From IMG/VR virus record IMGVR_UViG_3300010369_000001: a DNA stretch of 64,000 nucleotides; one strand, written 5' to 3'. Source of the stretch: a virus (taxonomy: Duplodnaviria > Heunggongvirae > Uroviricota > Caudoviricetes). Position numbers and translations under genes: made by a program. Under the pieces are notes generated by a model. The model made no database searches and was not told the origin of the DNA. It saw nothing but the letters and a program-made list of their open reading frames with translations. Positions 1 through 64,000 of the stretch are shown here, piece by piece (the stretch's first letter is position 1; the number at the start of each line of letters is the position of its first letter).

Positions 1-147
1 CACCTAACTTAATAATAACTTCATTATTATCATTCGTTGGTAATGCCAGTGTATCAAGTAACGTCTTATCTTTTCCAAGCGTCAATGAATGCGTACTACT
101 ACTATTTGTTTCAAATACCCCGTATCTAATTATTTTCATTTTAATTC
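1..147 (-). CDS. partial CDS (N-terminal 49 aa, gene continues beyond window start); paralogue of 149..493
   Basis: Minus-strand translation from ATG at 145-147 gives MKIIRYGVFETNSSSTHSLTLGKDK... This shares the N-terminal motif GVFETNSSSTHSLTL with the adjacent ORF. Confidence 0.4.
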
Positions 148-148
148 C

Positions 149-493
149 TTAACCGTCCCAGCCAAAATATCCAAACGCTACGACACGGGTACCATTCTTA
201 CAAGTATGAACTTCATCAAATGTTTCCATATCAGCTTCATCAAAGAATTGTGTATAGGTTAATAGACGTTCATCCTCGTCATAATCGCAATCATCTTCAC
301 AGTCTTCCTCGTCATCATCACAGAAAGCACATTTGCCTTTCTGTTCTTCTGCCTTGATTAACTCACCTTTCCACTTGCTATAAAGCAGTTCGCCTCTTTT
401 CCACTTCTCAAAATCTTCAAAGTCTACAAGAGTCAAACTATGTGTCGAACTACTATTTGTTTCAAATACTCCCGCTCTAATTATTTTTTTCAT
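149..493 (-). CDS. hypothetical protein with conserved N-terminal motif (GVFETNSSSTHSLTL) and acidic Cys-rich segment (CAFCDDDEEDCEDDCDYDEDE)
   Basis: ORF track; N-terminal motif duplicated in the upstream partial ORF; D/E/C-rich tract. Confidence 0.5.
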   Translation of the reverse strand: MKKIIRAGVFETNSSSTHSLTLVDFEDFEKWKRGELLYSKWKGELIKAEEQKGKCAFCDDDEEDCEDDCDYDEDERLLTYTQFFDEADMETFDEVHTCKNGTRVVAFGYFGWDG

Positions 494-504
494 TTCTTTT
501 TCTT

Positions 505-870
505 TCAGATGTAGTGACCAGGGAACGCAGTTTCTAACTGATGCTCTATTCGCAACTTTCGTAAAATAGCTTCATCAGTGATAGGCTCCTCGTGACCATT
601 ACTTTCCCATACGGTATCCAAGAATTCTACAATCTCACGATTATAGTCAGGTAATCTTTCTTTAAGACGCATTAAGCTACCTAGCTGCTTTGCTTCAAAG
701 TCAGCCCTTCTTTTCTGTAGCTTAATTAATGTATTTACTATTTCTTCTGTCCTAGAATCTACTTTTGTCCGTGTAACCTCAATATGTTCCCCAGCTGCAT
801 TATTAAATACTTTACTTACCCGCACATCCATCTGCGACGGATTCCGGTGATGGCGTTTCATTTCCGACAT
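505..870 (-). CDS. hypothetical protein
   Basis: 121-aa minus-strand ORF in the gene tiling path; no recognisable motif. Confidence 0.4.
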   Translation of the reverse strand: MSEMKRHHRNPSQMDVRVSKVFNNAAGEHIEVTRTKVDSRTEEIVNTLIKLQKRRADFEAKQLGSLMRLKERLPDYNREIVEFLDTVWESNGHEEPITDEAILRKLRIEHQLETAFPGHYI

Positions 871-1300
871 TCCATTTCTCCTGAATAAATTTTTGTAAAT
901 CTTTTACATATGATTCTCGCCACTGCTGTTCAGCAGAGCCATAAGATACGAGGGCACTATGATACTGGTACAGTAACGCACCAGCTACAAACCCTTGGAA
1001 TATTAAGAAAGATATATCAGTAACTGGAATACCAATATCTGCAAACGTCTCAAAGGGTTCCTCAAAGACAGTGCAAGCTAAAATCCTATCACAGTAATCA
1101 GTATAGAACTTAATTGCTGGCTCTAATTTAGCCGGTGTAATATTATGTTCGGCCAGAAATAGATGAAACTCTGCATATTCTGGATTGGTTACAACATCAA
1201 TAGCTGTTTTAACAGCTTGTGGATATAACCCAACGATTGAATGGCTGGGCTGGTAAAAGGGGCTGCCCTCAGCCCCTTGCGGTCGCATAAATAATCCCAT
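812..1300 (-). CDS. hypothetical protein
   Basis: 162-aa ORF; its stop abuts the start of the downstream gene (1300/1301). Confidence 0.45.
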   Translation of the reverse strand: MGLFMRPQGAEGSPFYQPSHSIVGLYPQAVKTAIDVVTNPEYAEFHLFLAEHNITPAKLEPAIKFYTDYCDRILACTVFEEPFETFADIGIPVTDISFLIFQGFVAGALLYQYHSALVSYGSAEQQWRESYVKDLQKFIQEKWNVGNETPSPESVADGCAGK

Positions 1301-1795
1301 TTAAGTTCTTTTCTTTGAAGCTATAGACACTGCATCTTCAACTGACCAGCCTCTATTTATTCTTTTTTGAATAGTACCGTGAGGTACTCCTAATTTCTCA
1401 GCCCAAAACTGTAATGGTTGTTTTTCACCATTTACTTCAAGTATACGATTACTTCTTTTGTTGCGTGAATTAATTAATCGTGTAGTCCATCTACAATTAC
1501 TAGGACAATAATCACCATTATTATCAATTCTATCAATTTCTAAATTATCCGCATACTTATTAGATAAAGACCAATCACGAAAAGCAATAAAAGATTTAGA
1601 CCACTCATCACACACTTTAATTCCACGCCCGCCATAATTTGGATAAGCTTGTGAATTTATATTTTGGCATCGTTTTAAAATATCTGCCCAAATACTATAG
1701 AGTCTACTTCTTTTTCCTCGTTGACTCTCCCCATGTTGTTCCCGAGTGGAAGGCCTACCAAACTCTTCACGAGTAATATCTTTATTGATTTTCAA
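1301..1795 (-). CDS. HNH homing endonuclease (HNH_3-like) with C-terminal HTH; TTG start
   Basis: Motifs YSIWADILKRC...NYGGRGIKVCDEW...DRIDNNGDYCPSNCRWTT...N; paralogue of 2101..2748 and 45803..46456. There is no in-frame ATG, and the first start codon after the upstream stop is TTG at 1793-1795. Confidence 0.65.
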   Translation of the reverse strand: MKINKDITREEFGRPSTREQHGESQRGKRSRLYSIWADILKRCQNINSQAYPNYGGRGIKVCDEWSKSFIAFRDWSLSNKYADNLEIDRIDNNGDYCPSNCRWTTRLINSRNKRSNRILEVNGEKQPLQFWAEKLGVPHGTIQKRINRGWSVEDAVSIASKKRT

Positions 1796-1893
1796 ACGAT
1801 ATTTAAGAGTATCAATAGATAATCCAATTTCTGTGAGGCTTCTACAATACTTTCAAATTCAAAAATTTTTCGTTTATTATGAGTAGCCATTAA

Positions 1894-2094
1894 CTAACGT
1901 GTGGTCTTTTTTGCGTTATCTCTAATAATAGGTATATCCTTTGGACAAGATATACCTATTTTAACGCGTGAACCTTTAATTTCTCTAACGACAACTTCAA
2001 TGTTGTCTCCAATAAAAATCTTTTCATTAACCGCTCGTGTTAAAACTAGGAACGGTTTCTTTTCTCCTTCTTCTTGTCCTTCAAATACTGGCAT
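1894..2094 (-). CDS. csrA: carbon storage regulator CsrA/RsmA homologue with 14-aa N-terminal extension
   Basis: FLVLTRAVNEKIFIGDNIEVVVREIKGSRVKIGISCPKDIPIIRDN aligns residue-by-residue with E. coli CsrA [47 protein letters not shown]; ATG at 2092-2094. Confidence 0.75.
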   Translation of the reverse strand: MPVFEGQEEGEKKPFLVLTRAVNEKIFIGDNIEVVVREIKGSRVKIGISCPKDIPIIRDNAKKTTR

Positions 2095-2100
2095 TTTTGT

Positions 2101-2748
2101 TTAAACTTCTTCTACGTGTGTAAGAGCATGCTCCATTGACCAGCCCTTTTTTAATCTATTGAGCAATACTGCTCTTGTTATTCCATATTCCTCACACCAA
2201 TAGGCAACACAATGAGTTTCATTGTTGTACGTTAATAAACGATTTCCACGTTTATTACGTTGGTTCAACTTATGCGATACCCAACGACAATTATCTGGCA
2301 TATAATCACCATCGTTATTAGGGTACCTGTCTAACTGTAAACCTTTTTTATATCCATTATTCACAGACCATTTTTCAAACTCTTCATAAACTGCCCACTC
2401 ATTACAAATTTTTATTCCTCTTCCACCATAATTTTTATAAGCTACACAATTTGGATTTAAGCATCTTTGCCGCATACTTACCCAAATACTATATAGTTTA
2501 GGACGATTATTGTTACGTAAATGTCCATGTTTAGTATTAGCTTTAGCTCTTGCTTCAACACCAATACATCCACAACCTTGTATTCGTTTATTTTGTAATT
2601 GAGAACCTACAACATAAACAATTGTTTTAGCTACACATGAACATTGACATTTCCAATAAATACTACCACATTTATCTCGTCTAGTAGTTTCTTCAAGAAC
2701 AGTTAAACGTCCAAATGTTTTATCTTTTAAATTTATTTTTGCTGGCAC
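2101..2748 (-). CDS. HNH homing endonuclease (HNH_3-like) with N-terminal Cys-rich zinc-finger region; GTG start coupled to upstream stop
   Basis: CGSIYWKCQCSCV...CGCIG Cys cluster, then LYSIWVSMRQRC...NYGGRGIKICNEW...DRYPNNDGDYMPDNCRWVS and a C-terminal HTH. GTG at 2746-2748 overlaps the TAG of 2748..3590. Confidence 0.65.
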   Translation of the reverse strand: MPAKINLKDKTFGRLTVLEETTRRDKCGSIYWKCQCSCVAKTIVYVVGSQLQNKRIQGCGCIGVEARAKANTKHGHLRNNNRPKLYSIWVSMRQRCLNPNCVAYKNYGGRGIKICNEWAVYEEFEKWSVNNGYKKGLQLDRYPNNDGDYMPDNCRWVSHKLNQRNKRGNRLLTYNNETHCVAYWCEEYGITRAVLLNRLKKGWSMEHALTHVEEV

Positions 2749-3590
2749 TATACTTCCTCAGCATGCGATGCAATAACTGTATCCACTGTATCAGAAAGAG
2801 TGATCCCGATGTCTTTCACAAGAGCTACAAAATCATTAATACTACTTGCCGCTGCGTCCAATGCATCCACACTCATACTTTCCAATGTCTCAATCGACAC
2901 ATCATCCCTCCATTCCGTAATCTTCACACCCAACTTCTCAAACTTCTTAGTCACCGACTCAACCAGGTCATGAAGCTGGACACAAAGACTCTCAATATCG
3001 CCTTCTCCCGCTAACTCGTCAAGAGCGTCGCCATCTTTCTTACCTTTAGGCTGAGCTACAACTTCGTCATCAATATTGTGCGAAACTGTCTTACGCTCAA
3101 CCCCTAGAATAGCATCGACAGCCGCTCCTACCGCGCGAGAATAAAGAAGCTCTCCAGAAAAGATACGGTCGATAATCGATTGGCGGTCGATGGCATGCTC
3201 CTGAGAAGATAGGCGATTTAGCTCTCGAAGGTGCGCTAACGTTATTTTTACATTTTCTTTCCTGGCATCAGCTACTAATTGCACAAGATACTCATATCCC
3301 AAGATTTCACACAGCTTAGCTGCGTGATATAGGCTGCTGGTTGCTACGCCTAAAATTGAGGAAATAACCTCTACAAGATTATTGCTATATTCCTCCTTAT
3401 CCTCTGAACTAGCTAGCTGCTCTCTACGAACAGCTACGTCATTTCCTAGAGAAAGCATGTTCTCCAGCTCGGTAAAGCTATTGAAATTCTTGCCATGCTT
3501 TTCTACCAACGCTTTATCTTCTGCGTCTAAGCCCGCCAATAAGGCATCATATTTTTCAGAAACGGTGACAGATTTTTTAGTTTTTGCCAT
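2748..3590 (-). CDS. hypothetical acidic protein
   Basis: 280-aa ORF starting MAKTKKSV...; no recognisable catalytic motif. Confidence 0.5.
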   Translation of the reverse strand: MAKTKKSVTVSEKYDALLAGLDAEDKALVEKHGKNFNSFTELENMLSLGNDVAVRREQLASSEDKEEYSNNLVEVISSILGVATSSLYHAAKLCEILGYEYLVQLVADARKENVKITLAHLRELNRLSSQEHAIDRQSIIDRIFSGELLYSRAVGAAVDAILGVERKTVSHNIDDEVVAQPKGKKDGDALDELAGEGDIESLCVQLHDLVESVTKKFEKLGVKITEWRDDVSIETLESMSVDALDAAASSINDFVALVKDIGITLSDTVDTVIASHAEEV

Positions 3591-3648
3591 AAATTTTTAC
3601 TGACTAAGGGTTTGAAAGGCCCAAATATAGCAAAAATTTAGCTGATTG

Positions 3649-4035
3649 TCAAGGGGTAGGGCGGAAATTTACTTCCTGAATAAGCTTAATAAATTCGGAA
3701 TTATCTTGAATAAACCTCGTAAATATAGTGGTAAGCGCCTCAATTTCGCGTTCTTTAGGTTGTTTTAACCCGCTGTGATAATAGGCGGCGTGAACAATTT
3801 CGTGCATTAATGTTCCAACATAGGTATCTCGTTCTACCTTATCAGAAACCTCAATTAGTCCTTTGGTGTAAGAAATCGTACCACAAATCTCCCTGTCGCC
3901 CTCATTTTCAAGCCTTTTTTGCTCAACCCGGTAATTTACTGGGCCAACTCTGATGGAATTTATTAGACTCATTCCGTCAGTATACCAGAAAAGTGGACAC
4001 GTCGCCATCGAAGGCGATTCCGAAAATTGCATCAA
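3649..4035 (-). CDS. putative zinc metallopeptidase (HExxH)
   Basis: GTLMHEIVHAAYYH contains HExxH in a small protein; the true start may be an internal Met (MATCPL.. or MSLINS..). Confidence 0.4.
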   Translation of the reverse strand: MMQFSESPSMATCPLFWYTDGMSLINSIRVGPVNYRVEQKRLENEGDREICGTISYTKGLIEVSDKVERDTYVGTLMHEIVHAAYYHSGLKQPKEREIEALTTIFTRFIQDNSEFIKLIQEVNFRPTP

Positions 4036-4359
4036 ATCAAGATACTACGTGTGTATCCGAGAGAAATAAATTCAGCTACCTTCTAGCTCGGCCTAGAAAA
4101 TAACCTACACTAACCATACTTTCTTTCCTATTTCGTGGGGCTAGTACGGTAAAACAGGGCAATCTTAGTGGCGCCGGGTTTTCTCTACCAAGATTATCTC
4201 GATCAACCCGCTCGCTAAGCAGCGAGGGCGAAAGCTCTATTTTTGCCTTCTAAAATGTTTGCAGCTCGATTTTTACGCAGCCAACGAGGCCATCTGCGAC
4301 ACGCACTTTAATCTTCAGCTAATCACGTCGATCCCTTTCGTGCCCAAGATATTATTATA

Positions 4360-4485
4360 TCAAATCCCAAAAAACATGAGAACTACAATCCTTATTGTTC
4401 CCATAACCGCCAAAACCGTCATACTTAAGGCCAGTGTTGCTAAGAGTAAACACAAACTATTAAACACCATAGTACCCATATCCAT
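4360..4485 (-). CDS. possible 41-aa hydrophobic peptide (below the ORF-track length cutoff)
   Basis: My own minus-strand translation: MDMGTMVFNSLCLLLATLALSMTVLAVMGTIRIVVLMFFGI. It lies in the otherwise non-coding 4036..4502 gap. Confidence 0.2.
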   Translation of the reverse strand: MDMGTMVFNSLCLLLATLALSMTVLAVMGTIRIVVLMFFGI

Positions 4486-4502
4486 TTGCCTAAGCCAGTT
4501 CT

Positions 4503-4790
4503 TCATTTATTGTCCTTTTTACTGAATAAAAGCTTCTTAATTTCTTCCTTAGTTCCTTTGCACACATATTTACCGAACGTTGTATATAGCGTACAAGTTG
4601 ACGTATCTTTAACTACTACTTCACGTATGCCTTGAATAGAGCCATAGGGTAAACAAACAGTTTCATTACCAACTAGCTCTATGTCATACCACACATCATT
4701 CCATGTGGCGGACTTATATGTTCCAAAGGGATTACTATTACTGCTAGCACCAAATAATTGTTCAAATATGCTTTGATTTGTCACAGTCAT
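4503..4790 (-). CDS. hypothetical protein
   Basis: 95-aa ORF; its start abuts the stop of the upstream gene at 4790. Confidence 0.45.
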   Translation of the reverse strand: MTVTNQSIFEQLFGASSNSNPFGTYKSATWNDVWYDIELVGNETVCLPYGSIQGIREVVVKDTSTCTLYTTFGKYVCKGTKEEIKKLLFSKKDNK

Positions 4791-5167
4791 TACGTTGTTC
4801 CGCTGGGTGGTACCTGTTCACTAAAAATCTTTCTATATTTATCTGCATCAGGGCCCGCTGTCCAAGGCGCCGCTGATACGCGCTTCACATCTTCCCGGTG
4901 TTTTTCAAGCAATTCACGCAATTTCTTTTGCCCAGCTTCAGTGTCCAAATCTGCCGCCGTAAACTTAGCACTAGAAAGTGGCAATTCAACTCTCCCGGTA
5001 AACATATCTTGCATTGGAACTATAGCGCGATGCCCTTTATAGACAAACTCTAATAATTCATTATCACCATTTGGCGTACTGTCATATGTTGCCCCTAACT
5101 CTATCAGCGCAATAAGATTGTCACTTATATTACTAACGTATTTGAAAAATTTATCCAATTTAGTCAT
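4790..5167 (-). CDS. hypothetical protein
   Basis: 125-aa ORF, start/stop coupled to neighbours. Confidence 0.5.
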   Translation of the reverse strand: MTKLDKFFKYVSNISDNLIALIELGATYDSTPNGDNELLEFVYKGHRAIVPMQDMFTGRVELPLSSAKFTAADLDTEAGQKKLRELLEKHREDVKRVSAAPWTAGPDADKYRKIFSEQVPPSGTT

Positions 5168-5499
5168 TCTTCTGTTATCTCCACTTGTGAGTCTATGAAT
5201 TTAATTTTTTCTGCTAATTCCGTCATTAGGTAATCAACATCTACTGCCCTAGCGTTGTCAAGCCGTTTGCATAAGAGATATAAGTCTTTAGCTTGGCTCA
5301 TTAAGAAGACATTTCCCAAGGCCTGCTGCTCACCAACATCTTTACCTATTGAGACAACCAGACATAATTCTCGACCATCATCAGCTTCTGCTATAGCAAT
5401 ATGCGGAAATTCTACATAGTGACTAACTCTCCAAGGGCCGGGTGTTACTGGATATTTCTCTAATGTATCTGTCTTCTTCTTTGATCGTTTCTTCGTCAT
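5164..5499 (-). CDS. hypothetical protein
   Basis: 111-aa ORF with an ATGA-type overlap with the neighbouring gene. Confidence 0.5.
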   Translation of the reverse strand: MTKKRSKKKTDTLEKYPVTPGPWRVSHYVEFPHIAIAEADDGRELCLVVSIGKDVGEQQALGNVFLMSQAKDLYLLCKRLDNARAVDVDYLMTELAEKIKFIDSQVEITEE

Positions 5500-6001
5500 A
5501 TGGGTTTATTGGGGTTATTATTTCTCGGCCAATTATTAACCAGATCCAAAAATACCGTGTACGCTCTGTAACTAACCACAGCCGTGTATCCTCGCGCGGA
5601 TTTACTGGAAGCACATCATTCACTCGAAGTACATTTATCCCGTGAAAAAGTCGTGAGCTGCTAAGTGAAGTTGCTGCCGGAAAACTATTTCTAGCTACAA
5701 CCACGTCTATCTGCTCTCCTCTATACTCAAGTGTTTGAATAGGTAGCTCTTCTATTTTAGATATAAACTGTGAAACGCCATGTCGTTCACTAACAACTGC
5801 ATTACCTATAAAAGAGCCTACGCCGCCTAAAAGTAATAGTGTTACCCCAAAAAACCAGCACCAAGCCGTGAACCACTCATTTAACCCATAATTACGACAA
5901 GTTTTAAAGAAAACCAAAGACCAGAAACCTACATTTAACCAAAATAACCAAAATAGCTGACCGTTATGTACACTATCAAGTAACATCTGTGTTGTTATCA
6001 T
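5423..6001 (-). CDS. hypothetical membrane protein
   Basis: Hydrophobic helices WLFWLNVGFWSLVFF and WCWFFGVTLLLLGGVGSFIG; the start may be an internal Met. Confidence 0.45.
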   Translation of the reverse strand: MITTQMLLDSVHNGQLFWLFWLNVGFWSLVFFKTCRNYGLNEWFTAWCWFFGVTLLLLGGVGSFIGNAVVSERHGVSQFISKIEELPIQTLEYRGEQIDVVVARNSFPAATSLSSSRLFHGINVLRVNDVLPVNPREDTRLWLVTERTRYFWIWLIIGREIITPINPYDEETIKEEDRYIREISSNTRPLES

Positions 6002-6329
6002 TTGGAAAAGGCCCTAAGCTGGGCTGTAAAAGTTTTGGAACATAACGCAACTTCTTACGAATATTGCCTTTCTTAGTTAACTGCTGCGCCAGACATTGGT
6101 CGTCGCAGAATAGTAACAGCGCCTGTTTAGTCGTTACTGGCTGCCACCCCGTATCTAAAGCAACTTTAGCTAACTGATGACCATAAATAATTGGCTCCGA
6201 GCCGAACAGGGTTACTCGCTTTCTACACGTAACACATACTAACGTAGTTGGCTCACTCATGATGATACGTCGTGAGTTATTGGTAGAATACACTCTAACG
6301 CAGCCCACTGTGTTGCGCCCATGCTGCAA
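5976..6329 (-). CDS. hypothetical protein (CxxC pairs)
   Basis: LVCVTCRK...FCDDQC suggests a possible zinc ribbon. Confidence 0.4.
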   Translation of the reverse strand: MQHGRNTVGCVRVYSTNNSRRIIMSEPTTLVCVTCRKRVTLFGSEPIIYGHQLAKVALDTGWQPVTTKQALLLFCDDQCLAQQLTKKGNIRKKLRYVPKLLQPSLGPFPNDNNTDVT

Positions 6330-6703
6330 AATTTATAGCGGACTGGGAATAGGCTGCTTTTTATGTTGTGCTCAATTTGTTTTTTAAATATTTCCAAGGT
6401 TGTGCCTCGCTGCTTAGCCCAAGTTACACAAAGCCCTACTGGGAAATCCGGATCATCTTCATCGGCGTTCCAGAAAATATGGACAGCAAAGAGCTGTTTA
6501 ATATGTTTAAACCCAAACTGCCCTTCCCTGATTTCCTCCATAAACATTAAATAATGTCCACGATCTTCGGGCACGTCATCGTCCCAATACTGTTCATCAA
6601 TCTTGGGAAAACCACTTTTACCGTAAACCGCTGCTGACATAGCCTTAGCTACCCTATCACCACTTTGTTCTTCAGTCTTCTGGGACATCGTTTCTTCTTG
6701 CAA
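6257..6703 (-). CDS. hypothetical protein
   Basis: 148-aa ORF. Confidence 0.45.
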   Translation of the reverse strand: MQEETMSQKTEEQSGDRVAKAMSAAVYGKSGFPKIDEQYWDDDVPEDRGHYLMFMEEIREGQFGFKHIKQLFAVHIFWNADEDDPDFPVGLCVTWAKQRGTTLEIFKKQIEHNIKSSLFPVRYKFCSMGATQWAALECILPITHDVSS

Positions 6704-7208
6704 TTTTCTCTAATAAGTTTATTAACCAGCGTACTTGAGACGTCAATAATGTATACGCTCTTAGCTTATCTTCTTGATGCGAATGATAATCCATATAAAG
6801 CGTATCTATTACATTCTTCAATATTTTTCTATCGTCATACTCTAACTGAAGTCTTCCGTCCCATTCAGTAAAGAGAAACTGCTTAGATTTGTAATCAAAA
6901 TTATCTTCATTGCGCACAAGCATACAAGCAACATGCTCAGGGACATGCTGAATAAATGCCGCCATATCATCACAAAAAACTTCAATTCCAAGCTCAACAA
7001 TCGCCTTAGCTTTAGAATCATCATCTTTATTTGCGTAAATAATATCTTTATATTTGATACCTAAGCTTTCAAGCTCCGCTTCATCTCTAGCTCTATTAAC
7101 TGGGCGATAGGTAAGAATATATACATCATCCAGCCAACAGTTAGATAAATAAGCAAAAACCTTTGGATACCTAGTAATACAGCCGTCAATATCTAAAGCT
7201 ATTTTCAT
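6672..7208 (-). CDS. HAD-superfamily hydrolase (putative phosphatase/nucleotidase)
   Basis: N-terminal MKIALDIDGCIT carries the DxDGxxT motif I of HAD phosphatases; ATG at 7206-7208. Confidence 0.55.
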   Translation of the reverse strand: MKIALDIDGCITRYPKVFAYLSNCWLDDVYILTYRPVNRARDEAELESLGIKYKDIIYANKDDDSKAKAIVELGIEVFCDDMAAFIQHVPEHVACMLVRNEDNFDYKSKQFLFTEWDGRLQLEYDDRKILKNVIDTLYMDYHSHQEDKLRAYTLLTSQVRWLINLLEKIARRNDVPED

Positions 7209-7396
7209 GTCGTTACTGTCATTGCGTAATCAATTTCTTGCTGAACTACCTCATGAGGACGATTCACAAAATGAGTACAAAACGCTGTACCAATTACAGT
7301 ACCTTTTCCGCATTCGGACGGAACTACGGATTTAATGTATTTCACCGGAACCGTAACCGTGTAATCGTCCTTGTTAACATAGGAAAAACTTCTCAT
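7205..7396 (-). CDS. small hypothetical protein (start moved to ATG at 7394-7396)
   Basis: The ORF track gives 7205..7513, overlapping the Thg1-like gene by 116 nt. The ATG at 7394-7396 sits 1 nt after the Thg1 stop (TAGAATG) and gives MRSFSYVNKDDYTVTV... Confidence 0.35.
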   Translation of the reverse strand: MRSFSYVNKDDYTVTVPVKYIKSVVPSECGKGTVIGTAFCTHFVNRPHEVVQQEIDYAMTVTT

Positions 7397-7397
7397 T

Positions 7398-8219
7398 CTA
7401 CTCTCTCGTTTCTGCATGTAGTTCAGGCTCAGCGCCGTATAAAAGTACTTCTGTACGATTTTTGATTTTTGTAAGAATTGGAAAATCCATAATCTCAGTT
7501 CTGTTCCGCTCAAAGATTAAATCAGGGTTCGTTCGAGCTAAATGTTTTTCTGGTAGCTCATGTAACTCATCTGCTGTGAATTTTTCCAATACTCTAATTG
7601 TACGAATATAAGTACCTCGCTTTTGCTCATTTGAATAATCATTCCAATTAATCCCTTTTTCACTAAATAATTTCTCCTGTAACTGATTACAGCTAAGCTC
7701 CTGAAGAGATTTATGCGAGAAATTAGCTTGCGCAGCTGCTTGAATAGAATTACGGACTGCATCTAGCTCACGCCAGATAAAGTAGTTACCTACCTCTTCT
7801 TCGGGGTAGTTTGCAGCTCGGCAATCAAATATAGGCTCCATAGTCGCATGAACAGCCGGCGCTCCTGGTACAATAGCCATCGCATAATTAAATCGAACTG
7901 AGGCCATTGCAGCCAAAATAGAAACTATTTTAAACAGCTTCCCGTCAAAGAAAATCTGACTGTCATACTTTGGAGAATGAAACAATAATGAAATCTCGTC
8001 TGACTGGGTATAGCCTAGCTTAGCTCCAGTTTGTTTTACAAGATATTTCATAGTGTAAACCATAACTTGGTGAAACCCTTCATCAAAAGGTTTTCTAAAG
8101 TTCCTAGTTAATGTATGAAATGCTCTACCGTCTAATCGAGCTATTACTGGCACCATCGGTATAAGACTTTGCTGCCCTATTTGCTCATATATTTTCATTC
8201 TCTCCGCTAATGCTTCCAT
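7398..8219 (-). CDS. Thg1-like protein (tRNA-His guanylyltransferase / 3'-5' nucleotide polymerase family)
   Basis: VIARLDGRAFH, GYTQSDEISLLF and EKLFSEKGINWNDYSNEQKRGTYI match Thg1 VVRLDGRNFH, YGQSDEYSFVF and EILFSEFNINYNN..RKGTV, including the catalytic Asp and the D-E pair. Confidence 0.75.
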   Translation of the reverse strand: MEALAERMKIYEQIGQQSLIPMVPVIARLDGRAFHTLTRNFRKPFDEGFHQVMVYTMKYLVKQTGAKLGYTQSDEISLLFHSPKYDSQIFFDGKLFKIVSILAAMASVRFNYAMAIVPGAPAVHATMEPIFDCRAANYPEEEVGNYFIWRELDAVRNSIQAAAQANFSHKSLQELSCNQLQEKLFSEKGINWNDYSNEQKRGTYIRTIRVLEKFTADELHELPEKHLARTNPDLIFERNRTEIMDFPILTKIKNRTEVLLYGAEPELHAETRE

Positions 8220-8479
8220 TTTTCCTCCAATTCCTTAATTTGTACATCTAGCTCCTCTAACTGCTCGTCTGTAATCCACGGCTCATGAATTATTACAGCC
8301 CACTCAGTGCGCACTATTCCAGACATCATATATATGAGCCATCCTATTAAAATAAACACCTCATATTGCTGACCTAGCTTTAACCATGGCGATACAATCA
8401 TCATAAACAACAATATCGCTAATGCGCACAAAATAAAATGTGGATAAACTAAATCTCTACGCGGGAATAATGGGCTCAT
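8207..8479 (-). CDS. small membrane protein (two predicted TM helices)
   Basis: FILCALAILLFMMIVSPWL and VFILIGWLIYMMSGIV. Confidence 0.45.
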   Translation of the reverse strand: MSPLFPRRDLVYPHFILCALAILLFMMIVSPWLKLGQQYEVFILIGWLIYMMSGIVRTEWAVIIHEPWITDEQLEELDVQIKELEEKWKH

Positions 8480-9449
8480 CTAAATCAGGTCTAAAAGCTA
8501 CAATCCTGCCGAAACGAGGCTTATCTTTAATTCCGCCGTCCTGAAAGACAATATCAACGTGCCTCCCTAAATATTTCTTACGATTCTTCCACGTAATTTC
8601 AGTGCGAATGTCATAAGCTTCTTTAGCAAAACCTACGCCGCACTTTAATCCCTCTGGAAAACCCTGCTCAGCAATAATCTCCACAAAAACTGTCCCAACC
8701 TCATCAACTAGCTCGCGGTCAGCTTTCTTGTGCCCTCGCTTAGTCCGGCCAAGATTATCCTTAGTTGTATTAGTTTTCTTAGCTTCCTCAGTAAGAATCC
8801 CCTTCTGACCAAAATCTACAATCTTTGCAGAAATAGTAGTCCACTGCTTCATTTTCCAAAAGATGTTCTGTTTCGCTGTCGCGCGAGAATGAATATACGG
8901 CGATTTAGGGCAATGAAGCATAATCCCCTCCATGCCGCCTTTAACATTAAAGTCAAATTCGTTTTGCACAGCTTTCTCATTGTGACAAACAGTGTGATGA
9001 ACTGGAACTAATTTAACTTGATTTGGATCGTTTTTATCGCACCATTCCTGATAATCAACGACTCGTTCTTCAAAAGCTTTCGCCCCTTCTTTGTTTTTCC
9101 ATGTTATATTTTTCTTCCATTCAGCTACAGTCACCATATCAAAGACATACAGCTTCAGGTCTCCTACGTCTTCTTCGTGAGCCATAGCAGCAGTTATTTC
9201 ATGGAACTTCATCCCTTCAGCACATATCTCGCCATCAAGTATTACACCTGAGCTAGTAGCTAGCTCAACAATATCTTTAAACCGTTTAGTAACGACTGGA
9301 TGCAAAGGCTCCATTTTTTTAGATAGAAATTTTCCATCTACTATAAGAAATCGAACCCCATCAAACTTTGTACTCGTTAGGACGGGGTAGTTTATTTTTG
9401 AAAGTACAGGCTTATCATTTGCCGCCTGCATTGGTTTTAACATCGGCAT
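8457..9449 (-). CDS. ATP-dependent DNA ligase (T7-like)
   Basis: Motif I KFDGVR (KxDG), motif III ILDGEI, YVFDMV, EGIMLH and FWKMK correspond to T7 ligase KLDGIR, YDMV, EGLIVK and WWKMK. The track start at 9461 is TTG; the ATG at 9447-9449 is preceded by GGAGA. Confidence 0.75.
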   Translation of the reverse strand: MPMLKPMQAANDKPVLSKINYPVLTSTKFDGVRFLIVDGKFLSKKMEPLHPVVTKRFKDIVELATSSGVILDGEICAEGMKFHEITAAMAHEEDVGDLKLYVFDMVTVAEWKKNITWKNKEGAKAFEERVVDYQEWCDKNDPNQVKLVPVHHTVCHNEKAVQNEFDFNVKGGMEGIMLHCPKSPYIHSRATAKQNIFWKMKQWTTISAKIVDFGQKGILTEEAKKTNTTKDNLGRTKRGHKKADRELVDEVGTVFVEIIAEQGFPEGLKCGVGFAKEAYDIRTEITWKNRKKYLGRHVDIVFQDGGIKDKPRFGRIVAFRPDLDEPIIPA

Positions 9450-9745
9450 ATTGTTCTCCAATCATATGATAACTTATCTTCTTTTGTAAAACGTCCAAAC
9501 GTATATTCAGGGTAATCTGTTGATATAAATTTATTACTGCAGCGCTTCTTTTTTGGGTATTTAACTAAACAAACAAGCTTTAAAGCGCTGGTAAGACCGA
9601 TTAATACTTCTACCCCGCTTTTTCTTATGCGCCCAGAAACAAGTCCGTTATGTACTGCGTTATCATGCGCTGTTCTGAAACCGAAACGAACACCGTTATC
9701 TGGTAATTTAGCTAATGGCGTCGGAATTAAAGGCATCCACTTCAT
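9437..9745 (-). CDS. hypothetical protein
   Basis: 102-aa ORF. Confidence 0.4.
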   Translation of the reverse strand: MKWMPLIPTPLAKLPDNGVRFGFRTAHDNAVHNGLVSGRIRKSGVEVLIGLTSALKLVCLVKYPKKKRCSNKFISTDYPEYTFGRFTKEDKLSYDWRTICRC

Positions 9746-9747
9746 TT

Positions 9748-10008
9748 TTACTCTACTGATCTGTTAAAGTTGTTCCACGCGTCTACTACAAATTCACGAT
9801 TATTATGGGCAAAAGAAGTATGATGATAGTCTCCATTATCTAAGCGCCCTCCACAACTTACCTGAACATAAGTTCCATCAGCTGATCCAGATAATGAAGT
9901 TTCTTTTTTGCAATACTTACAGGGGTTCAAAATACCTAGTAAACCTACCGGGTGCTCTGGTTTTTTTAGTGTATCAGATTCGCGGTCTTTCGTTGCTGTT
10001 TTATCCAT
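9748..10008 (-). CDS. hypothetical Cys-containing protein
   Basis: CKYCKK...C; 86 aa. Confidence 0.4.
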   Translation of the reverse strand: MDKTATKDRESDTLKKPEHPVGLLGILNPCKYCKKETSLSGSADGTYVQVSCGGRLDNGDYHHTSFAHNNREFVVDAWNNFNRSVE

Positions 10009-10613
10009 TCTCGGTGACTATCCTCTAGCTTGAGCCAACCACTGCCGTAAACTTGCATTTTAAGCAAGTCATACATCTTATAAAGTGGTATCAATTTTTC
10101 TGGGTCTTTAGTAAACATCGGCCACGCCTGTAGCCCATTACGAATCTTTGGCCAATGAACTAGCTCAATTGCTGCAGCAGCTGCCACTTCGGGAGGTATA
10201 TTCTCTTCCCCACCTAACATTACAGCTGTACAATAAGCTGCTAGGGGCTCACTAGGGCGCCGTAACATTTTATCAACTGGAGCATTAGCAAAATCATAAA
10301 TTAGCTTAGCTGCGATAATGCACTTTGTACGAGCTTGCTCTTCTTCAATCTCCATGTAGTGACAATAACAATCCTCAGCTGCCCGCCCTGTAAGGTGACT
10401 GAACTTAATAGGGCCTGGAATTGACAATTTGTGCTTTTGCTCAACAAGAAACTGCGCCCTTATAAAATACTCAACGGTAGGGCAATTTGATTCTTCAGTA
10501 TACTGCGCAAATCGTTTTATGTCCTTTTTACTCAACCATTTACCGAGCTTTCGACCATGCCATTGACATTCCTGTTTCCAGGTCTCTTCAATTACTTCTT
10601 CAACATTTATCAT
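9966..10613 (-). CDS. hypothetical protein
   Basis: 215-aa ORF. Confidence 0.5.
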   Translation of the reverse strand: MINVEEVIEETWKQECQWHGRKLGKWLSKKDIKRFAQYTEESNCPTVEYFIRAQFLVEQKHKLSIPGPIKFSHLTGRAAEDCYCHYMEIEEEQARTKCIIAAKLIYDFANAPVDKMLRRPSEPLAAYCTAVMLGGEENIPPEVAAAAAIELVHWPKIRNGLQAWPMFTKDPEKLIPLYKMYDLLKMQVYGSGWLKLEDSHREWIKQQRKTANLIH

Positions 10614-10624
10614 CTCAATTCCTT

Positions 10625-11155
10625 TCAGTCTGAGTAGCGTGTTAAATAATTATGTTTCCACATAGTCAAAAATAAATCATAAGGTCGCTGTACTGCAACT
10701 TTACTAGTACCGTAATTGTCTATTGTCATACGACCAACAACTCGATCTGATTTAAATTTAACTTTGCTCTTAGCAAAAGCTAAGCCCCTATAGGAACCAA
10801 CACCGTCATCAAAAATAACAATATCTTCCGAGAACTCAGCTAAATGCTTGAGCACTTGCTGTATCGGCAAACTATGAAATTTTTCCCAAGTAAGCACCTT
10901 GTTATAAGCCAACACTATTGAATAGTCACACGACCACTCCGCCTCAGAAAAGCTGAGCAACTTATCACTGTCTCGGCGCGATTTAATCACTTCTTTCGGG
11001 TAAGACATGGCCGAATAATACTGCTCGCAAATCAAACTTTCAAACGTTTTTTCCTGCCGTTCTTTATATTCTTCTGGATTATCACCATGAACAACGCTTT
11101 GAAAAAAGGCATTTGGTGTATATATTTTTGGATCACTCTTCTGTTTCCTGCCCAT
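10625..11155 (-). CDS. hypothetical protein
   Basis: 176-aa ORF. Confidence 0.5.
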   Translation of the reverse strand: MGRKQKSDPKIYTPNAFFQSVVHGDNPEEYKERQEKTFESLICEQYYSAMSYPKEVIKSRRDSDKLLSFSEAEWSCDYSIVLAYNKVLTWEKFHSLPIQQVLKHLAEFSEDIVIFDDGVGSYRGLAFAKSKVKFKSDRVVGRMTIDNYGTSKVAVQRPYDLFLTMWKHNYLTRYSD

Positions 11156-12125
11156 TTATTTTTCCTCCGTCGATTAGCAACCTGTAAGCTGAGTCTAAAT
11201 TCTTACTGTTTGCAAAAGTGCTCGGATAGTTCAAAATCTCAAATTGAATCATCAACTTCTTCCAAATACTGTACGACAATTTTAGCTCACGTAATTCTTC
11301 AACCGTATATTTTGTATCTTTATAAATGTAATGCCAGTTTATTAAGGGCAAATCTACATCTATATCTGAAGCCAACAAATTTAAAGCTTTTTCAAAAGTT
11401 CTGCGATTATCTTTATCTCTAGCACTGTTTAAAGAAGGGCAGCAATTTAATAAAGTTTCTACGCCAAGCTTATTTCTAGCAACTTTATCCTCATTTGCGC
11501 GCAACCCATAATGAGAGACCATTTTTTTACCAATAGCATAAGCATTTACGTTTTGAGCACTTAGCTTAAATAGATCAGTAAAATACGGCAGAATAATGGA
11601 CAATTCTTTGAGATGTTTTAGTAATCCTGGCTGAATATGAACTTCAAAACAGCCATCGCCACTTATAATTTCCTTTTTTGTAACTTTCCCGTCTCTATCT
11701 CGAATATCAACGCTTACCACTAATCCAAACCACTCAGTGGACTCGCCCTGAGCTAAATGTATATAACCTAGCCGTTGTATGTCTTCTCGAATAACATCGT
11801 AATATTTGTGTCTGTTTTGCCGAGTATCTTTCAAGCCCATGACCACTAAATAGTCAGAAAGAGTGAATCTTATATCGGAATTTTTCCAATCGCCTCGATC
11901 ACCATTGTACTTGGTTACGAGAAGAAGGAGATAATCAAATAACTTCTTAGCGGACAAGCCAACTGTTAAAGCTGCCTCGGAAATATTACTGACAGCAATT
12001 TTTTTCCCACCATAGATAAGAGTTAGCTGCTCTCCCACCTTAGTGGGTAAGCTATCCAACGCTGATACTGCCTGAACAGCAGAGGTAGAAGCGATGGGGT
12101 AACAATCTCTTAAATTTTCTTTCAT
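11133..12125 (-). CDS. hypothetical protein; candidate origin-binding/replication initiator (by position only)
   Basis: 330-aa ORF immediately downstream (in its own orientation) of five 21-bp-spaced iterons and beside the DnaB-like helicase. No sequence motif supports the function. Confidence 0.5.
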   Translation of the reverse strand: MKENLRDCYPIASTSAVQAVSALDSLPTKVGEQLTLIYGGKKIAVSNISEAALTVGLSAKKLFDYLLLLVTKYNGDRGDWKNSDIRFTLSDYLVVMGLKDTRQNRHKYYDVIREDIQRLGYIHLAQGESTEWFGLVVSVDIRDRDGKVTKKEIISGDGCFEVHIQPGLLKHLKELSIILPYFTDLFKLSAQNVNAYAIGKKMVSHYGLRANEDKVARNKLGVETLLNCCPSLNSARDKDNRRTFEKALNLLASDIDVDLPLINWHYIYKDTKYTVEELRELKLSYSIWKKLMIQFEILNYPSTFANSKNLDSAYRLLIDGGKINGQETEE

Positions 12126-12158
12126 TTTGTTAAAATAGGTAAATTAATTCTTAAAAAT

Positions 12159-12264
12159 GTCCACAAGCTCTCGCCGGCCTTTTTGTCCACAAGCTCTCCC
12201 TAGATGTCCACAAGCTCTCGCCTCGCGTCCACAAGCTCTCGCCTCGCGTCCACAAGCTCTCGCC
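12159..12264. repeat. iteron array: five direct repeats of GTCCACAAGCTCTCGCC (one variant) at 21-bp spacing; candidate replication origin
   Basis: Repeat starts are at 12159, 12185, 12206, 12227 and 12248, in the 300-bp intergenic region between the DnaB-like helicase and ORF 11133..12125. Confidence 0.7.
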
Positions 12265-12320
12265 AGCCCTTTTTGTAAGTCCTTACTGTGTAAAGGTTTG
12301 CGAGCAACTCGAAATTTTCA

Positions 12321-12358
12321 TACTATAAGGTTAATACTATAAGGTTAAACTATAAAGT
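12321..12358. repeat. AT-rich 14-bp tandem repeat TACTATAAGGTTAA x2 plus a partial third copy; possible DNA-unwinding element next to the iterons
   Basis: Copies at 12321-12334 and 12335-12348, with a partial copy at 12349-12358. Confidence 0.55.
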
Positions 12359-12425
12359 CAAAACGGTAAATCTAATAGAAATTTTTCGCCGGCGCTTCGC
12401 GCCAGCTCAAATTTCTAACTGAATT

Positions 12426-13982
12426 TTAATTATCAGAACTCCGCATTTCTGAGACATGGGTTCTTTTCCCTTTTGCTGTTGTAGAATCCTTTTCCTTTTT
12501 CTGCCAACTTTTCTGCGGCACCTCAATCACCGCCCCCTTTACCTCAATCATGGTTCCAATGTCCCCGATCAACCTTAACCCCGTTGGAGCTATCTTCTTG
12601 TTTTCTCTGGCCTTGGTACAGGTTATCGTGCTTGTCATGTCTTCCTCCTTCAGCATACTGACATTGAAGCACGCTACATAATGCATAGCTAAGCTCTTAC
12701 TGCCCATTCCATCTGTGTGATCTAGTGTCTGCCCAGCTTTTTTCTTATTTCCCTCACCATTGGCCTGATTAACCACCCACACAGGGCAATCAAACTTATA
12801 GGCGATACTGTCCCTTATTCGCCAAGGAATACTTTGAACCGCCATCCAAAGATTTAGCTTTTTATCGTTAGAAAGCATGTCAAAAGCTAAGTCCGCAGTG
12901 TGGTCAACAACAGCTAAAGCACAATGAGATTTAATTCCCCTTTGCTTATCTGCATCCAAGGCACGCTGAATCATCATCACGATAACATCTATAGGGTCAG
13001 AAGCCGCGCTTCTTATTTCTGGTTTTGTAAGGTCGATAATGCGCAAATTCTTAGCTATTTCCTTCATTGCCATTGCTTCACGCTCAACTTCACCAAAAAC
13101 ACCACTAAAATACGTTTTGCTGATTTCTAAGTCTCTAGCTGTAGGAGCTCTAGACGAAGTTTTAGGAGTTGGATCCTTTCCGCTGATTTTCGCCAGCGGA
13201 ACTTTACCTATATATGACACAAAACGATTAGTAACCTTGTCCATCCCATCTTCTGTCGTTATGTAGAAAACCTTCCCAAGGGAAGCTCTCCCTAAAGAAA
13301 TTCGATACCTGTTCATCTGCAATTCTGCCCATTCAGCTGCCACTTGAACACTACAACACGTTTTTGCGGCACCAGTGGGCCCCAAAAAGCTGTACATCTC
13401 ACGGTTGGCAAATCCCCCAACATATTTATCGATGAAGGAAATTCCAGTAGGCTGAAACTGAGCTAGAGCATTCCTAGCTGCCCTCATGCTCTCTGACATC
13501 GGATTGAAATCATCATCCGTAAACTGGGTTCCAGCTCTGGCTTTGTCCAAAGCGTTGGCATAATTCCTTAACACATCGCCTACTTCTTCTGTCGGAAGCT
13601 CAGGAAGGCCCAAAATCAGCTCCTGGTGAGCAAGTTGCGAAATTAAGGTCCCAGACCAGTAGGAAAGCTCAGCGGCCGTTAGAATCGAGCTATGAGCGTT
13701 TTGGACTAAATTGTACAATTCTATCCATTCTTCTTCATCTAGCTCAGGTGTCCCATTTTGCGCAGCTTGACTCAATCTTTCTTGGATAGACAGCAGAAGA
13801 TTGTGTTTTCCTGGGACGGTTTTCAGTTTCTGTACCGCGTCTGCTACGGTCTCGTAAAGGATGGCCAGGTCACGACGCCCCAGAAAGGCCGATGAAGTGA
13901 TCTGACCTGTAAATATTTGCCAATTCTCCAGTGAGGAGATCGCTGCTTGCAGCAGCATCGTTTTTCTCTCATTTGTTATCAT
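12426..13982 (-). CDS. DnaB-like replicative DNA helicase
   Basis: QPTGISFIDKYVGGFANREMYSFLGPTGAAKT resembles the DnaB helicase-domain entry (TGF..LD....G....L.......GKT) and carries a Walker A. VVDHTADL looks like a Walker B, and VVNQANGEG like helicase motif H3. Confidence 0.65.
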   Translation of the reverse strand: MITNERKTMLLQAAISSLENWQIFTGQITSSAFLGRRDLAILYETVADAVQKLKTVPGKHNLLLSIQERLSQAAQNGTPELDEEEWIELYNLVQNAHSSILTAAELSYWSGTLISQLAHQELILGLPELPTEEVGDVLRNYANALDKARAGTQFTDDDFNPMSESMRAARNALAQFQPTGISFIDKYVGGFANREMYSFLGPTGAAKTCCSVQVAAEWAELQMNRYRISLGRASLGKVFYITTEDGMDKVTNRFVSYIGKVPLAKISGKDPTPKTSSRAPTARDLEISKTYFSGVFGEVEREAMAMKEIAKNLRIIDLTKPEIRSAASDPIDVIVMMIQRALDADKQRGIKSHCALAVVDHTADLAFDMLSNDKKLNLWMAVQSIPWRIRDSIAYKFDCPVWVVNQANGEGNKKKAGQTLDHTDGMGSKSLAMHYVACFNVSMLKEEDMTSTITCTKARENKKIAPTGLRLIGDIGTMIEVKGAVIEVPQKSWQKKEKDSTTAKGKRTHVSEMRSSDN

Positions 13983-14423
13983 TTATTTAAAAGTGACTGC
14001 TGGCATCGCGTTAGCTGAATACCCGCCGTTTTTTGGGGGTTGCCAGGAGCGACAATTGCTGGAATTGACTATCGGTATTGTTTTAAGAGGCTCGAATTTT
14101 TGCTCAATAATATTTTTTTCTATATGGTACCTAAGCCAAGCAGCTTGCCAGTAGGTGATAGGTACTGCATAGTTATTAGTTGAGTCACTAATTGTTAAAC
14201 AAGCTTGCGTTATGGCAAAAGAACGAAACCACGCCATAAGCCCTGTTACAATTTCCAGACCAATTAATCCAGTCGTTATTTTTGAAACATAGAGTTTTTT
14301 AACGCCAATTTCACCGTTATTTTCCCATCTAATTTCACCGTTAATTGTCTGGGTTATGATGGCGTTAAATAGGTCAGTTACTGTTTTGCTCATCGTTATT
14401 CCGTGTTTGATGGGTAATATCAA
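13983..14423 (-). CDS. hypothetical protein
   Basis: 146-aa ORF. Confidence 0.45.
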   Translation of the reverse strand: MILPIKHGITMSKTVTDLFNAIITQTINGEIRWENNGEIGVKKLYVSKITTGLIGLEIVTGLMAWFRSFAITQACLTISDSTNNYAVPITYWQAAWLRYHIEKNIIEQKFEPLKTIPIVNSSNCRSWQPPKNGGYSANAMPAVTFK

Positions 14424-14661
14424 CGCAATCTTTATATGTCCAGCCGCGCACTGCTAGAAATGATTGTGCATCTCGACAGCATTTAAATACTGCATAAGGT
14501 ATTAAATCGGCATAGTCACTATCGGCTACCGGATCCGGAAGTTTTTCAACAATTCCGTAAAGTGGCCCTTCCACCTTTACAATAACTACGCCCTTATTAT
14601 CTGTGGCCTTTTGCTGAAAATCAGCTGAAAAATCAAAAGCTTCTTTTGTGTCAATAAACAT
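14374..14661 (-). CDS. hypothetical protein
   Basis: 95-aa ORF. Confidence 0.45.
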   Translation of the reverse strand: MFIDTKEAFDFSADFQQKATDNKGVVIVKVEGPLYGIVEKLPDPVADSDYADLIPYAVFKCCRDAQSFLAVRGWTYKDCVDITHQTRNNDEQNSN

Positions 14662-14680
14662 TTATTTTTGGTTTTGTTAA

Positions 14681-14710
14681 ATGAAAAAGGGGAGGCAAAA
14701 ATGCCTCCCC
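14681..14710 (-). terminator. rho-independent terminator (minus strand)
   Basis: GGGGAGGCA-TTTT-TGCCTCCCC hairpin (14689-14710) is followed on the minus strand by TTTTTCATTT, 20 nt after the stop of 14732..15466. Confidence 0.6.
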
Positions 14711-14731
14711 TTAAATAGTTCATACAGTTTT

Positions 14732-15466
14732 TTAGTCTTGCGGATCAAAGACCACATACATCCCAACAAGAAGGCCATCGGCAATACCTTGATCGATAAG
14801 TTGACTGACCAGCCCTTCTCGCGTTAATTGCTTGATTAAATCTTCTATGGAGATGCCGTTGTCATTGCAGTAAGCATTAATTACCGGATTCTCACGTAAG
14901 GACTTTTCTAAGAAGTCTGTAAATGATGTAACTCGTGTAACACCAACATCATCCGTCTTTTTACATGTACGAACATCGGTGCAGCTTCGTTGTCTTACTA
15001 AACGCTTAAGCTCCTGTTTAAAAACCCTTTTATTTTCTGTTGTTGTAGCTGCAACTGCTTTCACAGGTGCTTTAGCTCGAGTTATTGAAGAGCCTTTTAT
15101 AGGTATATTATTTGGTTTAGCTGATTTCTTGACCGCAGCTCCTCCAGCTGGCGCAATCATATTCGCAATTTGTTTAGCGGTAATATGGCGTTTAAAAACT
15201 CTATAGACGTTCTTAATTACGTTGGAATCGCAATAAACTACAGCTGGGCAGGTCGTATCTTCACGATCAAGTCCCTTAAGTTTCCGTACGTAAGCTTTCA
15301 CTGCCCGATCTACAACAGCTGCCGGAAAGCATTCACGGCCCCATTTAAGAGCTTGCTGAACTTGCCTTACATGCCAGTTCATCATTAGTGAAATTTCCGT
15401 TGTGTCGTGACCTCCCAAATAGAGTTCCCATGCTTGAGTGAACTTTTCTAATCTTTCGTTTGTCAT
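14732..15466 (-). CDS. hypothetical protein, possible DNA-binding protein (N-terminal HTH-like segment, basic central region)
   Basis: DTTEISLMMNWHVRQVQQAL is helix-turn-helix-like; the middle of the protein is K/R/A-rich. Confidence 0.45.
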   Translation of the reverse strand: MTNERLEKFTQAWELYLGGHDTTEISLMMNWHVRQVQQALKWGRECFPAAVVDRAVKAYVRKLKGLDREDTTCPAVVYCDSNVIKNVYRVFKRHITAKQIANMIAPAGGAAVKKSAKPNNIPIKGSSITRAKAPVKAVAATTTENKRVFKQELKRLVRQRSCTDVRTCKKTDDVGVTRVTSFTDFLEKSLRENPVINAYCNDNGISIEDLIKQLTREGLVSQLIDQGIADGLLVGMYVVFDPQD

Positions 15467-15569
15467 AATAATTTTTGTATTGTAAAGGTGTTATAAGGGT
15501 TTTTACGGGGACACAATCCCCGCTATTAACGTTACATAATATGTTAAAAGACGCTAAGCGTCAAGATGC

Positions 15570-17288
15570 TTACGGATTCCAAGTTACGCCATCAACTTTT
15601 GTCATAAAGTCATTGACGTCTTGAGTGTTACCTGCAGCATCCAGATACGGGAAGCCGTTGATGTCAACAGCTGTCACATTATCTTCAGCTACGTAAACAT
15701 CCGAAGTCGAAGCTGGCATACGGCCAGGCGTCTCCGGCGGAACATTAACCATATCAGCAACAACTGGCGGCATTGCGTACTGCATAGGCATCTGCGGCGG
15801 AGCAACAGCCTGCATATTAGGGGCTTGCGGCTGTTGCTGGTGAGTTGCGTTTGGAATTTGTGCCAGTTGCACCATCTGCGTTGGAGGCGACGGGTGTTGC
15901 ACCATCTGCATAGGTTGACCAGGATGTGTTGTAGGAAGCACGTACGGCTGTTGCTGAACTTGCTGCTGCATCTGCGGCGGTTGAGGAGTTTGCTGCACCT
16001 GAACTGGCTGCTGAACTTGCACCGACACCGGCTCTCCCTCAAAAATCGACGTATCATAAATGAACGCCTGTGGAACGGAACCAAAAATACTAGCAATTTC
16101 CGGGTCATTAAGATGCTGTTCAAAATCAGTACGAGCGTATGCGAGCTCAAAGATAGCTTTAGCGTCAGAAAATGCCATGGCTAGTTCTTTGATCATCGTG
16201 TGATCGTCCATATAGTTGATAGTATCTCCAACGTGCATCGGAATCTTCGCATAATAATCATTAGACGGCGTTCCTTGCTGAGTAAGCAAATTACGAGGCA
16301 GCTGGAATGGTTGCCCAGGAGGCCCGAGTTGCTGACCGTTGAAATTGTACAGCGCACCAGCTACAGTGCCGCTCATGCCGTCAATATCGGTGCTACTTTT
16401 CACCCCAGGAACAGGACAGGCCGCACCACGATGTTTCCAAGCGTAGAAAACAGCTAGCTGATCGGGATTAACCGGATTCGGATAAAACCAATCACCATTA
16501 GGGCCGCGAGTATTCATGGCTTTAGTGAGATCGTTCCATATTTGTTGCGAAACAGCTACTATGCTGATCTTCTCATCCGGCCCAAGACCCTTACCGAGTG
16601 TCTGCGGGTTGTAAAAACACTCCTGCATCGGAATTCTATTACGAGTGTCACGATTGTACTCTTCTTTAGAATTAAGAAGCATGATACTGGCCATTAGATA
16701 AAAACGTCGGAGATTCGGCAAATAATTTCCGCCGGTCTTGCCGCCAGCTGACTTTTCGCGGAAATTTAATAATCCAAACCATGGCGAACTTTGAGCAAAC
16801 TTCTTTTCCCGGTTCATACTAGTAACGAAGTTATACAAAGCCATATAGGGAGACGAAATAAAATCTTCACTTCCAGTTGTTACCTCACCGTACGGGCAAA
16901 AGGTAATTGCTTTTGTGAAATCGGTTCCAGCGCGACAGACAAGCGGTGTTGCGTAAGCCCATTCATCGAATTGACTCTCATCGCCATCATACCTAGCAGG
17001 CCCAAAAATGGACGGTTCTTGAGAAGAGAACATCGGAAGCGGGCACCATGCATGAACTGCGGATTTAGGGCCACCACCGCCGCCAATAATTACAGGCTCA
17101 TAATGAGACTGCGCATCCTGACTCATCCACTTGTTAGCTCGTGCACCAAAATCGACGGATTTTTGAGCTGGCGGAACATAACGTTTCATTTTTACTTGTG
17201 GTACATTAACGGATGTGGCTTGCGGACGTTGTACTACCTGTGCTGCTGGTTTCATAGTTTGATTTAAAGTTTTTACTTGTGTTGGCAT
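15570..17288 (-). CDS. hypothetical protein with Gly5 tract and Q/P-rich low-complexity linker
   Basis: 572 aa with GGGGGPKS and VQVQQPVQVQQTPQPPQMQQQVQQQ...; an AT-rich upstream region lies at 17289-17386. Confidence 0.55.
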   Translation of the reverse strand: MPTQVKTLNQTMKPAAQVVQRPQATSVNVPQVKMKRYVPPAQKSVDFGARANKWMSQDAQSHYEPVIIGGGGGPKSAVHAWCPLPMFSSQEPSIFGPARYDGDESQFDEWAYATPLVCRAGTDFTKAITFCPYGEVTTGSEDFISSPYMALYNFVTSMNREKKFAQSSPWFGLLNFREKSAGGKTGGNYLPNLRRFYLMASIMLLNSKEEYNRDTRNRIPMQECFYNPQTLGKGLGPDEKISIVAVSQQIWNDLTKAMNTRGPNGDWFYPNPVNPDQLAVFYAWKHRGAACPVPGVKSSTDIDGMSGTVAGALYNFNGQQLGPPGQPFQLPRNLLTQQGTPSNDYYAKIPMHVGDTINYMDDHTMIKELAMAFSDAKAIFELAYARTDFEQHLNDPEIASIFGSVPQAFIYDTSIFEGEPVSVQVQQPVQVQQTPQPPQMQQQVQQQPYVLPTTHPGQPMQMVQHPSPPTQMVQLAQIPNATHQQQPQAPNMQAVAPPQMPMQYAMPPVVADMVNVPPETPGRMPASTSDVYVAEDNVTAVDINGFPYLDAAGNTQDVNDFMTKVDGVTWNP

Positions 17289-17386
17289 ATTAATTTATTT
17301 GTTTAGTATTCTTCAATAATTAAGCTAATTTCACTGTCTATTTCCTAGGTTATTATAAAATCTTTAATAATTGCACTGCTCATACT

Positions 17387-17866
17387 CTAACTCGGTTTTG
17401 TAAAAATACCTATAAATGTGCGGCTATCTCGCGCTATTGTGCGGAGAAATTTTTGCTCTAGTTGTGCTATTTCATTTACTCTAGCTGAATGTTTTTTTAA
17501 CCACCATTGCATCGCTTCCTCATATTCTTCTTGATTGTAGAACATGAGCCCTGCAAAATGATTCTTCTCATCATAGCTAGGTAGCGGTAAGCGATCATTT
17601 ACTTGCACAACAACTTCATCGGTAAAAACACCTCTTGCTTGTTGACCATAATGGTATAATCGCCAGCAGTTATAGGTGTTCTCCATTTTTCTAGCGATAT
17701 ACTGATTAAGATCCCAGCCTAGCTCACTAAGCGGTTTATTGCGAAAACATTTATGGTTTTCATCTTTAGCTAGCTCGCCGACCATATGCTGCGTTGTAGG
17801 GTACAGCGAATATCGCTCACATGGAATTATAAAAATAAAATCTTCTCGTTTTGGTCTTTCATTCAT
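17387..17866 (-). CDS. hypothetical protein
   Basis: 159-aa ORF. Confidence 0.5.
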   Translation of the reverse strand: MNERPKREDFIFIIPCERYSLYPTTQHMVGELAKDENHKCFRNKPLSELGWDLNQYIARKMENTYNCWRLYHYGQQARGVFTDEVVVQVNDRLPLPSYDEKNHFAGLMFYNQEEYEEAMQWWLKKHSARVNEIAQLEQKFLRTIARDSRTFIGIFTKPS

Positions 17867-17875
17867 ATTAATCTT

Positions 17876-18277
17876 TTATTTTTTAATGCCCCAAGCATGA
17901 CATAGTTCATGTAACATATCATGCAATTCCCGCTCTCTAATTTCTCGCGTAGATAAACCTTTATTTGCAAGCTTACGCCTAGCTAGATTCTTACTTATGG
18001 CACGCTCAAGACGCCACAACCTTACTGAATTAAGTAAGCTATCATTACTTAATACGACTTTATTATCAATAATTAAATTACGTTCACGCACATATGAGCC
18101 ACCTTCGTGCGCCCCTACAAATATATCAGCGCACTGTAACTTAACTAGGTAGCCGTAATACTGAATTTCATATGTATTTGTAGTTTCTGTTTCATCATAC
18201 TCCCACTGTGCATTCTCTTTTGCTAATCGCATCAACTGTGCGACTATTATTTTTTTAAGATACTTAATTTCACTCAT
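17876..18277 (-). CDS. SprT-like zinc metalloprotease (putative)
   Basis: The C-terminal LHDMLHELCHAW has HExxH in a SprT-like context. The start is moved to the ATG at 18275-18277, which overlaps the upstream stop as ATGA. Confidence 0.4.
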   Translation of the reverse strand: MSEIKYLKKIIVAQLMRLAKENAQWEYDETETTNTYEIQYYGYLVKLQCADIFVGAHEGGSYVRERNLIIDNKVVLSNDSLLNSVRLWRLERAISKNLARRKLANKGLSTREIRERELHDMLHELCHAWGIKK

Positions 18278-18732
18278 TGAAATTCTCCAGATGCGCACAA
18301 GAAAATTACTTCCTGGCATTGATGTATATCAAACATACTTATATGGCATTCTGCTCGTGAAATACTCATCAATCTTGAAAGTTTTTCATAGGCTTGTGAT
18401 CGTGTTAATTTTCCTCTTTTCCATTGTCGATCGAACGCATTATGCGCTGCAACCCTGGCTTGTCTAAGTATTCTATCCGCAAGAGCTACTGGTGTTGTAT
18501 TATTTGGCGGCACTTTAGCTAGTGCGTTACACTTTGGCCAATTTTCACACACAAATAATTGATTACCGTAGGTCTGGCCGTATATTAGCTTATCTTCCAC
18601 AATATTAATGTTCCCGCCGCAGTAAGAACAATTGGCGGGAACTGATACTTTACGACCAAGCAATTCTTCAAATGTTTGATCGTTAATTTCTTCGACTTCA
18701 ATATCGAGCCCTCTAAGTCTTATTCTCGGCAC
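18274..18732 (-). CDS. hypothetical zinc-finger protein (GTG start)
   Basis: CSYCGG...CENWPKC; the track start is GTG at 18730-18732. Confidence 0.45.
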   Translation of the reverse strand: MPRIRLRGLDIEVEEINDQTFEELLGRKVSVPANCSYCGGNINIVEDKLIYGQTYGNQLFVCENWPKCNALAKVPPNNTTPVALADRILRQARVAAHNAFDRQWKRGKLTRSQAYEKLSRLMSISRAECHISMFDIHQCQEVIFLCASGEFQ

Positions 18733-19460
18733 GGTATTCTTAGTATAGAAATTTCATTTTTAGGGCTAGGTATGCCTTCATCTCGATAGCTGTGTACAAT
18801 ATACTGTTGATGTTCTTCATCAAGAATATTCATGCAGCAGGGCATGGCGATTACCCAGTATTCTTTCTTTGCTTTAATATGTTTTAAGCAAGTGCTTAGT
18901 TTAGTATGCGCGTGACAGAGAACCAGAATAGCAACTTCTGGCAAACCGTGTTCATAGCATTCTTTTTCTTGATCAAATTCTTCGATCTTAGCTTCAAGGC
19001 ATCGGAGATTCTCTATTTTGCAAGATATGTGAGTATCCCAAACTTCGATACCTTCCCAGCGACAATACTGCCCAAAGAAATGCCCTCTAGATAAGTGTCC
19101 CCAGCTATTACCTATAACATATTTCTCATACATTAACGGGTCGATACTGAAGACACGATATTTACTTTTCAATGCAAACATTAATCCAGCTCTAGGACTC
19201 ACGCCGTCAGCTATTGCGTAAACATGAACATTTCGATAGATGTTACGTGGAATATCGCTGTGATATTTCCTTAATTCAGGTAATATCCAGTCCATATAGG
19301 CAATATGCATCCCAGCCGCCTCAGCTAGCTCACAGGCATTTGGATATACGCCGGATACTACGAGATCGGCACCCGTGGCTAATCTTAAGACATTATTGAT
19401 ATTTGATACGTATTTAGAAATTTCTTTCTTAGTAGTGGGCGCCTGATGACGAGGATCCAT
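18720..19460 (-). CDS. hypothetical protein
   Basis: 246-aa ORF; no motif I could assign with confidence. Confidence 0.5.
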   Translation of the reverse strand: MDPRHQAPTTKKEISKYVSNINNVLRLATGADLVVSGVYPNACELAEAAGMHIAYMDWILPELRKYHSDIPRNIYRNVHVYAIADGVSPRAGLMFALKSKYRVFSIDPLMYEKYVIGNSWGHLSRGHFFGQYCRWEGIEVWDTHISCKIENLRCLEAKIEEFDQEKECYEHGLPEVAILVLCHAHTKLSTCLKHIKAKKEYWVIAMPCCMNILDEEHQQYIVHSYRDEGIPSPKNEISILRIPCRE

Positions 19461-19473
19461 GTCTTTTCCTTTT

Positions 19474-19782
19474 TTAAGTTTCGCGCTTACCGTGCTTATT
19501 TAACCACATCGCTACAAGTCTTACTGAGTTATTAATACATGTCTCAGCCCAGTTTATCGCCTCTTTAGGTGATTTGAAAAACTTTTCAGTTACGCCCGCA
19601 TAATTCGAGAGTTGAAAAAGCTTAACTCTATAATATTTTTGTTCGCCGTAAGGCGTGTCACAAGTGTGAGGACTGATCCACGCCAAGCAGCTGCTGTCAG
19701 GAGAAGGTAGACTAATACTGTAGTTAGTCACTCCGTCTACCATCTCCTTGACAACTTGAAGTGTTATTTGCGTATTATTCAT
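19474..19782 (-). CDS. hypothetical protein
   Basis: 102-aa ORF. Confidence 0.45.
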   Translation of the reverse strand: MNNTQITLQVVKEMVDGVTNYSISLPSPDSSCLAWISPHTCDTPYGEQKYYRVKLFQLSNYAGVTEKFFKSPKEAINWAETCINNSVRLVAMWLNKHGKRET

Positions 19783-20053
19783 TAAGTTTTTGTTTTAAGA
19801 AGGATGCTACTTCTGCTATATCATATAGCCATTGATCAACCCACTCAGTTGTCTTTGTCGATTGATCTGCGAATGTTATAGTAAACATACCGTTTTTATC
19901 GCCTGAGTGTAGTACAACATTATCGCCGTTATATCGCTGCATAGAAAGAAGGTACCATTGAGCATTAGTTAGTATCATCGCACCATCATTACTATAAGTG
20001 CAAATTTCGTACTGAAATAATTTAAGACCAAACAGTGAGAAATCTTTAACCAT
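19775..20053 (-). CDS. hypothetical protein
   Basis: 92-aa ORF. Confidence 0.45.
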   Translation of the reverse strand: MVKDFSLFGLKLFQYEICTYSNDGAMILTNAQWYLLSMQRYNGDNVVLHSGDKNGMFTITFADQSTKTTEWVDQWLYDIAEVASFLKQKLNE

Positions 20054-20064
20054 CTAAATTCTCC

Positions 20065-20511
20065 TTATTGCAGATCATCTTCCTCATCATCGTCGTCGTA
20101 CGACCAATCTTCCTCATCATCCCAATCTTCCTCATCATCGTCGTCGTACGACCAATCTTCCTCATCATCATCATCATCGTCGTCGTACGACCAATCTTCC
20201 TCATCATCATCGTCCTCCTCAAGGACTTCTTTGATAATTAGATCAATGTCCGGGGACAGATCAACAGATTGAAGGTTACTTACAGCTTCCCTTCGACGAG
20301 CATATTCAGCTTTAGTGTCTTCAAGATATTTGGGATCAAAATCAGGATGTTCTTCATTGGCGTAGCGATCAGCTGTTTCGATCTTAGTTATATGACACAT
20401 AGCTTCTTCAATTACAGCCTCACGATCCCAATATAATTTGAACCGCTCATCATTTACAATACCTTTATCAATAGTAAAAACTGTATAGCCCGCGCTACTC
20501 CAATTACTCAT
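20065..20511 (-). CDS. hypothetical protein with C-terminal acidic tandem repeats (EEDWSYDDDD)n
   Basis: The track ORF 20065..20721 overlaps 20504..20923 extensively. The ATG at 20509-20511 (MSNWSSAGY...) avoids the overlap. C-terminus: EEDDDDEEDWSYDDDDDDDEEDWSYDDDDEEDWDDEEDWSYDDDDEEDD. Confidence 0.5.
   Translation of the reverse strand: MSNWSSAGYTVFTIDKGIVNDERFKLYWDREAVIEEAMCHITKIETADRYANEEHPDFDPKYLEDTKAEYARRREAVSNLQSVDLSPDIDLIIKEVLEEDDDDEEDWSYDDDDDDDEEDWSYDDDDEEDWDDEEDWSYDDDDEEDDLQ
20077..20215. repeat. intragenic tandem repeat (three imperfect copies of a ~30-bp core CGTCGTCGTACGACCAATCTTCCTCATCAT, period 39-48 bp)
   Basis: Core copies at 20091-20120, 20139-20168 and 20178-20207; they encode the acidic EEDWSYDDDD repeats. 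Confidence 0.6.
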
Positions 20512-20923
20512 TGGTCTCTTCCTCTCTCCAGTTGTAGTACATTTCATCACTCCAGTAATATGTTGAAAATCCAACCATATAATGTTTAATTCGTTCAAAA
20601 AGCCAAGCTTTCGCCTCCCTATTGGTCTTGAAGCTAGCTGATTGCTCTCCCGCGCGAGAATCACACTCACTATTAATATATTCAAAAGTAACGTACCACA
20701 CTTGGTCAGTCGGCACATCACCTGCTATATCATGATAACTAATACTACCTAATGATAGGTTAAATGGGCCTACGAGATCCCATGTAGGGCGTATATCTCT
20801 CATGGATTCTCTATATTCAAAGGCCAAGGGGAATTCAAGCTTTGTTATCAACATTTGCAATTTCCTTTTGTACGAGTTCGCGCCAATCTTTAACGCTCTC
20901 ACCATATCTAAAACCACAGCCAC
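20504..20923 (-). CDS. hypothetical protein
   Basis: 139-aa ORF; its start overlaps the 3' end of the polymerase gene. Confidence 0.45.
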   Translation of the reverse strand: MAVVLDMVRALKIGANSYKRKLQMLITKLEFPLAFEYRESMRDIRPTWDLVGPFNLSLGSISYHDIAGDVPTDQVWYVTFEYINSECDSRAGEQSASFKTNREAKAWLFERIKHYMVGFSTYYWSDEMYYNWREEETNE

Positions 20924-23900
20924 TATCTGTTCCCAGAAAATATGGGCCGCGAGATAAATCTAGCTCTCCAGTTAAACTTCTAGGCCAAACTGGAATATCT
21001 TCAACCATGCACTTAGGTATGACGTTATCTATAACTTCTTCAACGTGCTGGTAGGGAACTTCCAGCAGGATTTCATCATGGACTTGTAAATTGATGTTGT
21101 ACCAAATTTTATTTGCACCACGATAATAGTATAAATTAGTCAAACACTGCCTCACATATTCTGCAACGAAATTTTGCATTGGAAAATTCTTAAATACTCG
21201 TTCAAGATCAGCCATCTTATCGGCCGGCAAATATTCATGTTTAGGAATTCTCCTGTATCTTCCTGCTACGCCTACGATATAGCCAGTATTGAGAACCGCA
21301 TTAGCTGCATCTTGAAGAAACTCCATAGCTTTAGGATAGGTTTTCTTGACAGTATTCATAACTTGTTTAACTTCGTCTACCGTTACAAAGCATTTCTCTT
21401 CTTTAACGGCTTCAGCAATTGCTGCAGCTCCTCGCCCGTACATCAACCCAAAAATAATTGATTTAGCTACAATCCTAAGATGCTTCATCCCTACAGCCTC
21501 TAATCCAGCTTTAGTGGGGTCGCAGTCCAAGTGGAAAGCAGCGCAGCATAGTGCAGAATGGATGTCATAGAAATCGGGATCATCTTCGGGCAGTAAGTTA
21601 CGCTGGACGTGAGCTAACATCTGATTGTCGTCGGCCAAAATGGCGCAAGCCGCTAGCTCGGCCCCCTTAATGTCTGACCAAACCAGCATATGTCCCGGTG
21701 ATGCTCTCAGAATAGTCCTGAGCGGAGCGATATAGGCATCTCCCACAATGGCTTTATAGTCAGCCTCTCTCCGTTTACTAATATTCTGCAGCGCAGGACG
21801 GGCTGAGGCGGCTCTACCAGTATCAAGGGTTTGGTACAAGTGAGTTCGTAATTTCCCGTCGTCACAAATATAGGCTGCGAGTCCTTGTTCTGTGGCGTTT
21901 CCTTCATCGTCCACATCAGCTTCTTTGAGAACATAGCTAAGTACCTTTCTAAGTAATTTATAACTACGAATATTTGCTAACAACTGACTTATGAACTTAT
22001 CGGACGGCTTTTTAGACGCCTCAAATTTAACTTCATATTGATGAGATAGCATCGCAATAGAGCGAGAATCACAAGCTGGTACAGCTAAATCGCCGTCCTC
22101 TTTGACCGCTTTCTCCCAAGGCATTCCTTTTTGAGTGGAATACAGCGGAGTTAAATTTAAAGCTAACGCACCTACTGGCCTTAGCTGCCCTCCTTGTTTA
22201 GCAAAATTATATTTTTCACCAAACAATAATTCTCGTAACTGAAATGCTGAATTGAGGTTAAGTGTGCCCCACTTAGTATCTCGCTTGATCTTAGCTAGTA
22301 TTTTCTCGCATTTATCCGAATAAAGAGATGCCAGATCATTCATCCTTGCCCTATCAACAACGAGACCGGTACAGTTCATCTCCAAGAACACAGGCCATTG
22401 TTGCATTGAATTAGTAAAAGGAATCCAGCAGTCTAGACCATAGGGATCACAACTAAGGTTCTCCATATAGAATAAAGCTAACCTGCGGGTGACATCGGCA
22501 TCATAACAAGCATATGGGATCAAAATATGATCAGGACACTGTGCATACCCAGGCAATTCTTTTCTTTTAATTCCTTGTTTCTTACAATAGGCAGTTGCCC
22601 ACTCATCCATTGGTACATCATACCTGGGCACTGTTGGGCATCTTAACATAAACTGACCAGTGAGAGAATGATCATCAGTTTCGTTATAGGCATGAGCCGC
22701 CATTGCCGTATCAAACAAACAAGGCTTACCGGCAGCTATCGTAGCCTTATATTCTTCAGCAGTAGTTGGAATTGGAGGCAATGTCCAAATATTCGGAATA
22801 AAACCATTGTAAGCTAGCGTCTCAATGTCAGAATCAAGGAAATGACCGCAAACAATATAATTCATCCATAGCCAGTAGAAATTACTTTTAACTTCAGCTA
22901 AGTCTTTATCGCTAAAGCCTTTAGAGTAATCATAAAGAATTTCACCTTTTTCTTCTAAGCTTTTAGCTAGCTTATTGAAATGACTATTAGCTGCTACTCC
23001 GCCAATAGTTTCTTCCTCGGGCATAGGATACATCCTGGCAAAGTTTTCACCTAGCTCACTTTTAAGGACTATCGTAGCTGCCGTCTTATGCTTCCAGCTA
23101 ATTTGAATAGTTCTTAATTGCGCATTGTCGTTTTGAGGATGTTGTCCGCTCCATTCACCGTCTATTGCAATTATTTTGTCGGTACATTCAGTCATGATAC
23201 GGCTCATTAATTCACGCCATTCTTGAATGTTATGTACGGCAATATGTTCTATATCGTCAGTAACTGTAATACCTTGTATGGTGTTCGCGAAGAGTCCGAA
23301 AGCTGACTTGTATTTAGCCTCCTCTTCTGAGTCACTTGATCGAATTACTGCGTGCGGTGAAGTGCATGCAACACATTTAGCTGTTTTTTCGTTTCCGTTG
23401 AAGTCGACATATGTGTAGTCTAATACGGAGCCAGTAAGTTCGGTAATTTTAGCTTTATGCCCAAATACGGCTTTAACAGCTTCAGCACCAAACAAAAGTA
23501 TGTAGGAAGGTGCAACTTGTTGTATTTCATATTGCAGGATTGGGAACGATTCAGCTAACCAGCCAGCTTTTAATCTAGAGCCCTTATTTGCGTCTTCTGG
23601 GTGTAGACATTTGAACAAATAAGTAACATACCAGCTAGATGGGTCAACTCCATAGGCTTTAGAGGTGTCCAAGAAGAATTGTCCGGCTTTACTTCCGGTA
23701 TTAAACACACTTGGTATAAAGTGAGGGTCTTCAATGTCCTCTACATCAGCTGGTCGTGGCATTTTACCGACTATCATAATTGGAGCGGGTTGTGGGCCTT
23801 TGTTAACTGGCTGGCTATATATGTGTCCGCCACAAATGGGTACATTACTAAATACTTCACCTTTAGCGTCAATTTGCCAAGGCAGGCTTTCAACTGATCC

Positions 23901-24044
23901 GTCAAGTATAGCATCGAGACATTCCTGCTCACTAGCATAATTAGGAAGTATATAAGCAGCCAGTCGGGGCCCGAGAATTCGGGCCGCGATTGGTTCTTTA
24001 GCTTCTACGGTTTCATATAAACCGCATTCAAATTCGTCAGCCAT
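20835..24044 (-). CDS. family A DNA polymerase (Pol I/T7-like) with 3'-5' exonuclease domain and N-terminal uracil-DNA-glycosylase-like (family 4-like) domain
   Basis: Pol A motif A LVWSDIKGAELAA (DYSQIELR-like), motif B RIVAKSIIFGLMYGRG (R..K..NFG..YG) and motif C LQVHDEILLEV; Exo I IIAIDGEW. The N-terminal region (aa ~85-235) reads APIMIVGKMPRP...GSKAGQFFLD...YVTYLFKC...SPH, which resembles family-4 UDG blocks. Confidence 0.85.
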   Translation of the reverse strand: MADEFECGLYETVEAKEPIAARILGPRLAAYILPNYASEQECLDAILDGSVESLPWQIDAKGEVFSNVPICGGHIYSQPVNKGPQPAPIMIVGKMPRPADVEDIEDPHFIPSVFNTGSKAGQFFLDTSKAYGVDPSSWYVTYLFKCLHPEDANKGSRLKAGWLAESFPILQYEIQQVAPSYILLFGAEAVKAVFGHKAKITELTGSVLDYTYVDFNGNEKTAKCVACTSPHAVIRSSDSEEEAKYKSAFGLFANTIQGITVTDDIEHIAVHNIQEWRELMSRIMTECTDKIIAIDGEWSGQHPQNDNAQLRTIQISWKHKTAATIVLKSELGENFARMYPMPEEETIGGVAANSHFNKLAKSLEEKGEILYDYSKGFSDKDLAEVKSNFYWLWMNYIVCGHFLDSDIETLAYNGFIPNIWTLPPIPTTAEEYKATIAAGKPCLFDTAMAAHAYNETDDHSLTGQFMLRCPTVPRYDVPMDEWATAYCKKQGIKRKELPGYAQCPDHILIPYACYDADVTRRLALFYMENLSCDPYGLDCWIPFTNSMQQWPVFLEMNCTGLVVDRARMNDLASLYSDKCEKILAKIKRDTKWGTLNLNSAFQLRELLFGEKYNFAKQGGQLRPVGALALNLTPLYSTQKGMPWEKAVKEDGDLAVPACDSRSIAMLSHQYEVKFEASKKPSDKFISQLLANIRSYKLLRKVLSYVLKEADVDDEGNATEQGLAAYICDDGKLRTHLYQTLDTGRAASARPALQNISKRREADYKAIVGDAYIAPLRTILRASPGHMLVWSDIKGAELAACAILADDNQMLAHVQRNLLPEDDPDFYDIHSALCCAAFHLDCDPTKAGLEAVGMKHLRIVAKSIIFGLMYGRGAAAIAEAVKEEKCFVTVDEVKQVMNTVKKTYPKAMEFLQDAANAVLNTGYIVGVAGRYRRIPKHEYLPADKMADLERVFKNFPMQNFVAEYVRQCLTNLYYYRGANKIWYNINLQVHDEILLEVPYQHVEEVIDNVIPKCMVEDIPVWPRSLTGELDLSRGPYFLGTDSGCGFRYGESVKDWRELVQKEIANVDNKA

Positions 24045-24051
24045 TATTTAT

Positions 24052-24897
24052 TTATTTATTGCGTTTCCAAGCTGACCCGTCTCTCTTTCTGCCATTATGC
24101 GTACAACCCATACGAACAAGCCCATGATAAATCTGGGAGTAAGTGAAACCTTCAGCCATACCATCCGCATAAATTTGTTGCGAGAAAACCCATGTACCGA
24201 TCGGCATATAGTCCTCTAAATGAGCGTCAACTTCAGCAGCTTTGTTCTCTTTAGGAGTTGCAGCTTTAAACTTACCATAAGTAGGCACACCAACATGCTT
24301 ATTGTTGGTAATAACTTGATCAATCGTCCAATTACTATGATCCTCCTGACGACGAGCGAAATCTCGATAACGAGCTGCTTTATGGCGATCTTGGAGGGTA
24401 TATTCGCCAGCGCAAGTAACTGTGTTAACATTCCAAAATGTCATAAGGTCTTCGCTATTAGCCGGTGCCTCAATGTCGTACACCTTGCAAAGTTCATGAG
24501 TGACATCGGTCAGTGAACGAATCTCGTCATTATAATTAACCCAGCGTTCATCTTCAAAATATACGCATGCGTCAGCGTTTTCACAGAACGACAACCAATC
24601 GGTCTCCATATCGAATTCATACCAGTGCCACGTGCGGATAGAGTAGCTAGGAGCATTCTTAGTAAGAAGTGCGGTATCAATATACTGTGTGGCAATTGCG
24701 TTCAAACGCTCTTGCAGCGCGTCGGTATTTCCACATACAGCGATATTATCTAAAGCTGCGCACGAATCGACGCCGCCGCTCTTATCAAAACCTCTATCAT
24801 AGGCCTCGTTAACAATCAGCACGGCGGCGTCCTGTAATCCCTTCAAAAGTTCAGCTCTAATATTGTTATAATCTACTCTGGAAATGTTGTTAGTCAT
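24052..24897 (-). CDS. hypothetical protein
   Basis: 281-aa ORF. Confidence 0.5.
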   Translation of the reverse strand: MTNNISRVDYNNIRAELLKGLQDAAVLIVNEAYDRGFDKSGGVDSCAALDNIAVCGNTDALQERLNAIATQYIDTALLTKNAPSYSIRTWHWYEFDMETDWLSFCENADACVYFEDERWVNYNDEIRSLTDVTHELCKVYDIEAPANSEDLMTFWNVNTVTCAGEYTLQDRHKAARYRDFARRQEDHSNWTIDQVITNNKHVGVPTYGKFKAATPKENKAAEVDAHLEDYMPIGTWVFSQQIYADGMAEGFTYSQIYHGLVRMGCTHNGRKRDGSAWKRNK

Positions 24898-24911
24898 GTG
24901 ACTTTATGTTG

Positions 24912-25334
24912 TTAGATTAACTGTTTCTTATTAAATGCCGCATTGGCGTCTTTACATATTTGGGATTTTCCATCAACATAGAATATTCGATATTGTTTAC
25001 CAGAATCAGGATGTATGACATCCAGTTGAAATAATAGTGTTTTTAACGTATATGAAAGCCTAATACAATCAGCGTGGTAAGTAAACCAGCGAGAAGTTGT
25101 TCTCGTTCGATCGATTACCTTACTCCGTGGATCCTGCTTTTCGCGCGCCTCAGCGACATCATCATTTAGGTCAAATTCGGGATGGGCATAAAAAGCATAT
25201 TCCGGGAAAACACCGTGCTCACCGTCATGCCCAAGCGCTCTCCAAATATATTTAAGATTTTCTTCAATTTCCGCTTTGGATTCTTTTTTACTTAAGGGGG
25301 CCAAAGTCAAGGTTACTGTTTCCTTTAATTCCAT
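24912..25334 (-). CDS. hypothetical protein
   Basis: 140-aa ORF. Confidence 0.5.
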   Translation of the reverse strand: MELKETVTLTLAPLSKKESKAEIEENLKYIWRALGHDGEHGVFPEYAFYAHPEFDLNDDVAEAREKQDPRSKVIDRTRTTSRWFTYHADCIRLSYTLKTLLFQLDVIHPDSGKQYRIFYVDGKSQICKDANAAFNKKQLI

Positions 25335-25908
25335 TTCTTCTTTTCAATTCACTAATCGTAACATAAAGCCCGCTTAAGGCTTTTTGATAATACTCAAGTT
25401 CAAGTTCAGTAAGTTCAGATTTTTCCATAAGGCGCATATAGGTGCAAGCAACTTCCGGCAGAATAGAAATAGTGGCGGCAATATGCTCTAGCTTAGTAGT
25501 AGCTACTTCTTTTCCTTCACTATCTGTTATCACATAATCATTTTGTATTTTTTCAACTACCCAAGGCCCTCTAAGCTCGACAAATGACTGTCGCATCCAT
25601 TTGTCAAATGCTTTATTACTTTCATCTGGCTTAGTTTTGGCCTTAGCGGGGTCGTTATAAATCTTCTGTGAAGGCTCAGTCTTCGACGATGTTGCATCGA
25701 CAGTCTTGTCCGTCGCAGCCACAGGTTCTCTTCTTGGTCTTCCTCTTTTTCTTTGAGTTACAGAAGCAGTGGGGAGGGATGCAGGTTCCGTATTTATCCG
25801 TGCAGCTATGCGCGCTGCGGCAGCTTTCTTTTTCTCCTCGAAGCTCATCCGAGGTCTTCCTCGTTTCCTTTTTTTCATTTCCGTGATCCTTTCGACCATC
25901 GTAACCAT
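25288..25908 (-). CDS. AT-hook DNA-binding protein (two KRGRPR motifs)
   Basis: KRKRGRPRM and RKRGRPRRE; ATG at 25906-25908 directly preceded by an in-frame TAA. It overlaps the alternative-frame ORF 25676..26044. Confidence 0.5.
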   Translation of the reverse strand: MVTMVERITEMKKRKRGRPRMSFEEKKKAAAARIAARINTEPASLPTASVTQRKRGRPRREPVAATDKTVDATSSKTEPSQKIYNDPAKAKTKPDESNKAFDKWMRQSFVELRGPWVVEKIQNDYVITDSEGKEVATTKLEHIAATISILPEVACTYMRLMEKSELTELELEYYQKALSGLYVTISELKRRNGIKGNSNLDFGPLK

Positions 25909-26040
25909 TTACTTCACTTAGCTTAGTAATTGCTTCATAAGCTGACTGCATATAATCTCTGATAATTGCACGAGCTTGGTGTATGCCGGAATCAAATCCG
26001 GCTTGATACCCTCGCTTCCATTTATCAAGGTCTTCATCGC

Positions 26041-26598
26041 TCATTTATTTAATGGTGTTCTTTCTATTTCTGACATAAAATCTTTAAATGCCTCAAAGAG
26101 CCTAGCTTCATTCGGGGATAATTCATCTGGCAATTTAGCCTCTGCAAGAATAGGGCGGGTTTTTTGCTTAGCTAAATTCATGAAGTCTACGAAATCCATA
26201 GCATCTTTATCTTGCTTAGGTCTATATTCTTCAATATTAATACACGTAACTTCAATGTTATCAGGGGCATACATCACATACGTTGCATTATCAAGATTGA
26301 GTGTGATAATGTCCGTATCAGGGTTAAGCGACGGATAATCACTAATTGACTGAGAGAAACACGTATTAATCCCGCTATGTGCTAGGCGATAACCAGAAAC
26401 TAACCAATTAGGTTTAGTAGGCCAGTACTGAGTATTTTCGGTATAATCGACCTCAATTAATCTATACCCGGCTGGCACATAATCCGCCCAAAGACTATTA
26501 TTTTGAAAAACCAGTACAACGTCCGTTCTGGGGTCATAATTAGTCGTTATCTGAATCGTTTCCGTCAATCTCCGCGCTGCTTTCGTTGGCATCGTCAT
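26041..26598 (-). CDS. hypothetical protein
   Basis: 185-aa ORF. Confidence 0.5.
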   Translation of the reverse strand: MTMPTKAARRLTETIQITTNYDPRTDVVLVFQNNSLWADYVPAGYRLIEVDYTENTQYWPTKPNWLVSGYRLAHSGINTCFSQSISDYPSLNPDTDIITLNLDNATYVMYAPDNIEVTCINIEEYRPKQDKDAMDFVDFMNLAKQKTRPILAEAKLPDELSPNEARLFEAFKDFMSEIERTPLNK

Positions 26599-27952
26599 TT
26601 AGTGTTTGAAATTGTTGATCTAAAGCTTTATCAATATCCTCAGTGTTATCCATAAGCTCTTCATCAGATGATCTCCTAGAAAGAATAATACTGCGCTGTA
26701 ACGCCTTTAATTCATCAAAATTTCCACCCGCCACAAACTCCTGCCCAATACGAATATTAAATGCAGCCCGGAGCTGAGCTAATATTTTCGCATTATCAGG
26801 ATGGTATAGTGCCGCGTGCAGCTCTTCAGCAGGAGCAGCTACAGTCAAGCCCAGTGGCTTACATATAGCTTTACCAGCATTTGCGCTCATCGGCCCAAGC
26901 ACGTCTTTAAAGGCCTTAATAATCCTCGTTGGTACTTTACATTTCTCTGGTGCTGTGAACAGATTAAAGGCTGCTCTAGTCCAATTAAACCAGATATGAC
27001 GACGAGATTCTACTCCATTAATAATCGTATCTTTCCATTGCATTGGAACACTGATACGAATACCTTCACCTGTACCTTTCTTAAGATGAATTCTTACATT
27101 TCTTCCGCCGCCATTCGCTAGATTAATGTCCGCGCCTTCTTTCTCCAGGTAAAAGGTTGCAAATGCGTGAAATGACCACTCGTTAGCCCCTTTAGGTTCA
27201 TTAGTTTTAATGCCTTGCCCTAAATCAACTATTCTTGAGTGTCGAACACCTACAAGAGTTATCGGAAGTTTCGATAGCTTACTTGTAATATGTGGAAGAT
27301 ATTTAGAAGCTAGTAAAGTATTTAGCGGGAAACTACGTTGAGCAGTACCTTCTTTATCGATCTTCTCACTATCTGAAGCAGCGGTAGCGCCATTAGTCGA
27401 GTCTAGTCCAATAAGAACTGGAACTGACTTAACACCAGTCTTTTCTGTCGCCTTGGCATACCCGTTAACCGTGTGCGTAATTAACTGCAAAGCCTCTTCA
27501 AAATTTTCCGGAGAATTAAATTGGATTTTAGGCCAATGATCATAACCGATTAAAGCTTGCCCTAAATTCTCAGTGGCCTTCTGCTCCGTATCAATAACCT
27601 GGGCTGCACCGCCCGCCCTGTCCATTACTCGACATAAATCCCACATTAGGCTGGACTTACAGCTAGCTTGTAGCCCATCTAAGCAAATTACCCTACCCAG
27701 CCCTAAAACTGACTCACTGAACATCACTTCTAACGCAAAGTGACCCAGTGGAACTCCTACTAGTGCGGAGCGTAATCCTCCATCAAAATCGCTGATACTT
27801 TTTTCACTTTGTTTAGCTACTTTAGCTACCGCCGCAGAAAATATATCGCCTATATCAAATGTTGCGCCTTTTGTTTTAGGTGCGTCTTCAATCCCTAAAG
27901 CTTCAAGATCGACCACTTTCTTGGGCCGTCCTCTGTTTGTCGCTTTTGCCAT
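26540..27952 (-). CDS. RecA/UvsX-like recombinase (divergent P-loop) with N-terminal AT-hook
   Basis: LGRVICLDGLQASCKSS...GGAAQVIDTEQKAT...PVLIGLDS... follows the RecA order GRIVEIYGPESSGKTT...FIDAEHAL...VIVVDS, with the second P-loop Gly replaced by Cys. The N-terminus has NRGRPKK. Confidence 0.5.
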   Translation of the reverse strand: MAKATNRGRPKKVVDLEALGIEDAPKTKGATFDIGDIFSAAVAKVAKQSEKSISDFDGGLRSALVGVPLGHFALEVMFSESVLGLGRVICLDGLQASCKSSLMWDLCRVMDRAGGAAQVIDTEQKATENLGQALIGYDHWPKIQFNSPENFEEALQLITHTVNGYAKATEKTGVKSVPVLIGLDSTNGATAASDSEKIDKEGTAQRSFPLNTLLASKYLPHITSKLSKLPITLVGVRHSRIVDLGQGIKTNEPKGANEWSFHAFATFYLEKEGADINLANGGGRNVRIHLKKGTGEGIRISVPMQWKDTIINGVESRRHIWFNWTRAAFNLFTAPEKCKVPTRIIKAFKDVLGPMSANAGKAICKPLGLTVAAPAEELHAALYHPDNAKILAQLRAAFNIRIGQEFVAGGNFDELKALQRSIILSRRSSDEELMDNTEDIDKALDQQFQTLNDDANESSAEIDGNDSDND

Positions 27953-27955
27953 AAA

Positions 27956-28654
27956 TTATAATGTGTTTGTTAATTTTCCAAATCTTTTTAAATTATCAAT
28001 GATTTCTTCTAATCGCTTTCCTCCATGTAGCTTAGCTGGTGCCGTTCTATAATTTATTCCTTGTAAGAATTCTATGGTTGCCTGCATATATTCTGGCCAC
28101 GGCGTACGCTTAAATAATTCATTCTTAATGCCAATAACATCACCCAGCATCAATGCATTGGTATGTCGCATCATATCTGCATCGCATAATATGTCGACAC
28201 ATATCATGAAATGCGGGAATGCTGACTTTGCTTTTGATTCGCTAACAGGCTCTAAAGGATATTTAGTGGCACGAATTAATTCGAGCACGGTATACTCAAA
28301 CACCATTGCCTTATCGCCCAGGGCACCAGTTGTTTCACAATTATCTTCAAGTAGAAATTTATAAGCACCGTCAATAGCTGCATCTACATTTCTATTGTCG
28401 TCAACATGAAAACCGCCAGAATGGTTAAAATCGTGAAATAATGCAGCTATTAGTAAGTACTTAGGGCATGGCCCCAATTTAGCTGAATAACCTTCAGTCC
28501 ATATAAGATAGGAAGTATACGCAACTTGGAAACAATGGGCTAGGCCGTGATATGGCAAAGCCTGAGCGGCATTATGCTCAAGCAAAAATTTAACACATGC
28601 TCCCAAGTTATATTCTTCTAGTACACTTAAAAGTTCTCCAAATCTACGTTTCAT
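27956..28654 (-). CDS. HD-domain phosphohydrolase (putative)
   Basis: H...HD pattern in GLAHCFQVAY...AALFHDFNHSGG. Confidence 0.5.
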   Translation of the reverse strand: MKRRFGELLSVLEEYNLGACVKFLLEHNAAQALPYHGLAHCFQVAYTSYLIWTEGYSAKLGPCPKYLLIAALFHDFNHSGGFHVDDNRNVDAAIDGAYKFLLEDNCETTGALGDKAMVFEYTVLELIRATKYPLEPVSESKAKSAFPHFMICVDILCDADMMRHTNALMLGDVIGIKNELFKRTPWPEYMQATIEFLQGINYRTAPAKLHGGKRLEEIIDNLKRFGKLTNTL

Positions 28655-29327
28655 TTGTTGCCGAGCTCATTATAGTTTCATTAAATAGCACGTTCCCTGC
28701 CGCCCAAAGAGCTTCCCTTGCTTTCTCGTTTAACATTGTTCTAAAAGAGCTAGCCTCTAGCTGTCCAAAAATAGTTCGATTCCAGTCCAACATGATCATA
28801 GGCGCAGGTTGTAGTGTAATTACAAAGCCAGTATATCTTCGCGCATTGTCCATTGCGTATTTAATATTGTGCATCCAATATACATCGCTTCTTAAATAAT
28901 CCAGCACTGTCCATTGCTTGACGTATTCAAGTTCAATTAATTTAGCTAGAATATCGCAAGTATCGCCATTGATCGTATTGATAAGGATTTTATGCAGTTC
29001 AGACTCTGACACCTCATCAGCTCTTACTTGTCGCTCAAATTCATCATCTTCCCAGCAATCGATAATTTTTAAGATGAAGTTTTTATTGGCTTTAACTTCC
29101 GGACAATTGGATTGCTCATTATCCCAAATATTTATGATGGCATCTAATACGCTTAATTGATCACCTATTAGGTATTTGGTTTGATATTTATTTCCCGCTG
29201 CGATCTCTTCAAATTTATGTGCCCAACTAATAACTGCGTCTTGCATTTCATTGTTTGCAGTTGTTGGGCACATTTTATTTGTGCCTTCAGCAGAAACGAC
29301 ATTTATTTCTACTGTTTTCTCTGCCAC
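28644..29327 (-). CDS. hypothetical protein
   Basis: 227-aa ORF. Confidence 0.5.
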   Translation of the reverse strand: MAEKTVEINVVSAEGTNKMCPTTANNEMQDAVISWAHKFEEIAAGNKYQTKYLIGDQLSVLDAIINIWDNEQSNCPEVKANKNFILKIIDCWEDDEFERQVRADEVSESELHKILINTINGDTCDILAKLIELEYVKQWTVLDYLRSDVYWMHNIKYAMDNARRYTGFVITLQPAPMIMLDWNRTIFGQLEASSFRTMLNEKAREALWAAGNVLFNETIMSSATNET

Positions 29328-29887
29328 TCTACGCGCTTCCTTTCGAGCGTGTTTAAGGCGGCTAAATGTTGGTCAAAGGTTAGCTCTTCCCAGGCCGCTC
29401 TACTCATAGTATCTAATTTATTAATATTCTCAGTAGAGCAGCAACGAGCTACGGCTTCACAATAATATTGATAGGTAATTTTATAATCATTTTGCCAATA
29501 CTTACAAGCATTAGTTGCGTTATAAACATTCGCATAACCACTATTTTGCGGATGCGTACATTTAATACCTTGTTTAAACTTACAAAACATGCACACGCTC
29601 TCTTTGTCTACAACTCGAACATTGTTTTCACAGCACCAATCATAGCATGCCCCCGCTGACGGATCAGTAAACCACGCACCGCGATATAAATGCGTATGCG
29701 TTACTGGGATAATTCGAAAGAGCTGTCCATTAGAAGATTTTTCTATGAAAGCGATTACAGGATAATCTCCGTATGATCGAAGCTCATTTTGTAATTCTGC
29801 AAGTGTTTCAAACTTTGGTTTAGTCATTTCTATTGTTTGCCCAATACCTACACTCATCCTCGTCATCTTCCATATCGTCGCACTCAA
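29309..29887 (-). CDS. hypothetical Cys-rich protein
   Basis: Multiple Cys pairs (CYDWCC, CMFCKF, CC). Confidence 0.45.
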   Translation of the reverse strand: MSATIWKMTRMSVGIGQTIEMTKPKFETLAELQNELRSYGDYPVIAFIEKSSNGQLFRIIPVTHTHLYRGAWFTDPSAGACYDWCCENNVRVVDKESVCMFCKFKQGIKCTHPQNSGYANVYNATNACKYWQNDYKITYQYYCEAVARCCSTENINKLDTMSRAAWEELTFDQHLAALNTLERKRVEWQRKQ

Positions 29888-30383
29888 GACACCCTATGCC
29901 TCCGCATTCTGGGCAATCCGTATAGTCGTCGTCATAATCAAAATAATCTTCATCATCCACATCAAACTCAGGATCAAAATATTCTTCATCGTCTCCTTCA
30001 AGAAAAATCTCACGACTATCCGCAGCCAACATCTCTGAAGTTTCTTCAAGCTCATCTTCATTAACCCACGTACGATTAACTGTAAGAATGTAGCGCAAAT
30101 AGAAAAGATCTTTTGGGTCGTTAAAGACAACTTTAGGCATAACGTCTATAAAGCCCTCTTCAAAACTTACTTCAGTTCTATAACGAACCCATATTTCTCT
30201 ACAATCGAGAGGCAGTAGGTATACAGCTACGCTATTAGGTAGTTGGCCCGCCTCAGCTAATTCTCCTAAAGCCTTCTTAACGCTGCGCTGAGGTAAGATA
30301 TTATAAGTTCCGTTGTCAAAAAATTCCTCTGCGGCATCAAATTGAATAAGTAGATAAGAGTTTTCAGTCCAGTCTGATTCCAT
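29820..30383 (-). CDS. hypothetical protein with acidic Cys-rich C-terminus
   Basis: DDEDYFDYDDDYTDCPECGGIGCLECDDMEDDEDEC. Confidence 0.45.
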   Translation of the reverse strand: MESDWTENSYLLIQFDAAEEFFDNGTYNILPQRSVKKALGELAEAGQLPNSVAVYLLPLDCREIWVRYRTEVSFEEGFIDVMPKVVFNDPKDLFYLRYILTVNRTWVNEDELEETSEMLAADSREIFLEGDDEEYFDPEFDVDDEDYFDYDDDYTDCPECGGIGCLECDDMEDDEDECRYWANNRND

Positions 30384-30384
30384 A

Positions 30385-30729
30385 TTAATCTGTGTATCCG
30401 TCGTTTAAGCACATGTGTTCATTATTCCAGAATAAAGGTGTTTTGAATCTGAGTTGCGTATCCCATTCGAGATCACTTTCAGTTTCACCCCTAGATATAA
30501 ATTTTCCATTAGTTACGAAAGTATCCGCCATATCAACAGCTGCAGCAACATCTTGCCCAGCATACTGTTTAGCTGCCCACTCAACAAATTCCTCTATTAA
30601 ACAGGCAGCCGCATGATTGTAATATTCGGTCTCATCAGGATTAAACTTCTCAGAAAGATGTGACCATAGCTCTCTTGCCCAACATTTGAGGTTAATTTTT
30701 ACAAATGTCGGTCGTTCTTCTTTTTGCAT
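30385..30729 (-). CDS. hypothetical protein
   Basis: 114-aa ORF. Confidence 0.45.
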   Translation of the reverse strand: MQKEERPTFVKINLKCWARELWSHLSEKFNPDETEYYNHAAACLIEEFVEWAAKQYAGQDVAAAVDMADTFVTNGKFISRGETESDLEWDTQLRFKTPLFWNNEHMCLNDGYTD

Positions 30730-30938
30730 TAAGTCGTAACAGCTAGTCGATCAGAGGCATGACAATCCTCTAGCTTAGCCCTATTAGCCGCCGATAATGT
30801 ACGTATATCAACTGAATAGTGCTTAATGAGCATGTCTGCCGTATTAAAGATACCTCCCATAGGTTTATCAGGCACTGTTAAACAGTTCCTGACCTCAAAT
30901 TCCGTCATAGGAGAAATGTCGCTGAATATATTGCTCAT
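30729..30938 (-). CDS. hypothetical protein
   Basis: 69-aa ORF. Confidence 0.35.
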   Translation of the reverse strand: MSNIFSDISPMTEFEVRNCLTVPDKPMGGIFNTADMLIKHYSVDIRTLSAANRAKLEDCHASDRLAVTT

Positions 30939-30945
30939 ACTATAA

Positions 30946-31350
30946 TTATAGCTGACTATTTATGATTTGGTTCATGCAAGCCTGTTTAATGGCCTGCGCG
31001 CAACGCCAATCCACCCAGTAACGCGCTAACTGTACGTCTTCAAACAACTTATGCTCCTGCCCTAATTGGCAAACTGCAAGATATTTTGGCGGAGACTCTG
31101 AAGAAAATTCGTCACAGTACAGCTTTAAATCCAGCGGATCTAACTGTTTAATATAGCCCATTTCTCTGTTCCAGATCGGGCAGGTTAAGCTGAAGTAGTC
31201 GCTCTTATATCCCCACTCATCCAGTAGCTCATATCTCCATTTAACTGTGAACTTAAATTCATGTACTATAGGAGTTTGCGCTATTTCCATTAATTTGTCT
31301 TCCATGTTACGGTAGTGGTTGAAGCATTCCTTTAACGCACAGTGCGTCAA
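30946..31350 (-). CDS. hypothetical protein
   Basis: 134-aa ORF. Confidence 0.45.
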   Translation of the reverse strand: MTHCALKECFNHYRNMEDKLMEIAQTPIVHEFKFTVKWRYELLDEWGYKSDYFSLTCPIWNREMGYIKQLDPLDLKLYCDEFSSESPPKYLAVCQLGQEHKLFEDVQLARYWVDWRCAQAIKQACMNQIINSQL

Positions 31351-31810
31351 TTTCGTTAATAAATCGAATCAATTCTTTACCTGCACAGTGTGGGCATAAC
31401 GAAATATAGTTTTTAGCTTTATTTACACAGCAAGGCTGTTTTGCCTGAACAAAATCCCACGGACGGCTGTCATCTTCCCACCTGTCCTTTTGCCTAGACT
31501 TGTGCTTGAAAAAGACGCGAATTTCTTCGTCTTCTCCATCAGTCCATACAACTAAGCGATAACGAGTATCTCTAATGCCTGGTACTGCCATCGGGATAGT
31601 TAATTCAATATATAGCGTCAGCTGATGCGCATACGGGCTGTGCGTAATGTCAAAACACCAGCTAGCCTCAGTATCAAGTTTGTGTAATATTTCTGTGTAC
31701 CGCGCTAAGGCAGCCTTCTGAATTTGCTCTAATTTTTGCATTTCTTTATCTCCCCATATGCGCCGCACATGTCCTCGAAAAATACCGGTAACTTTTGCCT
31801 GAAGCAACAA
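31307..31810 (-). CDS. hypothetical protein
   Basis: 167-aa ORF; the start may be an internal Met. Confidence 0.45.
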   Translation of the reverse strand: MLLQAKVTGIFRGHVRRIWGDKEMQKLEQIQKAALARYTEILHKLDTEASWCFDITHSPYAHQLTLYIELTIPMAVPGIRDTRYRLVVWTDGEDEEIRVFFKHKSRQKDRWEDDSRPWDFVQAKQPCCVNKAKNYISLCPHCAGKELIRFINEIDALCVKGMLQPLP

Positions 31811-32469
31811 AGTAACGGATCCATTAATAAAACAATATCAGGGTGCGCCGGCCCCGTATCTCCTATACTAGAGCGTAAAGACAAAATATGTCGCCATTCC
31901 CTTAAGTTTGCAGTGCATATAATATCTGTTTTTAAGCCTAGCGGTAAATTATCTCGAGCATCTTGAGGGGATAAACCATTGTCTTCTATCTGCGCCTTAT
32001 ACATCTGGAATGCATGAATGATGCCTTGCAGCCAAGTAAAAACTGCACGCATCTGATGAATACTGTCTAGCTGACAATCATAAGTCTCGTTCCCCTGCCG
32101 GTTAAACTGTTCTTGCAGCCTTTTTATATTATTCATGTCTGCCCAATGCGGCCTAATAACTTCCATTTCAGCGGCTTTAGCGTAATTAACATATCTAGTG
32201 CTTTCTACATGAAAAGTGCAAAGCCTGTGACGAGTTAGCTCCGCTAACACACTTCTAGACGTAATAAACCTGACGGTAACTGATACGTGCTCAAGAAGAC
32301 TCGCGTGCTTACGTTTGATACATTTACGGATAAACTGTTCAGTTTGATGGCGCCCAGCGGCTTTATCTTCACTTTTATAGCAATTCCTGCCAGCCAGTTC
32401 TACGATTTTTAATGCATCATCGTATGATGGTATATTTAATATTTTAAAGTGAGGTTCGACAATTTTCAT
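31729..32469 (-). CDS. thyX: flavin-dependent thymidylate synthase ThyX
   Basis: ThyX signature RHRLCTFHVESTRY (RHR..S.S.RY), preceded by HASLLEHVSVTVRFITSRSV. Confidence 0.85.
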   Translation of the reverse strand: MKIVEPHFKILNIPSYDDALKIVELAGRNCYKSEDKAAGRHQTEQFIRKCIKRKHASLLEHVSVTVRFITSRSVLAELTRHRLCTFHVESTRYVNYAKAAEMEVIRPHWADMNNIKRLQEQFNRQGNETYDCQLDSIHQMRAVFTWLQGIIHAFQMYKAQIEDNGLSPQDARDNLPLGLKTDIICTANLREWRHILSLRSSIGDTGPAHPDIVLLMDPLLCCFRQKLPVFFEDMCGAYGEIKKCKN

Positions 32470-32628
32470 AGTACAAACAGTCTAAGTAACGTTGTCATTA
32501 GCAATCCTATTAGAAAAGCGACAGCTAGAGTAATGTATTGAATAAGCGCCATTAATATCCCCTTTTAAAGTAAGCGTAATATGTGTCCATAAAATGATCG
32601 TGTTTTCCTTTCGAAAACGGAGGAGCTG

Positions 32629-32682
32629 GGTAGCTACGGCTGTTTAACCATGGCAGCTTCTATGCCAGTGCCCAGCTCCTCC
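32629..32682 (-). terminator. putative rho-independent terminator downstream of purC (12-bp GC-rich stem, 30-nt structured loop)
   Basis: GGAGGAGCTGGG (32629-32640) pairs with CCCAGCTCCTCC (32671-32682). On the minus strand it is followed by GUUUUC, 10 nt after the purC stop. Confidence 0.4.
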
Positions 32683-32692
32683 TAATCGTTTG

Positions 32693-33382
32693 TTAACCGC
32701 AAATAATTTTTGCTAGCTCAATCGGATCTACCGAATTACCTTCTTTATCTATTACCCGAATCACATTGCCCGATATTTCATCGGCCAGCATCAGCTTACC
32801 TTGATCGTCTGTGCCAAACTCTAGCTTAAAGTCAATCAACTCCAAACCTTTCTCTCGAATAATACTAGCTAGCAAATTGCCAACTTGACGAGTATAACCG
32901 TCGCAAAGATCATATTGTTCTTCTGTTAGCTTACCTAGTGCAATAGCTGCCTCAGCGTTAATTCGCGGATCACCTAGTGCATCGTCCTTAAGCGTAGCTT
33001 CAATCAAGCCATGTAACTCAAGTCCTTTCTCCACACCATACATCTTACAGAATGATCCCCAAGCTTTATCTCGCCAGATAAACTCGACCGGAATAATTTT
33101 TACGTGCTTTACGGTCAAGATGCGAGCTTCATCAACACCATTTACACGCATACCACCAGCACAAATAAAGTGTGTTGGTATTCCTTCTTTCTCAATCAGA
33201 GGAAAGAAGTAAGCACTTAGCTTCGCTGCTGCAATCCCGGACTCGTGCATTTGCAAGCCAGTTTGATTGGCTCCAGGGTCAAATTTACCAGTTGTAGCAT
33301 CAGTGCATACATCATCTTTAAAGCATAAATGACATCTTTCCGTATTATCTGCCGGAATGGCAATTTCTTTTGTTTTTCCCAT
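32693..33382 (-). CDS. purC: phosphoribosylaminoimidazole-succinocarboxamide (SAICAR) synthase PurC-like
   Basis: GIPTHF..., ELIDFKLEFG and LADEISGNVIRVIDKE are colinear with E. coli PurC GIPTQM..., LVDFKLEFG and LGDEFSPDGSRLWDKE. Confidence 0.75.
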   Translation of the reverse strand: MGKTKEIAIPADNTERCHLCFKDDVCTDATTGKFDPGANQTGLQMHESGIAAAKLSAYFFPLIEKEGIPTHFICAGGMRVNGVDEARILTVKHVKIIPVEFIWRDKAWGSFCKMYGVEKGLELHGLIEATLKDDALGDPRINAEAAIALGKLTEEQYDLCDGYTRQVGNLLASIIREKGLELIDFKLEFGTDDQGKLMLADEISGNVIRVIDKEGNSVDPIELAKIICG

Positions 33383-33417
33383 CTTTTCTTTTTGTTAAAT
33401 TTTGTTAAAATTATAAT

Positions 33418-34155
33418 ATGATTGGTTTTATTTATAAACATACTTCTCCCTCAGGTAAAAGTTATATCGGCCAAACTACTTTAGTACCTAAAATACGCTG
33501 GAAGAAAGGCAGTAACTATAAAGGCTGCACTGCTTTTTATAGCGCAATTAAAAAGTATGGTTGGGAAAATTTTATAAGTGAAATTTTAGAAGAAATCGAA
33601 TTTGATGATATTGCTGTTTTAAATAAACTTGAAGAAAAATATGTAATTCAATTTAATACATTAGCTCCGTATGGTTATAATTTAAAAGCTGTTGGCGAAA
33701 ACACCTTAACAGCTGAAATAACTAAAGTACGAAAAACTAAACATTATGTTTTACATAAAGAAAAACAAGTTTCAGTTGCATCATTAGCTAAAGAGTACGG
33801 AATAAACCCACAAACATTATTTAATCGTGTGTTTAAATTTAATTGGGCATTAGAGAGGGCCTTAACTGAGCCAGCTACCGGACGTAAAGGTAAAAAGCAC
33901 ACAGATGAAAGTAAGAAGAAACAAAGTGACGCAAAGAAAGGAAAGAAAATGTCTAAAGAGTTTAAAGAAAAACAACGTACTATACACATCAAACACATTA
34001 TTGAATATAAGGGAAAACGACAACCAATAGTTGATTTTGCAAAACAATACGGAATTACACCGTCTACCCTTAGAGATCGTATTTTAAAATTTAATTGGCC
34101 AGTTGCAAAAGCAATAGAAACACCAATACGAAAGAAAATAAACTCTAAACTTTGA
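33418..34155 (+). CDS. GIY-YIG homing endonuclease with tandem C-terminal DNA-binding repeats
   Basis: The N-terminus IGFIYKHTSPSGKSYIGQT carries the GIY...YIG motif. Two C-terminal repeats follow: AKEYGINPQTLFNRVFKFNWALERAL and AKQYGITPSTLRDRILKFNWPVAKAI. It lies on the plus strand between purC and sbcC and overlaps the sbcC stop. Confidence 0.8.
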   Translation: MIGFIYKHTSPSGKSYIGQTTLVPKIRWKKGSNYKGCTAFYSAIKKYGWENFISEILEEIEFDDIAVLNKLEEKYVIQFNTLAPYGYNLKAVGENTLTAEITKVRKTKHYVLHKEKQVSVASLAKEYGINPQTLFNRVFKFNWALERALTEPATGRKGKKHTDESKKKQSDAKKGKKMSKEFKEKQRTIHIKHIIEYKGKRQPIVDFAKQYGITPSTLRDRILKFNWPVAKAIETPIRKKINSKL

Positions 34156-36223
34156 TAGTATAGAACAGATCTATAATACTTTCATCATGCGTAACTATTA
34201 ATGCTTGCTGCCCTGCTTTTCGAAACACCGCATCTACTTTAGTTAATACTTCATTAAAAATCTTACGATTATCTACAGATAGCCCATCGCCAGGCTCATC
34301 TAGACATAATAACCCAAACTTACTTGCGTTAGTCTGAAACGTACTTAACCAAAATGAAGTTGCAAGCATACACTGTTGACCACCAGATAGTGCCCTGGCA
34401 TCAACAGCAGCTCCACTTTTCATGGCGGCTCTAAATTCAAGATTTTCACCTAAACTAACTTTAAAAGGAGCATCAAACTCTAACAAATACGCATTTATAC
34501 TCAGTAGAAGTTGTTGTAGCAATTTTCGACTGATATTGTGTGGAATATTATTTCTATGAACTAAAGACCTAACCTCATTCAACAAATCCACATATTTAAT
34601 CAGCTTCTTCTGATTCTTTTTCTGTTTGACCTGCTTTAACAGTTCATTAAGAGATGCCCAATGCTCTCGTTTAGCTTTTAAATCAGCTTCGAGACCGGCC
34701 ATATTTATTTTAAGAGTTTGGAGCGTATCCAGTGCCAAACGTGCATTTCTGGCATTTTCTTCAATTATTGGTGCCTGTGCAACGATCTTCCGACTATTTT
34801 CTAATAATTTTTGTATTTCTGCTTCGCGGGCCTCTAAATCTACTAGCCCTCTACTTGCTGCGTCTAATGTTCGTCTTGCTTGTTCTACGTGCGGAAGTAA
34901 ATCTATTTGTTGCTGATACCTTGCACTCAGGTCTTCATAATATTGCGTATTGCTGCCAATATTTGTAACTTGCGTAGCTGCTAGTTTTTGTTTTAATTCA
35001 TAAATTCTAGCTGTCTTATTATCATTCAAGCTAATGTTACTAATATTAGTATTTAGCTGCTGTTCCAGTTTGAGCCGGTCATTAGCTAATTTATTGAGAG
35101 TATTAGCCAATACTATAGGATTACCTTTAAACTGATGCTCTGCTGCCGCGCCACAGACTTCACAATCTTCTCCAGCTTTCTCCGCAATTTTCTCTGCAAT
35201 TTTTAACTGAAGCTTGTGCTTAGCCTGCCTTTCAGCTATTGCTTGAATTTGCTCTGTTAACTGCTTATTAATTGCCTGTATCTCGTCTCTATTCCAATCT
35301 TTCAGCTGAAACTCTAGATTATCTAGGTCTTGTTTCATACCTACAATCAAAGAATAATTCATAAGATACTGTTTATAGGCATCTACCTCAGCTATCTCGT
35401 TTTGGTTTAGCTGAATTTCAGCATATTTCTCAGTAATTGCTTTATGTTCAACTTCAGCATAATTTTGCGCCTGTTTAGCCCCGGGAATGGAATTAACCAA
35501 CTTATGTATTTCCGCAGTGTAACTATCAACTAATGTTTGCTCAGTTTTAAGTTGTTGTGCGTAATCTAACGCCGATTGAAGTGCTTGCTCATTATACAGC
35601 GCAATTTCTGCCGTAACTCCAATAACTTTACACTCAGCCTCTTTTAGCTGAGTTGTCATCTCCTCAAGTTGAGCGGTTATTGATTGCTCATCAAAAGTTG
35701 GCCCGCTAGACATCACTGCTTCGTGAATTTTAATCGTGTCCGCTAACTTCTTCCAAAGTACCTCAAAATACTCAACATTTGATAAATGAGCTATTGTTTT
35801 AGCCCTATCAGCATCAGACAAGCTGAGAATATTGGTAAATTCCCCTTGTCGGATAAATACAAACTTATCTAACACATGTTTGACAATATTAAATCTGGAC
35901 GCTAGTATATTTTCTATATCTTTAGCCGCTCTAACAGTTTCATCATCAATAACTAATGTGTGTTTATTTTTCTCTCCGATTTCCCTAGTTACCTTAAAGT
36001 CATCGAACTCCACAACAATTTGCGCTTTATCGGATCCTTGCCGGATTACACCTTTCATTCCTTCTGGATGTTCGTATGCGTTAGTAAGGCCCCCGTATAG
36101 AGCTGAAACCAAGCTCGATTTACCGGATCCGTTACTTCCTACAATACAATTAACCCCAGCTTGGAACTCAGCTGTGAAATCTTTATGACAACAATAATTT
36201 TTAAGTTTTATACTTTTTAACAT
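34145..36223 (-). CDS. sbcC: SbcC/Rad50-like recombination ATPase (T4 gp46-like)
   Basis: Walker A GSNGSGKSS near the N-terminus, a long coiled-coil middle, and C-terminal LSGGQQ signature followed by LCLDEP (Walker B). Confidence 0.8.
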   Translation of the reverse strand: MLKSIKLKNYCCHKDFTAEFQAGVNCIVGSNGSGKSSLVSALYGGLTNAYEHPEGMKGVIRQGSDKAQIVVEFDDFKVTREIGEKNKHTLVIDDETVRAAKDIENILASRFNIVKHVLDKFVFIRQGEFTNILSLSDADRAKTIAHLSNVEYFEVLWKKLADTIKIHEAVMSSGPTFDEQSITAQLEEMTTQLKEAECKVIGVTAEIALYNEQALQSALDYAQQLKTEQTLVDSYTAEIHKLVNSIPGAKQAQNYAEVEHKAITEKYAEIQLNQNEIAEVDAYKQYLMNYSLIVGMKQDLDNLEFQLKDWNRDEIQAINKQLTEQIQAIAERQAKHKLQLKIAEKIAEKAGEDCEVCGAAAEHQFKGNPIVLANTLNKLANDRLKLEQQLNTNISNISLNDNKTARIYELKQKLAATQVTNIGSNTQYYEDLSARYQQQIDLLPHVEQARRTLDAASRGLVDLEAREAEIQKLLENSRKIVAQAPIIEENARNARLALDTLQTLKINMAGLEADLKAKREHWASLNELLKQVKQKKNQKKLIKYVDLLNEVRSLVHRNNIPHNISRKLLQQLLLSINAYLLEFDAPFKVSLGENLEFRAAMKSGAAVDARALSGGQQCMLATSFWLSTFQTNASKFGLLCLDEPGDGLSVDNRKIFNEVLTKVDAVFRKAGQQALIVTHDESIIDLFYTIKV

Positions 36224-37440
36224 TATTTCTTCACCATTGCTTTATAGTATGAGTCCAAAACCTCGTCAGCACTATCGCCACTGATTAAGTCCGTAAGTAA
36301 CTGTTTAGCCTCTATTGTTGCATCAGCCTCATTTATTGCGGTAGAAATTAGTACATCAAGCGTATCAGTTGGCGATCCAAAGAGCTCATTCTCCAGCTCC
36401 TCTACTTCATTTTTGACGGTGTCAATAAACGGAAAACATTTACCTTCGCAGGCCTTTATTAATTGCTCTTTTCTATCTGCATCGTTCTCATAAAGACTAA
36501 AGCGAATTATGGGGCGATCAAAATGAGAGGTCACGGGAGCTTTAATCCAATTACGAATTGTCTTATCAAACTCTACTGGATTTTCAATATTTCGTTCCTC
36601 ATAAGGCCGCCTGTAAAGTGTCTGACTATAAATCTTAGGCTCCCATTCATTTGACCACTCAAGAACAAAGCATTGTCCCGTATTAGTCTCTGCGACGGTT
36701 TGCATAGCTAAGCTGCCGGGAGAGTAACAAGTATTAAGATAGCCTTCTTTATCTATCAGCTCAAAGATTGCATGCTGATGCGTATCGCCACAAACAATAC
36801 AGTCGAATCCGTGCGGAATCATCCCATCATTTAATTCACAGGCGCGAAAATTGAAGAACTCCAGTTTAGCTGCCCGCGCATCACCTGTCCCAGCCATCAC
36901 TGCATTACAGGTCTGATGTAGCATCAGGATATTGTAAGCATTTGGATATTTCTTTTTATCTCGTTTTAATGCCGCACCTATTTCATCTAATCGATCTTGT
37001 AAATGAAGAGAAATACACCAATCCATTGCATAAACATGAATATCCATGCCGCCTAAATCGAGAGTGAAATGATAACGTTCAAAGCGCTCATCTGATTTCC
37101 TAAGCTTATCAAAATTTGCATGTGTACCTTTGGTTAGCTCCATCCAAGGTACGCCGACATCCGAGCGTTCATGCTGTCCTTGAATATAGGCAAATCGAAA
37201 ATTTTTGGAGGCCAATAATTTATTTGCCATAACAACTGCATCAGACGAAGGATTCTTCATGTCGAACAAGTCGCCAGCTCCTAGAATAACATCATAATTT
37301 GGTTTATCATCACCAGTATGCGTAACTATATCCATTAAATGTTTTAATGAATTTAATGCATCTCCGTGTATTTCCGGCCTATTTTTCCAGGCGCTTCTAG
37401 CTATGTGCCAGTCAGCCGTTAAGAATATTCGTCTGCTCAT
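36223..37440 (-). CDS. sbcD: SbcD/Mre11-like nuclease (T4 gp47-like)
   Basis: Calcineurin-like phosphoesterase motifs LTADWH, GDLFD and GQHE; immediately upstream of sbcC. Confidence 0.8.
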   Translation of the reverse strand: MSRRIFLTADWHIARSAWKNRPEIHGDALNSLKHLMDIVTHTGDDKPNYDVILGAGDLFDMKNPSSDAVVMANKLLASKNFRFAYIQGQHERSDVGVPWMELTKGTHANFDKLRKSDERFERYHFTLDLGGMDIHVYAMDWCISLHLQDRLDEIGAALKRDKKKYPNAYNILMLHQTCNAVMAGTGDARAAKLEFFNFRACELNDGMIPHGFDCIVCGDTHQHAIFELIDKEGYLNTCYSPGSLAMQTVAETNTGQCFVLEWSNEWEPKIYSQTLYRRPYEERNIENPVEFDKTIRNWIKAPVTSHFDRPIIRFSLYENDADRKEQLIKACEGKCFPFIDTVKNEVEELENELFGSPTDTLDVLISTAINEADATIEAKQLLTDLISGDSADEVLDSYYKAMVKK

Positions 37441-37772
37441 TTTATTGTCATTTTATTAACGGGCATTGCGACGTCGGGAAAATTACTAAAGTATTTAAAT
37501 ACATCTTCTTTAAGTGTATCTGCCCTACTAGCGGTTATCTGCCCTGAATCCTGATTAAAAATCACAAGATTAAGATCATGCGGCACTTCATAGTGTTTTA
37601 CAATACCGTTATTATCAATTAAGACAATCACAGTCTCATCCATATCAATAAAATTTAATTCTTGCCCGTTTCTAAGTGCTGTCCCCATCCTGTAACCTCT
37701 CCATTTCTTCAATTGCCCCGTCCAGTTTTTCTGCCAACATTTCTTTTGAGACAAGCCCTTGAAACATTTCAA
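37437..37772 (-). CDS. hypothetical protein
   Basis: 111-aa ORF. Confidence 0.45.
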   Translation of the reverse strand: MKCFKGLSQKKCWQKNWTGQLKKWRGYRMGTALRNGQELNFIDMDETVIVLIDNNGIVKHYEVPHDLNLVIFNQDSGQITASRADTLKEDVFKYFSNFPDVAMPVNKMTIK

Positions 37773-38019
37773 ATGTTGAGCCCATACAATTAATTGTCAA
37801 AAAAGGCACTGAGCTAATAGGGAAATTTCCAAGATATTCATCTGCCCTCATCGAACCGAAAATAGCTCTATTTTTATAATCTTCGGACAGCTCCTCTAAT
37901 ATCGTCTTCAAATGTATGCACGGAATGCATTTTGGCATTGTAAAGAGAACAATTACTGGAACTTTTTTAGTATTTAAATTCGCTTTCATTTGGTCATACG
38001 ACCATGCTGATACCGTCAT
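37672..38019 (-). CDS. thioredoxin/glutaredoxin-like protein (CxxC)
   Basis: LFTMPKCIPCIHLK has a CIPC redox motif in a thioredoxin-fold-like context. Confidence 0.45.
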   Translation of the reverse strand: MTVSAWSYDQMKANLNTKKVPVIVLFTMPKCIPCIHLKTILEELSEDYKNRAIFGSMRADEYLGNFPISSVPFLTINCMGSTFEMFQGLVSKEMLAEKLDGAIEEMERLQDGDST

Positions 38020-38051
38020 ATTTCATTTTGGTAAAGGCGCGACCTTGCGCA

Positions 38052-38198
38052 AAGTTTTTAATTTGTTTTTATGTATGGTAAACTGCACAGTACTACTAGT
38101 CCAGCTGTAATAAACCCCATAACATAATACCCGGATATGATTGCTAGCGTTACCACAATTATGGTCGCTCCTATAATGTCGCTTCTAGTATTTTTCAT
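38052..38198 (-). CDS. possible 48-aa hydrophobic peptide (below the ORF-track cutoff)
   Basis: My own minus-strand translation: MKNTRSDIIGATIIVVTLAIISGYYVMGFITAGLVVLCSLPYIKTN. Confidence 0.2.
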
Positions 38199-38259
38199 AA
38201 AATGTGATTATATAAAAAGGTTATAAGAGGGCAGCTAACTAGCTACCCTCTTGAAATAC

Positions 38260-39120
38260 TTATGTCGCAATAAATGCAGCGTCGTGATGCCACGGGGATT
38301 TCCAGGCGTCAATGCCAATGCTATTATGGGCAGCGCTGATGGCTTGGATAGTTGCCATCACTGCCCGAGAGCTAGCACCAGTTGGTGACAATGCTACGCG
38401 CTGTGATGGATGATCATCATCAAAATAGACAATTCCCGCACGATAAGGCGCATTCGTTTCAACCAGAATAAGGTACATCTTGCTATCGACCAAACCAAGC
38501 TTGGAAAATACCAAACGATTGAAAGATAGCTTGAATATGGCCTCATTAACCAAAGAATCTAGTCCAGAACGACTATCTCGATCAAGAGTTGGAGTGCAGA
38601 CTAGTTGGCAGACACAACCACCGGCTGAAATATAGTCAACATGCGCATAGCAATTATTATTGTCAATGTTAGCTGTCCCGTGAATACTAAATTGCCCGCC
38701 TGGTTTCACCAAATGGGCTAAAGTCGTAGAAAATCCTCCGTCGACCTGCTGCTTAAGCCCCGCATAAATAGCTTTTGCTTTCTCTATGTGGTCTTTATGA
38801 ACCGGCGTAAGACCTTGTGCCCTAGCACCTCTCGCCCAATCCTCATATTTCTGGGTATCAGCCCCAAAAGGTTTATGAGTCTTCGGATTTATAGGTGAAC
38901 TACCATCTAGCTTAAGTGTGGCATCCTCGCCACCAAAGAACAAACCTTTAAGAATCATTTCAACCGGATGTTTAATTACCGGCGGTTTCTCGTAGACTTC
39001 CTTGATATATGTCCAATAAAAGGTATAAGGACATTTATAAAAAGCTAGAACAGAATTAGCGTTGAGATGATAATTAGGATATTGAATATCCGACGTAAAA
39101 TCAATTGTTTCAAATGCCAT
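38260..39120 (-). CDS. hypothetical protein, possible PD-(D/E)xK-type nuclease
   Basis: GLVDSKMYLILVETNAPY loosely resembles RecB/Cas4-like motifs II and III plus QxxxY. This is weak. Confidence 0.35.
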   Translation of the reverse strand: MAFETIDFTSDIQYPNYHLNANSVLAFYKCPYTFYWTYIKEVYEKPPVIKHPVEMILKGLFFGGEDATLKLDGSSPINPKTHKPFGADTQKYEDWARGARAQGLTPVHKDHIEKAKAIYAGLKQQVDGGFSTTLAHLVKPGGQFSIHGTANIDNNNCYAHVDYISAGGCVCQLVCTPTLDRDSRSGLDSLVNEAIFKLSFNRLVFSKLGLVDSKMYLILVETNAPYRAGIVYFDDDHPSQRVALSPTGASSRAVMATIQAISAAHNSIGIDAWKSPWHHDAAFIAT

Positions 39121-39512
39121 TAATGAGTTGCTCGAAGCCTATTGGTTAGCTGGGTCTTTGCATTAGCTTCCTTGCGAACAGCATTGCAACACGGACACCG
39201 GCGTTGAGTTACTTTATATAGCAGCCACTTACAGCCTGAATAGGTGCGAGAAAATTGATCAATGTCAGTTTCATTAACATCATCATCTTCTGCGCCCATG
39301 TCAAGAAGCTGACCTGCAAACCAGTTGAAATATCGCATACGCCCTTCATTCTGGTTGAGTAATAATTTAGCTTCACAGTATAGTCCTGTGCCCACTAAAT
39401 AATCTAATAATTCATCCGTTGTAACATAAACTTCTTCAATAGTTTCATTACCCACGTCGGTAGCAGAAATTCCTTTTTCGCACGCTGTGGTGCTATTTTT
39501 TTTGTTTGTCAT
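39120..39512 (-). CDS. hypothetical protein
   Basis: 130-aa ORF. Confidence 0.45.
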   Translation of the reverse strand: MTNKKNSTTACEKGISATDVGNETIEEVYVTTDELLDYLVGTGLYCEAKLLLNQNEGRMRYFNWFAGQLLDMGAEDDDVNETDIDQFSRTYSGCKWLLYKVTQRRCPCCNAVRKEANAKTQLTNRLRATH

Positions 39513-39961
39513 CTTCTACGAAAAAGTCCGCGTCTTACTTGTTGCGGCGTACCGGAGTAAGATAATCCAGTATTGCCCCTAAACGTCCAATATGTTTCTC
39601 CGTTTTTCTCAGCCGCACCTAAGCCTGCACTAGTCAAAGTCGGACTTAATAATAATCGTCGGTGCCCAGGAGAATCTCTCCACTGCTCAAATACTCGTAG
39701 CGCGCTAGCAACTCCCTTAAGTGTATTTGTTGCAATATTCTCACGATAATGACAGCCGTGCCTAAAGCCTGTTTTTGTCATAGTATTTGACCAGCTGCTG
39801 GCATCGAAAGTTAGACATTCATCGTATTCTAGTTTCGGTAGATTATTTGCGGTACGAAAAGCATTGATTTGTTCAAACGCAATCAATTCTATTTCTTCAG
39901 CTAAAACAGCAGTCGAAAGAATGAATACTGGAACAACAAGAATAGCTCTGAGTCTTTTCAT
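39509..39961 (-). CDS. secreted CAP/SCP (PR-1-like) domain protein with Sec signal peptide
   Basis: Signal peptide MKRLRAILVVPVFILSTAVLA. CAP motifs: INAFRTANNLPKLEYDECL, GFRHG, ENIA and WRDSPGHRRLLL. Confidence 0.6.
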   Translation of the reverse strand: MKRLRAILVVPVFILSTAVLAEEIELIAFEQINAFRTANNLPKLEYDECLTFDASSWSNTMTKTGFRHGCHYRENIATNTLKGVASALRVFEQWRDSPGHRRLLLSPTLTSAGLGAAEKNGETYWTFRGNTGLSYSGTPQQVRRGLFRRR

Positions 39962-40033
39962 TTTTATTTAAGTTGAATGCAAAGAGGGGCCAGGAAAATT
40001 CCCAGCCCCTCAATCAAATGTTTCTAAATATGT

Positions 40034-41050
40034 TTAGACCGCCTCAATTTCTGACCCACATGCCGGGCAGAAAGAAATGCACCCAATTGAGTCTTCAACA
40101 GCCCGAACGCTTTCTTCCCAGCAACAATTACTGCATACGTAATTCTCAAACTCTAGTTCATCATCGTCACAGTCTTCATACTCATCATAGTCACAGTCTT
40201 CGTCACAATCATCCACCGGCGCTACATATTTAGCTCGGCAGCGGCGATATTTGGAATCTCCGTAAAGGTCAGCAAAGAAATTCTCAGTCTTATATCTAAG
40301 ACCTTCAGTGCTATACACAATGTCAATATTGAGTAATCCGTCAACCTCGCCCACAACTGTATACTCGCTACAGCGTAGCTTTGCATGGTTATAATCATTA
40401 GGTACGGAAACAACGTGAGCTGGGTTGACTTTCACGAGCACATATTTGGAATCGGCCCGCCCGAAGTCCTGAGCATACGCATAAGTACCGACGTGAAGTC
40501 CAGCGGAGCATGCAATTTTCGGATCGAAAGTGACATCTTTACGTGGCATGACAACACGCTTACCGACGCTGTTATCCATAGTGCCGGAATGCAGGTCGAG
40601 GAAGTCGGGTCGAACGGCTTTATAACCTAAGAAGCAACCATCTTCGGTAAGCGGGAAATTCCCGTGCTTCAAGAACGAGCCTAGCTGCTTGATTGATTCC
40701 CAGTGCGGATTCAAGAACATATTGTCAAGAAACAGCTTAAGCGCATCACACGAAGTGTTGTAGCTGTTAATAACAGCCACAAGAACTGGGTCATCAATAG
40801 TGCGCCCACGATATTCAACCGACTCTTTAGTGCGGGTAAGCATTTCTTGATTATCGTATGTCTCAGTTGCCGCAAATCGGACTTCAAAAGCCTTATAAAT
40901 CCGCAAAAACTCGTCAGCCTCGCCATCCATCGCGGCTTGCTTTAATTCATTATAATTTGGATGCTTATTGGAAACCTGAAAGAATTCATCTCCAACATAA
41001 GCGTTAATATTACCGGCGGCGTTAATGTGAACTGTAAAGTTAGTCTTCAT
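40034..41050 (-). CDS. hypothetical protein with acidic Cys-rich C-terminus
   Basis: DDCDEDCDYDEYEDCDDDELEFENYVCSNCCWEE...CPACGSE. Confidence 0.5.
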   Translation of the reverse strand: MKTNFTVHINAAGNINAYVGDEFFQVSNKHPNYNELKQAAMDGEADEFLRIYKAFEVRFAATETYDNQEMLTRTKESVEYRGRTIDDPVLVAVINSYNTSCDALKLFLDNMFLNPHWESIKQLGSFLKHGNFPLTEDGCFLGYKAVRPDFLDLHSGTMDNSVGKRVVMPRKDVTFDPKIACSAGLHVGTYAYAQDFGRADSKYVLVKVNPAHVVSVPNDYNHAKLRCSEYTVVGEVDGLLNIDIVYSTEGLRYKTENFFADLYGDSKYRRCRAKYVAPVDDCDEDCDYDEYEDCDDDELEFENYVCSNCCWEESVRAVEDSIGCISFCPACGSEIEAV

Positions 41051-43487
41051 CGTAATCTTCTCTCTCTTCTTCTGTAGGTATGTTTACTAATGTTTTTGCA
41101 CAGGCTAAATTATGTCGACCTTGCAAAATTGTTGCGTTAAATATTAATTGATCTTGACTTTTAAATAGATACGGATGTGTCCGTAAAAGCGACCTTACTT
41201 CTTCATTGAACCTGTCAATCCATGGCCGGTATATTTCGACAAATTTACTAACCGGAAACATCCACCTGGTTAGTACATTATATTGGTCTACTATTAGCGT
41301 AGCTTCATCACTGCGTTTACCGCTGTAATATTTTGTGTGACAGCTGTTAATCGGACTGTCGTAGAACGTGTCCACTTTATTCCACCTATGTGTCACCATA
41401 GTGTCCATTATACGAGAAATAAACGGATAGGTGACATAGTCACCTAACCAAATTTGACGCTGCTGGCGCATCCAAGAAAACATTAATGCAGCTTCTCGTG
41501 TAAATGGGTCACTTATTCTATGCCTGGCATAACTATTAGCGCGACAATCATTATATCGATGATTGCCTGAATCCTCATAAAACCTGTAGTCTGTCATCAT
41601 GTAGGCCATAAAGCCCATCCAATTATCAACAAATTTCTTCTCAAGCGCTTTAGTCCAGGCCGGCAATAATTCTGTTAATTGCTTGTCATAATTTTTGACA
41701 AATCGTGGCCGAATAAAACAAATCCGCTGAGCAATATCTTTATGATTTTTTAGTCCTAAAGCACTAGCAATTTTCTCAAAAGAAGTATCAGTTAACTTAT
41801 TATCAATTTCACGAATAGAATCACTCCATTTTCTAACCTTACAAGAACCGTTAAAGAATTCTGTTATGTTAAATGTATTTTCTTCCTCAAACGGAATATA
41901 ATACTCAAATGGTGAAATATCTTCAATGCGGATAAAATTGTGTTTAAACTCAAATATGCCCGTGACTCTAGGCGCGGCAGGTAAACTGGATACCGGGGCG
42001 GCTGAAGTGCTGCGAGCTTTCTTTGGGACTGTTTTAAGGAAATTACTAAGCGTATCAGTTTTAACCGGTACTTTTTGCTTAATTAATTCATCTTCAAGAA
42101 GCTTGATGTCAGCTGCATTAGTTTTACTATCATATCTACCAATTATGACGGTGTTAGCTGGAAAATGCTCAGCTGCCGTTTTAACGCCCTTAGCGTCGTA
42201 AGAAACAAGATTAACTGGTGTTGTCGGTGTGACATTTTTAGCGGCTATAATTGCCCCGCCAAATTTACCCATACCTCGCTGACCAGTATTTTTACCTATG
42301 ATGGCATTTCCAGTACCTATTGAACTAGTATAGCACGCCTGTACTTCAATTGCACTTGATTGAATCCAGAGCGATTGTTGCGAAAAAGAAATACGATAAC
42401 TTAGGGCATCGTCAAGAATGTGATGCGTTGTGTGAAAGTTATGTATATCGTTGGCTACTTTAGCTACATATGAGTCGTCGTACTTGTTATATGCGGCATA
42501 AACTTCCCACTGCCCCAGGCCTTTAATCTCTGCGTTAAATCGTTCAGCAATCCGTTTCTTAGCTAGCGCGTGCATTCCTTTGAATTTCTTAATATCGTCG
42601 TCTGACCAGGTCAAACTTTCACGAGACGGAGTCGGCTCAAACGTATCAATTTCAACAAAGAAATCAATTGCACTATCGAAATCATGAGCTAGAGAATTTA
42701 ATAGGGGGTAACGATTGCAACCCATGATAATATAAGATTTTCGATCTTGACTCCCGTAATATGATGAGAAATTTTTAGCTCGCCGAGCTTTCCACTTGAA
42801 AATCTTTTCGTCACCCTCCATCACATATTCTGGTTTCTCAATTTCTGGAACCGTCGTTCCGACAAAATTAATTGGCACGTCAAAATATGGGTAGGCTTCT
42901 TTAGCTGCTTCCATAAACTTTGACACATCTTTAGGGTCAATCGCAAACTGAACCTTTAAGCCATTAGGTTCGTCAGTTTTAACTGGATTGCCGTCAAATA
43001 ACAGCTCAGGAATTTCTTCATCGTTCAATGCCACAATATATTGTGAACGCATCCCATTATAGAAAGACGTAACACCAAATGAATTTACATAGGAAAGCGG
43101 AGATTTAGAACCTAGTCCGAATTTACCGGTACATTGATTGGTCTCTCTTTTAGTAGACGCACCATAAGTCTGATACACCGTTTCAATTGTCTCTGTGGAC
43201 ATTCCGGTACCATAGTCCCGAATGTAGAAGATTGGCGTATCTGTACGAGGCAAATGAATATCAAAAGCTTTATCTTTAGTGCCCGCTTCTGCCTGCGCAT
43301 CCTTTGCATTTGTTGAAAGTTCCCTAATAATTGCTAATACTTGATTCGAGTATAGCCCAGCACTAAACATTCTAAAGGTCTCAGCCCCAATAGCTATTTG
43401 GAACGTGCCCTTACTCTTAAAGTAATTTACATTATGATTTTCTGTCATATTTTTCCTTGCGTCAGGTAATTTTATACGTCTCGACAT
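41040..43487 (-). CDS. GHKL-family ATPase (Hsp90/MORC/HATPase_c_3-like N-terminal domain), 815 aa
   Basis: N-box IIRELSTNAKDA (E..N..DA), G1 box IRDYGTGMS (D.G.GM) and G2 box GKFGLGSKS in order, within the first ~130 aa. Confidence 0.6.
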   Translation of the reverse strand: MSRRIKLPDARKNMTENHNVNYFKSKGTFQIAIGAETFRMFSAGLYSNQVLAIIRELSTNAKDAQAEAGTKDKAFDIHLPRTDTPIFYIRDYGTGMSTETIETVYQTYGASTKRETNQCTGKFGLGSKSPLSYVNSFGVTSFYNGMRSQYIVALNDEEIPELLFDGNPVKTDEPNGLKVQFAIDPKDVSKFMEAAKEAYPYFDVPINFVGTTVPEIEKPEYVMEGDEKIFKWKARRAKNFSSYYGSQDRKSYIIMGCNRYPLLNSLAHDFDSAIDFFVEIDTFEPTPSRESLTWSDDDIKKFKGMHALAKKRIAERFNAEIKGLGQWEVYAAYNKYDDSYVAKVANDIHNFHTTHHILDDALSYRISFSQQSLWIQSSAIEVQACYTSSIGTGNAIIGKNTGQRGMGKFGGAIIAAKNVTPTTPVNLVSYDAKGVKTAAEHFPANTVIIGRYDSKTNAADIKLLEDELIKQKVPVKTDTLSNFLKTVPKKARSTSAAPVSSLPAAPRVTGIFEFKHNFIRIEDISPFEYYIPFEEENTFNITEFFNGSCKVRKWSDSIREIDNKLTDTSFEKIASALGLKNHKDIAQRICFIRPRFVKNYDKQLTELLPAWTKALEKKFVDNWMGFMAYMMTDYRFYEDSGNHRYNDCRANSYARHRISDPFTREAALMFSWMRQQRQIWLGDYVTYPFISRIMDTMVTHRWNKVDTFYDSPINSCHTKYYSGKRSDEATLIVDQYNVLTRWMFPVSKFVEIYRPWIDRFNEEVRSLLRTHPYLFKSQDQLIFNATILQGRHNLACAKTLVNIPTEEEREDYDED

Positions 43488-43548
43488 CAGTTAAATTTCA
43501 AAGTTGTTTTAGGGTTTCGGGGGCCAGGGCCCCCAAAAAAGAAGATGT

Positions 43549-44148
43549 TTAAGATCCAATATAGGTAGCGAGATCAACAGCTAACACGTCACAGCATGCC
43601 CCATTGCGCGGATCGAAAATTTGAAGTGTCTTGCCGTCAGGATAACGTCGAATTTCCCGACGACCAGTAGACGTCTCAATCCAGCCCGCATGTACTGCCT
43701 TAGGTTTTGGAGCTGGGACAATTTCATACGCATAAATGTGGTCATAGCTGGCTCGCATCTCAGGGTACATGCCCACTGCGCTGAACGCATCATTAGCGCC
43801 CTCTTTATCAAGATCCCAGCGCCTACCTTGACAGCACGCTTCTTCGCCAACGGTGATAAGATAACGACTTAAACAGATTTGACGGAGCGGTTTTTCAGCG
43901 TACATGCGAATCTTGCCACAATCATTAACTGCATCACTAATTAAATAAGCGCCGCGGCATCCATTAGCCGGGTTAGTAAACAAGATGTTAGCTCTAAGAA
44001 GCTCACGATCCCGACAAGGAACAGTGGTGTCCTCGATTTCACAAGTATAAATTTTTGTATAGTCTTGAATTTTTACAGGATTACTAATCATTTTTGAATG
44101 CTTTAATAAAATTAATTGTTGTTTTTGTCGATTCAGGTAATAACTCAA
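43549..44148 (-). CDS. hypothetical protein
   Basis: 199-aa ORF; probable real start at the internal Met (MISNPV..). Confidence 0.45.
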   Translation of the reverse strand: MSYYLNRQKQQLILLKHSKMISNPVKIQDYTKIYTCEIEDTTVPCRDRELLRANILFTNPANGCRGAYLISDAVNDCGKIRMYAEKPLRQICLSRYLITVGEEACCQGRRWDLDKEGANDAFSAVGMYPEMRASYDHIYAYEIVPAPKPKAVHAGWIETSTGRREIRRYPDGKTLQIFDPRNGACCDVLAVDLATYIGS

Positions 44149-44740
44149 ACTGCTCGACAGTACAGTTATTCGTTAACCAGGCGAACATTGCGCCTATCAC
44201 TTTACTTCTTGGCTCTGCATGTACGATTCTAATTATGCTGTGAACTGGCATGTAATGATAGTCATAGCTATCTAATAGCTCATTACATAAGCTTTCATCG
44301 TCCCCTTCATGCCGCTGAAAGAGCCATTTATCTACATGTGTTCTAAATCTATTTGTTACTGTATGCCGTATCCAGGCAATCGAACAAAGTATTTTCAAAG
44401 ACACTAGCGGTCTTGCACACTTAGGCTCATCTATAACAGCTGAAAAATCCTCAAACTCAACAGCATGAGGAAATATTGTGTCTTTAGTGTATGCGTACGC
44501 AAGACACCAAAGCTTCAAATGTGTTCCTACCTCTTCATGAATTAACCGCAATAAAACATGCTTATTAGCGCAAAAAAGCAGCTCACACAGTTTTTCATAG
44601 CTATGCGGATGTCTCACATAGCCCGTATCATTAAAGAGAAGATTAGAGTGCTTAAAATCTAATAATTTAAGATATATTGATTCTTGGTCTAAAGGTTTGC
44701 TGTTGTAGGCGAATGCCTGAGCAGGTAGTCTTGGCCCCAT
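44084..44740 (-). CDS. hypothetical protein
   Basis: 218-aa ORF. Confidence 0.45.
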   Translation of the reverse strand: MGPRLPAQAFAYNSKPLDQESIYLKLLDFKHSNLLFNDTGYVRHPHSYEKLCELLFCANKHVLLRLIHEEVGTHLKLWCLAYAYTKDTIFPHAVEFEDFSAVIDEPKCARPLVSLKILCSIAWIRHTVTNRFRTHVDKWLFQRHEGDDESLCNELLDSYDYHYMPVHSIIRIVHAEPRSKVIGAMFAWLTNNCTVEQFELLPESTKTTINFIKAFKND

Positions 44741-44742
44741 AT

Positions 44743-45813
44743 TTAAATTTTTGAAAAATCCAATTCAACGTTTTGTTCGTTTGCAGATTGAAAAAGCAAT
44801 TGTTTGAAAAGATCTCGAGATATGCCGCCAGGGTCAGTATTAGAGGGCAGGTAAAAAGGCATCACTTTTGTATACTGTCGACGTATTTTGTCCGCAGTTA
44901 CTTCAATGTGGTGCTTACTCTGTCTATCAGCTAGGGCTTTATCTGGATCTAATGCTATTACTATTAAAATATTATTACGCGAAACATGCGATATAAGTCT
45001 ATCGAGATTATACGGGCTGATGGATTTACCCATTAAGCCAATAGCTGGTGGTCCGATATTTATGCAATCAAAAGCGCCTTCAACAAGAATAACTGTTTTA
45101 TATTGTTTGGCGCTATCGTAATTGAATAAATATCTTTCAGTTTTCGAGCCGGGCATATTGTAGTATTTAGGTATTTTTTGCCCTTGCTCATTAACAAACT
45201 CCCTTTTATATGGAAGTCTAGCCATCCAGCTAATCTCTTTCTTATTTTCAATTACTGGGATAATTATTCGCGAGCGTGCTGTGCTGAGGTCGGAATAGTC
45301 ACACCACTTCACACCATAAGAGTGACTTAGGATGTTTATATCAAAATTTCTTTCATTACGGAGATATTGAATTGCAATATGGCCAGGATTTAGCTTATGT
45401 AGCGGTACACAAAATCCTGGAGCGACATATTCGCCAGCTACTCTAGTTGTACCTTGCTTCAAAAAAGCCTTAAGAACAGGTCGTCCAAATAGGACTTCAA
45501 AGAAAAGAATAGACTTTCGTTCAGGCACGTGTGCAAAACAGCTTTCATTATAGCAATTCACTAGATTCAAATTAGTGTGGCCAGTCAATGTGTCTGTAAC
45601 ACCCCATTCATAAGAGATATAAAGGCGCTGTCTTGTATCATTACAGTAGGGACAATTAACGCGAAAATTTTGTCCGCGTGAAATCAATTCACGTTCCTTT
45701 ATACGGCCGTTATAGGTTATACGCCATTCATTTTTAATGCCTTCATTTGCAATTTGAACATGACCGTTAAATTTACGTTTAAGAGCCGCACATAATTGTG
45801 GATTAAGATCCAT
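44743..45813 (-). CDS. DNA primase (zinc-ribbon + TOPRIM; DnaG/T7 gp4-like)
   Basis: Zinc ribbon NCPYCND...CYNESC; TOPRIM VILVEGAFDCINIG (Glu) and IVIALDPD (DxD). Confidence 0.8.
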   Translation of the reverse strand: MDLNPQLCAALKRKFNGHVQIANEGIKNEWRITYNGRIKERELISRGQNFRVNCPYCNDTRQRLYISYEWGVTDTLTGHTNLNLVNCYNESCFAHVPERKSILFFEVLFGRPVLKAFLKQGTTRVAGEYVAPGFCVPLHKLNPGHIAIQYLRNERNFDINILSHSYGVKWCDYSDLSTARSRIIIPVIENKKEISWMARLPYKREFVNEQGQKIPKYYNMPGSKTERYLFNYDSAKQYKTVILVEGAFDCINIGPPAIGLMGKSISPYNLDRLISHVSRNNILIVIALDPDKALADRQSKHHIEVTADKIRRQYTKVMPFYLPSNTDPGGISRDLFKQLLFQSANEQNVELDFSKI

Positions 45814-46456
45814 TAAAACCTCCTCTCTTATTAGATGGAGTTGTTAAGGCTTTTTCCGCATCCCAGCCTAATGTTAATCGCTTATGTGCACATTTATAAT
45901 TAATATTAAAATGTTCGCACCACTCAACTAATGTTTTTGTAGCATTATTAATCGTTAGGTTTACAGAATTTCGTCGATTTCTACAATTTTGTTTTTTTGT
46001 AACCCATCTACAATTATTAGGACTATACCCCGCATCATTATTAATACGATCTATTTCTAATACTATGCTATATCCGTTAATTTGTGCCCACTGCTGAAAA
46101 TTTTCAAAAGAATTACACCAGTCTTCACATATTGTAATGCCTCGACCGCCATAATGACAATAACCGAGATTATTTGGATTAAGACAACGTTCCTTTATAT
46201 CCGCCCAGATACCGTATAATCTCGTACGAGACACGCCATGTGTTTTATTTATCGTTTTTCGTGTTTCCTTATAAATACAGCCACAGCTATTTGTGTCACC
46301 AGATAGCAAATATTGCGATTTTACAATCGTTTCAGCGTTATTACACGAACAAACGCAACGCCAAAGAGCATTATTATGTGCATCTGTACCCGCAAACTCA
46401 ATTACAGTAAGCCGGCCAAATTTTTGACCAATTAAATTTTTAATTCGTTTGTTCAT
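45803..46456 (-). CDS. HNH homing endonuclease (HNH_3-like), third paralogue
   Basis: LYGIWADIKERC...HYGGRGITICEDW...DRINNDAGYSPNNCRWVT...N plus an N-terminal Cys cluster; overlaps the primase start by 11 nt. Confidence 0.7.
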   Translation of the reverse strand: MNKRIKNLIGQKFGRLTVIEFAGTDAHNNALWRCVCSCNNAETIVKSQYLLSGDTNSCGCIYKETRKTINKTHGVSRTRLYGIWADIKERCLNPNNLGYCHYGGRGITICEDWCNSFENFQQWAQINGYSIVLEIDRINNDAGYSPNNCRWVTKKQNCRNRRNSVNLTINNATKTLVEWCEHFNINYKCAHKRLTLGWDAEKALTTPSNKRGGFNGS

Positions 46457-46482
46457 ATAGTGTTTTCCTATAAAATAATTGT

Positions 46483-46740
46483 TTAAGTATTTAGCTCTCT
46501 AATTACATTGCCAATAGCTGTTTTTGCGTTTTGAATCAACATCAAGGCATAGTCAACACATTCAAGCGTCTTAATTTCGCCAGTCTCAGTCGGAGGGGCA
46601 AAACACATTGCGCCAGCTAAATTTAGCTCCCTCACGGCCGTCTCACATTTAGAAATTATAGCGCTTTTAAGTGTGGCTAGCGCGTCTTCACGCGTCTGTT
46701 GGGTTGTACTCATGTCCTTCGGATAAATAATGTAGAACAA
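46483..46740 (-). CDS. hypothetical protein
   Basis: 85-aa ORF. Confidence 0.4.
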   Translation of the reverse strand: MFYIIYPKDMSTTQQTREDALATLKSAIISKCETAVRELNLAGAMCFAPPTETGEIKTLECVDYALMLIQNAKTAIGNVIRELNT

Positions 46741-47158
46741 ACAATAAATTACACGATGCGTTAGCTAAATGATCACACTCTTTGCCGTCTTGATCTAGTT
46801 CTTTATCGCCCTCCAAGAATAAATAAATATGTCGAAGGGCGTGATTCAAACAGCCAGCAATAGGTAAGCCGCGGCGCCAATTATGCGCCCCATAGCGGTC
46901 TGCCCCAGTTTTTAACACGGCAGCTATGCGATGTAATGATTTTTGAGGAATTAAATCGTAACGAACATCATCAGCGTCCTTTGAACGTTGTGCGCCCGTC
47001 GCAAACTGCCGCATATCTTCAGGCTCAGTGGTATTAAGTATTTTTTCCTTTTTCTCAAGACTTTCTTTTTTATTCGCGGGCTTAAGTGTATCAGAAGACC
47101 TATTTTCAGAATGAGTTAAATATTCATCAGTATTTGCGCTGGATCTATGATTCGCCAC
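46688..47158 (-). CDS. hypothetical protein; possible dATP/dGTP pyrophosphohydrolase-like domain
   Basis: RYDLIPQKSLHRIAAVLKTGADRYGAHNWRRG resembles, from memory, the conserved core of phage NTP-pyrophosphohydrolase domains. Low certainty. Confidence 0.3.
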   Translation of the reverse strand: MANHRSSANTDEYLTHSENRSSDTLKPANKKESLEKKEKILNTTEPEDMRQFATGAQRSKDADDVRYDLIPQKSLHRIAAVLKTGADRYGAHNWRRGLPIAGCLNHALRHIYLFLEGDKELDQDGKECDHLANASCNLLFVLHYLSEGHEYNPTDA

Positions 47159-47426
47159 TGGTATCTATTACGTAAGTGCGTAGAAGTTGGACTGTATATG
47201 GCTCAGTATTATCTGGCCTAGCAGCGTTAAATGTTACATATTTATTAGGGCCAAATAATTCTTCTAAATCAGCTGGCGTTAAGTCATAATTAGTATAATT
47301 TTTAACTAAACCTGTTACATATTCTGCAAAGTACTCATCTTCGGGCAATTCCGTTTTAGCAAAAACTTCACGAAAAATTACACGATTAAAAGCTACTAGC
47401 ACGACTACGGTAACATAGACTTTCAT
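47145..47426 (-). CDS. hypothetical protein with N-terminal signal/anchor
   Basis: MKVYVTVVVLVAFNRVIF... Confidence 0.4.
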   Translation of the reverse strand: MKVYVTVVVLVAFNRVIFREVFAKTELPEDEYFAEYVTGLVKNYTNYDLTPADLEELFGPNKYVTFNAARPDNTEPYTVQLLRTYVIDTSGES

Positions 47427-47875
47427 TATTCTGCTCCCCCGAAAACTGAAGTTGCTGGATTAAAAGGCTCATAATGTTGCTCGGCAGCTGATTGCTCGGC
47501 AAACAGTTTATCCATCTGCATCGACCGGCTGTTTTCATTAACATTGGGTGTTCGTATCCAGCCAAAACTTGCTAATAGGTCATTTGCCATATTCGCCGCC
47601 CTAGCCGCCGCTAAGCCGCCAACAATTGCAACAGCCATTGCAAAGAATGGATTAAACATTACACAAGCGCCAATGCCTACAAAGAAAATACCCAAATAAT
47701 TAGAATAGCAGAAAGGGCAGCTCATTAGCTCGCCCAACCATTTTGTTGCCTTATTTTTCTCAAAATATTTACCAAGTGACCGCCACCAATTGCCAGCAGC
47801 TGAGTGGTGTAAGATTTCTGTTAGCTGCCATACGGCGGCACAGGATATGATGAACCAAAGCCCAAATGTGATCAT
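47426..47875 (-). CDS. hypothetical membrane protein (3-4 TM helices)
   Basis: FGLWFIISCAAVW, YLGIFFVGIGACVMF and FAMAVAIVGGLAAA. Confidence 0.45.
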   Translation of the reverse strand: MITFGLWFIISCAAVWQLTEILHHSAAGNWWRSLGKYFEKNKATKWLGELMSCPFCYSNYLGIFFVGIGACVMFNPFFAMAVAIVGGLAAARAANMANDLLASFGWIRTPNVNENSRSMQMDKLFAEQSAAEQHYEPFNPATSVFGGAE

Positions 47876-50241
47876 AGATTTTTAAGTAATTCAGCAGCGC
47901 TTATTTCAGTCTGCTCGTAACCTTGTTTTTCATATAATTTCTTCCGTTCAGCGGAAAAATGTTTAAATTCTGTACTCCAATAATCATAAAAGTCGTGAAC
48001 TACTCCATAAGGCTTATCGTCCCCCAGCCTAGCCACTCTGCCAGTTAGCTGAATATTGGCCACCTCTGATTTCAGCCCGCAGGCATTAATTAACACAGCT
48101 AAATTAGGGAAATCTACGCCCTCTCGCCATATGGCTGTGGCAATTACTCGTTTCAAGGTGCCTTTCTTAAACGCACCTCTAGCGCGATCTAAATCTGGCG
48201 TTTCCGAGCTAACTACTAGATAATTTGGTAAAAGCTGCCTTAAAGCCATCGCGTGCTTTATTGTTTCCACAATAATCAGCACCTGTGTATCTTCGTCGTA
48301 AGACTTAGCCGCCGCTGCAATTAAATTATTTCTGGGGGCATTGTACCAGATACCTCTGTGCTTCTTGTAAGCTGAATGGCATTTACCTACCGGATTATAT
48401 TGCAGATGAACTGGTACCCATTTTACCTTCACAGGAGCAACCATACCTTGCTTTGTAGCTTCTTTGGTATCAACTGTAATTAATTTTGGCCCCATCAAGC
48501 CTAGAAGACGGAATTGGGCCCCATCGCTTCTGTTAAAGCTACCTGTCAGCCCAAATATCCTTGGTTTGACCATCGTGGAGATAGTCTTAAAAGTATCAGG
48601 CGCTGCAGCTAAATGGCAATTGCCGCTTATGAAAGAAAAGCCTTCTGACCTTACTACAATATTGCCGCTCGGCACCTCCACACAATAAACGTTGCCTGAA
48701 TACTTCTCTAATTCATGTGTAACGTTTTTAAACGTATTGTGCTCTTTTTTCGACATGAATAATCTGTGCATATCTTGATAAGATTCTTTTCGATAATCTT
48801 TTTGTATGCTTTGAACACAACTAAAACCTCCCTGAATAGCAATGGCTGACACTAAATCTACATTTTCTTTTACACTGCTGCTGTAGTATTGGTAGTCTTT
48901 TTTTAGAATATATCCGTCCCACAATGATACCTCATTTACAAAATCAACTGCGTAAGCACGAGTTACCGCTACATTATTAAACCAAGTTATTAAATTTTTA
49001 GTTATTTCGAGTGGTGTTTTGATCACAAATCGAACATACCCTTCCCTGTCTATAGGTATTTCTTTAAATTCAACGCCTGACTCCAATAATATTTCTTTTA
49101 AGCGTAAAATTTTACGCTCTTTGACCAAGGATATAGACCAATATGCATAATCTCTTTTAACATAATTTCTAGTGCCGTCCGCCTGCAATGCAATAGCTAA
49201 TCGATCTATGGCCGCTAATGTAGCTATTTCATTAACGCCTATGCCTGACACAGGGTACTTATTGTATTGCGCACGAACTATATCAAGTATTGGTTTTTTG
49301 CAGACATTATCTTGCCTATCCAAATAAGTCTGATTATGTCCAACCGTCATTCGAACACTTCTTCCCTTATACAGAGTTAACTTAACTAAATCACCTGAAA
49401 ACTCTTTCTTAATATGTCGAAGTGGTTTTACAAACTGTATCGACCTATCTGCACTCCACTGCGCAATTAATTCTGTACCATCTAGCGAATCAAAACGTTT
49501 ATAACCTTTATTGGTTAATACCTCAGTATCTCCAGTAAAACATTCATCGCAAATATAAAAGTCATAGTCTTCTCCGAAACTAAGTATTTTAGTAAGGGAT
49601 TTATTTCCACATACCACGACCCTAGCTTGCTTAACTTGAGCTTGTGTAATAGACTTACCAGCTTGTTGTATAAAATACTTAGTGCCCGGCATATTATATT
49701 TGCGGATACGTTCACCTATAGTTGAATAAACTTGAGCTCGATAACTGCTTATAAGAATACGCGCTTTAGGGAACACTAGTGGCATTATACCAACAAGCTC
49801 ACTTTTACCAAAAGCAACAGAGCAAACTATAATACCGCCGGCATTTTTAGCCATTAGCTCCAAGACTTCTTTTTGTTTATAACGGAACTCAAAGTCAGCT
49901 GGGATTTTGTCCCATACGGGTACATAATTTTCAGCGGGTGATAGCTCAGTTATTTTATGCTCTACCTTTATTTTATGCTTAAGACAAAACGCTAAAATTG
50001 CGGGTAGGTACCCGTGAAAAGTCACAATCTGAGCGGGGATGGCTGTTGTACTTAAATCAACTGTTTGACCGTTAGTGTCATAACCGCTGCCGAGTATCTC
50101 TGGCGTAAGAGTTCTTTTATTAGCCTCTCTATCAAACCCTACAAGTGTGTACGAGAAGCATTTCTTTAGCTCGTAATACAAATGTAAGGGGAAGGAGCGA
50201 ATAATTAAAAGATTTCCATAAGTTTCAATGTCAATTATCAT
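47872..50241 (-). CDS. SF2 DExH-box helicase precursor interrupted by an intein (predicted mature helicase 481 aa)
   Basis: Walker A AFGKSE; motif II reconstituted across the intein as FYICDE|CHLAAAP (DECH); motif VI QLTGRVARLG. Confidence 0.75.
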   Translation of the reverse strand: MIIDIETYGNLLIIRSFPLHLYYELKKCFSYTLVGFDREANKRTLTPEILGSGYDTNGQTVDLSTTAIPAQIVTFHGYLPAILAFCLKHKIKVEHKITELSPAENYVPVWDKIPADFEFRYKQKEVLELMAKNAGGIIVCSVAFGKSELVGIMPLVFPKARILISSYRAQVYSTIGERIRKYNMPGTKYFIQQAGKSITQAQVKQARVVVCGNKSLTKILSFGEDYDFYICDECFTGDTEVLTNKGYKRFDSLDGTELIAQWSADRSIQFVKPLRHIKKEFSGDLVKLTLYKGRSVRMTVGHNQTYLDRQDNVCKKPILDIVRAQYNKYPVSGIGVNEIATLAAIDRLAIALQADGTRNYVKRDYAYWSISLVKERKILRLKEILLESGVEFKEIPIDREGYVRFVIKTPLEITKNLITWFNNVAVTRAYAVDFVNEVSLWDGYILKKDYQYYSSSVKENVDLVSAIAIQGGFSCVQSIQKDYRKESYQDMHRLFMSKKEHNTFKNVTHELEKYSGNVYCVEVPSGNIVVRSEGFSFISGNCHLAAAPDTFKTISTMVKPRIFGLTGSFNRSDGAQFRLLGLMGPKLITVDTKEATKQGMVAPVKVKWVPVHLQYNPVGKCHSAYKKHRGIWYNAPRNNLIAAAAKSYDEDTQVLIIVETIKHAMALRQLLPNYLVVSSETPDLDRARGAFKKGTLKRVIATAIWREGVDFPNLAVLINACGLKSEVANIQLTGRVARLGDDKPYGVVHDFYDYWSTEFKHFSAERKKLYEKQGYEQTEISAAELLKNL
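48619..49542 (-). mobile_element. intein (308 aa) with LAGLIDADG-like homing-endonuclease region, inserted between DE and CH of helicase motif II
   Basis: N-terminal CFTGDTEVLT; block B RMTVGHNQTY (T..H); LAIALQADGT (LAGLIDADG-like); C-terminal NVYCVEVPSGNIVV...FSFISGN followed by +1 Cys (CHLAAAP). Splicing gives ...ICDECHLAAAP. Confidence 0.65.
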
Positions 50242-50437
50242 CTTTCATTTCGCAAATATCCGACAAGTGTTTTACACCGTCTTTAAACCCTCTTTCATAT
50301 TCTTCTAAAACTATGCGCTCAAGCCACTCACTTGCGCTATCAACAATAGTAGTCGACCCGTGGCTCGCTAAATTGATTGCTTCTTTCACACTATCTTTAA
50401 TACGTTTCTTCGTATATCCGGTTAATTCTTTGTTCAT
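50231..50437 (-). CDS. hypothetical protein
   Basis: 68-aa ORF. Confidence 0.35.
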   Translation of the reverse strand: MNKELTGYTKKRIKDSVKEAINLASHGSTTIVDSASEWLERIVLEEYERGFKDGVKHLSDICEMKDDN

Positions 50438-50808
50438 GGGTTAGGTTTAGCAGGTTTTATAATAGGTAACCACCGCAATTTATCAATTACAAAGTCCAGC
50501 TTGTCTAGTCGGTGCCACATGCTTGATGGATTCCTAATTTCAATAAGATGCGAGAATGCATCTCTAACAATTTGCAACTCTACAATTATCGGCCCTGCGT
50601 CAGGGGTATTTAGATCATAAAGCCAATAAAAACCTGCCTTTACTGGTACCAGGTGTGCCCAGCAATCATTGGCTTCGACCGACGCCGGCTCGTCACATAA
50701 CAGCTCACTAGCAGGCATTGTTGGCGTATTTGCCTCTATTACGCTAGTATAAAATGCTTGGGCTGCCGATACGCTTATTGCTGCCCCGAGGAAAGTTCTT
50801 CTTCTCAT
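50434..50808 (-). CDS. secreted protein with twin-arginine (Tat) signal peptide
   Basis: MRRRTFLGAAISVSAAQAF matches a Tat-type motif RRxFLG followed by a hydrophobic region and AxA. Confidence 0.45.
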   Translation of the reverse strand: MRRRTFLGAAISVSAAQAFYTSVIEANTPTMPASELLCDEPASVEANDCWAHLVPVKAGFYWLYDLNTPDAGPIIVELQIVRDAFSHLIEIRNPSSMWHRLDKLDFVIDKLRWLPIIKPAKPNP

Positions 50809-51386
50809 TTGTTCAAGTACTCCTGTGTGATCTGTCTATCCGCTTCAATGCGTTTTTCTTCAGCGCATTCTTCGCGGTATTTTAATGTTTCTTCAATAGT
50901 TTCTCTATAATGCTCCGCCTCGGCAGCTAGGCAAGAATTATAGATTTCCGCCTCTAATGAGCCGTAATATTCTGTGCGTTCTTTATCTGGCGCCACCCAA
51001 GCTAGTGCCAAATCTTTTTGACATACTTCAGGCGGATCTAGGCTGTTCCACAGTGCGATAATGCGTCGAAGCCCTAATCCTTTAAGAGTGAAATCGCAAT
51101 CTGAACACCTTATCTGCGTACGCTCATAATGATCATGCCATAAGCCGCCCCAGGACACATTAAGCCGACCACCATTAATGTCAGCTCCGCATTCAGGGCA
51201 CGGTTTGATAGTACACGTAAAAGTATCGCCTTCACGTTTTAATTGAAGAATTATTTCATGCATGACTACTTTTCTGGCGTTATTATTTGCGCTGACTATT
51301 GCCCAAAATACAATAAAACAGAAAATATAGGTGAACATAAGAAACAATAGTCCAGCTAGTGCCTGATCGTCTGCAAAATATTTCAT
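50805..51386 (-). CDS. membrane-anchored zinc-ribbon protein
   Basis: N-terminal TM LLFLMFTYIFCFIVFWAIV; CPECG...CSDCDF. Confidence 0.45.
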   Translation of the reverse strand: MKYFADDQALAGLLFLMFTYIFCFIVFWAIVSANNNARKVVMHEIILQLKREGDTFTCTIKPCPECGADINGGRLNVSWGGLWHDHYERTQIRCSDCDFTLKGLGLRRIIALWNSLDPPEVCQKDLALAWVAPDKERTEYYGSLEAEIYNSCLAAEAEHYRETIEETLKYREECAEEKRIEADRQITQEYLNK

Positions 51387-51676
51387 GACAATACGGGTGG
51401 CCCAATTACTGCCACATGAATAGGAACACCTTCTAATTCATACGGTATGCTAATTTCTGGGGCACTATTACAGTAAACATAAAGACATCCCTCTCCTACA
51501 CCAACACACTGAAACCAACCATCCGTTGAATGAATGTCGCCGCGAATACAGTGTTCATATAAGGTTTGAACTAAGCTATAAGCTTTTTCTTGAAGCAGTA
51601 CCTTCTCTTCAATATATATTTCTTTTAGTCGAGCTTTAAGCTTCCTCTTCTCTTTTGATAGAACTGTTTGCATCAT
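51383..51676 (-). CDS. hypothetical protein
   Basis: 97-aa ORF. Confidence 0.4.
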   Translation of the reverse strand: MMQTVLSKEKRKLKARLKEIYIEEKVLLQEKAYSLVQTLYEHCIRGDIHSTDGWFQCVGVGEGCLYVYCNSAPEISIPYELEGVPIHVAVIGPPVLS

Positions 51677-52352
51677 AAATTTTCCAATCGTTAGCTAACA
51701 TGTGGCGCGTTTGCGGTTCATATACTACTACTCTATCATTAAGATCGCAGCGCATAATAGGACGACAATCACCTGCTGAATATAGGTATTTCGGGCAGGC
51801 ATACGGGCATTGCTCGGTTATGCCTTGCTTTTCCCAAAATTCACGAACTACTTGCCATCCGTTGTTCATGGCCTGACAAGCCTCTAACCAGTTCATATGC
51901 TCGACTTCATGATTATTTATTTGATCAACAGTCGTGCTTTCCTGTAATTCATGCATAACCGTCGCAGCTATGCTACTTGATTGTGCCATGAGGGCGCGCA
52001 GTAAAGCATATGTGTCCACGTATGAGCCTCTAGATAACATTTCTCTAAGCGCTACCTCTAGTGCTAGTTTTACTCTTGGGGTTAAAGTCGGGCTTGCCTC
52101 CTCACAGCACGCGGACTCATTATTCGAAAAGCCAATGTATTTTTCGACACTTTTACGAAGTTGCGATTCAGTAACGTCTGCAGTGGCGCACACCTTATTT
52201 AACGCATGTAGCGCAGGGCCCCCCACCTTAGCGACTGCGAGTAAGATATGCTCCGTACCGATGTAGTTACAATTTCGCCGCTGAACTTCCTCTTTAGCGG
52301 CCATCATGATCTCATTAACTATAGGTGTGTAATTATTACTTGTAATCATCAT
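51636..52352 (-). CDS. Clp N-terminal-domain (Clp_N repeat) protein
   Basis: Two Clp_N-type repeats: AAKEEVQRRNCNYIGTEHILLAVAKVGGPALHALNKV and RVKLALEVALREMLSRGSYVDTYALLRALMAQ. Compare ClpA/ClpB N-domain ..TVEHLLLALL... Confidence 0.65.
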   Translation of the reverse strand: MMITSNNYTPIVNEIMMAAKEEVQRRNCNYIGTEHILLAVAKVGGPALHALNKVCATADVTESQLRKSVEKYIGFSNNESACCEEASPTLTPRVKLALEVALREMLSRGSYVDTYALLRALMAQSSSIAATVMHELQESTTVDQINNHEVEHMNWLEACQAMNNGWQVVREFWEKQGITEQCPYACPKYLYSAGDCRPIMRCDLNDRVVVYEPQTRHMLANDWKIYDANSSIKREEEA

Positions 52353-53326
52353 CCTAACTCCTTCATTTTGTATCTTTGCAGCTTATCAGCTAAGGCTTTA
52401 TAAAACGACTGATGAGGTGGTGCAATATGATCCATACTTAGGTCGTTCCATTTAACACGAACTAACCCAGTAATATCGTCGTGAGCCTCAGGCGTACCTC
52501 CACAAACCTGTCCCAAATATAAAATCGAAATAATTTTATTGATTTCAGCTCTGTAGCGGTAATCATCTATTTGCATGGAAGTAACGTAGCTAAGATTTGT
52601 AATGTCCAGCCCGGCTTCTTCTTTGACTTCACGCTTAGCAGTATACTCATACGAAGTATCGCCAGGATCAGCAAAACCTCCAATAAACAGATACTGCTGC
52701 TGATATGTTTTGCTTTTTTGTCCAAGCCAGATATAAAGATTATCAAAATTAGGCGGAATTAATTCACCTTCAAAAATAGCTACGTCCACGCAAGGGTAAA
52801 CCGCATCAAATTGATTTTGAGTTGCCCATATTACGCCTTCGCGCCACCATTTATTACCTACTACTCGCTTACCGCACTCAGCTCGATCTTCCGTAGCTGA
52901 AGTTTGGTAAAGCTGCAAAGGTTTATACTCATGTGTACTAAATTTACCTTCGTAAGCCCATAGAAAGCTATCACGACTGCCGTAGAGCACAGCTGCCCTG
53001 TTGCCAGCTAGCTCCGCTATGATTTTATCTAATTTAGCTGACCATTCAGCATTATCGCCTGGAATGTCCTCTATTACGGCAAAAGATACCTTTCTTTCAA
53101 AGCCAAACTTTAGATCGTAGACATAGTCTTGAAGCATCCTAATCCTAGAATCTACATCAAGAGGATGACGTTTAGTTGCTGTGCCAAGTAATGATTTACC
53201 CAAAACAATAATGGTGAGATTATGATTTTGCCCTAATACATAGTTAATTAAATCTTTTTGACCGTCATGAGGCTCAGCACATTGCCATCGTCCCACAATG
53301 ACCCCAACATCCGTTCTAGTTGTCAT
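52349..53326 (-). CDS. natV: bifunctional NMN adenylyltransferase / Nudix hydrolase (NatV/NadM-Nudix-like)
   Basis: N-terminal nucleotidyltransferase motif VIVGRWQCAEPHDGQ (GRFQP.H.GH-like). C-terminal Nudix box GGFADPGDTSYEYTAKREVKEEAGL. Confidence 0.8.
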   Translation of the reverse strand: MTTRTDVGVIVGRWQCAEPHDGQKDLINYVLGQNHNLTIIVLGKSLLGTATKRHPLDVDSRIRMLQDYVYDLKFGFERKVSFAVIEDIPGDNAEWSAKLDKIIAELAGNRAAVLYGSRDSFLWAYEGKFSTHEYKPLQLYQTSATEDRAECGKRVVGNKWWREGVIWATQNQFDAVYPCVDVAIFEGELIPPNFDNLYIWLGQKSKTYQQQYLFIGGFADPGDTSYEYTAKREVKEEAGLDITNLSYVTSMQIDDYRYRAEINKIISILYLGQVCGGTPEAHDDITGLVRVKWNDLSMDHIAPPHQSFYKALADKLQRYKMKELG

Positions 53327-53436
53327 AGTAATTCCTTTAAGGGTTAAAGTCTCCGTCGGAAATATAATAAAGTATCGCCATGAGCAGAACTAAAATTATA
53401 AATGTAAGTAAAAGGTGCATTAAATGTATTTCTAAA

Positions 53437-54177
53437 TTAAGCATCAATTTTTTGAACTATTTCATGCATATCGGCTACAATTCGGGCATATTCCGGGAGA
53501 TGGCTATAGCGAGAATATTTACGAATAATCTGCCTCGGACAGTAGCCGTATATGTTAGTCACTGAATCTTTAACAGGTTTTTTCCTGGGATGCTTAACTA
53601 GAGTAGTCTCAACATTCCAAAGTTTACACACCGGGCAAGCATCTCCTGCCTGATACACTGCTTGAGTCTCCGGACAGCACATAGAGTCAATCCCGTCACC
53701 GCTACTAAAACCTTCCGTATTCATTCTAAGAATTCCATCATATTTCCATGCCTCTGGCGGAAGATTCTTACCTTGACAATGGCTTACGTCATAGACGTGA
53801 AATAATGTCGCGGCTGGATTAGCCATTAAACAATCCACAAATTTACCATCAGGGGTAACTCTAAGAGAGTGACTAAAACCACTAACAACATATTCCCAGC
53901 CCGCACTATCTTTAACAATTACTGGCAGTTGACCTATTTCTAATTGCTCGCTAAAGTTTACTATGACTTGATTAAGATGATCGTTATACTCGCCAATCGG
54001 GTAAAGATGTAGCTCATCGTGAAACCGTGACCAACCTTTTATATTTTTTTCTTCAACAAACTTATCAAGAACGCTAATCATTCTAGGATCGACCGTACTT
54101 AATAAAGTTTCTATAGCCTCTCTTGTCGCATATTTTTTAGGCATGTGTAATTTTTGGTGAAAGATTAAGTGGGCCAC
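53437..54177 (-). CDS. hypothetical protein embedded between natV and nadV
   Basis: 246-aa ORF with a C-terminal Cys cluster CCPETQ...CPVC; no recognisable family. Confidence 0.5.
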   Translation of the reverse strand: MAHLIFHQKLHMPKKYATREAIETLLSTVDPRMISVLDKFVEEKNIKGWSRFHDELHLYPIGEYNDHLNQVIVNFSEQLEIGQLPVIVKDSAGWEYVVSGFSHSLRVTPDGKFVDCLMANPAATLFHVYDVSHCQGKNLPPEAWKYDGILRMNTEGFSSGDGIDSMCCPETQAVYQAGDACPVCKLWNVETTLVKHPRKKPVKDSVTNIYGYCPRQIIRKYSRYSHLPEYARIVADMHEIVQKIDA

Positions 54178-54205
54178 AGGTTAGTTGCGACCCCACTTAA
54201 TAAAT

Positions 54206-55633
54206 TTAGTACGCGTTAGCTCTTACTTCATCAAAAGTATATTCTTTCATAATTTTTCCATCACGAAAGACTTCAACCATAGCTGGCTTCCACGTACGGG
54301 TTTGATCGTCATCTTTACCGCGACCCATAAAACTAGTTTCATTAACAGTATAAAACCCGCCGGTATCAGATTTAAACGTGGTAACAAGACCTCGTTTAGA
54401 CTGTTTACCGTGATCCGTAATTGGATCTTTGAACACTTCTTGCCAGCGGCCATCTCGCTCAATGGCGCTGCACTTAAAGGCCATTTTCTGGGTGTCTCTG
54501 TTAAGCTGTTGAAGTAACGCTCCGCCAGAACCGAAAGCGATGTTTTCAGCTGAATAGCCGCGCTGTTGCATTGCATACAAGATAGCATCTATACTTTCAA
54601 TATTAACGCCGTCGCCTTGAATAACGCGGATTTTGTTATTTAGCAGCTTGTAACCTTTATCGCTGATCGTTCCGCCAAACTCGCCCCAAAGAATATCCAT
54701 TACATTCTCATTACCCGTAACCAGTACTTGAATTGGATCACCAGAGTCAGGGCGGATGACCAACGTTCCATCTCGTTCAAGAATCATATCTCGTAATGGA
54801 TAACGACCCCACATTCGACAAGCTTCAAAAATATTGAAAGAATCAGATACACAGGCTACGATACCAGTCGGATAGGCTTCTAGCATATTCTTATAAGCTA
54901 ATATCTCGTCCTCGCGACCCCAGCTTGTTATTGTAGAATGCTCGCTAGCTGGAATACTAAAACCTGCCATATCTGCACCATAGTAATAGCTAGCATATTC
55001 TATAGCTGCCATTGTGTCAGTTCCCTTGAAATTAATCAAGTGAGCCATTCCGCCAAGGCCAGCACTCTCGCAAGAGCTAACTCCTCGAAAACCGAAATCA
55101 TGAAGCTTAAAATCAATACTATCAGCATTACCTTGTGTCTTCATTAGATACTTAGTAATGAGATGTTTCATTTCACGAGACTGTGTCGCAACAGTGCACG
55201 GATACCAAAGCTGCATTAACAATGTTTCAAGATAATTAGTTAACCAGTAACATTTCGGATCCGTATTACAAATAACTACCAACGGATGCCCAGTTGGGAC
55301 AGGAGTTCCTTCTGGAATTGCCCAAATAGAAACGGGTAACCTGCCATCATGTTTATCGTAAATATACTCCCAGCCTTCTTTATTAAACAATCCTGGGCCG
55401 AGATGCTGTTCCATGCGTTGTGCAGCATAGTCAATATTGCCTTTCGTGAAAAGCGGATTATACGGATGATGCAAATACTCTTTTAAAATATATTGCAATC
55501 CAAAGAAAACTGTGTCAGACCATTTGCCGCCGCGTGATTCAAGATAGGAATAAATAGTCTGCGTATTTGGCGGATATTGTCGCCAATGTGATACTTTATA
55601 TGAGTCAGTTAGTAACAGCAGGTTCGGTCTCAT
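54206..55633 (-). CDS. nadV: nicotinamide phosphoribosyltransferase (NadV/NAMPT)
   Basis: LHDFGFRGVSSCESAGLGGMAHLINFKGTDTM; length is consistent with NAMPT. Confidence 0.85.
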   Translation of the reverse strand: MRPNLLLLTDSYKVSHWRQYPPNTQTIYSYLESRGGKWSDTVFFGLQYILKEYLHHPYNPLFTKGNIDYAAQRMEQHLGPGLFNKEGWEYIYDKHDGRLPVSIWAIPEGTPVPTGHPLVVICNTDPKCYWLTNYLETLLMQLWYPCTVATQSREMKHLITKYLMKTQGNADSIDFKLHDFGFRGVSSCESAGLGGMAHLINFKGTDTMAAIEYASYYYGADMAGFSIPASEHSTITSWGREDEILAYKNMLEAYPTGIVACVSDSFNIFEACRMWGRYPLRDMILERDGTLVIRPDSGDPIQVLVTGNENVMDILWGEFGGTISDKGYKLLNNKIRVIQGDGVNIESIDAILYAMQQRGYSAENIAFGSGGALLQQLNRDTQKMAFKCSAIERDGRWQEVFKDPITDHGKQSKRGLVTTFKSDTGGFYTVNETSFMGRGKDDDQTRTWKPAMVEVFRDGKIMKEYTFDEVRANAY

Positions 55634-55994
55634 TTATGGTTTTTTGCTCCCGTTCTTTGAATTTCTTTAATAAGTTCTGTTCATAACTTAGCAATACTGC
55701 ACAATAAAGCTGCTCTAAACCTCCGCCAGGCCCTTGTTCGATTACTCTATTTTCTACAGTTAGCTCATAGAAGTAGTGCGGAATATCGCCATTCCAGTCC
55801 CAAAACCACGTAGCTTGATACCGGCGTTTTTTAGCTATGGCAATTTTAATATCCGTACCGAAACAAGCTTTAAAGCCGCCTGTTTCGCAGATAGTGTTGT
55901 AACCAGCACACCAGATAATATCTTCTACTTTATCTTGAAGCTCAATAAGAATTTCTTCTATTGGCTTACTCAAATCAAATTTTAATTCGCTCAT
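55605..55994 (-). CDS. hypothetical protein
   Basis: 129-aa ORF. Confidence 0.45.
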   Translation of the reverse strand: MSELKFDLSKPIEEILIELQDKVEDIIWCAGYNTICETGGFKACFGTDIKIAIAKKRRYQATWFWDWNGDIPHYFYELTVENRVIEQGPGGGLEQLYCAVLLSYEQNLLKKFKEREQKTINETEPAVTN

Positions 55995-56899
55995 TAGTCT
56001 TTAATGTTAAACATGGGCATTACACCGCCCTCTCCGATAAGTAATGTTTGTGGTACGTCTCCATTCCAGCGATTAATAGCTTCCCACAGTGCCAGCTGAG
56101 GTTTAGCATATTCGAGACGCATACGCATTGATTCAGCTTCCGCTTCAGCTTTAGCTAAAATCGCGCCCGCTTCTCCCTCCGCCTTAGCAATCGCCTGCTT
56201 AGCTTCAACCTCGACTCGTAGAAGCTCATTTTCTGCACGCAAGAACGCCTGCTCAGCTACTACTTTTTGTTCAATTGCTGCATCAAACTCTCGACTGAAA
56301 TTAAAACTCACCACGTTTACCTGAGTTACGATAATTCCGTAATCTGCCAATCGCGTCTCAAGAATTTCCCTCATTTGCTGTGAAACTTCTTGTCGCTGCG
56401 TAATAAGTTCCTCAGCTGTAAATCTAGCAGTCACTGCTTTAAATACTTCAGCTGTGCCCGGCATAATTACAATTGATTCATAACGAATTCCAATATTTCG
56501 GAATAAATCTACAACTTGTGTGCGCTCCAGGTGATAATTTATGATGATCGACGAAGTGACGGTTTGCAAATCTCTTGAAGCAGCTTCGTTACCAGTAACC
56601 TCAGCTTTCTGAATTCGAGTATCAATACTATGCACTTGTGTCAAGAAGGGTGCTACAAAATGAATTCCTTCTGTTAACTCTGAATCACGCGCAGTGCCTA
56701 AAAACACACTAACGCCTACATAACCGGGCTGTACAATACGGATAGACTTAAACGTTCCTATTACAATAAGCAGAATAAAAATAGTTAAAATTGTCCATTT
56801 AATAATAGGTTTTGCTTCCTCCCATTCACGTTGCGACATTGCGATCTCCTCTAATTGTTTAAGGTTATTAAAAAATTCTATTTGTTTATTTTTTCTCAT
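55994..56899 (-). CDS. SPFH/band-7 (stomatin/prohibitin/HflKC-like) membrane protein
   Basis: N-terminal TM ILTIFILLIVIGTF, then an SPFH core IVQPGYVGVSVFLGT...GIHFVAPFL...IDTRIQ and a coiled-coil/Ala-rich C-terminus. Confidence 0.7.
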   Translation of the reverse strand: MRKNKQIEFFNNLKQLEEIAMSQREWEEAKPIIKWTILTIFILLIVIGTFKSIRIVQPGYVGVSVFLGTARDSELTEGIHFVAPFLTQVHSIDTRIQKAEVTGNEAASRDLQTVTSSIIINYHLERTQVVDLFRNIGIRYESIVIMPGTAEVFKAVTARFTAEELITQRQEVSQQMREILETRLADYGIIVTQVNVVSFNFSREFDAAIEQKVVAEQAFLRAENELLRVEVEAKQAIAKAEGEAGAILAKAEAEAESMRMRLEYAKPQLALWEAINRWNGDVPQTLLIGEGGVMPMFNIKD

Positions 56900-57279
56900 T
56901 TAGGGTCAGATAATTCGCAGCAAAAATATAACGGGATGCTGCCGTCCTCATTAGTAGTTACTGGATTGTGATGAGACGGCATATACATGTCCCACGTATA
57001 ACCCCTAACTAACCATTCTTTAACGTGCTCAACTATGCGCACAGCATCTAGATCATCTTTTTCATATGCTTTCTTTAAACTACCATTAAAACTTTCACCA
57101 CCATATTCAAAAATAAATTTTATGACTGTATAAAGATGTGTTTCGCGCACTGCACGGTACGCTTCTTCTTGCGACGCATACCCGCCGGATTCCCAGCGCA
57201 CAACATTTTCTTCTTTTGGGCCAGGAATGCATAACTTAAAAGTATACTTAAGCGGCTTGTTAGGGCTTTTTAACGACAT
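56896..57279 (-). CDS. hypothetical protein
   Basis: 127-aa ORF. Confidence 0.45.
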   Translation of the reverse strand: MSLKSPNKPLKYTFKLCIPGPKEENVVRWESGGYASQEEAYRAVRETHLYTVIKFIFEYGGESFNGSLKKAYEKDDLDAVRIVEHVKEWLVRGYTWDMYMPSHHNPVTTNEDGSIPLYFCCELSDPK

Positions 57280-58012
57280 TAGCTAATCTCTCCTTGTTGC
57301 TCTCAAGAAATTGCATTATTTCCGCAAGTAACTGATCCTTCTTTGCTGCTGTGCGCGTCGTTTCCCAGCCGCCCTGGTTATGAACATAGTTAATGAGCCG
57401 ATACATAGACACAAACTTATCTATACCATTGACTATCCGTTCATTTTGACTGCGCAACTGTTCTTCAGCGACCGCTATCTCTTCAAGTTCAGATAAATTG
57501 ACAACAATTTTAAATTCCTTACAAAAAGCTTTAAGGTTATTTAATTGCTGATAATTTGAGAAAGTATATCCTTCACGCGGGCCTATAACAATGGTAGTAT
57601 AAGGTTTTATATTTCCTCCCGAAGTATATATGTACCTAACGCGCAATATATTACCGCCCTCAAGAATTAAATCGTGCCCGTACAACGAAGATGGCATCAC
57701 AGCTGATGTCCGGTAATTTGTAAAATCATTTATATCAGGTGACATAAATTTTAATACAAATTTACCGCTATCTTTTTCCATAAAAACTGTGTGCGGTAAA
57801 GAGAGAACATAACGCAACAAAATTACTTTTATCTCGTCCTGTTCAACAAACTTATGCAACTCCTTATTTTTTGCAAAATATTCGGCAGCACTATTTTCAT
57901 AATCAACTTCAAGACGCGCTAGTTCAAAAGTTCTATCTATATATTTTCGAACAACAGCGTCAGCTTGTTTTCGAGCCCCATCGCATTGCAACCCAACTAA
58001 AAAATCAGACAT
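57260..58012 (-). CDS. hypothetical protein
   Basis: 250-aa ORF. Confidence 0.5.
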   Translation of the reverse strand: MSDFLVGLQCDGARKQADAVVRKYIDRTFELARLEVDYENSAAEYFAKNKELHKFVEQDEIKVILLRYVLSLPHTVFMEKDSGKFVLKFMSPDINDFTNYRTSAVMPSSLYGHDLILEGGNILRVRYIYTSGGNIKPYTTIVIGPREGYTFSNYQQLNNLKAFCKEFKIVVNLSELEEIAVAEEQLRSQNERIVNGIDKFVSMYRLINYVHNQGGWETTRTAAKKDQLLAEIMQFLESNKERLANVVKKP

Positions 58013-59972
58013 TTATTTCAGTTCCTTCAATTTGGTCAATAAGCTCTTGCTTAAGTTCCTTAATATTTGAATAAGATAAGTATTGTATTTCAGGGTACTT
58101 TCCCCTTAATACGTGAGTATAAAAGTAATGAACCCCGTAACAGCAGCAAGCAGTAAAGTCATCGGGCTGTTGAGAAGTGGCGCTACGAATAATAGTATAT
58201 ACATCAGAGGCGAAATTCGTACTATGCTTGTCCTCAACAAGCGACAAGAAATCATCCACCAATCCAAGCTTACCTCCTTCAACTGTGTCATACTGAAAAA
58301 ACCTAACATATCCTTGCTTTATGAAAGAAATCAACCACATCAAGCCCCTAGCTTTATCTAAATTATAGCCTGACCTGTCCCCCGTGCGCATGTCACCAGC
58401 TACCCACTGGGCAATAGCTCCTCGACGTATTCGACAATAATATATACGACAAAAGACATCGTCTGGAACTCCGAGCATACGCAACTGTGTCTCACGAGCT
58501 GACCCGCTGCCCTGTCCGTCATGAACAATCTTAGTAGCTAAGAACATTTTTTTGATGTTCAAGATGGTACCTATTTCTTTTTCATGATCATGCGGAGTAA
58601 GAGAACGATAACCAAAAGGAATATCAATCTTACCGTCATAACGCAAACAACAAACCGCAATAGTGGTGAAGGAAACTTCGTTAGCTCCTCCACCGCCCCA
58701 GTCTACGCTAATTATTACATCTTGGTAAATACCGGTTTTAAATTGTTTCTTAACGTGCTCAGCTGCCTCTTGGATACGATTGACACTTGTGGGCAGCTTA
58801 CACGCCTCCTTTAATTCAGTAAGTGTAATAAGTCGGGAACTGCCGTCATAAGATACGCCGCATATTTCGTTATAAAATTTAGCAGGAGTCGTATTATCCG
58901 CACCTTCCCGATAACCCAATAATTTATTCCAAGAAGCGCTGTCTTCACAGTGCTGAGGCAAGACTAGCTGAGGTACATGGTAGCCTACATTTTCCCATCT
59001 CTTTTCTGGGTGCGCATGTACCCACATACCTTGTCTAGTATCCAGCGGTTTACCGCATCTTTTCTTTTGCCCGGCCAGTAGGCCAGCACAGACAATACCA
59101 GGAGTTTCTCGACTTACTTTCCACCTAGGCACACGAGGCCCAATCATCGCATCCAAATCTGCATCAAGGCTAGGATTATTCCAATGACCGCAACTAGCGC
59201 AGCGAATGCACCATTCAGCTTTGCTGCTAATAGCCCAGTATTGCTCCATAGTGTTGTCCATGGTTTTGGGTGTACCGAAACGTCGTATAAAACGTAAATG
59301 GCGAGGAGCAGAAGCTGCGCACTGATTAATAATAGGAGGATATTCAGGATCAAAGTCACCGATTTCGTCGTAGAAAATTGCGTATGTTGAAATACCTCGA
59401 CATCTAGTTACAGAAGTAAAGGCGTATGAGAAATATAAAATTGATCGATTTATGAAATCGCGTTGAAGGATCGAATCAGAACATTGTGCATTTACCATGA
59501 GACCTCTAATCGGCGACTCATGAATAAAAGGCTTCACATAGTTCTGAGATAATCTTCGCACCTGCTCAAACAGCGGCGTCACTGTTAATATTCTCATGTG
59601 AGGTATTAACATAGCTAGTCCCACCGCCGATGCCGCTATTGTCATGCTCTTTCCCACCTGACGGCCGGCACATATCACAGCATTGGACGCAATTTGGGTT
59701 GAGAAAATAGGCTCAAAGAAAAAATGGCGATCTAACGTGTAAGGCTTCTGGTCGAGATTAAACATCAATGGCAAAACATTTACCATCGATAAATTTACGC
59801 CCTCTAGAATATTAGAAATATTCTGTAAAATTGTTTTAGCGTTATCATAATTAACTTCACCAGTTTTTATGGCCTTAGCTAATGTACTGAGCTGCTTTCC
59901 TTCTATTGAGCTGGTGCTTTCACCAGCTCGAACCGTCCTGACTTCAGGTGACGGTAATTTTATGCGCGTCAT
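58005..59972 (-). CDS. terL: terminase large subunit
   Basis: Walker A-like ICAGRQVGKSM (compare T4 gp17 SRQLGKT), a downstream acidic Walker B-like YAIFYDEIGDF, and 655 aa length. Those three features are the whole basis for this call. Confidence 0.7.
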   Translation of the reverse strand: MTRIKLPSPEVRTVRAGESTSSIEGKQLSTLAKAIKTGEVNYDNAKTILQNISNILEGVNLSMVNVLPLMFNLDQKPYTLDRHFFFEPIFSTQIASNAVICAGRQVGKSMTIAASAVGLAMLIPHMRILTVTPLFEQVRRLSQNYVKPFIHESPIRGLMVNAQCSDSILQRDFINRSILYFSYAFTSVTRCRGISTYAIFYDEIGDFDPEYPPIINQCAASAPRHLRFIRRFGTPKTMDNTMEQYWAISSKAEWCIRCASCGHWNNPSLDADLDAMIGPRVPRWKVSRETPGIVCAGLLAGQKKRCGKPLDTRQGMWVHAHPEKRWENVGYHVPQLVLPQHCEDSASWNKLLGYREGADNTTPAKFYNEICGVSYDGSSRLITLTELKEACKLPTSVNRIQEAAEHVKKQFKTGIYQDVIISVDWGGGGANEVSFTTIAVCCLRYDGKIDIPFGYRSLTPHDHEKEIGTILNIKKMFLATKIVHDGQGSGSARETQLRMLGVPDDVFCRIYYCRIRRGAIAQWVAGDMRTGDRSGYNLDKARGLMWLISFIKQGYVRFFQYDTVEGGKLGLVDDFLSLVEDKHSTNFASDVYTIIRSATSQQPDDFTACCCYGVHYFYTHVLRGKYPEIQYLSYSNIKELKQELIDQIEGTEINV

Positions 59973-59987
59973 AGCCTATATTATAAG

Positions 59988-60233
59988 CTAATCCTCGTCC
60001 TTAGCTACTGGACTTATCGCAACTATCTTTTGCTCAGCTGTAGAATCAAAATCCCAGTAAAAGTTACCGACCTTTAATTCGTCTCTCGTCGGATCAACAT
60101 GAAATCCAGACGACGTATTCATATAAAAATAGTTTTTAACCAAGTCGGCAGCTTGTGCCCTGCCTTCTGCCTTAATATATACTTCGCCGCCAAATGTGAA
60201 TTGAACATCTAGCTTAAATGTCTGTGTACTCAT
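59988..60233 (-). CDS. small hypothetical protein (start moved from TTG at 60251 to ATG at 60231-60233)
   Basis: MSTQTFKLDVQFTFGGEVYIK...; a terminator hairpin lies about 30 nt upstream. Confidence 0.35.
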   Translation of the reverse strand: MSTQTFKLDVQFTFGGEVYIKAEGRAQAADLVKNYFYMNTSSGFHVDPTRDELKVGNFYWDFDSTAEQKIVAISPVAKDED

Positions 60234-60252
60234 GTGTAAAAGAGAGGTCAAT

Positions 60253-60283
60253 GGTAAAAAGGGGCTCCAAGTTCTTTGGAGCC
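60253..60283 (-). terminator. rho-independent terminator (minus strand)
   Basis: GGCTCCAA-AGAAC-TTGGAGCC hairpin (60263-60283) followed on the minus strand by CCUUUUUACC. Confidence 0.45.
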
Positions 60284-60436
60284 GTATATTCAGAAGAAAT
60301 CGCAGTATGCACAGCTAACTAGATGACTTACCGCAAGGAAAAAATTCTTGTTTTATATTCAAAAAGTTGTATCAGTTACCCAATACGCATAATCAAACTA
60401 TAAACAAGAAATCTTCCTTGCAGTAAAGTCACCTAG

Positions 60437-61789
60437 CTAGGCGCATACCGCGATTTCTTCTGATGGGACGTTGACGGTTACTGTTTGACCGCCCAACGTT
60501 AAATCTTTTTCTCCTTTGAGAGCTTTTGCCGCTTCTTCATAGCTTTGAATCACCATGTCAGCGTCAATCCACTGTTGCCAGACTTCAAGCGTCTTTCCAA
60601 TCTTGGAAAGATCTTTCCAACGCTTTGAACCTTCTTCCAGTGTATCCCGTTGAGTCATTAACTCATCATAAAGGGTTGGAGCATAAGAAAAGAATCGCTC
60701 CATGTCGTGACAGCGTAACGCGGCCTGTACTCCCTTTGGGATATGGTTATCGCCGGTTGGTTGATAACCTGTCAGGTAGCCTTTATCAAAAGCTTCCTGT
60801 AGTTCGCTCTCAGGTACGTATTGCCTGTACTTCTTCTGAAGAGTGACCCTTATGACACTGCCTATGAAAAGCGCACTGTCACGGGTTTCATCCACAAAGC
60901 CCAGGTATACATGCCTACCATCACTGATCTCTTGGCGAATGAAGCTGTACACCAGCCGAGTGATAACATTGTACAGCGCGGGCTTGAGAACCCCGCGAAT
61001 GTTGTGCAAAGTTTCCCTTGCGACGTAAATGTTACATCCGGTAGAATCTTGGATGAATTGCAACATGGCGAGGTAAACCTCTTTCTTGGTATTCAAGAAA
61101 TCCAAAATACATCGGCCTTGTATCCTGTTACCATCTTGATCCACACGGTAGTCGCAGAGAAGCTCACCATAGCGTGCTTCTATACCGTCTGTGAACTCCA
61201 CCAACTGTTCTTCAACGGAATTTACTCCGTCGGGATACCAGCATTCATTCAGCGATTCAAGCCCGTGCATCGACAAAAGTCGAATGGAATGCACGCCTTC
61301 GATGTACGAAGGTCTGCCGTCTTTGTCCTTATCCTTGATCTCTCTGGTAGAGAAGATCACTGTCCTTTTACGGAACAGTTCGAACTGGCCGGCAAAGAGT
61401 TCCTGAAATCGCCCGATCTCATACACATCCCTGTCATAGCCGTTTCCAGCATGAGCCTGAACATGTGTATACCGTTTATCGTATGCGTATTTCTCAGAAC
61501 GCATAGGAGAGCGTTGATAGCGCTTTTTCTCGTCAGCCACGGTTTTCGGCTGAGAGCTAGGTTGCCCTTTGGGGGGATTGGTGGGTGTCACCACAGCAGC
61601 CTGAATCTCCTGTTCGCTACTGGTAATGGACTGACTCCCACTGTCGGGTAGTCCATTTGTGTTGGTCTCTGTATCACCCTCCTGGGCAATGACATCGGAG
61701 GAGACCGATTGTTGTGTGTTGAGGTGTTCCTCATCATTATAAACTCCTTCTAAATAATTTACGTTAGTGGTTTCTGCTGATGTAATCAT
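60437..61789 (-). CDS. hypothetical protein
   Basis: 450-aa ORF with an acidic/Q-rich N-terminus; no motif assigned. Confidence 0.5.
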   Translation of the reverse strand: MITSAETTNVNYLEGVYNDEEHLNTQQSVSSDVIAQEGDTETNTNGLPDSGSQSITSSEQEIQAAVVTPTNPPKGQPSSQPKTVADEKKRYQRSPMRSEKYAYDKRYTHVQAHAGNGYDRDVYEIGRFQELFAGQFELFRKRTVIFSTREIKDKDKDGRPSYIEGVHSIRLLSMHGLESLNECWYPDGVNSVEEQLVEFTDGIEARYGELLCDYRVDQDGNRIQGRCILDFLNTKKEVYLAMLQFIQDSTGCNIYVARETLHNIRGVLKPALYNVITRLVYSFIRQEISDGRHVYLGFVDETRDSALFIGSVIRVTLQKKYRQYVPESELQEAFDKGYLTGYQPTGDNHIPKGVQAALRCHDMERFFSYAPTLYDELMTQRDTLEEGSKRWKDLSKIGKTLEVWQQWIDADMVIQSYEEAAKALKGEKDLTLGGQTVTVNVPSEEIAVCA

Positions 61790-61909
61790 TCAGTATTCCA
61801 AGCTAACTATTTGCCCTTTTTGCCCGCCAACCGTGACGCCACAAAAATCATAAAAAGCATCGTGCTTATATGAACTAAGAGAGCTTAACAACTATATATG
61901 CCATAAACT

Positions 61910-62518
61910 CTAAGAAGATTTAAGAATCAGCTTATTTTTAGCTGCCTTTTTGCGAGACGCTTTTTTCACCGGTTTTGTGTCTGTTGACTTAATTACTGTC
62001 TTAACTACACCCGCCTCCTCAGCTGCTTCCCTAGCTAACTTATTTTCAAAATGAGCTGGATTAATAAAGATTTGAGATTTCTTAGCCAATTCCTTTTGTT
62101 TTTCAGCCTCAATCGCCATTTCCTTACGCCACTCTTTTTTAGCTTCTTTTAATTCCTTATCCGTTTTGCGAATTAGTCCGCCACCCTGTTCGTCTTGTAA
62201 ACAAGCTACGTCGTAAACTTTAGTGCGAAATTCATTAAGAAAATTCCAGATAACAGTTTTCGTAACGTGATAATCCTTAGGATTTTTCTCCATATCCCTA
62301 AGAAATAGTTTTAAAGCTTGAGCTACCCTCAAGAGAACTTCCTGAGGATGACCGTAGCTAGGTTTACTGTCAGGCTTATTTGGATCGGCACACATTATCA
62401 GCCCGCCTTCGGCCCAATATTTTAGAGGTTTCTGCCCAGACTTAATCATAGCTGGAAATTCGACCGTATTATTTTGAGTATGATGCCGCTGACCAGCGTA
62501 TGAAATTATCTTTGACAT
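61910..62518 (-). CDS. hypothetical protein with Lys-rich C-terminus
   Basis: 202 aa ending in KKASRKKAAKNKLILKSS; its start diverges from the plus-strand ORF at 62500. Confidence 0.45.
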   Translation of the reverse strand: MSKIISYAGQRHHTQNNTVEFPAMIKSGQKPLKYWAEGGLIMCADPNKPDSKPSYGHPQEVLLRVAQALKLFLRDMEKNPKDYHVTKTVIWNFLNEFRTKVYDVACLQDEQGGGLIRKTDKELKEAKKEWRKEMAIEAEKQKELAKKSQIFINPAHFENKLAREAAEEAGVVKTVIKSTDTKPVKKASRKKAAKNKLILKSS

Positions 62519-63639
62519 ATTCTGTTTTTAAGGTTCTTTTCATCGATTATAATAGGAATAGTCATAGAAGCCAAGTCTCCGCGATAGAATTTTCGATGAA
62601 TTTCCCCACTTCTGAACTTATTTCATTTGGTAAGCAATTTGGCCTACCGTCTTACATTAAGGCAGCTTCCACAAAGAACTTTGAAGAAATAAGCGATCCG
62701 CAAACCAAGGTCGGTTGCTATCTTGCAAAATTCGCTTCCCTCAACGGCACACAGCATATTTCTACTTCGGAGCTAAATAAAAGAGCACAAATCCTAAATA
62801 TTTCTGAAGATATTGCACAATTAGATCACGATTACAGGGCATTTCAAAACCCAGCCCCTATAAAAACAGCAGCCCCAACCGAAAAGTATCCAATCAGAAA
62901 CGCCAATGAGTACATAGCGGCGCTTGAATGGCTAAAAAAGAATGCATATGCCATTCCTTTACCGGAGCGACGAGAACTGGCGGAAAACCTGCTCGAGAAA
63001 GCAGCTTCTTTTGATGTTGAAGCCGATGAATGTCTAACTATGTACGCCGGCCAGCGGATTGGAGATATAAAACAAATAATTCCTAATTTGTTGAAGAGAG
63101 CTGAATTAATACGAAATAGCCGACTTCATCCAGTTAGCGTAAGGGAAAAAACGGCAAGTGAATTGGAAGCGGTAGCTGAGCTAGCTAACCTCCAGCCAAA
63201 TAACACTTTACAGCAAGACAATTTAGATAAAATTGCTGCCACTTTGCAATTTATCGACAATGAGTACGGACTACAAGGTCATTACTCTAATGGCTTCATC
63301 AATGAGCCTGACGCAGTTTTTGTTCACGGCACGAAAGTAGCTGAAGATATTCTCGAATATGGCTATCAGTATCACGATGCTGTATACGACATGCGAGACT
63401 TTGAGCAAATTAAAGTAGCTGCCATCATTGAAACTTTAGGAGAAGACTTCGCCAGTGTAATGACTGATGGATTGTCACTTGATCATCAAAAGATCGGAAC
63501 AGTTCTTAGCGTAATGACTGACCTAGAAAAAACTATGTTTAATGACTTAATTAAAGAAGCGGGTATTAGACCAAAGTTTTATCATAGAGAAACAGTCAAT
63601 CTTAAAGAGTTGGGCAAAGAGTTAGCTAATTTGGCATAA
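62500..63639 (+). CDS. hypothetical protein (only long plus-strand gene apart from the GIY-YIG endonuclease)
   Basis: 379-aa ORF. The ATG at 62500 overlaps the divergent minus-strand start. A TATAAT at about 62549 and an internal Met (MNFPTSE, about 62596) make the true start uncertain. Confidence 0.45.
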   Translation: MKLSLTYSVFKVLFIDYNRNSHRSQVSAIEFSMNFPTSELISFGKQFGLPSYIKAASTKNFEEISDPQTKVGCYLAKFASLNGTQHISTSELNKRAQILNISEDIAQLDHDYRAFQNPAPIKTAAPTEKYPIRNANEYIAALEWLKKNAYAIPLPERRELAENLLEKAASFDVEADECLTMYAGQRIGDIKQIIPNLLKRAELIRNSRLHPVSVREKTASELEAVAELANLQPNNTLQQDNLDKIAATLQFIDNEYGLQGHYSNGFINEPDAVFVHGTKVAEDILEYGYQYHDAVYDMRDFEQIKVAAIIETLGEDFASVMTDGLSLDHQKIGTVLSVMTDLEKTMFNDLIKEAGIRPKFYHRETVNLKELGKELANLA

Positions 63640-63807
63640 CTTTTAAAATTTTTCTAGAAATTGCGTAAAGTGGCAACATAGCTAGCTACTTTGCGCTATA
63701 ATTACGTATAGTCAGGTTCACGACATTAACTGCCCGCGTGCCCCGCGTCAACATTGGGTTATGTATTCGCCATGCTAGCCGGTAACTCATGGCGATTTTT
63801 TACGTCT

Positions 63808-63847
63808 AAAAAAAACGGGAGCTAGTAGCTAGCTCCCTTCTTTTCAG
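63808..63847. terminator. bidirectional rho-independent terminator between convergent genes
   Basis: An A-run (63808-63815) precedes the 8-bp stem GGGAGCTA/TAGCTCCC (63817-63837, loop GTAGC), which is followed by TTCTTTTC (63838-63845). Confidence 0.5.
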
Positions 63848-63999
63848 TTCTCACCAGGCAGCTTCGGTACATTAATAGTTCCGATGTTGGTTAGATCTAT
63901 AGTGTACTGTCGTTTCTGACAAGTTCCGCACTCGTAGCATCCGCCCCCTGTTATGAAGGTATCGCACCGATGCTTATATGATGGCGGCTGAATAGATTT
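63845..63999 (-). CDS. partial CDS (C-terminal 51 aa of a gene entering from beyond the window end), Cys-rich
   Basis: My own translation: ...KHRCDTFITGGGCYECGTCQKRQYTIDLTNIGTINVPKLPGEN, stop at 63845-63847. Confidence 0.3.
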
Positions 64000-64000
64000 A

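What the first reader, a model, noticed from the sequence alone, without database searches (positions are those of the whole stretch)
41040..44740. 815-aa GHKL (Hsp90/MORC/HATPase_c_3-like) ATPase of unknown function, with two unknown downstream genes
The N-terminal 130 aa carry the ordered Bergerat-fold motifs E..N..DA, D.G.GM and G..G.G. The remaining ~680 aa have no TOPRIM or transducer I can recognise, so it is not a GyrB/topo II subunit. Prokaryotic HATPase_c_3/MORC-like ATPases are mostly known from defence and epigenetic-like systems. A large one in a lytic phage is unusual. It could be a host-takeover, DNA-compaction or anti-defence factor. A GC-rich palindrome (GGGGGCCAGGGCCCCC, 43514-43529) separates it from the next two unknown genes.
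Basis: partly seen in the sequence, partly recalled or inferred. Interest (0 to 1): 0.65.

Follow-up and report, generated by a model that had tools for sequence, protein, structure and literature searches.

The report
Phage rIIA–rIIB counter-defence gene pair
The "unknown" 815-aa ATPase is a divergent copy of rIIA, the classic phage T4 gene, and its partner rIIB follows it directly; together they form a widespread phage module that, in phages where it has been tested, blocks Rex-type suicide defences, so the finding is ordinary.

Summary
The ORF is real (41040..43487, minus strand). It more likely starts at 43448, which gives 802 aa. Its N-terminus carries intact GHKL ATPase motifs.

It is not an orphan. 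It matches the phage rIIA family (phrog_612, E=5.5e-81, residues 25-627). It is 35% identical to T4 rIIA over the N-terminal 190 aa. Its AlphaFold model aligns full-length with annotated RIIA proteins.

The two "downstream" genes lie upstream. The true downstream gene (40034..41050, overlapping by 11 nt) is rIIB, 46% identical to the T4 rIIB core.

Homologues of rIIA and rIIB occur in 2923 and 2898 of 50,697 GenBank phage records, so the gene is not unusual. Phage RB43 fuses the two into one protein.

The upstream genes sit in a variable slot: up1 is found in 2 of 4 related loci and up2 in 1 of 4. The palindrome is at 43519-43534, is not a canonical terminator and is probably absent from two relatives.

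Verdict: a new, divergent member of a known family. Low interest.

The parts
41040..43487 (-). rIIA homologue. The ORF is 815 aa from the first ATG. The probable start is the ATG at 43448 (802 aa), which has an AAGGA ribosome-binding site.
   Evidence: phrog_612 'RIIA lysis inhibitor' E=5.5e-81, residues 25-627. BLASTP to T4 rIIA 35% identity, E=2e-26. Foldseek full-length matches to annotated RIIA proteins, E~1e-33. Database call P0001 is 802 aa.
42879..43385 (-). GHKL (Bergerat-fold) ATP-binding domain, about residues 35-203 of the 815-aa ORF. Motif I is E56/N60/D63, motif II is D91/G93/G95, and the motif III lid is G121/G124/G126/K128. Boundaries are approximate, read from the model's secondary structure.
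   Evidence: Pfam HATPase_c_3 E=3e-8. Motifs translated. E, N, D, D, G, G, G, G and K are invariant in all 111 aligned homologues. Model pLDDT is above 90 here.
42429..42866 (-). Second, transducer-like domain of the ATPase module, about residues 208-353. It holds the family-wide (P/A)SRE motif (PSRES at 42615-42629, R289/E290 in 815-aa numbering). Boundaries are approximate.
41043..42428 (-). C-terminal region specific to rIIA (about 460 aa): a beta/alpha part, a low-confidence linker and an all-helical end. At the sequence level it is specific to this clade.
40034..41050 (-). rIIB homologue (338 aa). Its start overlaps the rIIA stop by 11 nt, which suggests translational coupling.
   Evidence: phrog_609 'RIIB lysis inhibitor' E=1.1e-51. 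46% identity to T4 rIIB residues 178-307, E=2e-35. The gene at this position is called PF26926 Phage_T4_rIIB in four related loci. The junction was read.
40037..40333 (-). Clade-specific C-terminal extension of rIIB (about residues 240-338): a basic patch, an acidic D/E tract and a terminal CxxC...CPxCG motif that looks like a zinc ribbon. T4 rIIB lacks it.
   Evidence: Alignment A4. No GenBank phage rIIB homologue covers 80% or more of the query. The zinc-ribbon reading is an inference from the Cys pattern only.
39984..40011 (-). Terminator-like GC-rich hairpin 23 nt after the rIIB stop. It has 12 pairs and is followed by TTTGCATT.
43519..43534 (.). GC-rich palindrome in the 61-nt gap (100 nt to the probable 43448 start) between up1 and rIIA. 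On the coding strand it reads UUUU-GGGGGC-CCUG-GCCCCC-GAAA. No U-run follows it on either strand, so it is not a canonical intrinsic terminator.
   Evidence: The RNA fold z-score is only -1.68. The equivalent gaps in L003 and L004 are only 24-31 nt, so it is probably not conserved; their sequence was not read.
43549..44091 (-). up1: a 180-aa protein of unknown function directly upstream of rIIA. Its start overlaps the up2 stop by 8 nt.
   Evidence: No Pfam, PHROG or NCBIfam hit and no GenBank phage hit. It is 28-33% identical to the gene at the same position in L003 and L004 only.
44084..44740 (-). up2: a 218-aa protein of unknown function between the primase and up1.
   Evidence: No family hits and no GenBank phage hit. 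It is 41% identical to a gene in L004 only, and absent from L003, L005 and L006.

Best explanation
Window 40034..43487 (minus strand) is an rIIA-rIIB operon of an uncultured large phage; the same protein lies on a 225-kb contig.

Shown here. rIIA consists of an N-terminal GHKL ATP-binding domain with every catalytic residue intact. This is followed by a transducer-like second domain that carries an invariant Arg-Glu (the PSRE motif). Then comes a C-terminal region of about 460 aa found only in rIIA proteins. rIIB is translationally coupled to rIIA. In phage RB43 the two are fused into one polypeptide.

Inferred from structural relatives. Hsp90, MutL, MORC and type II topoisomerases all have this two-domain ATPase module. 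By analogy, rIIA would work as an ATP-operated dimeric clamp or switch: ATP binding closes the lid and dimerises the N-domains, and a basic residue of the second domain senses the gamma-phosphate. R289 (815-aa numbering) is the candidate. The variable C-terminus together with rIIB would then engage the target.

Inferred from experiments on homologues. The pair would neutralise a Rex-type abortive-infection system of the host or its prophages, which would otherwise depolarise the membrane and abort the infection. The pair is dispensable when no such system is present.

The upstream genes up1 and up2 occupy a variable slot and are not core parts of the module.
For: Identity. phrog_612 E=5.5e-81 over residues 25-627, and rIIB phrog_609 E=1.1e-51. 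T4 rIIA BLASTP E=2e-26. T4 rIIB 46% identity, E=2e-35. 2923 phage records carry homologues, the best of them annotated rIIA. The 2898 rIIB records have a near-identical taxon distribution. The model aligns full-length with RIIA proteins of KVP40, RB43, Arno18 and pf16 at E 1e-33 to 1e-29.

Linkage. The rIIA-then-rIIB order holds in four related metagenomic loci: the two genes overlap by 8-25 nt in three of them and are 13 nt apart in L005. The window's junction overlaps by 11 nt. The RB43 fusion protein matches the window's rIIA at its N-terminus (E=8e-35) and the window's rIIB at residues 913-1042 (E=2e-27).

Function, from the literature. Knock-down of divergent RIIA/RIIB (<40% identity, five genera) sensitises phages to lambda RexAB and has no effect without Rex (PMC11879866). 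rIIAB overcomes RexAB, and RIIB alone triggers CARD-gasdermin systems (PMC10312443). rIIA is described as a GHKL ATPase with a variable C-terminus in a poorly understood counter-defence system (PMC7824862).
Against: No experiment exists for this phage, and its host is unknown. Whether that host carries a Rex-like system could not be tested.

The clamp mechanism is an analogy. ATPase activity and dimerisation have not been shown here, and I found no structural or biochemical paper on rIIA in the library.

Outside the first ~200 aa, sequence similarity to T4 rIIA is undetectable by BLAST. The C-terminal region has only 17 sequence relatives, so target specificity may differ from that of T4.

The locus sits among replication genes (primase, helicase, polymerase, SbcC). 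That also fits a DNA-related role.
Confidence: 0.85

Rival explanations
1. The protein is a DNA-acting GHL ATPase, that is, a MutL/MORC/topoisomerase-like clamp. It would act on replicating or recombining phage DNA, for example by tethering replication complexes to the membrane, rather than acting as a dedicated anti-defence factor.
Against: No TOPRIM, MutL_C, DNA_mis_repair or DNA-binding domain was detected. The C-terminal 466 aa match no DNA-enzyme fold. Hsp90 paralogues, which do not act on DNA, score higher than the DNA enzymes by both structure and sequence profile. Knock-down of RIIA/RIIB in five phage genera had no effect without Rex (PMC11879866).
Confidence: 0.08
2. The protein is a phage-encoded Hsp90-type chaperone that folds or stabilises phage or host client proteins.
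Confidence: 0.04
3. The protein is a two-component-type sensor histidine kinase or another protein kinase of the GHKL superfamily.
Against: No HisKA/DHp domain and no phospho-acceptor His region were found. Histidine kinases align over only ~100-120 residues and score far below the Hsp90, MutL and MORC modules. The protein has no predicted transmembrane segment (maximum Kyte-Doolittle 19-residue mean 0.76).
Confidence: 0.01

Closest known systems
Phage T4 rIIA / rIIB (NP_049616, NP_049889); PHROG families 612 and 609
   Same: GHKL N-terminus with identical motif order. The (P/A)SRE motif sits at about residue 277 in both proteins. rIIB lies directly downstream. The rIIB core domain is 46% identical. 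The full-length fold corresponds to annotated RIIA proteins.
   Different: Identity to T4 rIIA is only 35%, and only over ~190 aa. The C-terminal ~490 aa are clade-specific in sequence. The window's rIIB lacks the T4 N-terminal extension and instead has a C-terminal extension with an acidic tract and a Cys4 motif. The genes overlap by 11 nt here, whereas the T4 coordinates give an 11-nt gap.
Escherichia phage RB43 RIIA-RIIB fusion protein (YP_238977, 1049 aa)
   Same: It contains both modules. The N-terminal 300 aa are 31% identical to the window's rIIA, and residues 913-1042 are 38% identical to the window's rIIB.
   Different: In RB43 this is a single polypeptide. In the window it is two overlapping genes.
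Hsp90 family (TRAP1, GRP94, HtpG)
   Different: There is no Pfam HSP90 match. The C-terminal 466 aa are unrelated to the Hsp90 M and C domains. rIIA is paired with rIIB.
MutL / MORC / type II topoisomerase ATPase modules (the GHL clade of GHKL ATPases)
   Different: There is no TOPRIM, MutL C-terminal endonuclease/dimerisation domain, CW finger or coiled coil. Sequence identity is 10-14%.

Membership tests
Phage rIIA family | N-terminal GHKL ATPase domain with motifs I-III intact | tested here: met
   Pfam HATPase_c_3 34.2 bits against a 25-bit cut-off. Motifs translated. Invariant in 111/111 homologues.
Phage rIIA family | Significant match to a family profile extending beyond the GHKL domain | tested here: met
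   phrog_612 E=5.5e-81, residues 25-627 matched to profile positions 17-604 of 725. Six further RIIA PHROGs also hit.
Phage rIIA family | Direct similarity to the T4 rIIA archetype, including the (P/A)SRE motif at about residue 277 | tested here: met
   BLASTP E=2e-26, 35% identity over residues 24-206 only. The motif is APSRE in T4 and PSRES in the window. The C-terminus is not alignable by BLAST.
Phage rIIA family | Full-length fold correspondence with annotated RIIA proteins | tested here: met
   Foldseek against BFVD: KVP40 RIIA E=3.3e-33, RB43 1.3e-30, Arno18 2.9e-32, with alignments spanning the whole targets. TM scores are only 0.34-0.47 because domain orientations differ.
Phage rIIA family | An rIIB gene immediately downstream in the same orientation | tested here: met
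   40034..41050 overlaps the rIIA stop by 11 nt. phrog_609 E=1.1e-51. T4 rIIB E=2e-35. The arrangement is the same in L003-L006.
Phage rIIA family | Required for growth on hosts carrying RexAB-type exclusion and dispensable otherwise | not testable with these tools
   Shown for T4, MM02, EdH4, SUSP1 and N4 homologues (PMC11879866). The host of this phage is unknown.
Two-component sensor histidine kinase | A DHp/HisKA dimerisation domain with a phospho-acceptor His next to the catalytic domain | tested here: not met
Type II topoisomerase ATPase subunit (GyrB/ParE/T4 gp39) | A TOPRIM domain, and a DNA_gyraseB transducer with the QTK-loop lysine | tested here: not met
   No Toprim or DNA_gyraseB Pfam hit. 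The NCBIfam top6b hit scores 21.8 bits against a 380.7 cut-off. Only fold-level similarity of the ATPase module was found.
Hsp90 family | Hsp90 middle and C-terminal dimerisation domains (Pfam HSP90) | tested here: not met
MutL / MORC | GHKL plus an S5-fold transducer, plus MutL_C (MutL) or coiled-coil/CW modules (MORC) | tested here: inconclusive

The most novel reading that the evidence does not exclude
This metagenomic clade has about 12 members with full-length similarity. It may be an rII system retargeted to a defence other than lambda-type RexAB. Three observations point that way. The ~460-aa rIIA C-terminus has no solved structural analogue and almost no sequence relatives. The rIIB carries a clade-specific acidic tract and a zinc-ribbon-like tail. 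The variable slot just upstream (up1, up2) could hold accessory anti-defence genes, by analogy with the CARD-only inhibitor encoded next to rIIAB in Acinetobacter phage 133. Separately, the intact two-domain GHL module with an invariant Arg-Glu would make rIIA an ATP-driven dimeric clamp. That is a testable mechanistic handle on the 70-year-old rII problem.
Probability: 0.2. Interest if true: 0.45.

Novelty: new member of a known kind. Interest (0 to 1): 0.15.

Why it matters
The main value is as a correction. A gene flagged as an unusual orphan ATPase is the phage rIIA gene with its partner rIIB, one of the most widespread accessory modules of large virulent phages. It should be annotated as such.

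There is modest added value. The model supports a complete Hsp90/MutL/MORC-type two-domain ATPase module in rIIA, with a family-invariant Arg-Glu. The remaining ~58% of the protein has no counterpart among solved structures. Since I found no published rIIA structure or mechanism in the library searched, divergent clades like this one are useful for defining the conserved core and for choosing constructs for structural work.

Tried and rejected
Close relatives by DNA: a blastn of 7.5 kb against GenBank phages found only an 81-bp match inside rIIB of a Vibrio phage. The phage has no sequenced close relative.

Solved structures by sequence: the single protein found nothing meaningful. The 111-sequence profile found only Hsp90-family N-domains.

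Upstream genes up1 and up2: no hit in Pfam, PHROGs or NCBIfam, none in GenBank phages by tblastn, and for up1 only itself in the 5.8-billion-protein search. Their function stays unknown. They are missing from L005 and L006, so I rejected the idea of a conserved 'gene trio'.

Palindrome as terminator: rejected, because no T-run follows it on either strand and the fold z-score is only -1.68. L003 and L004 have gaps of only 24-31 nt at that place, so it is probably absent there; I did not read their sequence. It is not part of a repeated hairpin family in the window.

Membrane anchoring: no transmembrane-grade hydrophobic segment in rIIA, rIIB, up1 or up2.

Context of the exact protein: the look-up of encoding contigs had no record for P0001, so the 225-kb source contig could not be read beyond the window.

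Histidine kinase, topoisomerase subunit and Hsp90 chaperone readings were considered and rejected on missing defining domains.
Full report
OBSERVATION. The ORF exists at 41040..43487 on the minus strand and is 815 aa from the first ATG. Pfam HATPase_c_3 is above its gathering score (34.2 against 25 bits, E=3e-8), and no other Pfam domain appears at E<=0.1.

Several details need correcting. The first ATG has no ribosome-binding site, while the second ATG (43448) has AAGGA 6 nt upstream. JGI and ENA gene calls use the second start (802 aa, P0001), and a Logan call uses 815 aa. The palindrome is at 43519-43534, five bases from the stated position. Most importantly, the gene is on the minus strand. 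The ORFs at 43549..44740 are therefore upstream, and the true downstream gene (40034..41050) was not in the finding.

IDENTITY. Against PHROGs the protein hits phrog_612 'RIIA lysis inhibitor' at E=5.5e-81 over residues 25-627, plus six more RIIA families. The downstream 338-aa protein hits phrog_609 'RIIB lysis inhibitor' at E=1.1e-51. BLASTP against T4 rIIA itself gives 35% identity over residues 24-206 (E=2e-26). The downstream protein is 46% identical to T4 rIIB residues 178-307 (E=2e-35).

A tblastn of rIIA finds 2923 of 50,697 GenBank phage records, the best of them annotated rIIA. rIIB finds 2898 records with almost the same taxon counts. A GHKL ATPase of this size is therefore common in large virulent phages, not unusual. 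Iyer et al. [quoted passage not shown]

LINKAGE TO rIIB. The rIIB start (ATG at 41050) overlaps the rIIA stop (41040-41042) by 11 nt. A terminator-like hairpin follows rIIB at 39984-40011. Four related metagenomic loci (L003-L006) show the same rIIA-then-rIIB order: the two genes overlap by 8-25 nt in three of them and are 13 nt apart in L005. The second gene is recorded as PF26926 Phage_T4_rIIB in all four.

The single profile phrog_609 (1055 columns) matched the window's rIIA N-terminus at profile positions 20-205 and its rIIB at positions 820-1045. That implies fused members. I verified one: the RB43 'rIIA-rIIB' protein (1049 aa) matches the window's rIIA at its N-terminus (31% over 309 aa, E=8e-35) and the window's rIIB at residues 913-1042 (38%, E=2e-27). 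This natural fusion argues that the two proteins act as one physical unit.

RELATIVES AND THE C-TERMINUS. The word-indexed search of 5.8 billion proteins returned 1759 hits. Only 11 of them (P0002-P0012, 28-47% identity) cover 75-97% of the query, ten of them at least 94%. The rest share the N-terminal 33-40%. An exhaustive phmmer of the last 486 aa against 1.84 billion representatives found just 17 proteins. At the sequence level the C-terminus is therefore specific to this clade, consistent with 'highly variable'.

In a 111-sequence alignment the invariant residues (802-aa numbering) are E43, N47, D50, D78, G80, G108, G111, G113 and K115, together with R276 and E277. The last two form a (P/A)SRE motif that is also present in T4 (APSRE, residue 277) and in RB43.

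A Bergerat fold is about 180 residues. Alignments of 250-350 residues mean that a second, transducer-like domain is also matched. The family profile's best PDB sequence match is TRAP1 (E=1.5e-7).

MECHANISM. Four things are shown here: an intact ATP site, a two-domain GHL-type module, coupling or fusion with rIIB, and family-invariant R-E in the second domain. The rest is inference. Hsp90, MutL, MORC and type II topoisomerases are ATP-operated dimeric clamps in which a basic residue of the second domain senses the gamma-phosphate (my own knowledge of these families). I infer that rIIA works the same way, with R289 (815-aa numbering) as the candidate sensor. The variable C-terminus and rIIB would provide target engagement.

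The biological role is inferred from homologues. Knock-down of RIIA or RIIB in T4, MM02, EdH4, SUSP1 and N4 (<40% identity to one another) sensitises them to lambda RexAB and has no effect without Rex (PMC11879866). RIIB alone triggers CARD-gasdermin systems (PMC10312443). I found no structural or enzymological study of rIIA in the library.

THE UPSTREAM GENES AND THE PALINDROME. up2 (44084..44740, 218 aa) and up1 (43549..44091, 180 aa by the ATG that overlaps the up2 stop) have no hits in Pfam, PHROGs, NCBIfam or GenBank phages. up1 has weak counterparts (28-33% identity) at the same position in L003 and L004 only. up2 has one (41%) in L004 only. L005 carries two unrelated genes there. The primase-to-rIIA interval is thus a variable slot, not a conserved trio. 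As a precedent only, a CARD-only anti-defence gene sits next to rIIAB in Acinetobacter phage 133.

On the coding strand the palindrome reads UUUU-stem-GAAA, and no U-run follows it on either strand. Its fold z-score is -1.68. The equivalent gaps in L003 and L004 are only 24-31 nt, so it is probably absent there, although I did not read their sequence. It may be a local RNA-stability or processing element, which I could not test.

CLADE-SPECIFIC VARIATION. The rIIB of this clade lacks T4's N-terminal extension. Instead it carries a C-terminal basic patch, an acidic tract and a CxxC...CPxCG motif, conserved in L003-L006. No GenBank phage rIIB covers 80% or more of the query.

VERDICT. This is a divergent but unmistakable rIIA-rIIB module in an uncultured large phage that also encodes a terminase, DNA polymerase, SbcC and NAMPT. 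It is a new member of a known kind and of low interest as a discovery. Its residual value lies in the well-supported two-domain ATPase model and in the C-terminal region, which has no structural analogue.

Noticed in passing
window 3991..4345 (-): A phage-encoded tmRNA gene. Rfam RF00023 scores 69.7 bits against a gathering score of 47, E~5e-27, and the match is full-length (model positions 1-374). ARAGORN did not call it. It partly overlaps the mechanical ORF 3649..4035.
   Followed up: partly
window 48619..49542 (-), inside the helicase gene 47872..50241: A 308-aa intein (residues 234-541) is inserted in the DE|CH helicase motif II of an SF2 helicase. It starts with CFTGDTEVL, ends with SGN followed by a +1 Cys, and contains a LAGLIDADG-like LAIALQADG motif. 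Homologues in L003 and L004 lack the insertion; the gene is cut off at the start of L005.
   Followed up: partly
window 45803..46456 (-): A 217-aa ORF between the primase and the upstream genes. It is absent from that position in L003 and L004, but a homologue (37% identity) sits elsewhere in L005. It has no family hit. It could be a mobile gene such as a homing endonuclease; this is untested.
   Followed up: no
window 46688..47158 (-): A MazZ-like dATP/dGTP diphosphohydrolase N-terminal domain (PF18909, E=4.3e-20), conserved in the relatives. From my own knowledge this domain occurs in phages that modify or replace a DNA base. No PurZ-like gene was looked for.
   Followed up: no
window 39509..39961 (-): A 150-aa protein with a hydrophobic N-terminal signal-like segment and a CAP/SCP domain (PF00188, E=4.1e-15), directly after the rIIB terminator.
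   Followed up: no
window 54206..55633 (-): Nicotinamide phosphoribosyltransferase (phrog_448, E=1.1e-163). Iyer et al. 2021 list metabolic systems that counter host NAD+ restriction among jumbo-phage adaptations.
   Followed up: no
window 38260..39120 (-): A 286-aa protein with no family hit. It is conserved (about 26% identity) downstream of rIIB in L005 and L006, but has no detectable homologue in L003 or L004.
   Followed up: no
GenBank LR756511.1 at 135830..138118 (uncultured 595-kb phage): This record holds the best GenBank hit for rIIB and the lowest-E-value hit for rIIA. There the rIIB-like match lies upstream of the rIIA-like match on the same strand, the reverse of the window's order.
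   Followed up: no

Follow-up and report, generated by a model that had tools for sequence, protein, structure and literature searches.

An intein with a LAGLIDADG domain and a penultimate glycine in the DECH box of a predicted phage UvsW/XPB-like helicase

Described relatives of the intein

The intein of mycobacteriophage Bethlehem gp51, an RDF and metallophosphoesterase, splices completely in E. coli, and a G316H substitution at its penultimate residue slows splicing with accumulation of the precursor; it was handled as a class 1 intein by those who tested it (PMC5050341). We describe here an intein of the same family, encoded in a 64,000-nucleotide stretch of viral DNA (the window), whose family profile matched the Bethlehem gp51 intein with E=1e-24 over residues 8–313. 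Like the window intein, that of Bethlehem gp51 (317 aa) contains a LAGLIDADG endonuclease; features in common are Cys1, a block F Cys (VWCLRVP in gp51) and the penultimate Gly, which is Gly316 within a TGN end. The insertion sites differ, however, as gp51 is interrupted at its metallophosphoesterase motif (...GNHD/C; the slash marks the insertion site here and below) with Ser at the +1 position, whereas the window intein is followed by Cys; and the mini-intein parts of the two are only about 19% identical.

The naturally split AceL NrdHF intein (PDB 6zgq), an atypical class 3 intein, starts splicing with its F:4 Cys, which it needs, and has no nucleophile at residue 1; with a penultimate Gly it splices in minutes, and replacement of that Gly by His abolishes splicing (PMC7891396). 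Among solved splicing domains this was the best match to the window intein, both by sequence (E=1.1e-12; E=2.7e-20 with the family profile) and by fold (Foldseek TM 0.84, normalised to the target, for the HINT part of the model described below). The two are alike in block B (xPNH, with a residue other than Trp at B:12), in an F:4 Cys followed by x-x-V-P, in the absence of His from blocks F and G, and in the penultimate Gly, AceL NrdHF ending in T-G-N. They differ in that AceL NrdHF lacks an endonuclease domain, whereas the window intein is contiguous and has one; and in Ala1, Ser+1 and Arg at B:11, by comparison with Cys1, Cys+1 and Asn at B:11 in the window intein. Inteins without a penultimate His have long been known (e.g. 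Wang and Liu, 1997; Chen et al., 2000; both cited in PMC4031507).

The two-domain architecture, in which a double-motif LAGLIDADG domain sits inside the HINT domain, is also that of TliVMA (7qss/7qsu), PI-PfuI (1dq3) and PI-SceI (1vde/1ef0), with query-normalised TM values of 0.54–0.65 and 8–16% identity to the window intein. All three are of the standard class 1, have Asp at F:4 and His as the penultimate residue, and contain in addition a DNA-recognition region or a stirrup domain; with its 308 aa, the window intein is the more compact. Canonical class 3 (WCT) inteins such as MP-Be DnaB and Msm and Mch DnaB-1 have in common with it the F:4 Cys, a link with phage and insertion into ATPase motifs of helicase-type proteins; the window intein is set apart from them by its Cys1 and Cys+1 and by Gln, Ser and Gly at B:12, G:5 and G:6, respectively. 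Solved entries named 'replicative DNA helicase' or 'DnaB intein' were matched by the family profile at E>=0.07 and over an N-terminal stretch only.

The precursor and its helicase extein

The gene is a single reading frame without interruption, with the following layout:

47872–50241, minus strand: precursor open reading frame of 789 codons and a stop; it covers the N-extein, intein and C-extein of a predicted SF2 (UvsW/XPB-like) helicase.
49543–50241, minus strand: N-extein, residues 1–233, ending ...FYICDE, the first half of helicase motif II.
48619–49542, minus strand: intein, 308 aa, precursor residues 234–541; a HINT splicing domain with a LAGLIDADG homing endonuclease domain inside it.
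47872–48618, minus strand: C-extein, residues 542–789 plus stop, starting with Cys+1 (48616–48618) and then His, which complete the DECH box.

The insert runs CFTGDTEVLT...FSFISGN and separates the E of the DECH box from its C; when it is taken out, a 481-aa protein reading ...FYICDE/CHLAAAP... results. The sequence-only reading of this DNA had proposed an intein splitting the DExH motif of an SF2 helicase, and the insert coordinates, the length of 308 aa and the restored DECH box that it gave were all correct to the base. The 789-aa precursor is identical to database protein P0004, which is encoded by phage-like contigs as long as 225 kb; the same protein is present on six contigs.

On the evidence of its sequence, the host protein is a UvsW/XPB-like SF2 helicase. 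The extein harbours helicase motifs I (AFGKS), II (DE/CH), III (TGS) and VI (QLTGRVAR), and has these four, including a DECH motif II, in common with T4 UvsW and with archaeal and eukaryotic XPB (Rad25). The spliced extein matched PHROG 16 'DNA helicase' (E=8e-47) and the C-extein matched Pfam Helicase_C (E=1.3e-7), with ResIII and Helicase_C domains detected in homologues of the extein; the best solved relative was T4 UvsW (2oca; E=9e-10), XPB being matched at E about 1e-6. Distant phage homologues are annotated as UvsW or as 'RNA-DNA + DNA-DNA helicase'. Identity with deposited phage UvsW-like proteins is only 22–25%, and the score of 66.7 bits against the NCBIfam XPB model is far under its equivalog cut-off of 610. 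A megablast of the helicase gene against deposited phages gave no match, and TerL of the source phage is at most 26% identical to that of any deposited phage, there being no close cultured relative.

Exactly these 308 residues were absent from 11/11 homologous helicases (481–501 aa, 35–66% identity), the alignment opening a single clean gap of 308 columns after DE and before C, V or A and then H. The N-extein aligned with intein-free homologues along its full length, up to the invariant D232-E233, and the C-extein from its first residue, with His543 invariant; the +1 position in these relatives is C, V or A. One of the 11, an orthologue of the helicase, sits in a syntenic phage contig. Alignment of the 481-aa extein with intein-free homologues had been suggested as a check when the insert was first noticed, and none of the 11 carried the insert as an integral conserved domain. 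The 308-column gap, together with the fold of the insert (see below) and the match to 2oca, bore out the reading of an intein within the DExH motif of an SF2 helicase.

Motifs, fold and family of the intein

The insert is a real and intact intein with a LAGLIDADG homing endonuclease domain, the activities of both parts being predicted. Its motifs map as follows:

49522–49542, minus strand: block A, CFTGDTE; Cys1 (49540–49542) is the predicted first nucleophile.
49336–49347, minus strand: block B, TVGH; Thr66 is B:7 and His69 is B:10, and B:12 is Gln71, not Trp.
48733–49230, minus strand: LAGLIDADG endonuclease domain with approximate limits, corresponding roughly to intein residues 105–270.
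49174–49200, minus strand: LAGLIDADG motif 1, LAIALQADG; acidic residue Asp122.
49111–49122, minus strand: conserved KERK inside the endonuclease domain.
48913–48939, minus strand: LAGLIDADG motif 2, VNEVSLWDG; acidic residue Asp209.
48619–48693, minus strand: blocks F and G, NVYCVEVPSGNIVVRSEGFSFISGN; Cys287 at F:4 (48682–48684), Arg298, Ser306 at G:5, Gly307 at G:6 and Asn308 at G:7 (48619–48621).

Block A, the T..H pair of block B, the LAIALQADG motif and the terminal Asn followed by Cys were each present as the sequence-only reading had described, the terminal Gly-Asn lying at 48619–48624 and the Cys at 48616–48618. Two features had not been described in that reading, namely the second LAGLIDADG motif (48913–48939) and the F:4 Cys (48682–48684), at a position that is Asp in standard inteins. 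Blocks F and G contain no His. The register of block F was set by profile alignments, in which Cys287 coincides with the Asp of VYDIEV (Spl DnaX) and of IYDLTV (Mja KlbA), and also pairs with residue 124 of AceL NrdHF. Both LAGLIDADG motifs end in an acidic residue and Gly, with the catalytic Asp of each intact, and profile alignments to the VMA intein chains 7qss/7qsu pair the two with blocks C and E.

The intein alone scored 26.8 bits against NCBIfam TIGR01445 (intein_Nterm; curated cut-off 24.5), and was matched by intein-containing PHROG families at E=3e-26 and by independent intein relatives at E=4e-39. With Pfam Intein_splicing it scored 17.9 bits, under the threshold of 35.8; Pfam LAGLIDADG models gave no match at E<=1. 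Against solved structures, phmmer with the intein as a single sequence returned noise only, profiles being needed. The AlphaFold2 model of the intein (pLDDT 96.7, pTM 0.93) matched the LAGLIDADG inteins TliVMA, PI-PfuI and PI-SceI over both domains in Foldseek (E=1.8e-13 to 1e-8). Taken with the TIGR01445 score and the matches to PHROG families and relatives, this is well above what chance would give. The endonuclease domain of the model matched I-DmoI (E about 2e-5, target-normalised TM 0.5–0.56), and PI-SceI, PI-PfuI and TliVMA were matched in their endonuclease domains as well.

An exhaustive profile search of representatives found 15,377 clusters with E<=1e-3, of which 1,935 reached E<=1e-30, the family being mostly phage and present in 202 deposited phage genomes; a word-indexed protein search returned only three intein relatives, and only one with a concatenated mini-intein profile. 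Cys1, the block B His and the F:4 Cys are invariant among 173 family members (173/173 each), with conservation of the terminal Asn in 98%, Arg or Lys at position 298 in 99% and the block B Thr in 94%. B:12 is mostly M, L, Q, I or F, with W in 4/173; G:5, which is Ser in the window intein, is Thr or Ser in 66%. Within the endonuclease domain, conservation is 84–97% over the K/R/K positions and the two acidic residues, the catalytic Asp pair reaching 95–97%. Every family-invariant residue is kept in the window copy, which also has the family signature of Cys1, TxxH, V-Y-C-V-x-V-P, Arg or Lys about 11 residues on, and a (T/S/V)-G-N end. Cys1 was also present in 66/66 distinct viral members that were sampled independently of the N-terminus, with a pattern (VYCV[ET]VPS, which would miss AceL-like sequences) taken from an eight-sequence C-terminal alignment. 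The DE/CH junction is the insertion site in 100/172 members (search hits plus the window intein), and the module is also found in unrelated hosts, namely PhoH, ribonucleotide reductase, NAMPT, primase, DNA polymerase and a CHAP-domain protein.

The penultimate Gly had at first been seen as unusual and as a reason to question splicing competence. This concern was not supported, given that Gly is found at this position in 172/173 members (99%) and that two tested relatives splice with their native Gly. A penultimate Gly, His-less blocks F and G and a Cys at F:4 are fixed hallmarks of the family and not defects.

Predicted splicing, alternatives and implications

Judging from the tested relatives together with established intein chemistry, it is likely that the insert is a functional and mobile intein, spliced from the helicase by a route that Cys1 initiates. 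The helicase would be translated as a 789-aa precursor, inactive because its motif II is split. Cys1 (precursor Cys234) would perform an N–S acyl shift at Glu233, aided by the block B residues Thr66 and His69; the N-extein would be handed to Cys+1; cyclisation of Asn308 would free the intein; and the remaining thioester would rearrange to a peptide bond, restoring the DECH box in a 481-aa helicase. That Cys1 is the initiating nucleophile is predicted from its conservation, since invariance in both samples argues that the residue is used, and splicing competence with Cys1 initiation is the prediction of the analysis as a whole. The two-motif LAGLIDADG domain would act as a homing endonuclease, expected from the same relatives and chemistry to cut intein-less alleles at the DNA encoding DE/CH, upon which the intein would be copied in during co-infection. 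The candidate homing target is the 60-nt spliced junction, GAAGACTATGACTTTTATATTTGCGATGAA followed directly by TGCCATTTAGCTGCAGCGCCTGATACTTTT, which is identical to the intein-free orthologue at 46/60 nt.

With regard to class, Cys1 is present as in class 1, and F:4 is Cys287 without the typical Asp (or Trp); in standard class 1 inteins this Asp coordinates the splicing steps. Position 1 is not free of a nucleophile as it is in class 3, and of the WCT triplet, here Gln71/Cys287/Ser306, only the Cys is found. Canonical class 3 membership was rejected, as was a bacterial intein-like domain of the kind that lacks a +1 nucleophile. The penultimate His (G:6), which is common but not obligatory, is replaced by Gly307, and both His residues that usually assist Asn cyclisation are missing. 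Arg298 is a conserved candidate for the role of the missing His/Asp; the aligned position is Thr in AceL NrdHF, and the Bethlehem gp51 intein is without this Arg (FFIEDGG).

The F:4 Cys raises an alternative, which we regard as rather improbable, in which splicing follows a class 3-like or relay route: Cys287 would attack the N-terminal junction or take the N-extein from Cys1, forming a branched thioester in block F that is then passed to Cys+1, and Cys1 would be redundant or have another role, e.g. as a redox switch. This is consistent with the invariance of the F:4 Cys in the family and with the requirement for it in AceL NrdHF, which is the closest solved relative by sequence and HINT fold and has no residue-1 nucleophile (PMC7891396); with the motifs in common with that intein (block B xPNHRM, block F C-x-x-V-P and the TGN end); and with Ser at G:5, as the G:5 Thr of AceL NrdHF hydrogen-bonds the block B His. 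However, Cys1 equals Cys287 in its invariance, also in the sample blind to the N-terminus, which would not be expected if Cys1 were dispensable. There is, moreover, no Trp at B:12; the +1 residue is Cys, where Ser or Thr is typical of class 3; the family profile is unlike the canonical WCT inteins; and Bethlehem gp51, a relative that bears Cys1, was treated as class 1 by its authors.

Decay of the intein, with splicing lost along with the penultimate His and the helicase dead or merely cleaved, is very unlikely. Its support comes from textbook departures only, namely Gly at G:6, a His-less block F and Cys for Asp at F:4, with the sub-threshold Pfam Intein_splicing score; yet these departures are common to essentially the whole family, two efficiently splicing relatives have them, and restoring the His was harmful in both. 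The open reading frame is, furthermore, intact, the family-invariant residues are unchanged and the same protein occurs on six contigs. That the insert is an accessory domain integral to this helicase lineage, and not an intein, has next to no probability: no observation spoke for it, and it was ruled out by the 11/11 homologues without the insert, the same module in unrelated proteins and the HINT plus LAGLIDADG fold. A Cys1-initiated intein is the reading that we prefer.

For annotation, the gene should be described as a 481-aa UvsW/XPB-like helicase plus a 308-aa LAGLIDADG intein, and not as a 789-aa protein of unknown architecture. The family to which this intein belongs is very large and poorly detected by Pfam, with the DE/CH junction of SF2 helicases as its favourite home; its hallmarks provide a sequence signature by which such inteins can be recognised in metagenomes, and it includes natural mini-inteins that are possible protein-engineering tools. 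As Cys1 and the F:4 Cys are both invariant and the family has produced at least one proven class 3 intein, AceL NrdHF, a two-cysteine relay (Cys1 to the F:4 Cys to Cys+1) is possible; that the family splices in this way, or by either route interchangeably, is a speculation to which we assign a low probability. If true, the class 3 mechanism would have arisen more than once. The window intein, which is compact, predicted to splice in cis and equipped with all three cysteines, would be a convenient test case for such a relay, and the role of an invariant F:4 Cys beside an invariant Cys1 bears on the evolution of class 3 splicing.

The insert and the helicase that it interrupts

The helicase gene is a single unbroken ORF, and by translation the insert, CFTGDTEVLT...FSFISGN, occupies exactly the position and length proposed for it in the sequence-only reading.

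47872–50241 (− strand): precursor ORF, 789 amino acids
48619–49542 (− strand): insert, precursor residues 234–541, 308 amino acids
49798–49821 (− strand): helicase motif I, SVAFGKSE

Deletion of the insert leaves a 481-aa protein reading ...FYICDE/CHLAAAP... (slashes mark junctions). The motifs named in that reading (block A CFTGDTE, block B TVGH, LAIALQADG and a terminal Gly-Asn followed by Cys) are each in place; a second LAGLIDADG motif (VNEVSLWDG) and a block F cysteine (NVYCVEVP) had gone unmentioned. The intein DNA is slightly AT-richer, with a GC content of 35.8% versus 40.4% for the window and 38–43% for the two extein parts.

Searching with the predicted 481-aa extein returned P0004, a database protein that is identical to the precursor and whose contigs reach 225 kb, and a series of 481–501-aa helicases with 35–66% identity. 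Aligned with the precursor, 11 of 11 homologues showed one gap of exactly the 308 residues, bordered by invariant Asp232-Glu233 on one side and by Cys, Val or Ala followed by His543 on the other; three of the intein-free homologues read DECH. One of these intein-free proteins, P0006 (66% identical), lies on a contig that shares the precursor's downstream genes, including a MazG-like gene and rIIA, and its locus is therefore orthologous; 46 of the 60 nucleotides flanking the junction are identical between the two loci. The refuting condition set in the sequence-only reading, homologues in which the segment forms part of the helicase itself, did not arise: all eleven homologues, P0006 among them, are without it. 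At the position held by Gly in most of the intein-free homologues (PGFGKS, TGYGKT), motif I of the precursor has Ala; the Ala is shared with one homologue, P0013, and is probably tolerated variation.

The proposed SF2, UvsW-like host was upheld, T4 UvsW being the best solved relative of the spliced protein (2oca, E = 9e-10), followed by XPB/Rad25. As full-length matches in deposited phages, annotated as UvsW or 'RNA-DNA + DNA-DNA helicase', are 22–25% identical, the label is reasonable but distant. The window is phage DNA, with genes for a DNA polymerase, rIIA, an SbcC-like protein, the large terminase subunit and a DnaB-like helicase; no tRNA genes, and no inteins of the same family besides that in the helicase, were found within it.

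51636–52352 (− strand): 238-aa ORF with precomputed Pfam hits to Clp_N and, weakly, Tad2-like (DUF2829)
52349–55633 (− strand): region with NAMPT/NAPRTase and NUDIX genes, just upstream of the helicase, seen via database locus L001
58005–59972 (− strand): large terminase subunit

The terminase shares at most 26% identity with that of any deposited phage, and the helicase gene gave no megablast match among deposited phages; the phage, with a source contig of about 225 kb, has no close cultured relative. Tad2 proteins are anti-Thoeris sponges. The NAMPT/NAPRTase and NUDIX genes suggest a phage NAD-salvage module, and NAMPT genes of other phages host inteins of the same family as the window intein.

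Fold, family and spread of the intein

The insert alone passed the NCBIfam intein N-terminal model (26.8 bits; cut-off 24.5) and matched PHROG families whose ribonucleotide reductase, PhoH and ThyX proteins bear inteins; a Pfam search of it detected nearly nothing. An AlphaFold2 model from 104 family sequences (pLDDT 96.7, pTM 0.93) was matched by Foldseek to the LAGLIDADG-endonuclease inteins TliVMA (E = 1.8e-13), PI-PfuI, PI-SceI and PI-PkoII as a whole, to I-DmoI by its central domain and to the AceL NrdHF intein 6zgq (TM 0.84) by its splicing domain. Profile alignment to the VMA intein chains of 7qss/7qsu paired block B and both LAGLIDADG motifs. On the strength of these matches the insert is a HINT domain interrupted by a LAGLIDADG endonuclease with two motifs, in keeping with the intein read from the sequence.

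Searched exhaustively, the family profile matched 15,377 representative clusters at E ≤ 1e-3, of which 1,935 reached E ≤ 1e-30, and most of the best 150 family matches span the whole 313-position profile. Catalytic positions were tabulated from 173 extracted full-length members; by alignment, the block F Cys pairs with the Asp of VYDIEV (Spl DnaX) and of IYDLTV (Mja KlbA), a position called F:4 in the literature.

Residues at catalytic positions in 173 full-length family members
Residue 1: Cys 100%
B:7: Thr 94%
B:10: His 100%
B:12: mostly M, L, Q, I, F; Trp 4/173
F:4: Cys 100%
Eleven residues past F:4: Arg/Lys 99%
G:5: Thr 42%, Ser 24%
G:6: Gly 172/173
G:7: Asn 98%
+1: Cys 86%, Ser 11%, Thr 3%

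Given the G:6 and G:7 frequencies, a Gly-Asn ending is the rule within the family; the penultimate Gly, earlier flagged as unusual, is the norm and is also carried by the splicing relatives Bethlehem gp51 and AceL NrdHF. The window intein departs at no family-invariant position, and its nearest relative among cluster representatives is 45% identical.

Among deposited phage genomes, 202 carry family inteins, their hosts there being genes for ribonucleotide reductase, NAMPT, PhoH, primase-helicase and DNA polymerase. Of 172 members, comprising the window copy and those taken from search hits, 100 have the DE/CH junction; DE precedes the intein in 117 of 173, and the host consensus of DE-site members contains SF2 helicase motifs I, II, III and VI. 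Those closest to the window intein (41–45% identical) are all at DE/CH, whereas their helicase exteins are 16–27% identical to the window extein or not alignable; this is consistent with transfer of the intein among diverse helicase genes via conserved motif-coding DNA, although it may also reflect ancient inheritance with faster divergence of the exteins. Earlier papers describe inteins in Walker B and other ATPase motifs as well as in SF2 helicases (PMC4760082; PMC5050341).

P0167, a database protein from a 787-bp contig outside the window, has two family inteins back to back; the first ends ...NIFVSGN, and the residue directly after it, a Cys, serves at once as +1 nucleophile of the first and as Cys1 of the second, CLSFDTEILT.... 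Several other family hits have two to five profile matches within one protein.

Studied relatives and the splicing mechanism

Mycobacteriophage Bethlehem gp51, which has the database annotation 'may contain intein', reads ...GNHD/CSWT...YEGEVWCLRVPNGRFFIEDGGKIHLTGN/S and matches the family profile at E = 1e-24. Kelley et al. found that splicing of its 317-aa intein, whose penultimate residue is Gly316, is essentially complete in E. coli, that G316H causes precursor to accumulate, and that a penultimate His is poorly conserved among phage class 1 inteins (PMC5050341). The best solved match of the splicing-domain profile was the AceL NrdHF split intein (E = 1.1e-12), followed by Spl DnaX (3.8e-7) and Mja KlbA (6e-7); the AceL sequence, rebuilt from printed alignments with native Cys124 and Asn146 put back, aligned end to end with the family profile (E = 2.7e-20). 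According to Hoffmann et al., AceL NrdHF has Ala1, an M-C-T triplet in place of W-C-T, no His at F:13 or G:6 and a Pro-Gly kink after the block F Cys; Cys124 is the essential first nucleophile (a class 3 mechanism), the splicing half-time is about 4 minutes and G145H abolishes activity (PMC7891396). Both sets of results show that the active-site layout common to these relatives is fully competent, and that His at G:6 is harmful in this scaffold.

The element is a member of the intein superfamily, in a phage family of which a cis-splicing member (gp51) and a split relative (AceL NrdHF) have already been tested. It does not fit the definition of class 3, since residue 1 is Cys, B:12 is not Trp and G:5 is Ser instead of Thr; from textbook class 1 inteins it departs at F:4 and G:6. 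Both the intein sequence and its particular host, the UvsW-like helicase of a large uncultured phage, are new; the feature that looked special is ordinary for the family and has been addressed experimentally in relatives.

For the window element the insertion, fold and family membership are established, all conserved residues are kept and the acidic residues of both endonuclease motifs are intact. The precursor, with motif II split, would be inactive; Cys1 would start splicing, aided by Thr66 and His69, the N-extein would pass to Cys+1, Asn308 would cyclise and DECH would be restored, while the endonuclease would aim at intein-less DE/CH-coding DNA. That Cys1 is the initiating nucleophile is suggested by its invariance in the 173 members and in 66 of 66 distinct IMG/VR members, which were retrieved by the block F pattern alone with the N-terminus unconstrained and include natural mini-inteins. 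Cys287, as invariant as Cys1, stands where Asp is usual at F:4; it may assist in splicing, act as a relay nucleophile in the manner of AceL NrdHF, or take part in a regulatory disulfide. Splicing of the family by a two-cysteine relay (Cys1 to Cys-F:4 to Cys+1), or by either route interchangeably, seems to us unlikely. Arg298 is a conserved candidate substitute for the two missing His in Asn cyclisation; the residue aligned with it in AceL NrdHF is Thr, and at B:11 AceL NrdHF uses Arg whereas the window intein has Asn.

The natural mini-inteins at IMG/VR loci L144, L157, L155 and L152, 147–159 aa long, lack an endonuclease domain, run from Cys1 to a terminal SGN or TGN and could find use as compact splicing tools. 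The remaining interest of the finding lies in the role of an invariant block F cysteine beside an invariant Cys1.

What the first reader, a model, noticed from the sequence alone, without database searches (positions are those of the whole stretch)
52349..55633. NAD+ salvage pair NadV (NAMPT) plus NatV (NMNAT-Nudix)
nadV (DFGFRG block) and natV (GRFQP-like nucleotidyltransferase plus Nudix box) together rebuild NAD+ from nicotinamide via NMN. This pathway is known in KVP40-like phages. I recall it was recently described as a counter to NAD+-depleting immune effectors (Thoeris, DSR, SEFIR and others), but the attribution is from memory. Finding it in what appears to be a non-T4-like backbone (family A polymerase, DnaB) is notable.
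Basis: partly seen in the sequence, partly recalled or inferred. Interest (0 to 1): 0.55.

Follow-up and report, generated by a model that had tools for sequence, protein, structure and literature searches.

The report
Phage NAD+ rebuilding gene pair (NARP2)
A large uncultivated phage carries the already-known two-enzyme kit (NadV plus NatV) that rebuilds the cofactor NAD+ from nicotinamide. It is an ordinary new example, with an unusual gene order, one odd active-site motif and two uncharacterised neighbour genes.

Summary
Two minus-strand ORFs end exactly at the stated coordinates.

- **nadV** (54206-55633, 475 aa) is a canonical NAMPT. It scores 605.6 bits against an NCBIfam cut-off of 405, is about 50% identical to human NAMPT, and keeps all 13 literature catalytic and binding residues.
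- **natV-like gene** (52349-53326, 325 aa) has a NadM-type NMN adenylyltransferase domain plus a Nudix domain. Its family profile and its AlphaFold model both hit the Francisella and Synechocystis NadM-Nudix structures first. hhalign gives 98.5% probability to a KVP40-type NatV.

This is NARP2 (Osterman et al.). That paper's own table already lists the closest phage relatives as "Nmnat-associated". In 72 of 80 related viral contigs natV and nadV lie within 10 kb on the same strand.

It is therefore a new member of a known kind. The "non-T4 backbone" point is not notable, because the pair is typical of jumbo phages.

Real deviations:
- NatV belongs to a remote clade, about 19% identical to the KVP40 type.
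- Its ATP motif reads H-D-G-Q instead of (H/T)xGH.
- The gene order is reversed (seen in 1 of 72 related loci).
- A 235-aa Cys-rich gene of a very rare family sits between the pair. One homologue is fused to a Nudix-like domain.
- A ClpC-N-domain/Tad2-like fusion gene overlaps the natV stop codon.

The functions of these extras are untested.

The parts
54206..55633 (-). nadV: nicotinamide phosphoribosyltransferase (NAMPT/Nampt), 475 aa
   Evidence: Pfam NAMPT_N plus NAPRTase. NCBIfam PRK09198 at 605.6 bits against a cut-off of 405. PHROG 448 at 1e-163. Human NAMPT PDB chains at E 1e-141 to 1e-144. 50% identity to human NAMPT, with D10, Y12, F180, R183, D206, H232, D264, R294, D296, G340, D341, G370 and G371 matching the 13 catalytic/binding residues listed in PMC3665594.
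54171..54193 (-). Stable RNA hairpin between the nadV stop and the start of gene X. It may be a leaky terminator or a stabiliser; its function was not tested.
   Evidence: Terminator-like site with 8 pairs and a weak T tail. The 76-nt context folds at -19.4 kcal/mol, z -3.35, and 0 of 200 shuffles fold as well.
53437..54144 (-). Gene X: 235-aa Cys-rich protein of a very rare family, function unknown
   Evidence: The ATG at 54144 matches the N-termini of homologues. No hit in Pfam, PHROG, NCBIfam, PADLOC or PDB. Exhaustive HMMER over 1.84 billion representatives finds only two full-length homologues plus fragments, and one more comes from the profile search. 62 of 235 residues are invariant, including C123, C170, C173, C202, H42 and H56. 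Contexts: L008 has X-100aa-NatV. L010 has X-104aa-ClpN/Tad2-like. In L009, X is fused to a TM1382-like putative Nudix domain.
52349..53326 (-). natV-like gene: bifunctional NadM-type NMN adenylyltransferase (residues ~5-165) plus Nudix hydrolase (residues ~175-310), 325 aa
   Evidence: Pfam NUDIX at 1.2e-11. Weak NCBIfam NadM-Nudix hit on residues 1-134 (1.5e-7). The family profile hits 2QJT and 2QJO with both domains at E 4e-20 and 1.5e-19, and hits archaeal NMNATs. AF2 model pLDDT is 86.3. Top Foldseek PDB hits are 2QJT, 2R5W and 2QJO at E 1e-16. The top BFVD hit is the Colwellia phage 9A cytidyltransferase-like protein at 5e-17. hhalign to the KVP40-type NatV of Vibrio phage D479 gives 98.5%, E 3e-15. 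The motif is H20-D-G-Q23; S143 and R148 and the Nudix residues R232, E233, E236 and E237 are kept.
51636..52352 (-). Neighbour gene overlapping the natV stop codon (probably translationally coupled): ClpC-type N-terminal domain fused to a Tad2-like (DUF2829) domain, 238 aa
   Evidence: Pfam Clp_N at 1.9e-12 and Tad2-like at 26.7 bits against a cut-off of 25, covering 1-72 of 73 profile positions. ClpC N-domain structures at E 1.5e-13 over residues 7-137. For the C-domain the only PDB hits are Tad2 entries 9EIB and 8V3E at E about 0.2. The start overlaps the natV stop as ATGA, with AAGGAG upstream. The same domain pair occurs in L010.

Best explanation
The locus is a NARP2-type NAD+ reconstitution (salvage) module of a large, uncultivated, non-T4 jumbo-type phage.

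- NadV joins nicotinamide to PRPP to give NMN.
- The N-terminal NadM-type domain of the NatV-like protein adenylylates NMN with ATP to give NAD+.
- Its C-terminal Nudix domain most likely splits ADP-ribose (or NADH/NAD-type dinucleotides) into AMP and ribose-5-phosphate. The host Prs enzyme can turn that ribose-5-phosphate back into PRPP.

Together the genes keep NAD+ available during infection. In particular they would do so when host defence effectors (Thoeris ThsA, DSR1/2, SIR2-HerA, SEFIR) cleave NAD+ into nicotinamide and ADP-ribose.

Shown here: homology, domain architecture, catalytic residues, and conserved linkage of the two genes. Inferred: the enzyme activities, the Nudix substrate, and the counter-defence role.
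For: - NadV is a NAMPT by every test, and all 13 literature residues are conserved.
- NatV-like protein: both domains match the solved NadM-Nudix enzymes, by profile and by predicted structure. It is homologous to a KVP40-type NatV.
- The only nucleotidyltransferases hit in the PDB are NMNATs.
- Linkage: of 80 viral loci with this NatV clade, 72 carry NadV within 10 kb on the same strand, with a median gap of 146 nt.
- NARP2 is defined and experimentally shown to restore NAD+ and defeat NAD+-depleting defences. The Nampt genes of the nearest phage relatives (LR756502, LR745206, RsoM2USA, CcrBL9) are listed there as 'Nmnat-associated'.
- The contig is phage: it has a gpA-like terminase and a family A polymerase, and its relatives are in IMG/VR.
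Against: - The NatV copy departs from its own family at 5 of 38 highly conserved NMNAT-domain positions. That is tied for the highest count among 120 sequences. The changes include F14W, L19P and, in the (H/T)xGH ATP motif, H23Q.
- In E. coli NadD the equivalent H19A change leaves 0.62% activity.
- Direct HMM assignment fails the curated cut-offs.
- No enzymatic or infection data exist for this clade or this phage.
- Only 64 kb of a genome of at least 225 kb could be inspected for other NAD+ genes.
Confidence: 0.8

Rival explanations
1. Same genes, but the NMNAT half of this particular NatV copy is crippled. The phage would make NMN with NadV and rely on the host NadD or NadR for adenylylation. 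The NatV-like protein would then act mainly as a Nudix ADP-ribose/NADH pyrophosphatase.
For: - The second His of the (H/T)xGH motif is Gln, whereas 115 of 119 homologues have His. F14W is unique to this copy. L19P, N54H and D92N are also rare.
- There are 5 deviations at 38 conserved N-domain columns, tied for the highest of 120.
- H19A in E. coli NadD leaves 0.62% activity.
- The Nudix catalytic residues are intact.
Against: - Gln at that position recurs in three other backgrounds (TDGQ, TYGQ, HPGQ), which suggests it is tolerated.
- 33 of 38 conserved N-domain positions are kept, including R13, H20, H35, D87, W95, S143 and R148.
- The ratio of N-domain to C-domain identity is within the family range, at the 14th percentile.
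- The model is confident, with pLDDT 86. There is no truncation or frameshift.
Confidence: 0.15
2. The pair is mainly a metabolic booster (an auxiliary metabolic gene set) that raises NAD+ for the phage's own replication needs. On this reading it is not primarily a counter-defence device.
For: - NARP2 raises NAD+ even in cells without a defence system.
- NAD+ genes are described as typical of jumbo phages.
- The window is rich in other nucleotide-metabolism genes: ThyX, SAICAR synthetase, Thg1-like.
Against: - NARP2 was shown experimentally to overcome several NAD+-depleting defences.
- A Tad2-like (anti-Thoeris sponge family) domain gene overlaps the natV stop codon and is probably translationally coupled to it.
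- The phage ligase in the window is ATP-dependent, so there is no obvious NAD+-consuming phage enzyme here.
- The two roles are not mutually exclusive.
Confidence: 0.25
3. NadV is a NARP1-type Namat. It would build NAD+ directly from ADPR-pyrophosphate rather than making NMN from PRPP.
For: Namat and Nampt are homologous, and KVP40 Nampt shows minor activity on ADPR-PP.
Against: - None of the 43 window ORFs scanned against Pfam hit a Prs/Adps-type family.
- NadV is 50% identical to human NAMPT.
- An Nmnat partner is present and is conserved next to NadV across the clade.
- The nearest relatives are classed 'Nmnat-associated' rather than Adps-associated.
Confidence: 0.03
4. Gene X is an unrelated insertion, either a moron or a selfish mobile gene, that landed between the two genes during the rearrangement that reversed their order. 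On this reading it has no role in NAD+ metabolism.
For: - In 7 of 72 related loci other genes sit between natV and nadV, including ORFs that look GIY-YIG- and LAGLIDADG-like by eye.
- In the KVP40-like phage D479 eight small genes separate the pair.
- X is absent from all 80 related loci.
- A hairpin separates nadV from X.
Against: - In 3 of 4 loci with a full-length homologue, X lies next to or is fused with a Nudix-fold protein. In 2 of 4 it lies near a ClpN/Tad2-like gene.
- It has no endonuclease signature in any library.
Confidence: 0.5

Closest known systems
NARP2 of Vibrio phage KVP40 (NadV/Nampt plus NatV/Nmnat-Nudix; Lee et al. 2017 as cited in, and Osterman et al. bioRxiv 10.1101/2024.02.11.579819)
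   Same: The same two enzyme types, and the same predicted chemistry: nicotinamide plus PRPP gives NMN, then NMN plus ATP gives NAD+. NatV has the same bifunctional NMNAT-Nudix architecture.
   Different: - NatV is only about 19% identical to the KVP40 type. It has a 2-residue insertion in the GRFxP-HxGH motif and a shorter interdomain linker.
- The motif ends in Gln rather than His.
- The backbone is not T4-like.
- The genes are ordered nadV-X-natV.
NadM-Nudix of Francisella tularensis (PDB 2QJT, 2R5W) and Synechocystis slr0787 (2QJO)
   Same: These are the best sequence-profile and structure matches, and both domains match. The residues aligning to the conserved Asp...Trp pair of the NMNAT domain and the REx2EE Nudix core are kept.
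   Different: - 16-17% identity.
- The relative domain orientation differs in the model (rmsd about 12 A over both domains).
- The Nudix box carries one extra residue before the REx2EE core (my reading of the sequences).
- The NCBIfam equivalog cut-offs are not reached.
Human/vertebrate NAMPT (for example PDB 2GVG, 6TAC)
   Same: About 50% identity over the full length, and all 13 catalytic/binding residues including the autophosphorylated His (H247 in human, H232 here).
   Different: It lacks the vertebrate 42-51 loop region. It is phage-encoded.
natV-nadV operons of uncultivated jumbo phages (LR756502, LR745206, LR756500; Tunturiibacter phage Tunturi_5; 258 IMG/VR contigs)
   Same: The same NatV clade (34-42% identity) and the same NadV clade (43-52%). 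The NadV genes of LR756502 and LR745206 are already catalogued as Nmnat-associated.
   Different: Those loci have natV upstream of nadV (71 of 72) with a median gap of 146 nt. Here the order is reversed and gene X is inserted.
NARP1 (Adps plus Namat) and NARP3 (PnuC-like plus NadR-like)
   Same: The same end result, rebuilding NAD+ to escape NAD+-depleting immunity.
   Different: The substrates and enzymes differ. No Adps-type hit was found among the 43 window ORFs scanned against Pfam, and no PnuC or NadR gene was recognised among them.
Tad2 (DUF2829) anti-Thoeris sponge, SPO1 Tad2
   Same: The C-terminal domain of the downstream gene matches Pfam Tad2-like above its cut-off. Its only PDB hits are Tad2 entries.
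   Different: Tad2 is an 89-aa stand-alone tetramer. Here the domain is fused behind a ClpC-type N-domain, and the similarity is weak (E about 0.2 to the solved Tad2 structures). Ligand binding is untested.

Membership tests
NAMPT (NadV / Nampt) | NAMPT_N plus NAPRTase domains scoring above curated thresholds | tested here: met
   Pfam 112.7 and 180.6 bits (cut-offs 25 and 20.8). NCBIfam PRK09198 at 605.6 bits against 405.
NAMPT (NadV / Nampt) | Catalytic and substrate-binding residues Asp16, Tyr18, Phe193, Arg196, Asp219, His247, Asp279, Arg311, Asp313, Gly353, Asp354, Gly383, Gly384 (human numbering, PMC3665594) | tested here: met
   All 13 are conserved: D10, Y12, F180, R183, D206, H232, D264, R294, D296, G340, D341, G370, G371.
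NAMPT (NadV / Nampt) | Makes NMN from nicotinamide plus PRPP, and prefers PRPP over ADPR-PP | not testable with these tools
   This needs an enzyme assay. Indirect support only: an Nmnat partner is present, no Adps gene is seen in the window, and relatives are classed Nmnat-associated.
NadM-Nudix / NatV bifunctional NMNAT | Two-domain architecture: N-terminal NadM-type nucleotidyltransferase plus C-terminal Nudix | tested here: met
   The profile hits 2QJT and 2QJO on both domains. Foldseek top hits are 2QJT, 2R5W and 2QJO over about 360 columns. hhalign to a KVP40-type NatV gives 98.5% over 270 columns.
NadM-Nudix / NatV bifunctional NMNAT | Direct HMM assignment above curated cut-offs (NCBIfam PRK05379 models; Pfam CTP_transf_like) | tested here: not met
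   The best NCBIfam NadM-Nudix score is 30.9 bits against a cut-off of 409. The N-domain alone has no Pfam hit even at E up to 10. Relatives P0013, P0111 and the Tunturi_5 protein also fall far below the cut-offs.
NadM-Nudix / NatV bifunctional NMNAT | Canonical (H/T)xGH ATP-binding motif after GRFxP | tested here: not met
   The sequence reads GRWQCAEPH20-D-G-Q23. The first His is kept and the second is Gln. Among homologues 115 of 119 have His and 4 have Gln.
NadM-Nudix / NatV bifunctional NMNAT | Second nucleotidyltransferase motif (ISSTxxR-like Ser...Arg) and the conserved Asp...Trp pair of the NMNAT domain | tested here: met
   S143 and R148 (SATEDR) and D87 and W95 are invariant in the family and kept here. 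They align to the same residues in 2QJT and 2QJO. Their roles are taken from knowledge of archaeal NMNATs, not tested here.
NadM-Nudix / NatV bifunctional NMNAT | Nudix catalytic core REx2EE | tested here: met
   R232, E233, E236 and E237 are invariant. Pfam NUDIX scores 45.2 bits against 21.1.
NadM-Nudix / NatV bifunctional NMNAT | NMN adenylyltransferase and ADPR/NADH pyrophosphatase activities | not testable with these tools
   These need enzyme assays.
NARP2 system | Nampt and Nmnat encoded together in one phage genome | tested here: met
   Both lie within 3.3 kb on the same strand. Linkage is conserved in 72 of 80 related viral loci.
NARP2 system | Restores NAD+ and overcomes NAD+-depleting defence systems | not testable with these tools
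   Shown only for the KVP40 genes.
Tad2 (anti-Thoeris sponge) - for the downstream neighbour | DUF2829 domain above the Pfam threshold | tested here: met
   26.7 bits against a cut-off of 25, covering profile positions 1-72 of 73. This is marginal. The PDB Tad2 hits are only at E about 0.2.
Tad2 (anti-Thoeris sponge) - for the downstream neighbour | Small stand-alone protein (about 89 aa) forming a tetramer that binds gcADPR | tested here: not met
   This is a 238-aa fusion behind a ClpC-type N-domain. Oligomer state and ligand binding are not testable here.

The most novel reading that the evidence does not exclude
The four co-oriented genes nadV, X, natV and the ClpN-Tad2-like gene form one extended counter-defence island. 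On this reading, gene X is a new accessory enzyme or regulator of ADP-ribose/NAD+ turnover that works with a Nudix domain. X is a Cys-rich protein with four invariant cysteines, is found next to NatV in another phage, and is fused to a Nudix-like domain in a third. The ClpC-N-domain/Tad2-like fusion would be a new form of immune-signal sponge. NatV's H-D-G-Q motif would mark an adapted rather than a decayed active site.
Probability: 0.15. Interest if true: 0.6.

Novelty: new member of a known kind. Interest (0 to 1): 0.3.

Why it matters
As it stands, this adds one more uncultivated jumbo-type phage to the roughly 1% of phages that carry NARP2. It also confirms that the divergent NatV clade is tightly linked to NadV (72 of 80 loci). 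That linkage supports annotating those "cytidyltransferase" and "NUDIX" genes as Nmnat.

The modest added value lies in four leads:
- A natural H-to-Q variant of the nucleotidyltransferase signature, which could be tested cheaply.
- A very rare conserved protein (X) that keeps company with Nudix domains.
- A ClpC-N-domain/Tad2-like fusion coupled to natV, which hints that NAD+ rebuilding and signal sequestration may be deployed together against Thoeris-like systems.
- A reversed gene order relative to the rest of the clade.

None of these changes the known picture unless experiments show a function.

Tried and rejected
- **Near-identical DNA in 50,697 phage records:** none found.
- **Gene X in family libraries:** no hit in Pfam, PHROG, NCBIfam or PADLOC.
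- **Gene X in the PDB:** no hit by profile.
- **Gene X structure:** the single-sequence AlphaFold model was unusable (pLDDT 41.8), so no fold search was run on it.
- **Gene X homologue searches:** the word-indexed search found only the window's own protein. Scans of IMG/VR and JGI metagenome contigs with the X alignment found nothing.
- **Gene X in GTDB genomes:** the scan gave one weak partial match in a high-GC Gaiellaceae MAG. I judged it spurious.
- **Weak HMMER hits of X to giant repeat proteins (P0126-P0130):** P0127 and P0130, read by eye, are an RCC1-like and a surface-repeat protein, and I judged the whole group spurious.
- **L008 flanks:** I tested whether the genes flanking X and NatV there are NadV. 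They are not.
- **Promoter scan:** the count was no higher than in shuffled sequence, so no promoter is claimed.
- **NARP1/Namat reading:** rejected because there is no Adps, an Nmnat partner is present, and relatives are classed Nmnat-associated.
- **Other nucleotidyltransferase families (CTP:glycerol-3-phosphate, PPAT, FMNAT) for the NatV N-domain:** rejected because only NMNATs are hit by profile and by fold.
- **P0123 C-terminal domain:** no Pfam or NCBIfam hit. Its Nudix-like nature rests on a match to PDB 3E57, the source's own name, and my reading of a GGH...RELLEEL motif.
- **Intein insert against the PDB:** no hit.

Full report
**Observation**

The ORF listing shows a continuous run of minus-strand genes. 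The two named genes sit exactly at the ends of the finding:
- 54206-55633(-), 475 aa, containing HDFGFRG.
- 52349-53326(-), 325 aa, beginning GVIVGRWQCAEPHDGQ and containing GGFADPGDTSYEYTAKREVKEEAGL.

Mechanically it runs 53437-54177 from a GTG. The ATG at 54144 gives 235 aa and matches the N-termini of its homologues. GC content (about 0.41) and GC skew are uniform with the surroundings.

**NadV**

- Pfam finds NAMPT_N (1e-32) and NAPRTase (5e-53).
- NCBIfam PRK09198 scores 605.6 bits against a cut-off of 405.
- PHROG 448, "nicotinamide phosphoribosyl transferase", scores 1e-163.
- Human and rodent NAMPT structures match at E 1e-141 to 1e-144 over residues 4-474.

PMC3665594 lists 13 catalytic and binding residues: Asp16, Tyr18, Phe193, Arg196, Asp219, His247, Asp279, Arg311, Asp313, Gly353, Asp354, Gly383 and Gly384. 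A global alignment to human NAMPT shows all 13 conserved and about 50% identity.

**NatV-like protein**

Direct HMM assignment is weak.
- Pfam sees only NUDIX (1.2e-11).
- The N-domain alone has no Pfam hit even at E up to 10.
- The best NCBIfam NadM-Nudix model gives 30.9 bits on residues 1-134 against a cut-off of 409.

The protein has 226 homologues at E of 1e-5 or better, and JGI names many of them "bifunctional NMN adenylyltransferase/nudix hydrolase". Evidence from the family:
- A profile of 27 members (A1) hits the solved NadM-Nudix enzymes first, Francisella 2QJT at 4e-20 and Synechocystis 2QJO at 1.5e-19, on both domains. It then hits archaeal NMNATs (1F9A, 1EJ2 and others). It hits no other nucleotidyltransferase family.
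- The AlphaFold model built with A1 is confident (pLDDT 86.3).
- Its best PDB matches are 2QJT, 2R5W and 2QJO over about 360 columns at E 1e-16.
- Its best viral matches are a two-domain "cytidyltransferase-like" protein of Colwellia phage 9A and a "bifunctional NMNAT/ADPR pyrophosphatase".
- A KVP40-type NatV, Vibrio phage D479 VPHD479_0277, scores 256 bits on NCBIfam NadM-Nudix. It aligns to A1 with hhalign probability 98.5%, E 3e-15, at about 19% identity over both domains.

So the second refutation test, that the nucleotidyltransferase aligns to another family, is also not met. The gene is nonetheless a remote clade relative to KVP40 NatV.

**Active-site detail**

In this clade the signature is GRFQ-x-x-x-L-H-x-(A/G)-H, a 2-residue insertion relative to GRFQPFHxGH. 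The window copy reads GRW-Q-C-A-E-P-H20-D-G-Q23.
- F14W is unique among 119 homologues.
- L19P occurs in 2 of 119.
- The second His is Gln in 4 of 119.

Overall the copy deviates at 7 of 64 columns that are at least 90% conserved, against a family median of 1. Five of the seven lie in the NMNAT domain, tied for the highest count among 120 sequences. In E. coli NadD the equivalent H19A mutation leaves 0.62% activity (PMC1249556).

Against decay:
- Gln recurs at this position in three other sequence backgrounds.
- 33 of 38 conserved N-domain positions are kept, including R13, H20, H35, D87, W95, S143 and R148.
- The ratio of N-domain to C-domain identity is within the family range.
- The Nudix core R232, E233, E236 and E237 is intact.

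I therefore keep "active NMNAT" as the main reading and give the "NMNAT-impaired" rival about 15%.

**Linkage and context**

The exact NatV protein occurs on metagenomic contigs of up to 225 kb. The window has no near-identical DNA among sequenced phages. It does encode phage functions:
- a gpA-type terminase
- a family A polymerase with an N-terminal UDG-like domain
- SbcC/SbcD-like proteins
- ThyX
- SAICAR synthetase
- an ATP-dependent ligase
- a Thg1-like protein

A scan of IMG/VR found 258 contigs with this NatV clade, many of 100-440 kb.
- Of the 80 loci fetched, 72 carry a NadV homologue within 10 kb, always on the same strand.
- In 71 of those 72 the order is natV then nadV, with a median gap of 146 nt.

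That conserved pairing is independent support that this divergent clade works with NadV. The window is the unusual case: nadV lies upstream, X is inserted, and natV lies downstream. Insertions are not unique to it. Seven of 72 loci have gaps above 1 kb, holding an aminotransferase-like ORF, GIY-YIG- and LAGLIDADG-like ORFs and a NADAR-like ORF (these labels are my reading of the translations). In the KVP40-like phage D479 eight small genes separate the pair.

**Comparison with the literature**

Osterman et al. defined NARP2 as KVP40 Nampt plus Nmnat. They showed that it counters type I Thoeris and other NAD+-depleting systems, and found it in about 1.1% of phage genomes. Their supplementary table lists the Nampt genes of LR756502, LR745206, RsoM2USA and CcrBL9 as "Nmnat-associated". 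LR756502 is the best phage match to the window's NadV, and its natV belongs to the same clade. PMC7139368 states that NAD+ metabolism genes are typical of jumbo phages, and that 21 of 50 NatV-encoding phages exceed 200 kb. NadV homologues occur in 1990 phage records of many genera.

**Gene X (53437-54144)**

X has no match in any family library or in the PDB. Exhaustive HMMER against 1.84 billion representatives finds two full-length homologues at 43-44% identity plus fragments. A profile search adds one more. Four full-length sequences share 62 invariant residues, including C123, C170-P-x-C173, C202, H42 and H56. X is thus a real gene under constraint, possibly with a four-Cys metal site (inference).

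Its contexts are suggestive:
- In L008 it lies one small gene upstream of a NatV homologue.
- In L010 it lies one small gene upstream of a DUF2829-ClpN-DUF2829 protein.
- In L009 it is fused to a C-terminal domain that matches the Thermotoga protein TM1382 (PDB 3E57, E 3e-8). JGI names that fusion "predicted NUDIX family phosphoesterase".

With only four loci, and these possibly from related phages, shared ancestry cannot be separated from functional linkage. X is also absent from the 80 IMG/VR loci. I treat a functional link as a minority possibility.

**Downstream neighbour (51636-52352)**

Its ATG overlaps the natV stop codon (ATGA), with an AAGGAG Shine-Dalgarno sequence upstream. It is therefore almost certainly co-expressed with natV. 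Residues 7-139 form a ClpC-type N-terminal domain (Pfam 1.9e-12; ClpC N-domain structures 1.5e-13). Residues 153-225 match Pfam Tad2-like just above its cut-off (26.7 against 25). For that domain the only PDB hits are Tad2 structures, at E about 0.2. Tad2 proper is an 89-aa stand-alone gcADPR sponge. This fusion therefore fails that part of the family definition, and its function is open.

**Other signals**

A stable hairpin lies between the nadV stop and the X start (54171-54193; -19.4 kcal/mol; z -3.35). Sigma-70-like promoter matches are no more frequent than in shuffled sequence.

**Verdict**

The finding is real and correctly identified. It is a new member of a known kind (NARP2), not a surprise. 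The secondary features are leads worth a note rather than discoveries:
- the remote NatV clade
- the H-D-G-Q motif
- the reversed gene order
- gene X
- the ClpN-Tad2-like neighbour

Noticed in passing
window 51636-52352 (-): A 238-aa protein fuses a ClpC-type N-terminal domain to a Tad2-like (DUF2829) domain. Its start overlaps the natV stop codon (ATGA). A related architecture (DUF2829-ClpN-DUF2829, 407 aa) occurs at L010:4850-6073 near an X homologue. No full-length match exists among sequenced phages.
   Followed up: partly
window 53437-54144 (-): Gene X sits between nadV and natV and was not mentioned in the finding. It belongs to a very rare Cys-rich family with four full-length homologues in billions of proteins. 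One homologue is fused to a Nudix-like domain (L009), and one lies next to a NatV homologue (L008).
   Followed up: yes
window 54171-54193 (-): A stable hairpin sits directly after the nadV stop codon and before gene X (-19.4 kcal/mol in its 76-nt context, z -3.35). Its T tail is weak, so it may be a leaky terminator or a stabiliser.
   Followed up: partly
window 47872-50241 (-), insert 48619-49542: An SF2 helicase has its DE|CH motif II split by a 308-aa insert. The insert begins CFTGDTEV and ends SGN, followed by Cys, which is the pattern of an intein. Pfam Intein_splicing reaches only 21.3 bits (cut-off 35.8), and there is no PDB sequence hit.
   Followed up: partly
window 20835-24044 (-): The family A DNA polymerase (1069 aa) carries an N-terminal uracil-DNA-glycosylase-superfamily domain (Pfam UDG 1e-8).
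   Followed up: no
window 55994-56899 (-): An SPFH/Band 7 protein (PHROG 200) lies two genes upstream of nadV. Homologues lie about 2 kb from natV in L088 and L091.
   Followed up: no
window 7398-8219, 8457-9461, 31729-32469, 32693-33382, 34145-37440 (all -): Other metabolic and replication genes are present: a Thg1-like tRNA-His guanylyltransferase, an ATP-dependent DNA ligase, ThyX, SAICAR synthetase and an SbcC/SbcD-like pair. SAICAR synthetase and an AIR carboxylase family (AIRC) gene also lie near the NatV homologue in L004.
   Followed up: no
L016-L095 (IMG/VR loci); L093:11306-11791; L004:4907-5344: In the NatV clade the order natV then nadV is almost fixed (71 of 72). Occasional inserts between the two genes include homing-endonuclease-like ORFs and a NADAR/YbiA-like ORF (by my reading of the translations). 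A NADAR-domain gene also lies near the NatV homologue in L004.
   Followed up: partly
window 46688-47158 (-) and 47426-47875 (-): The precomputed annotation of the identical contig (L001) marks a dGTP_diPhyd_N (PF18909) protein and a weak DUF1360 protein just downstream of the helicase.
   Followed up: no
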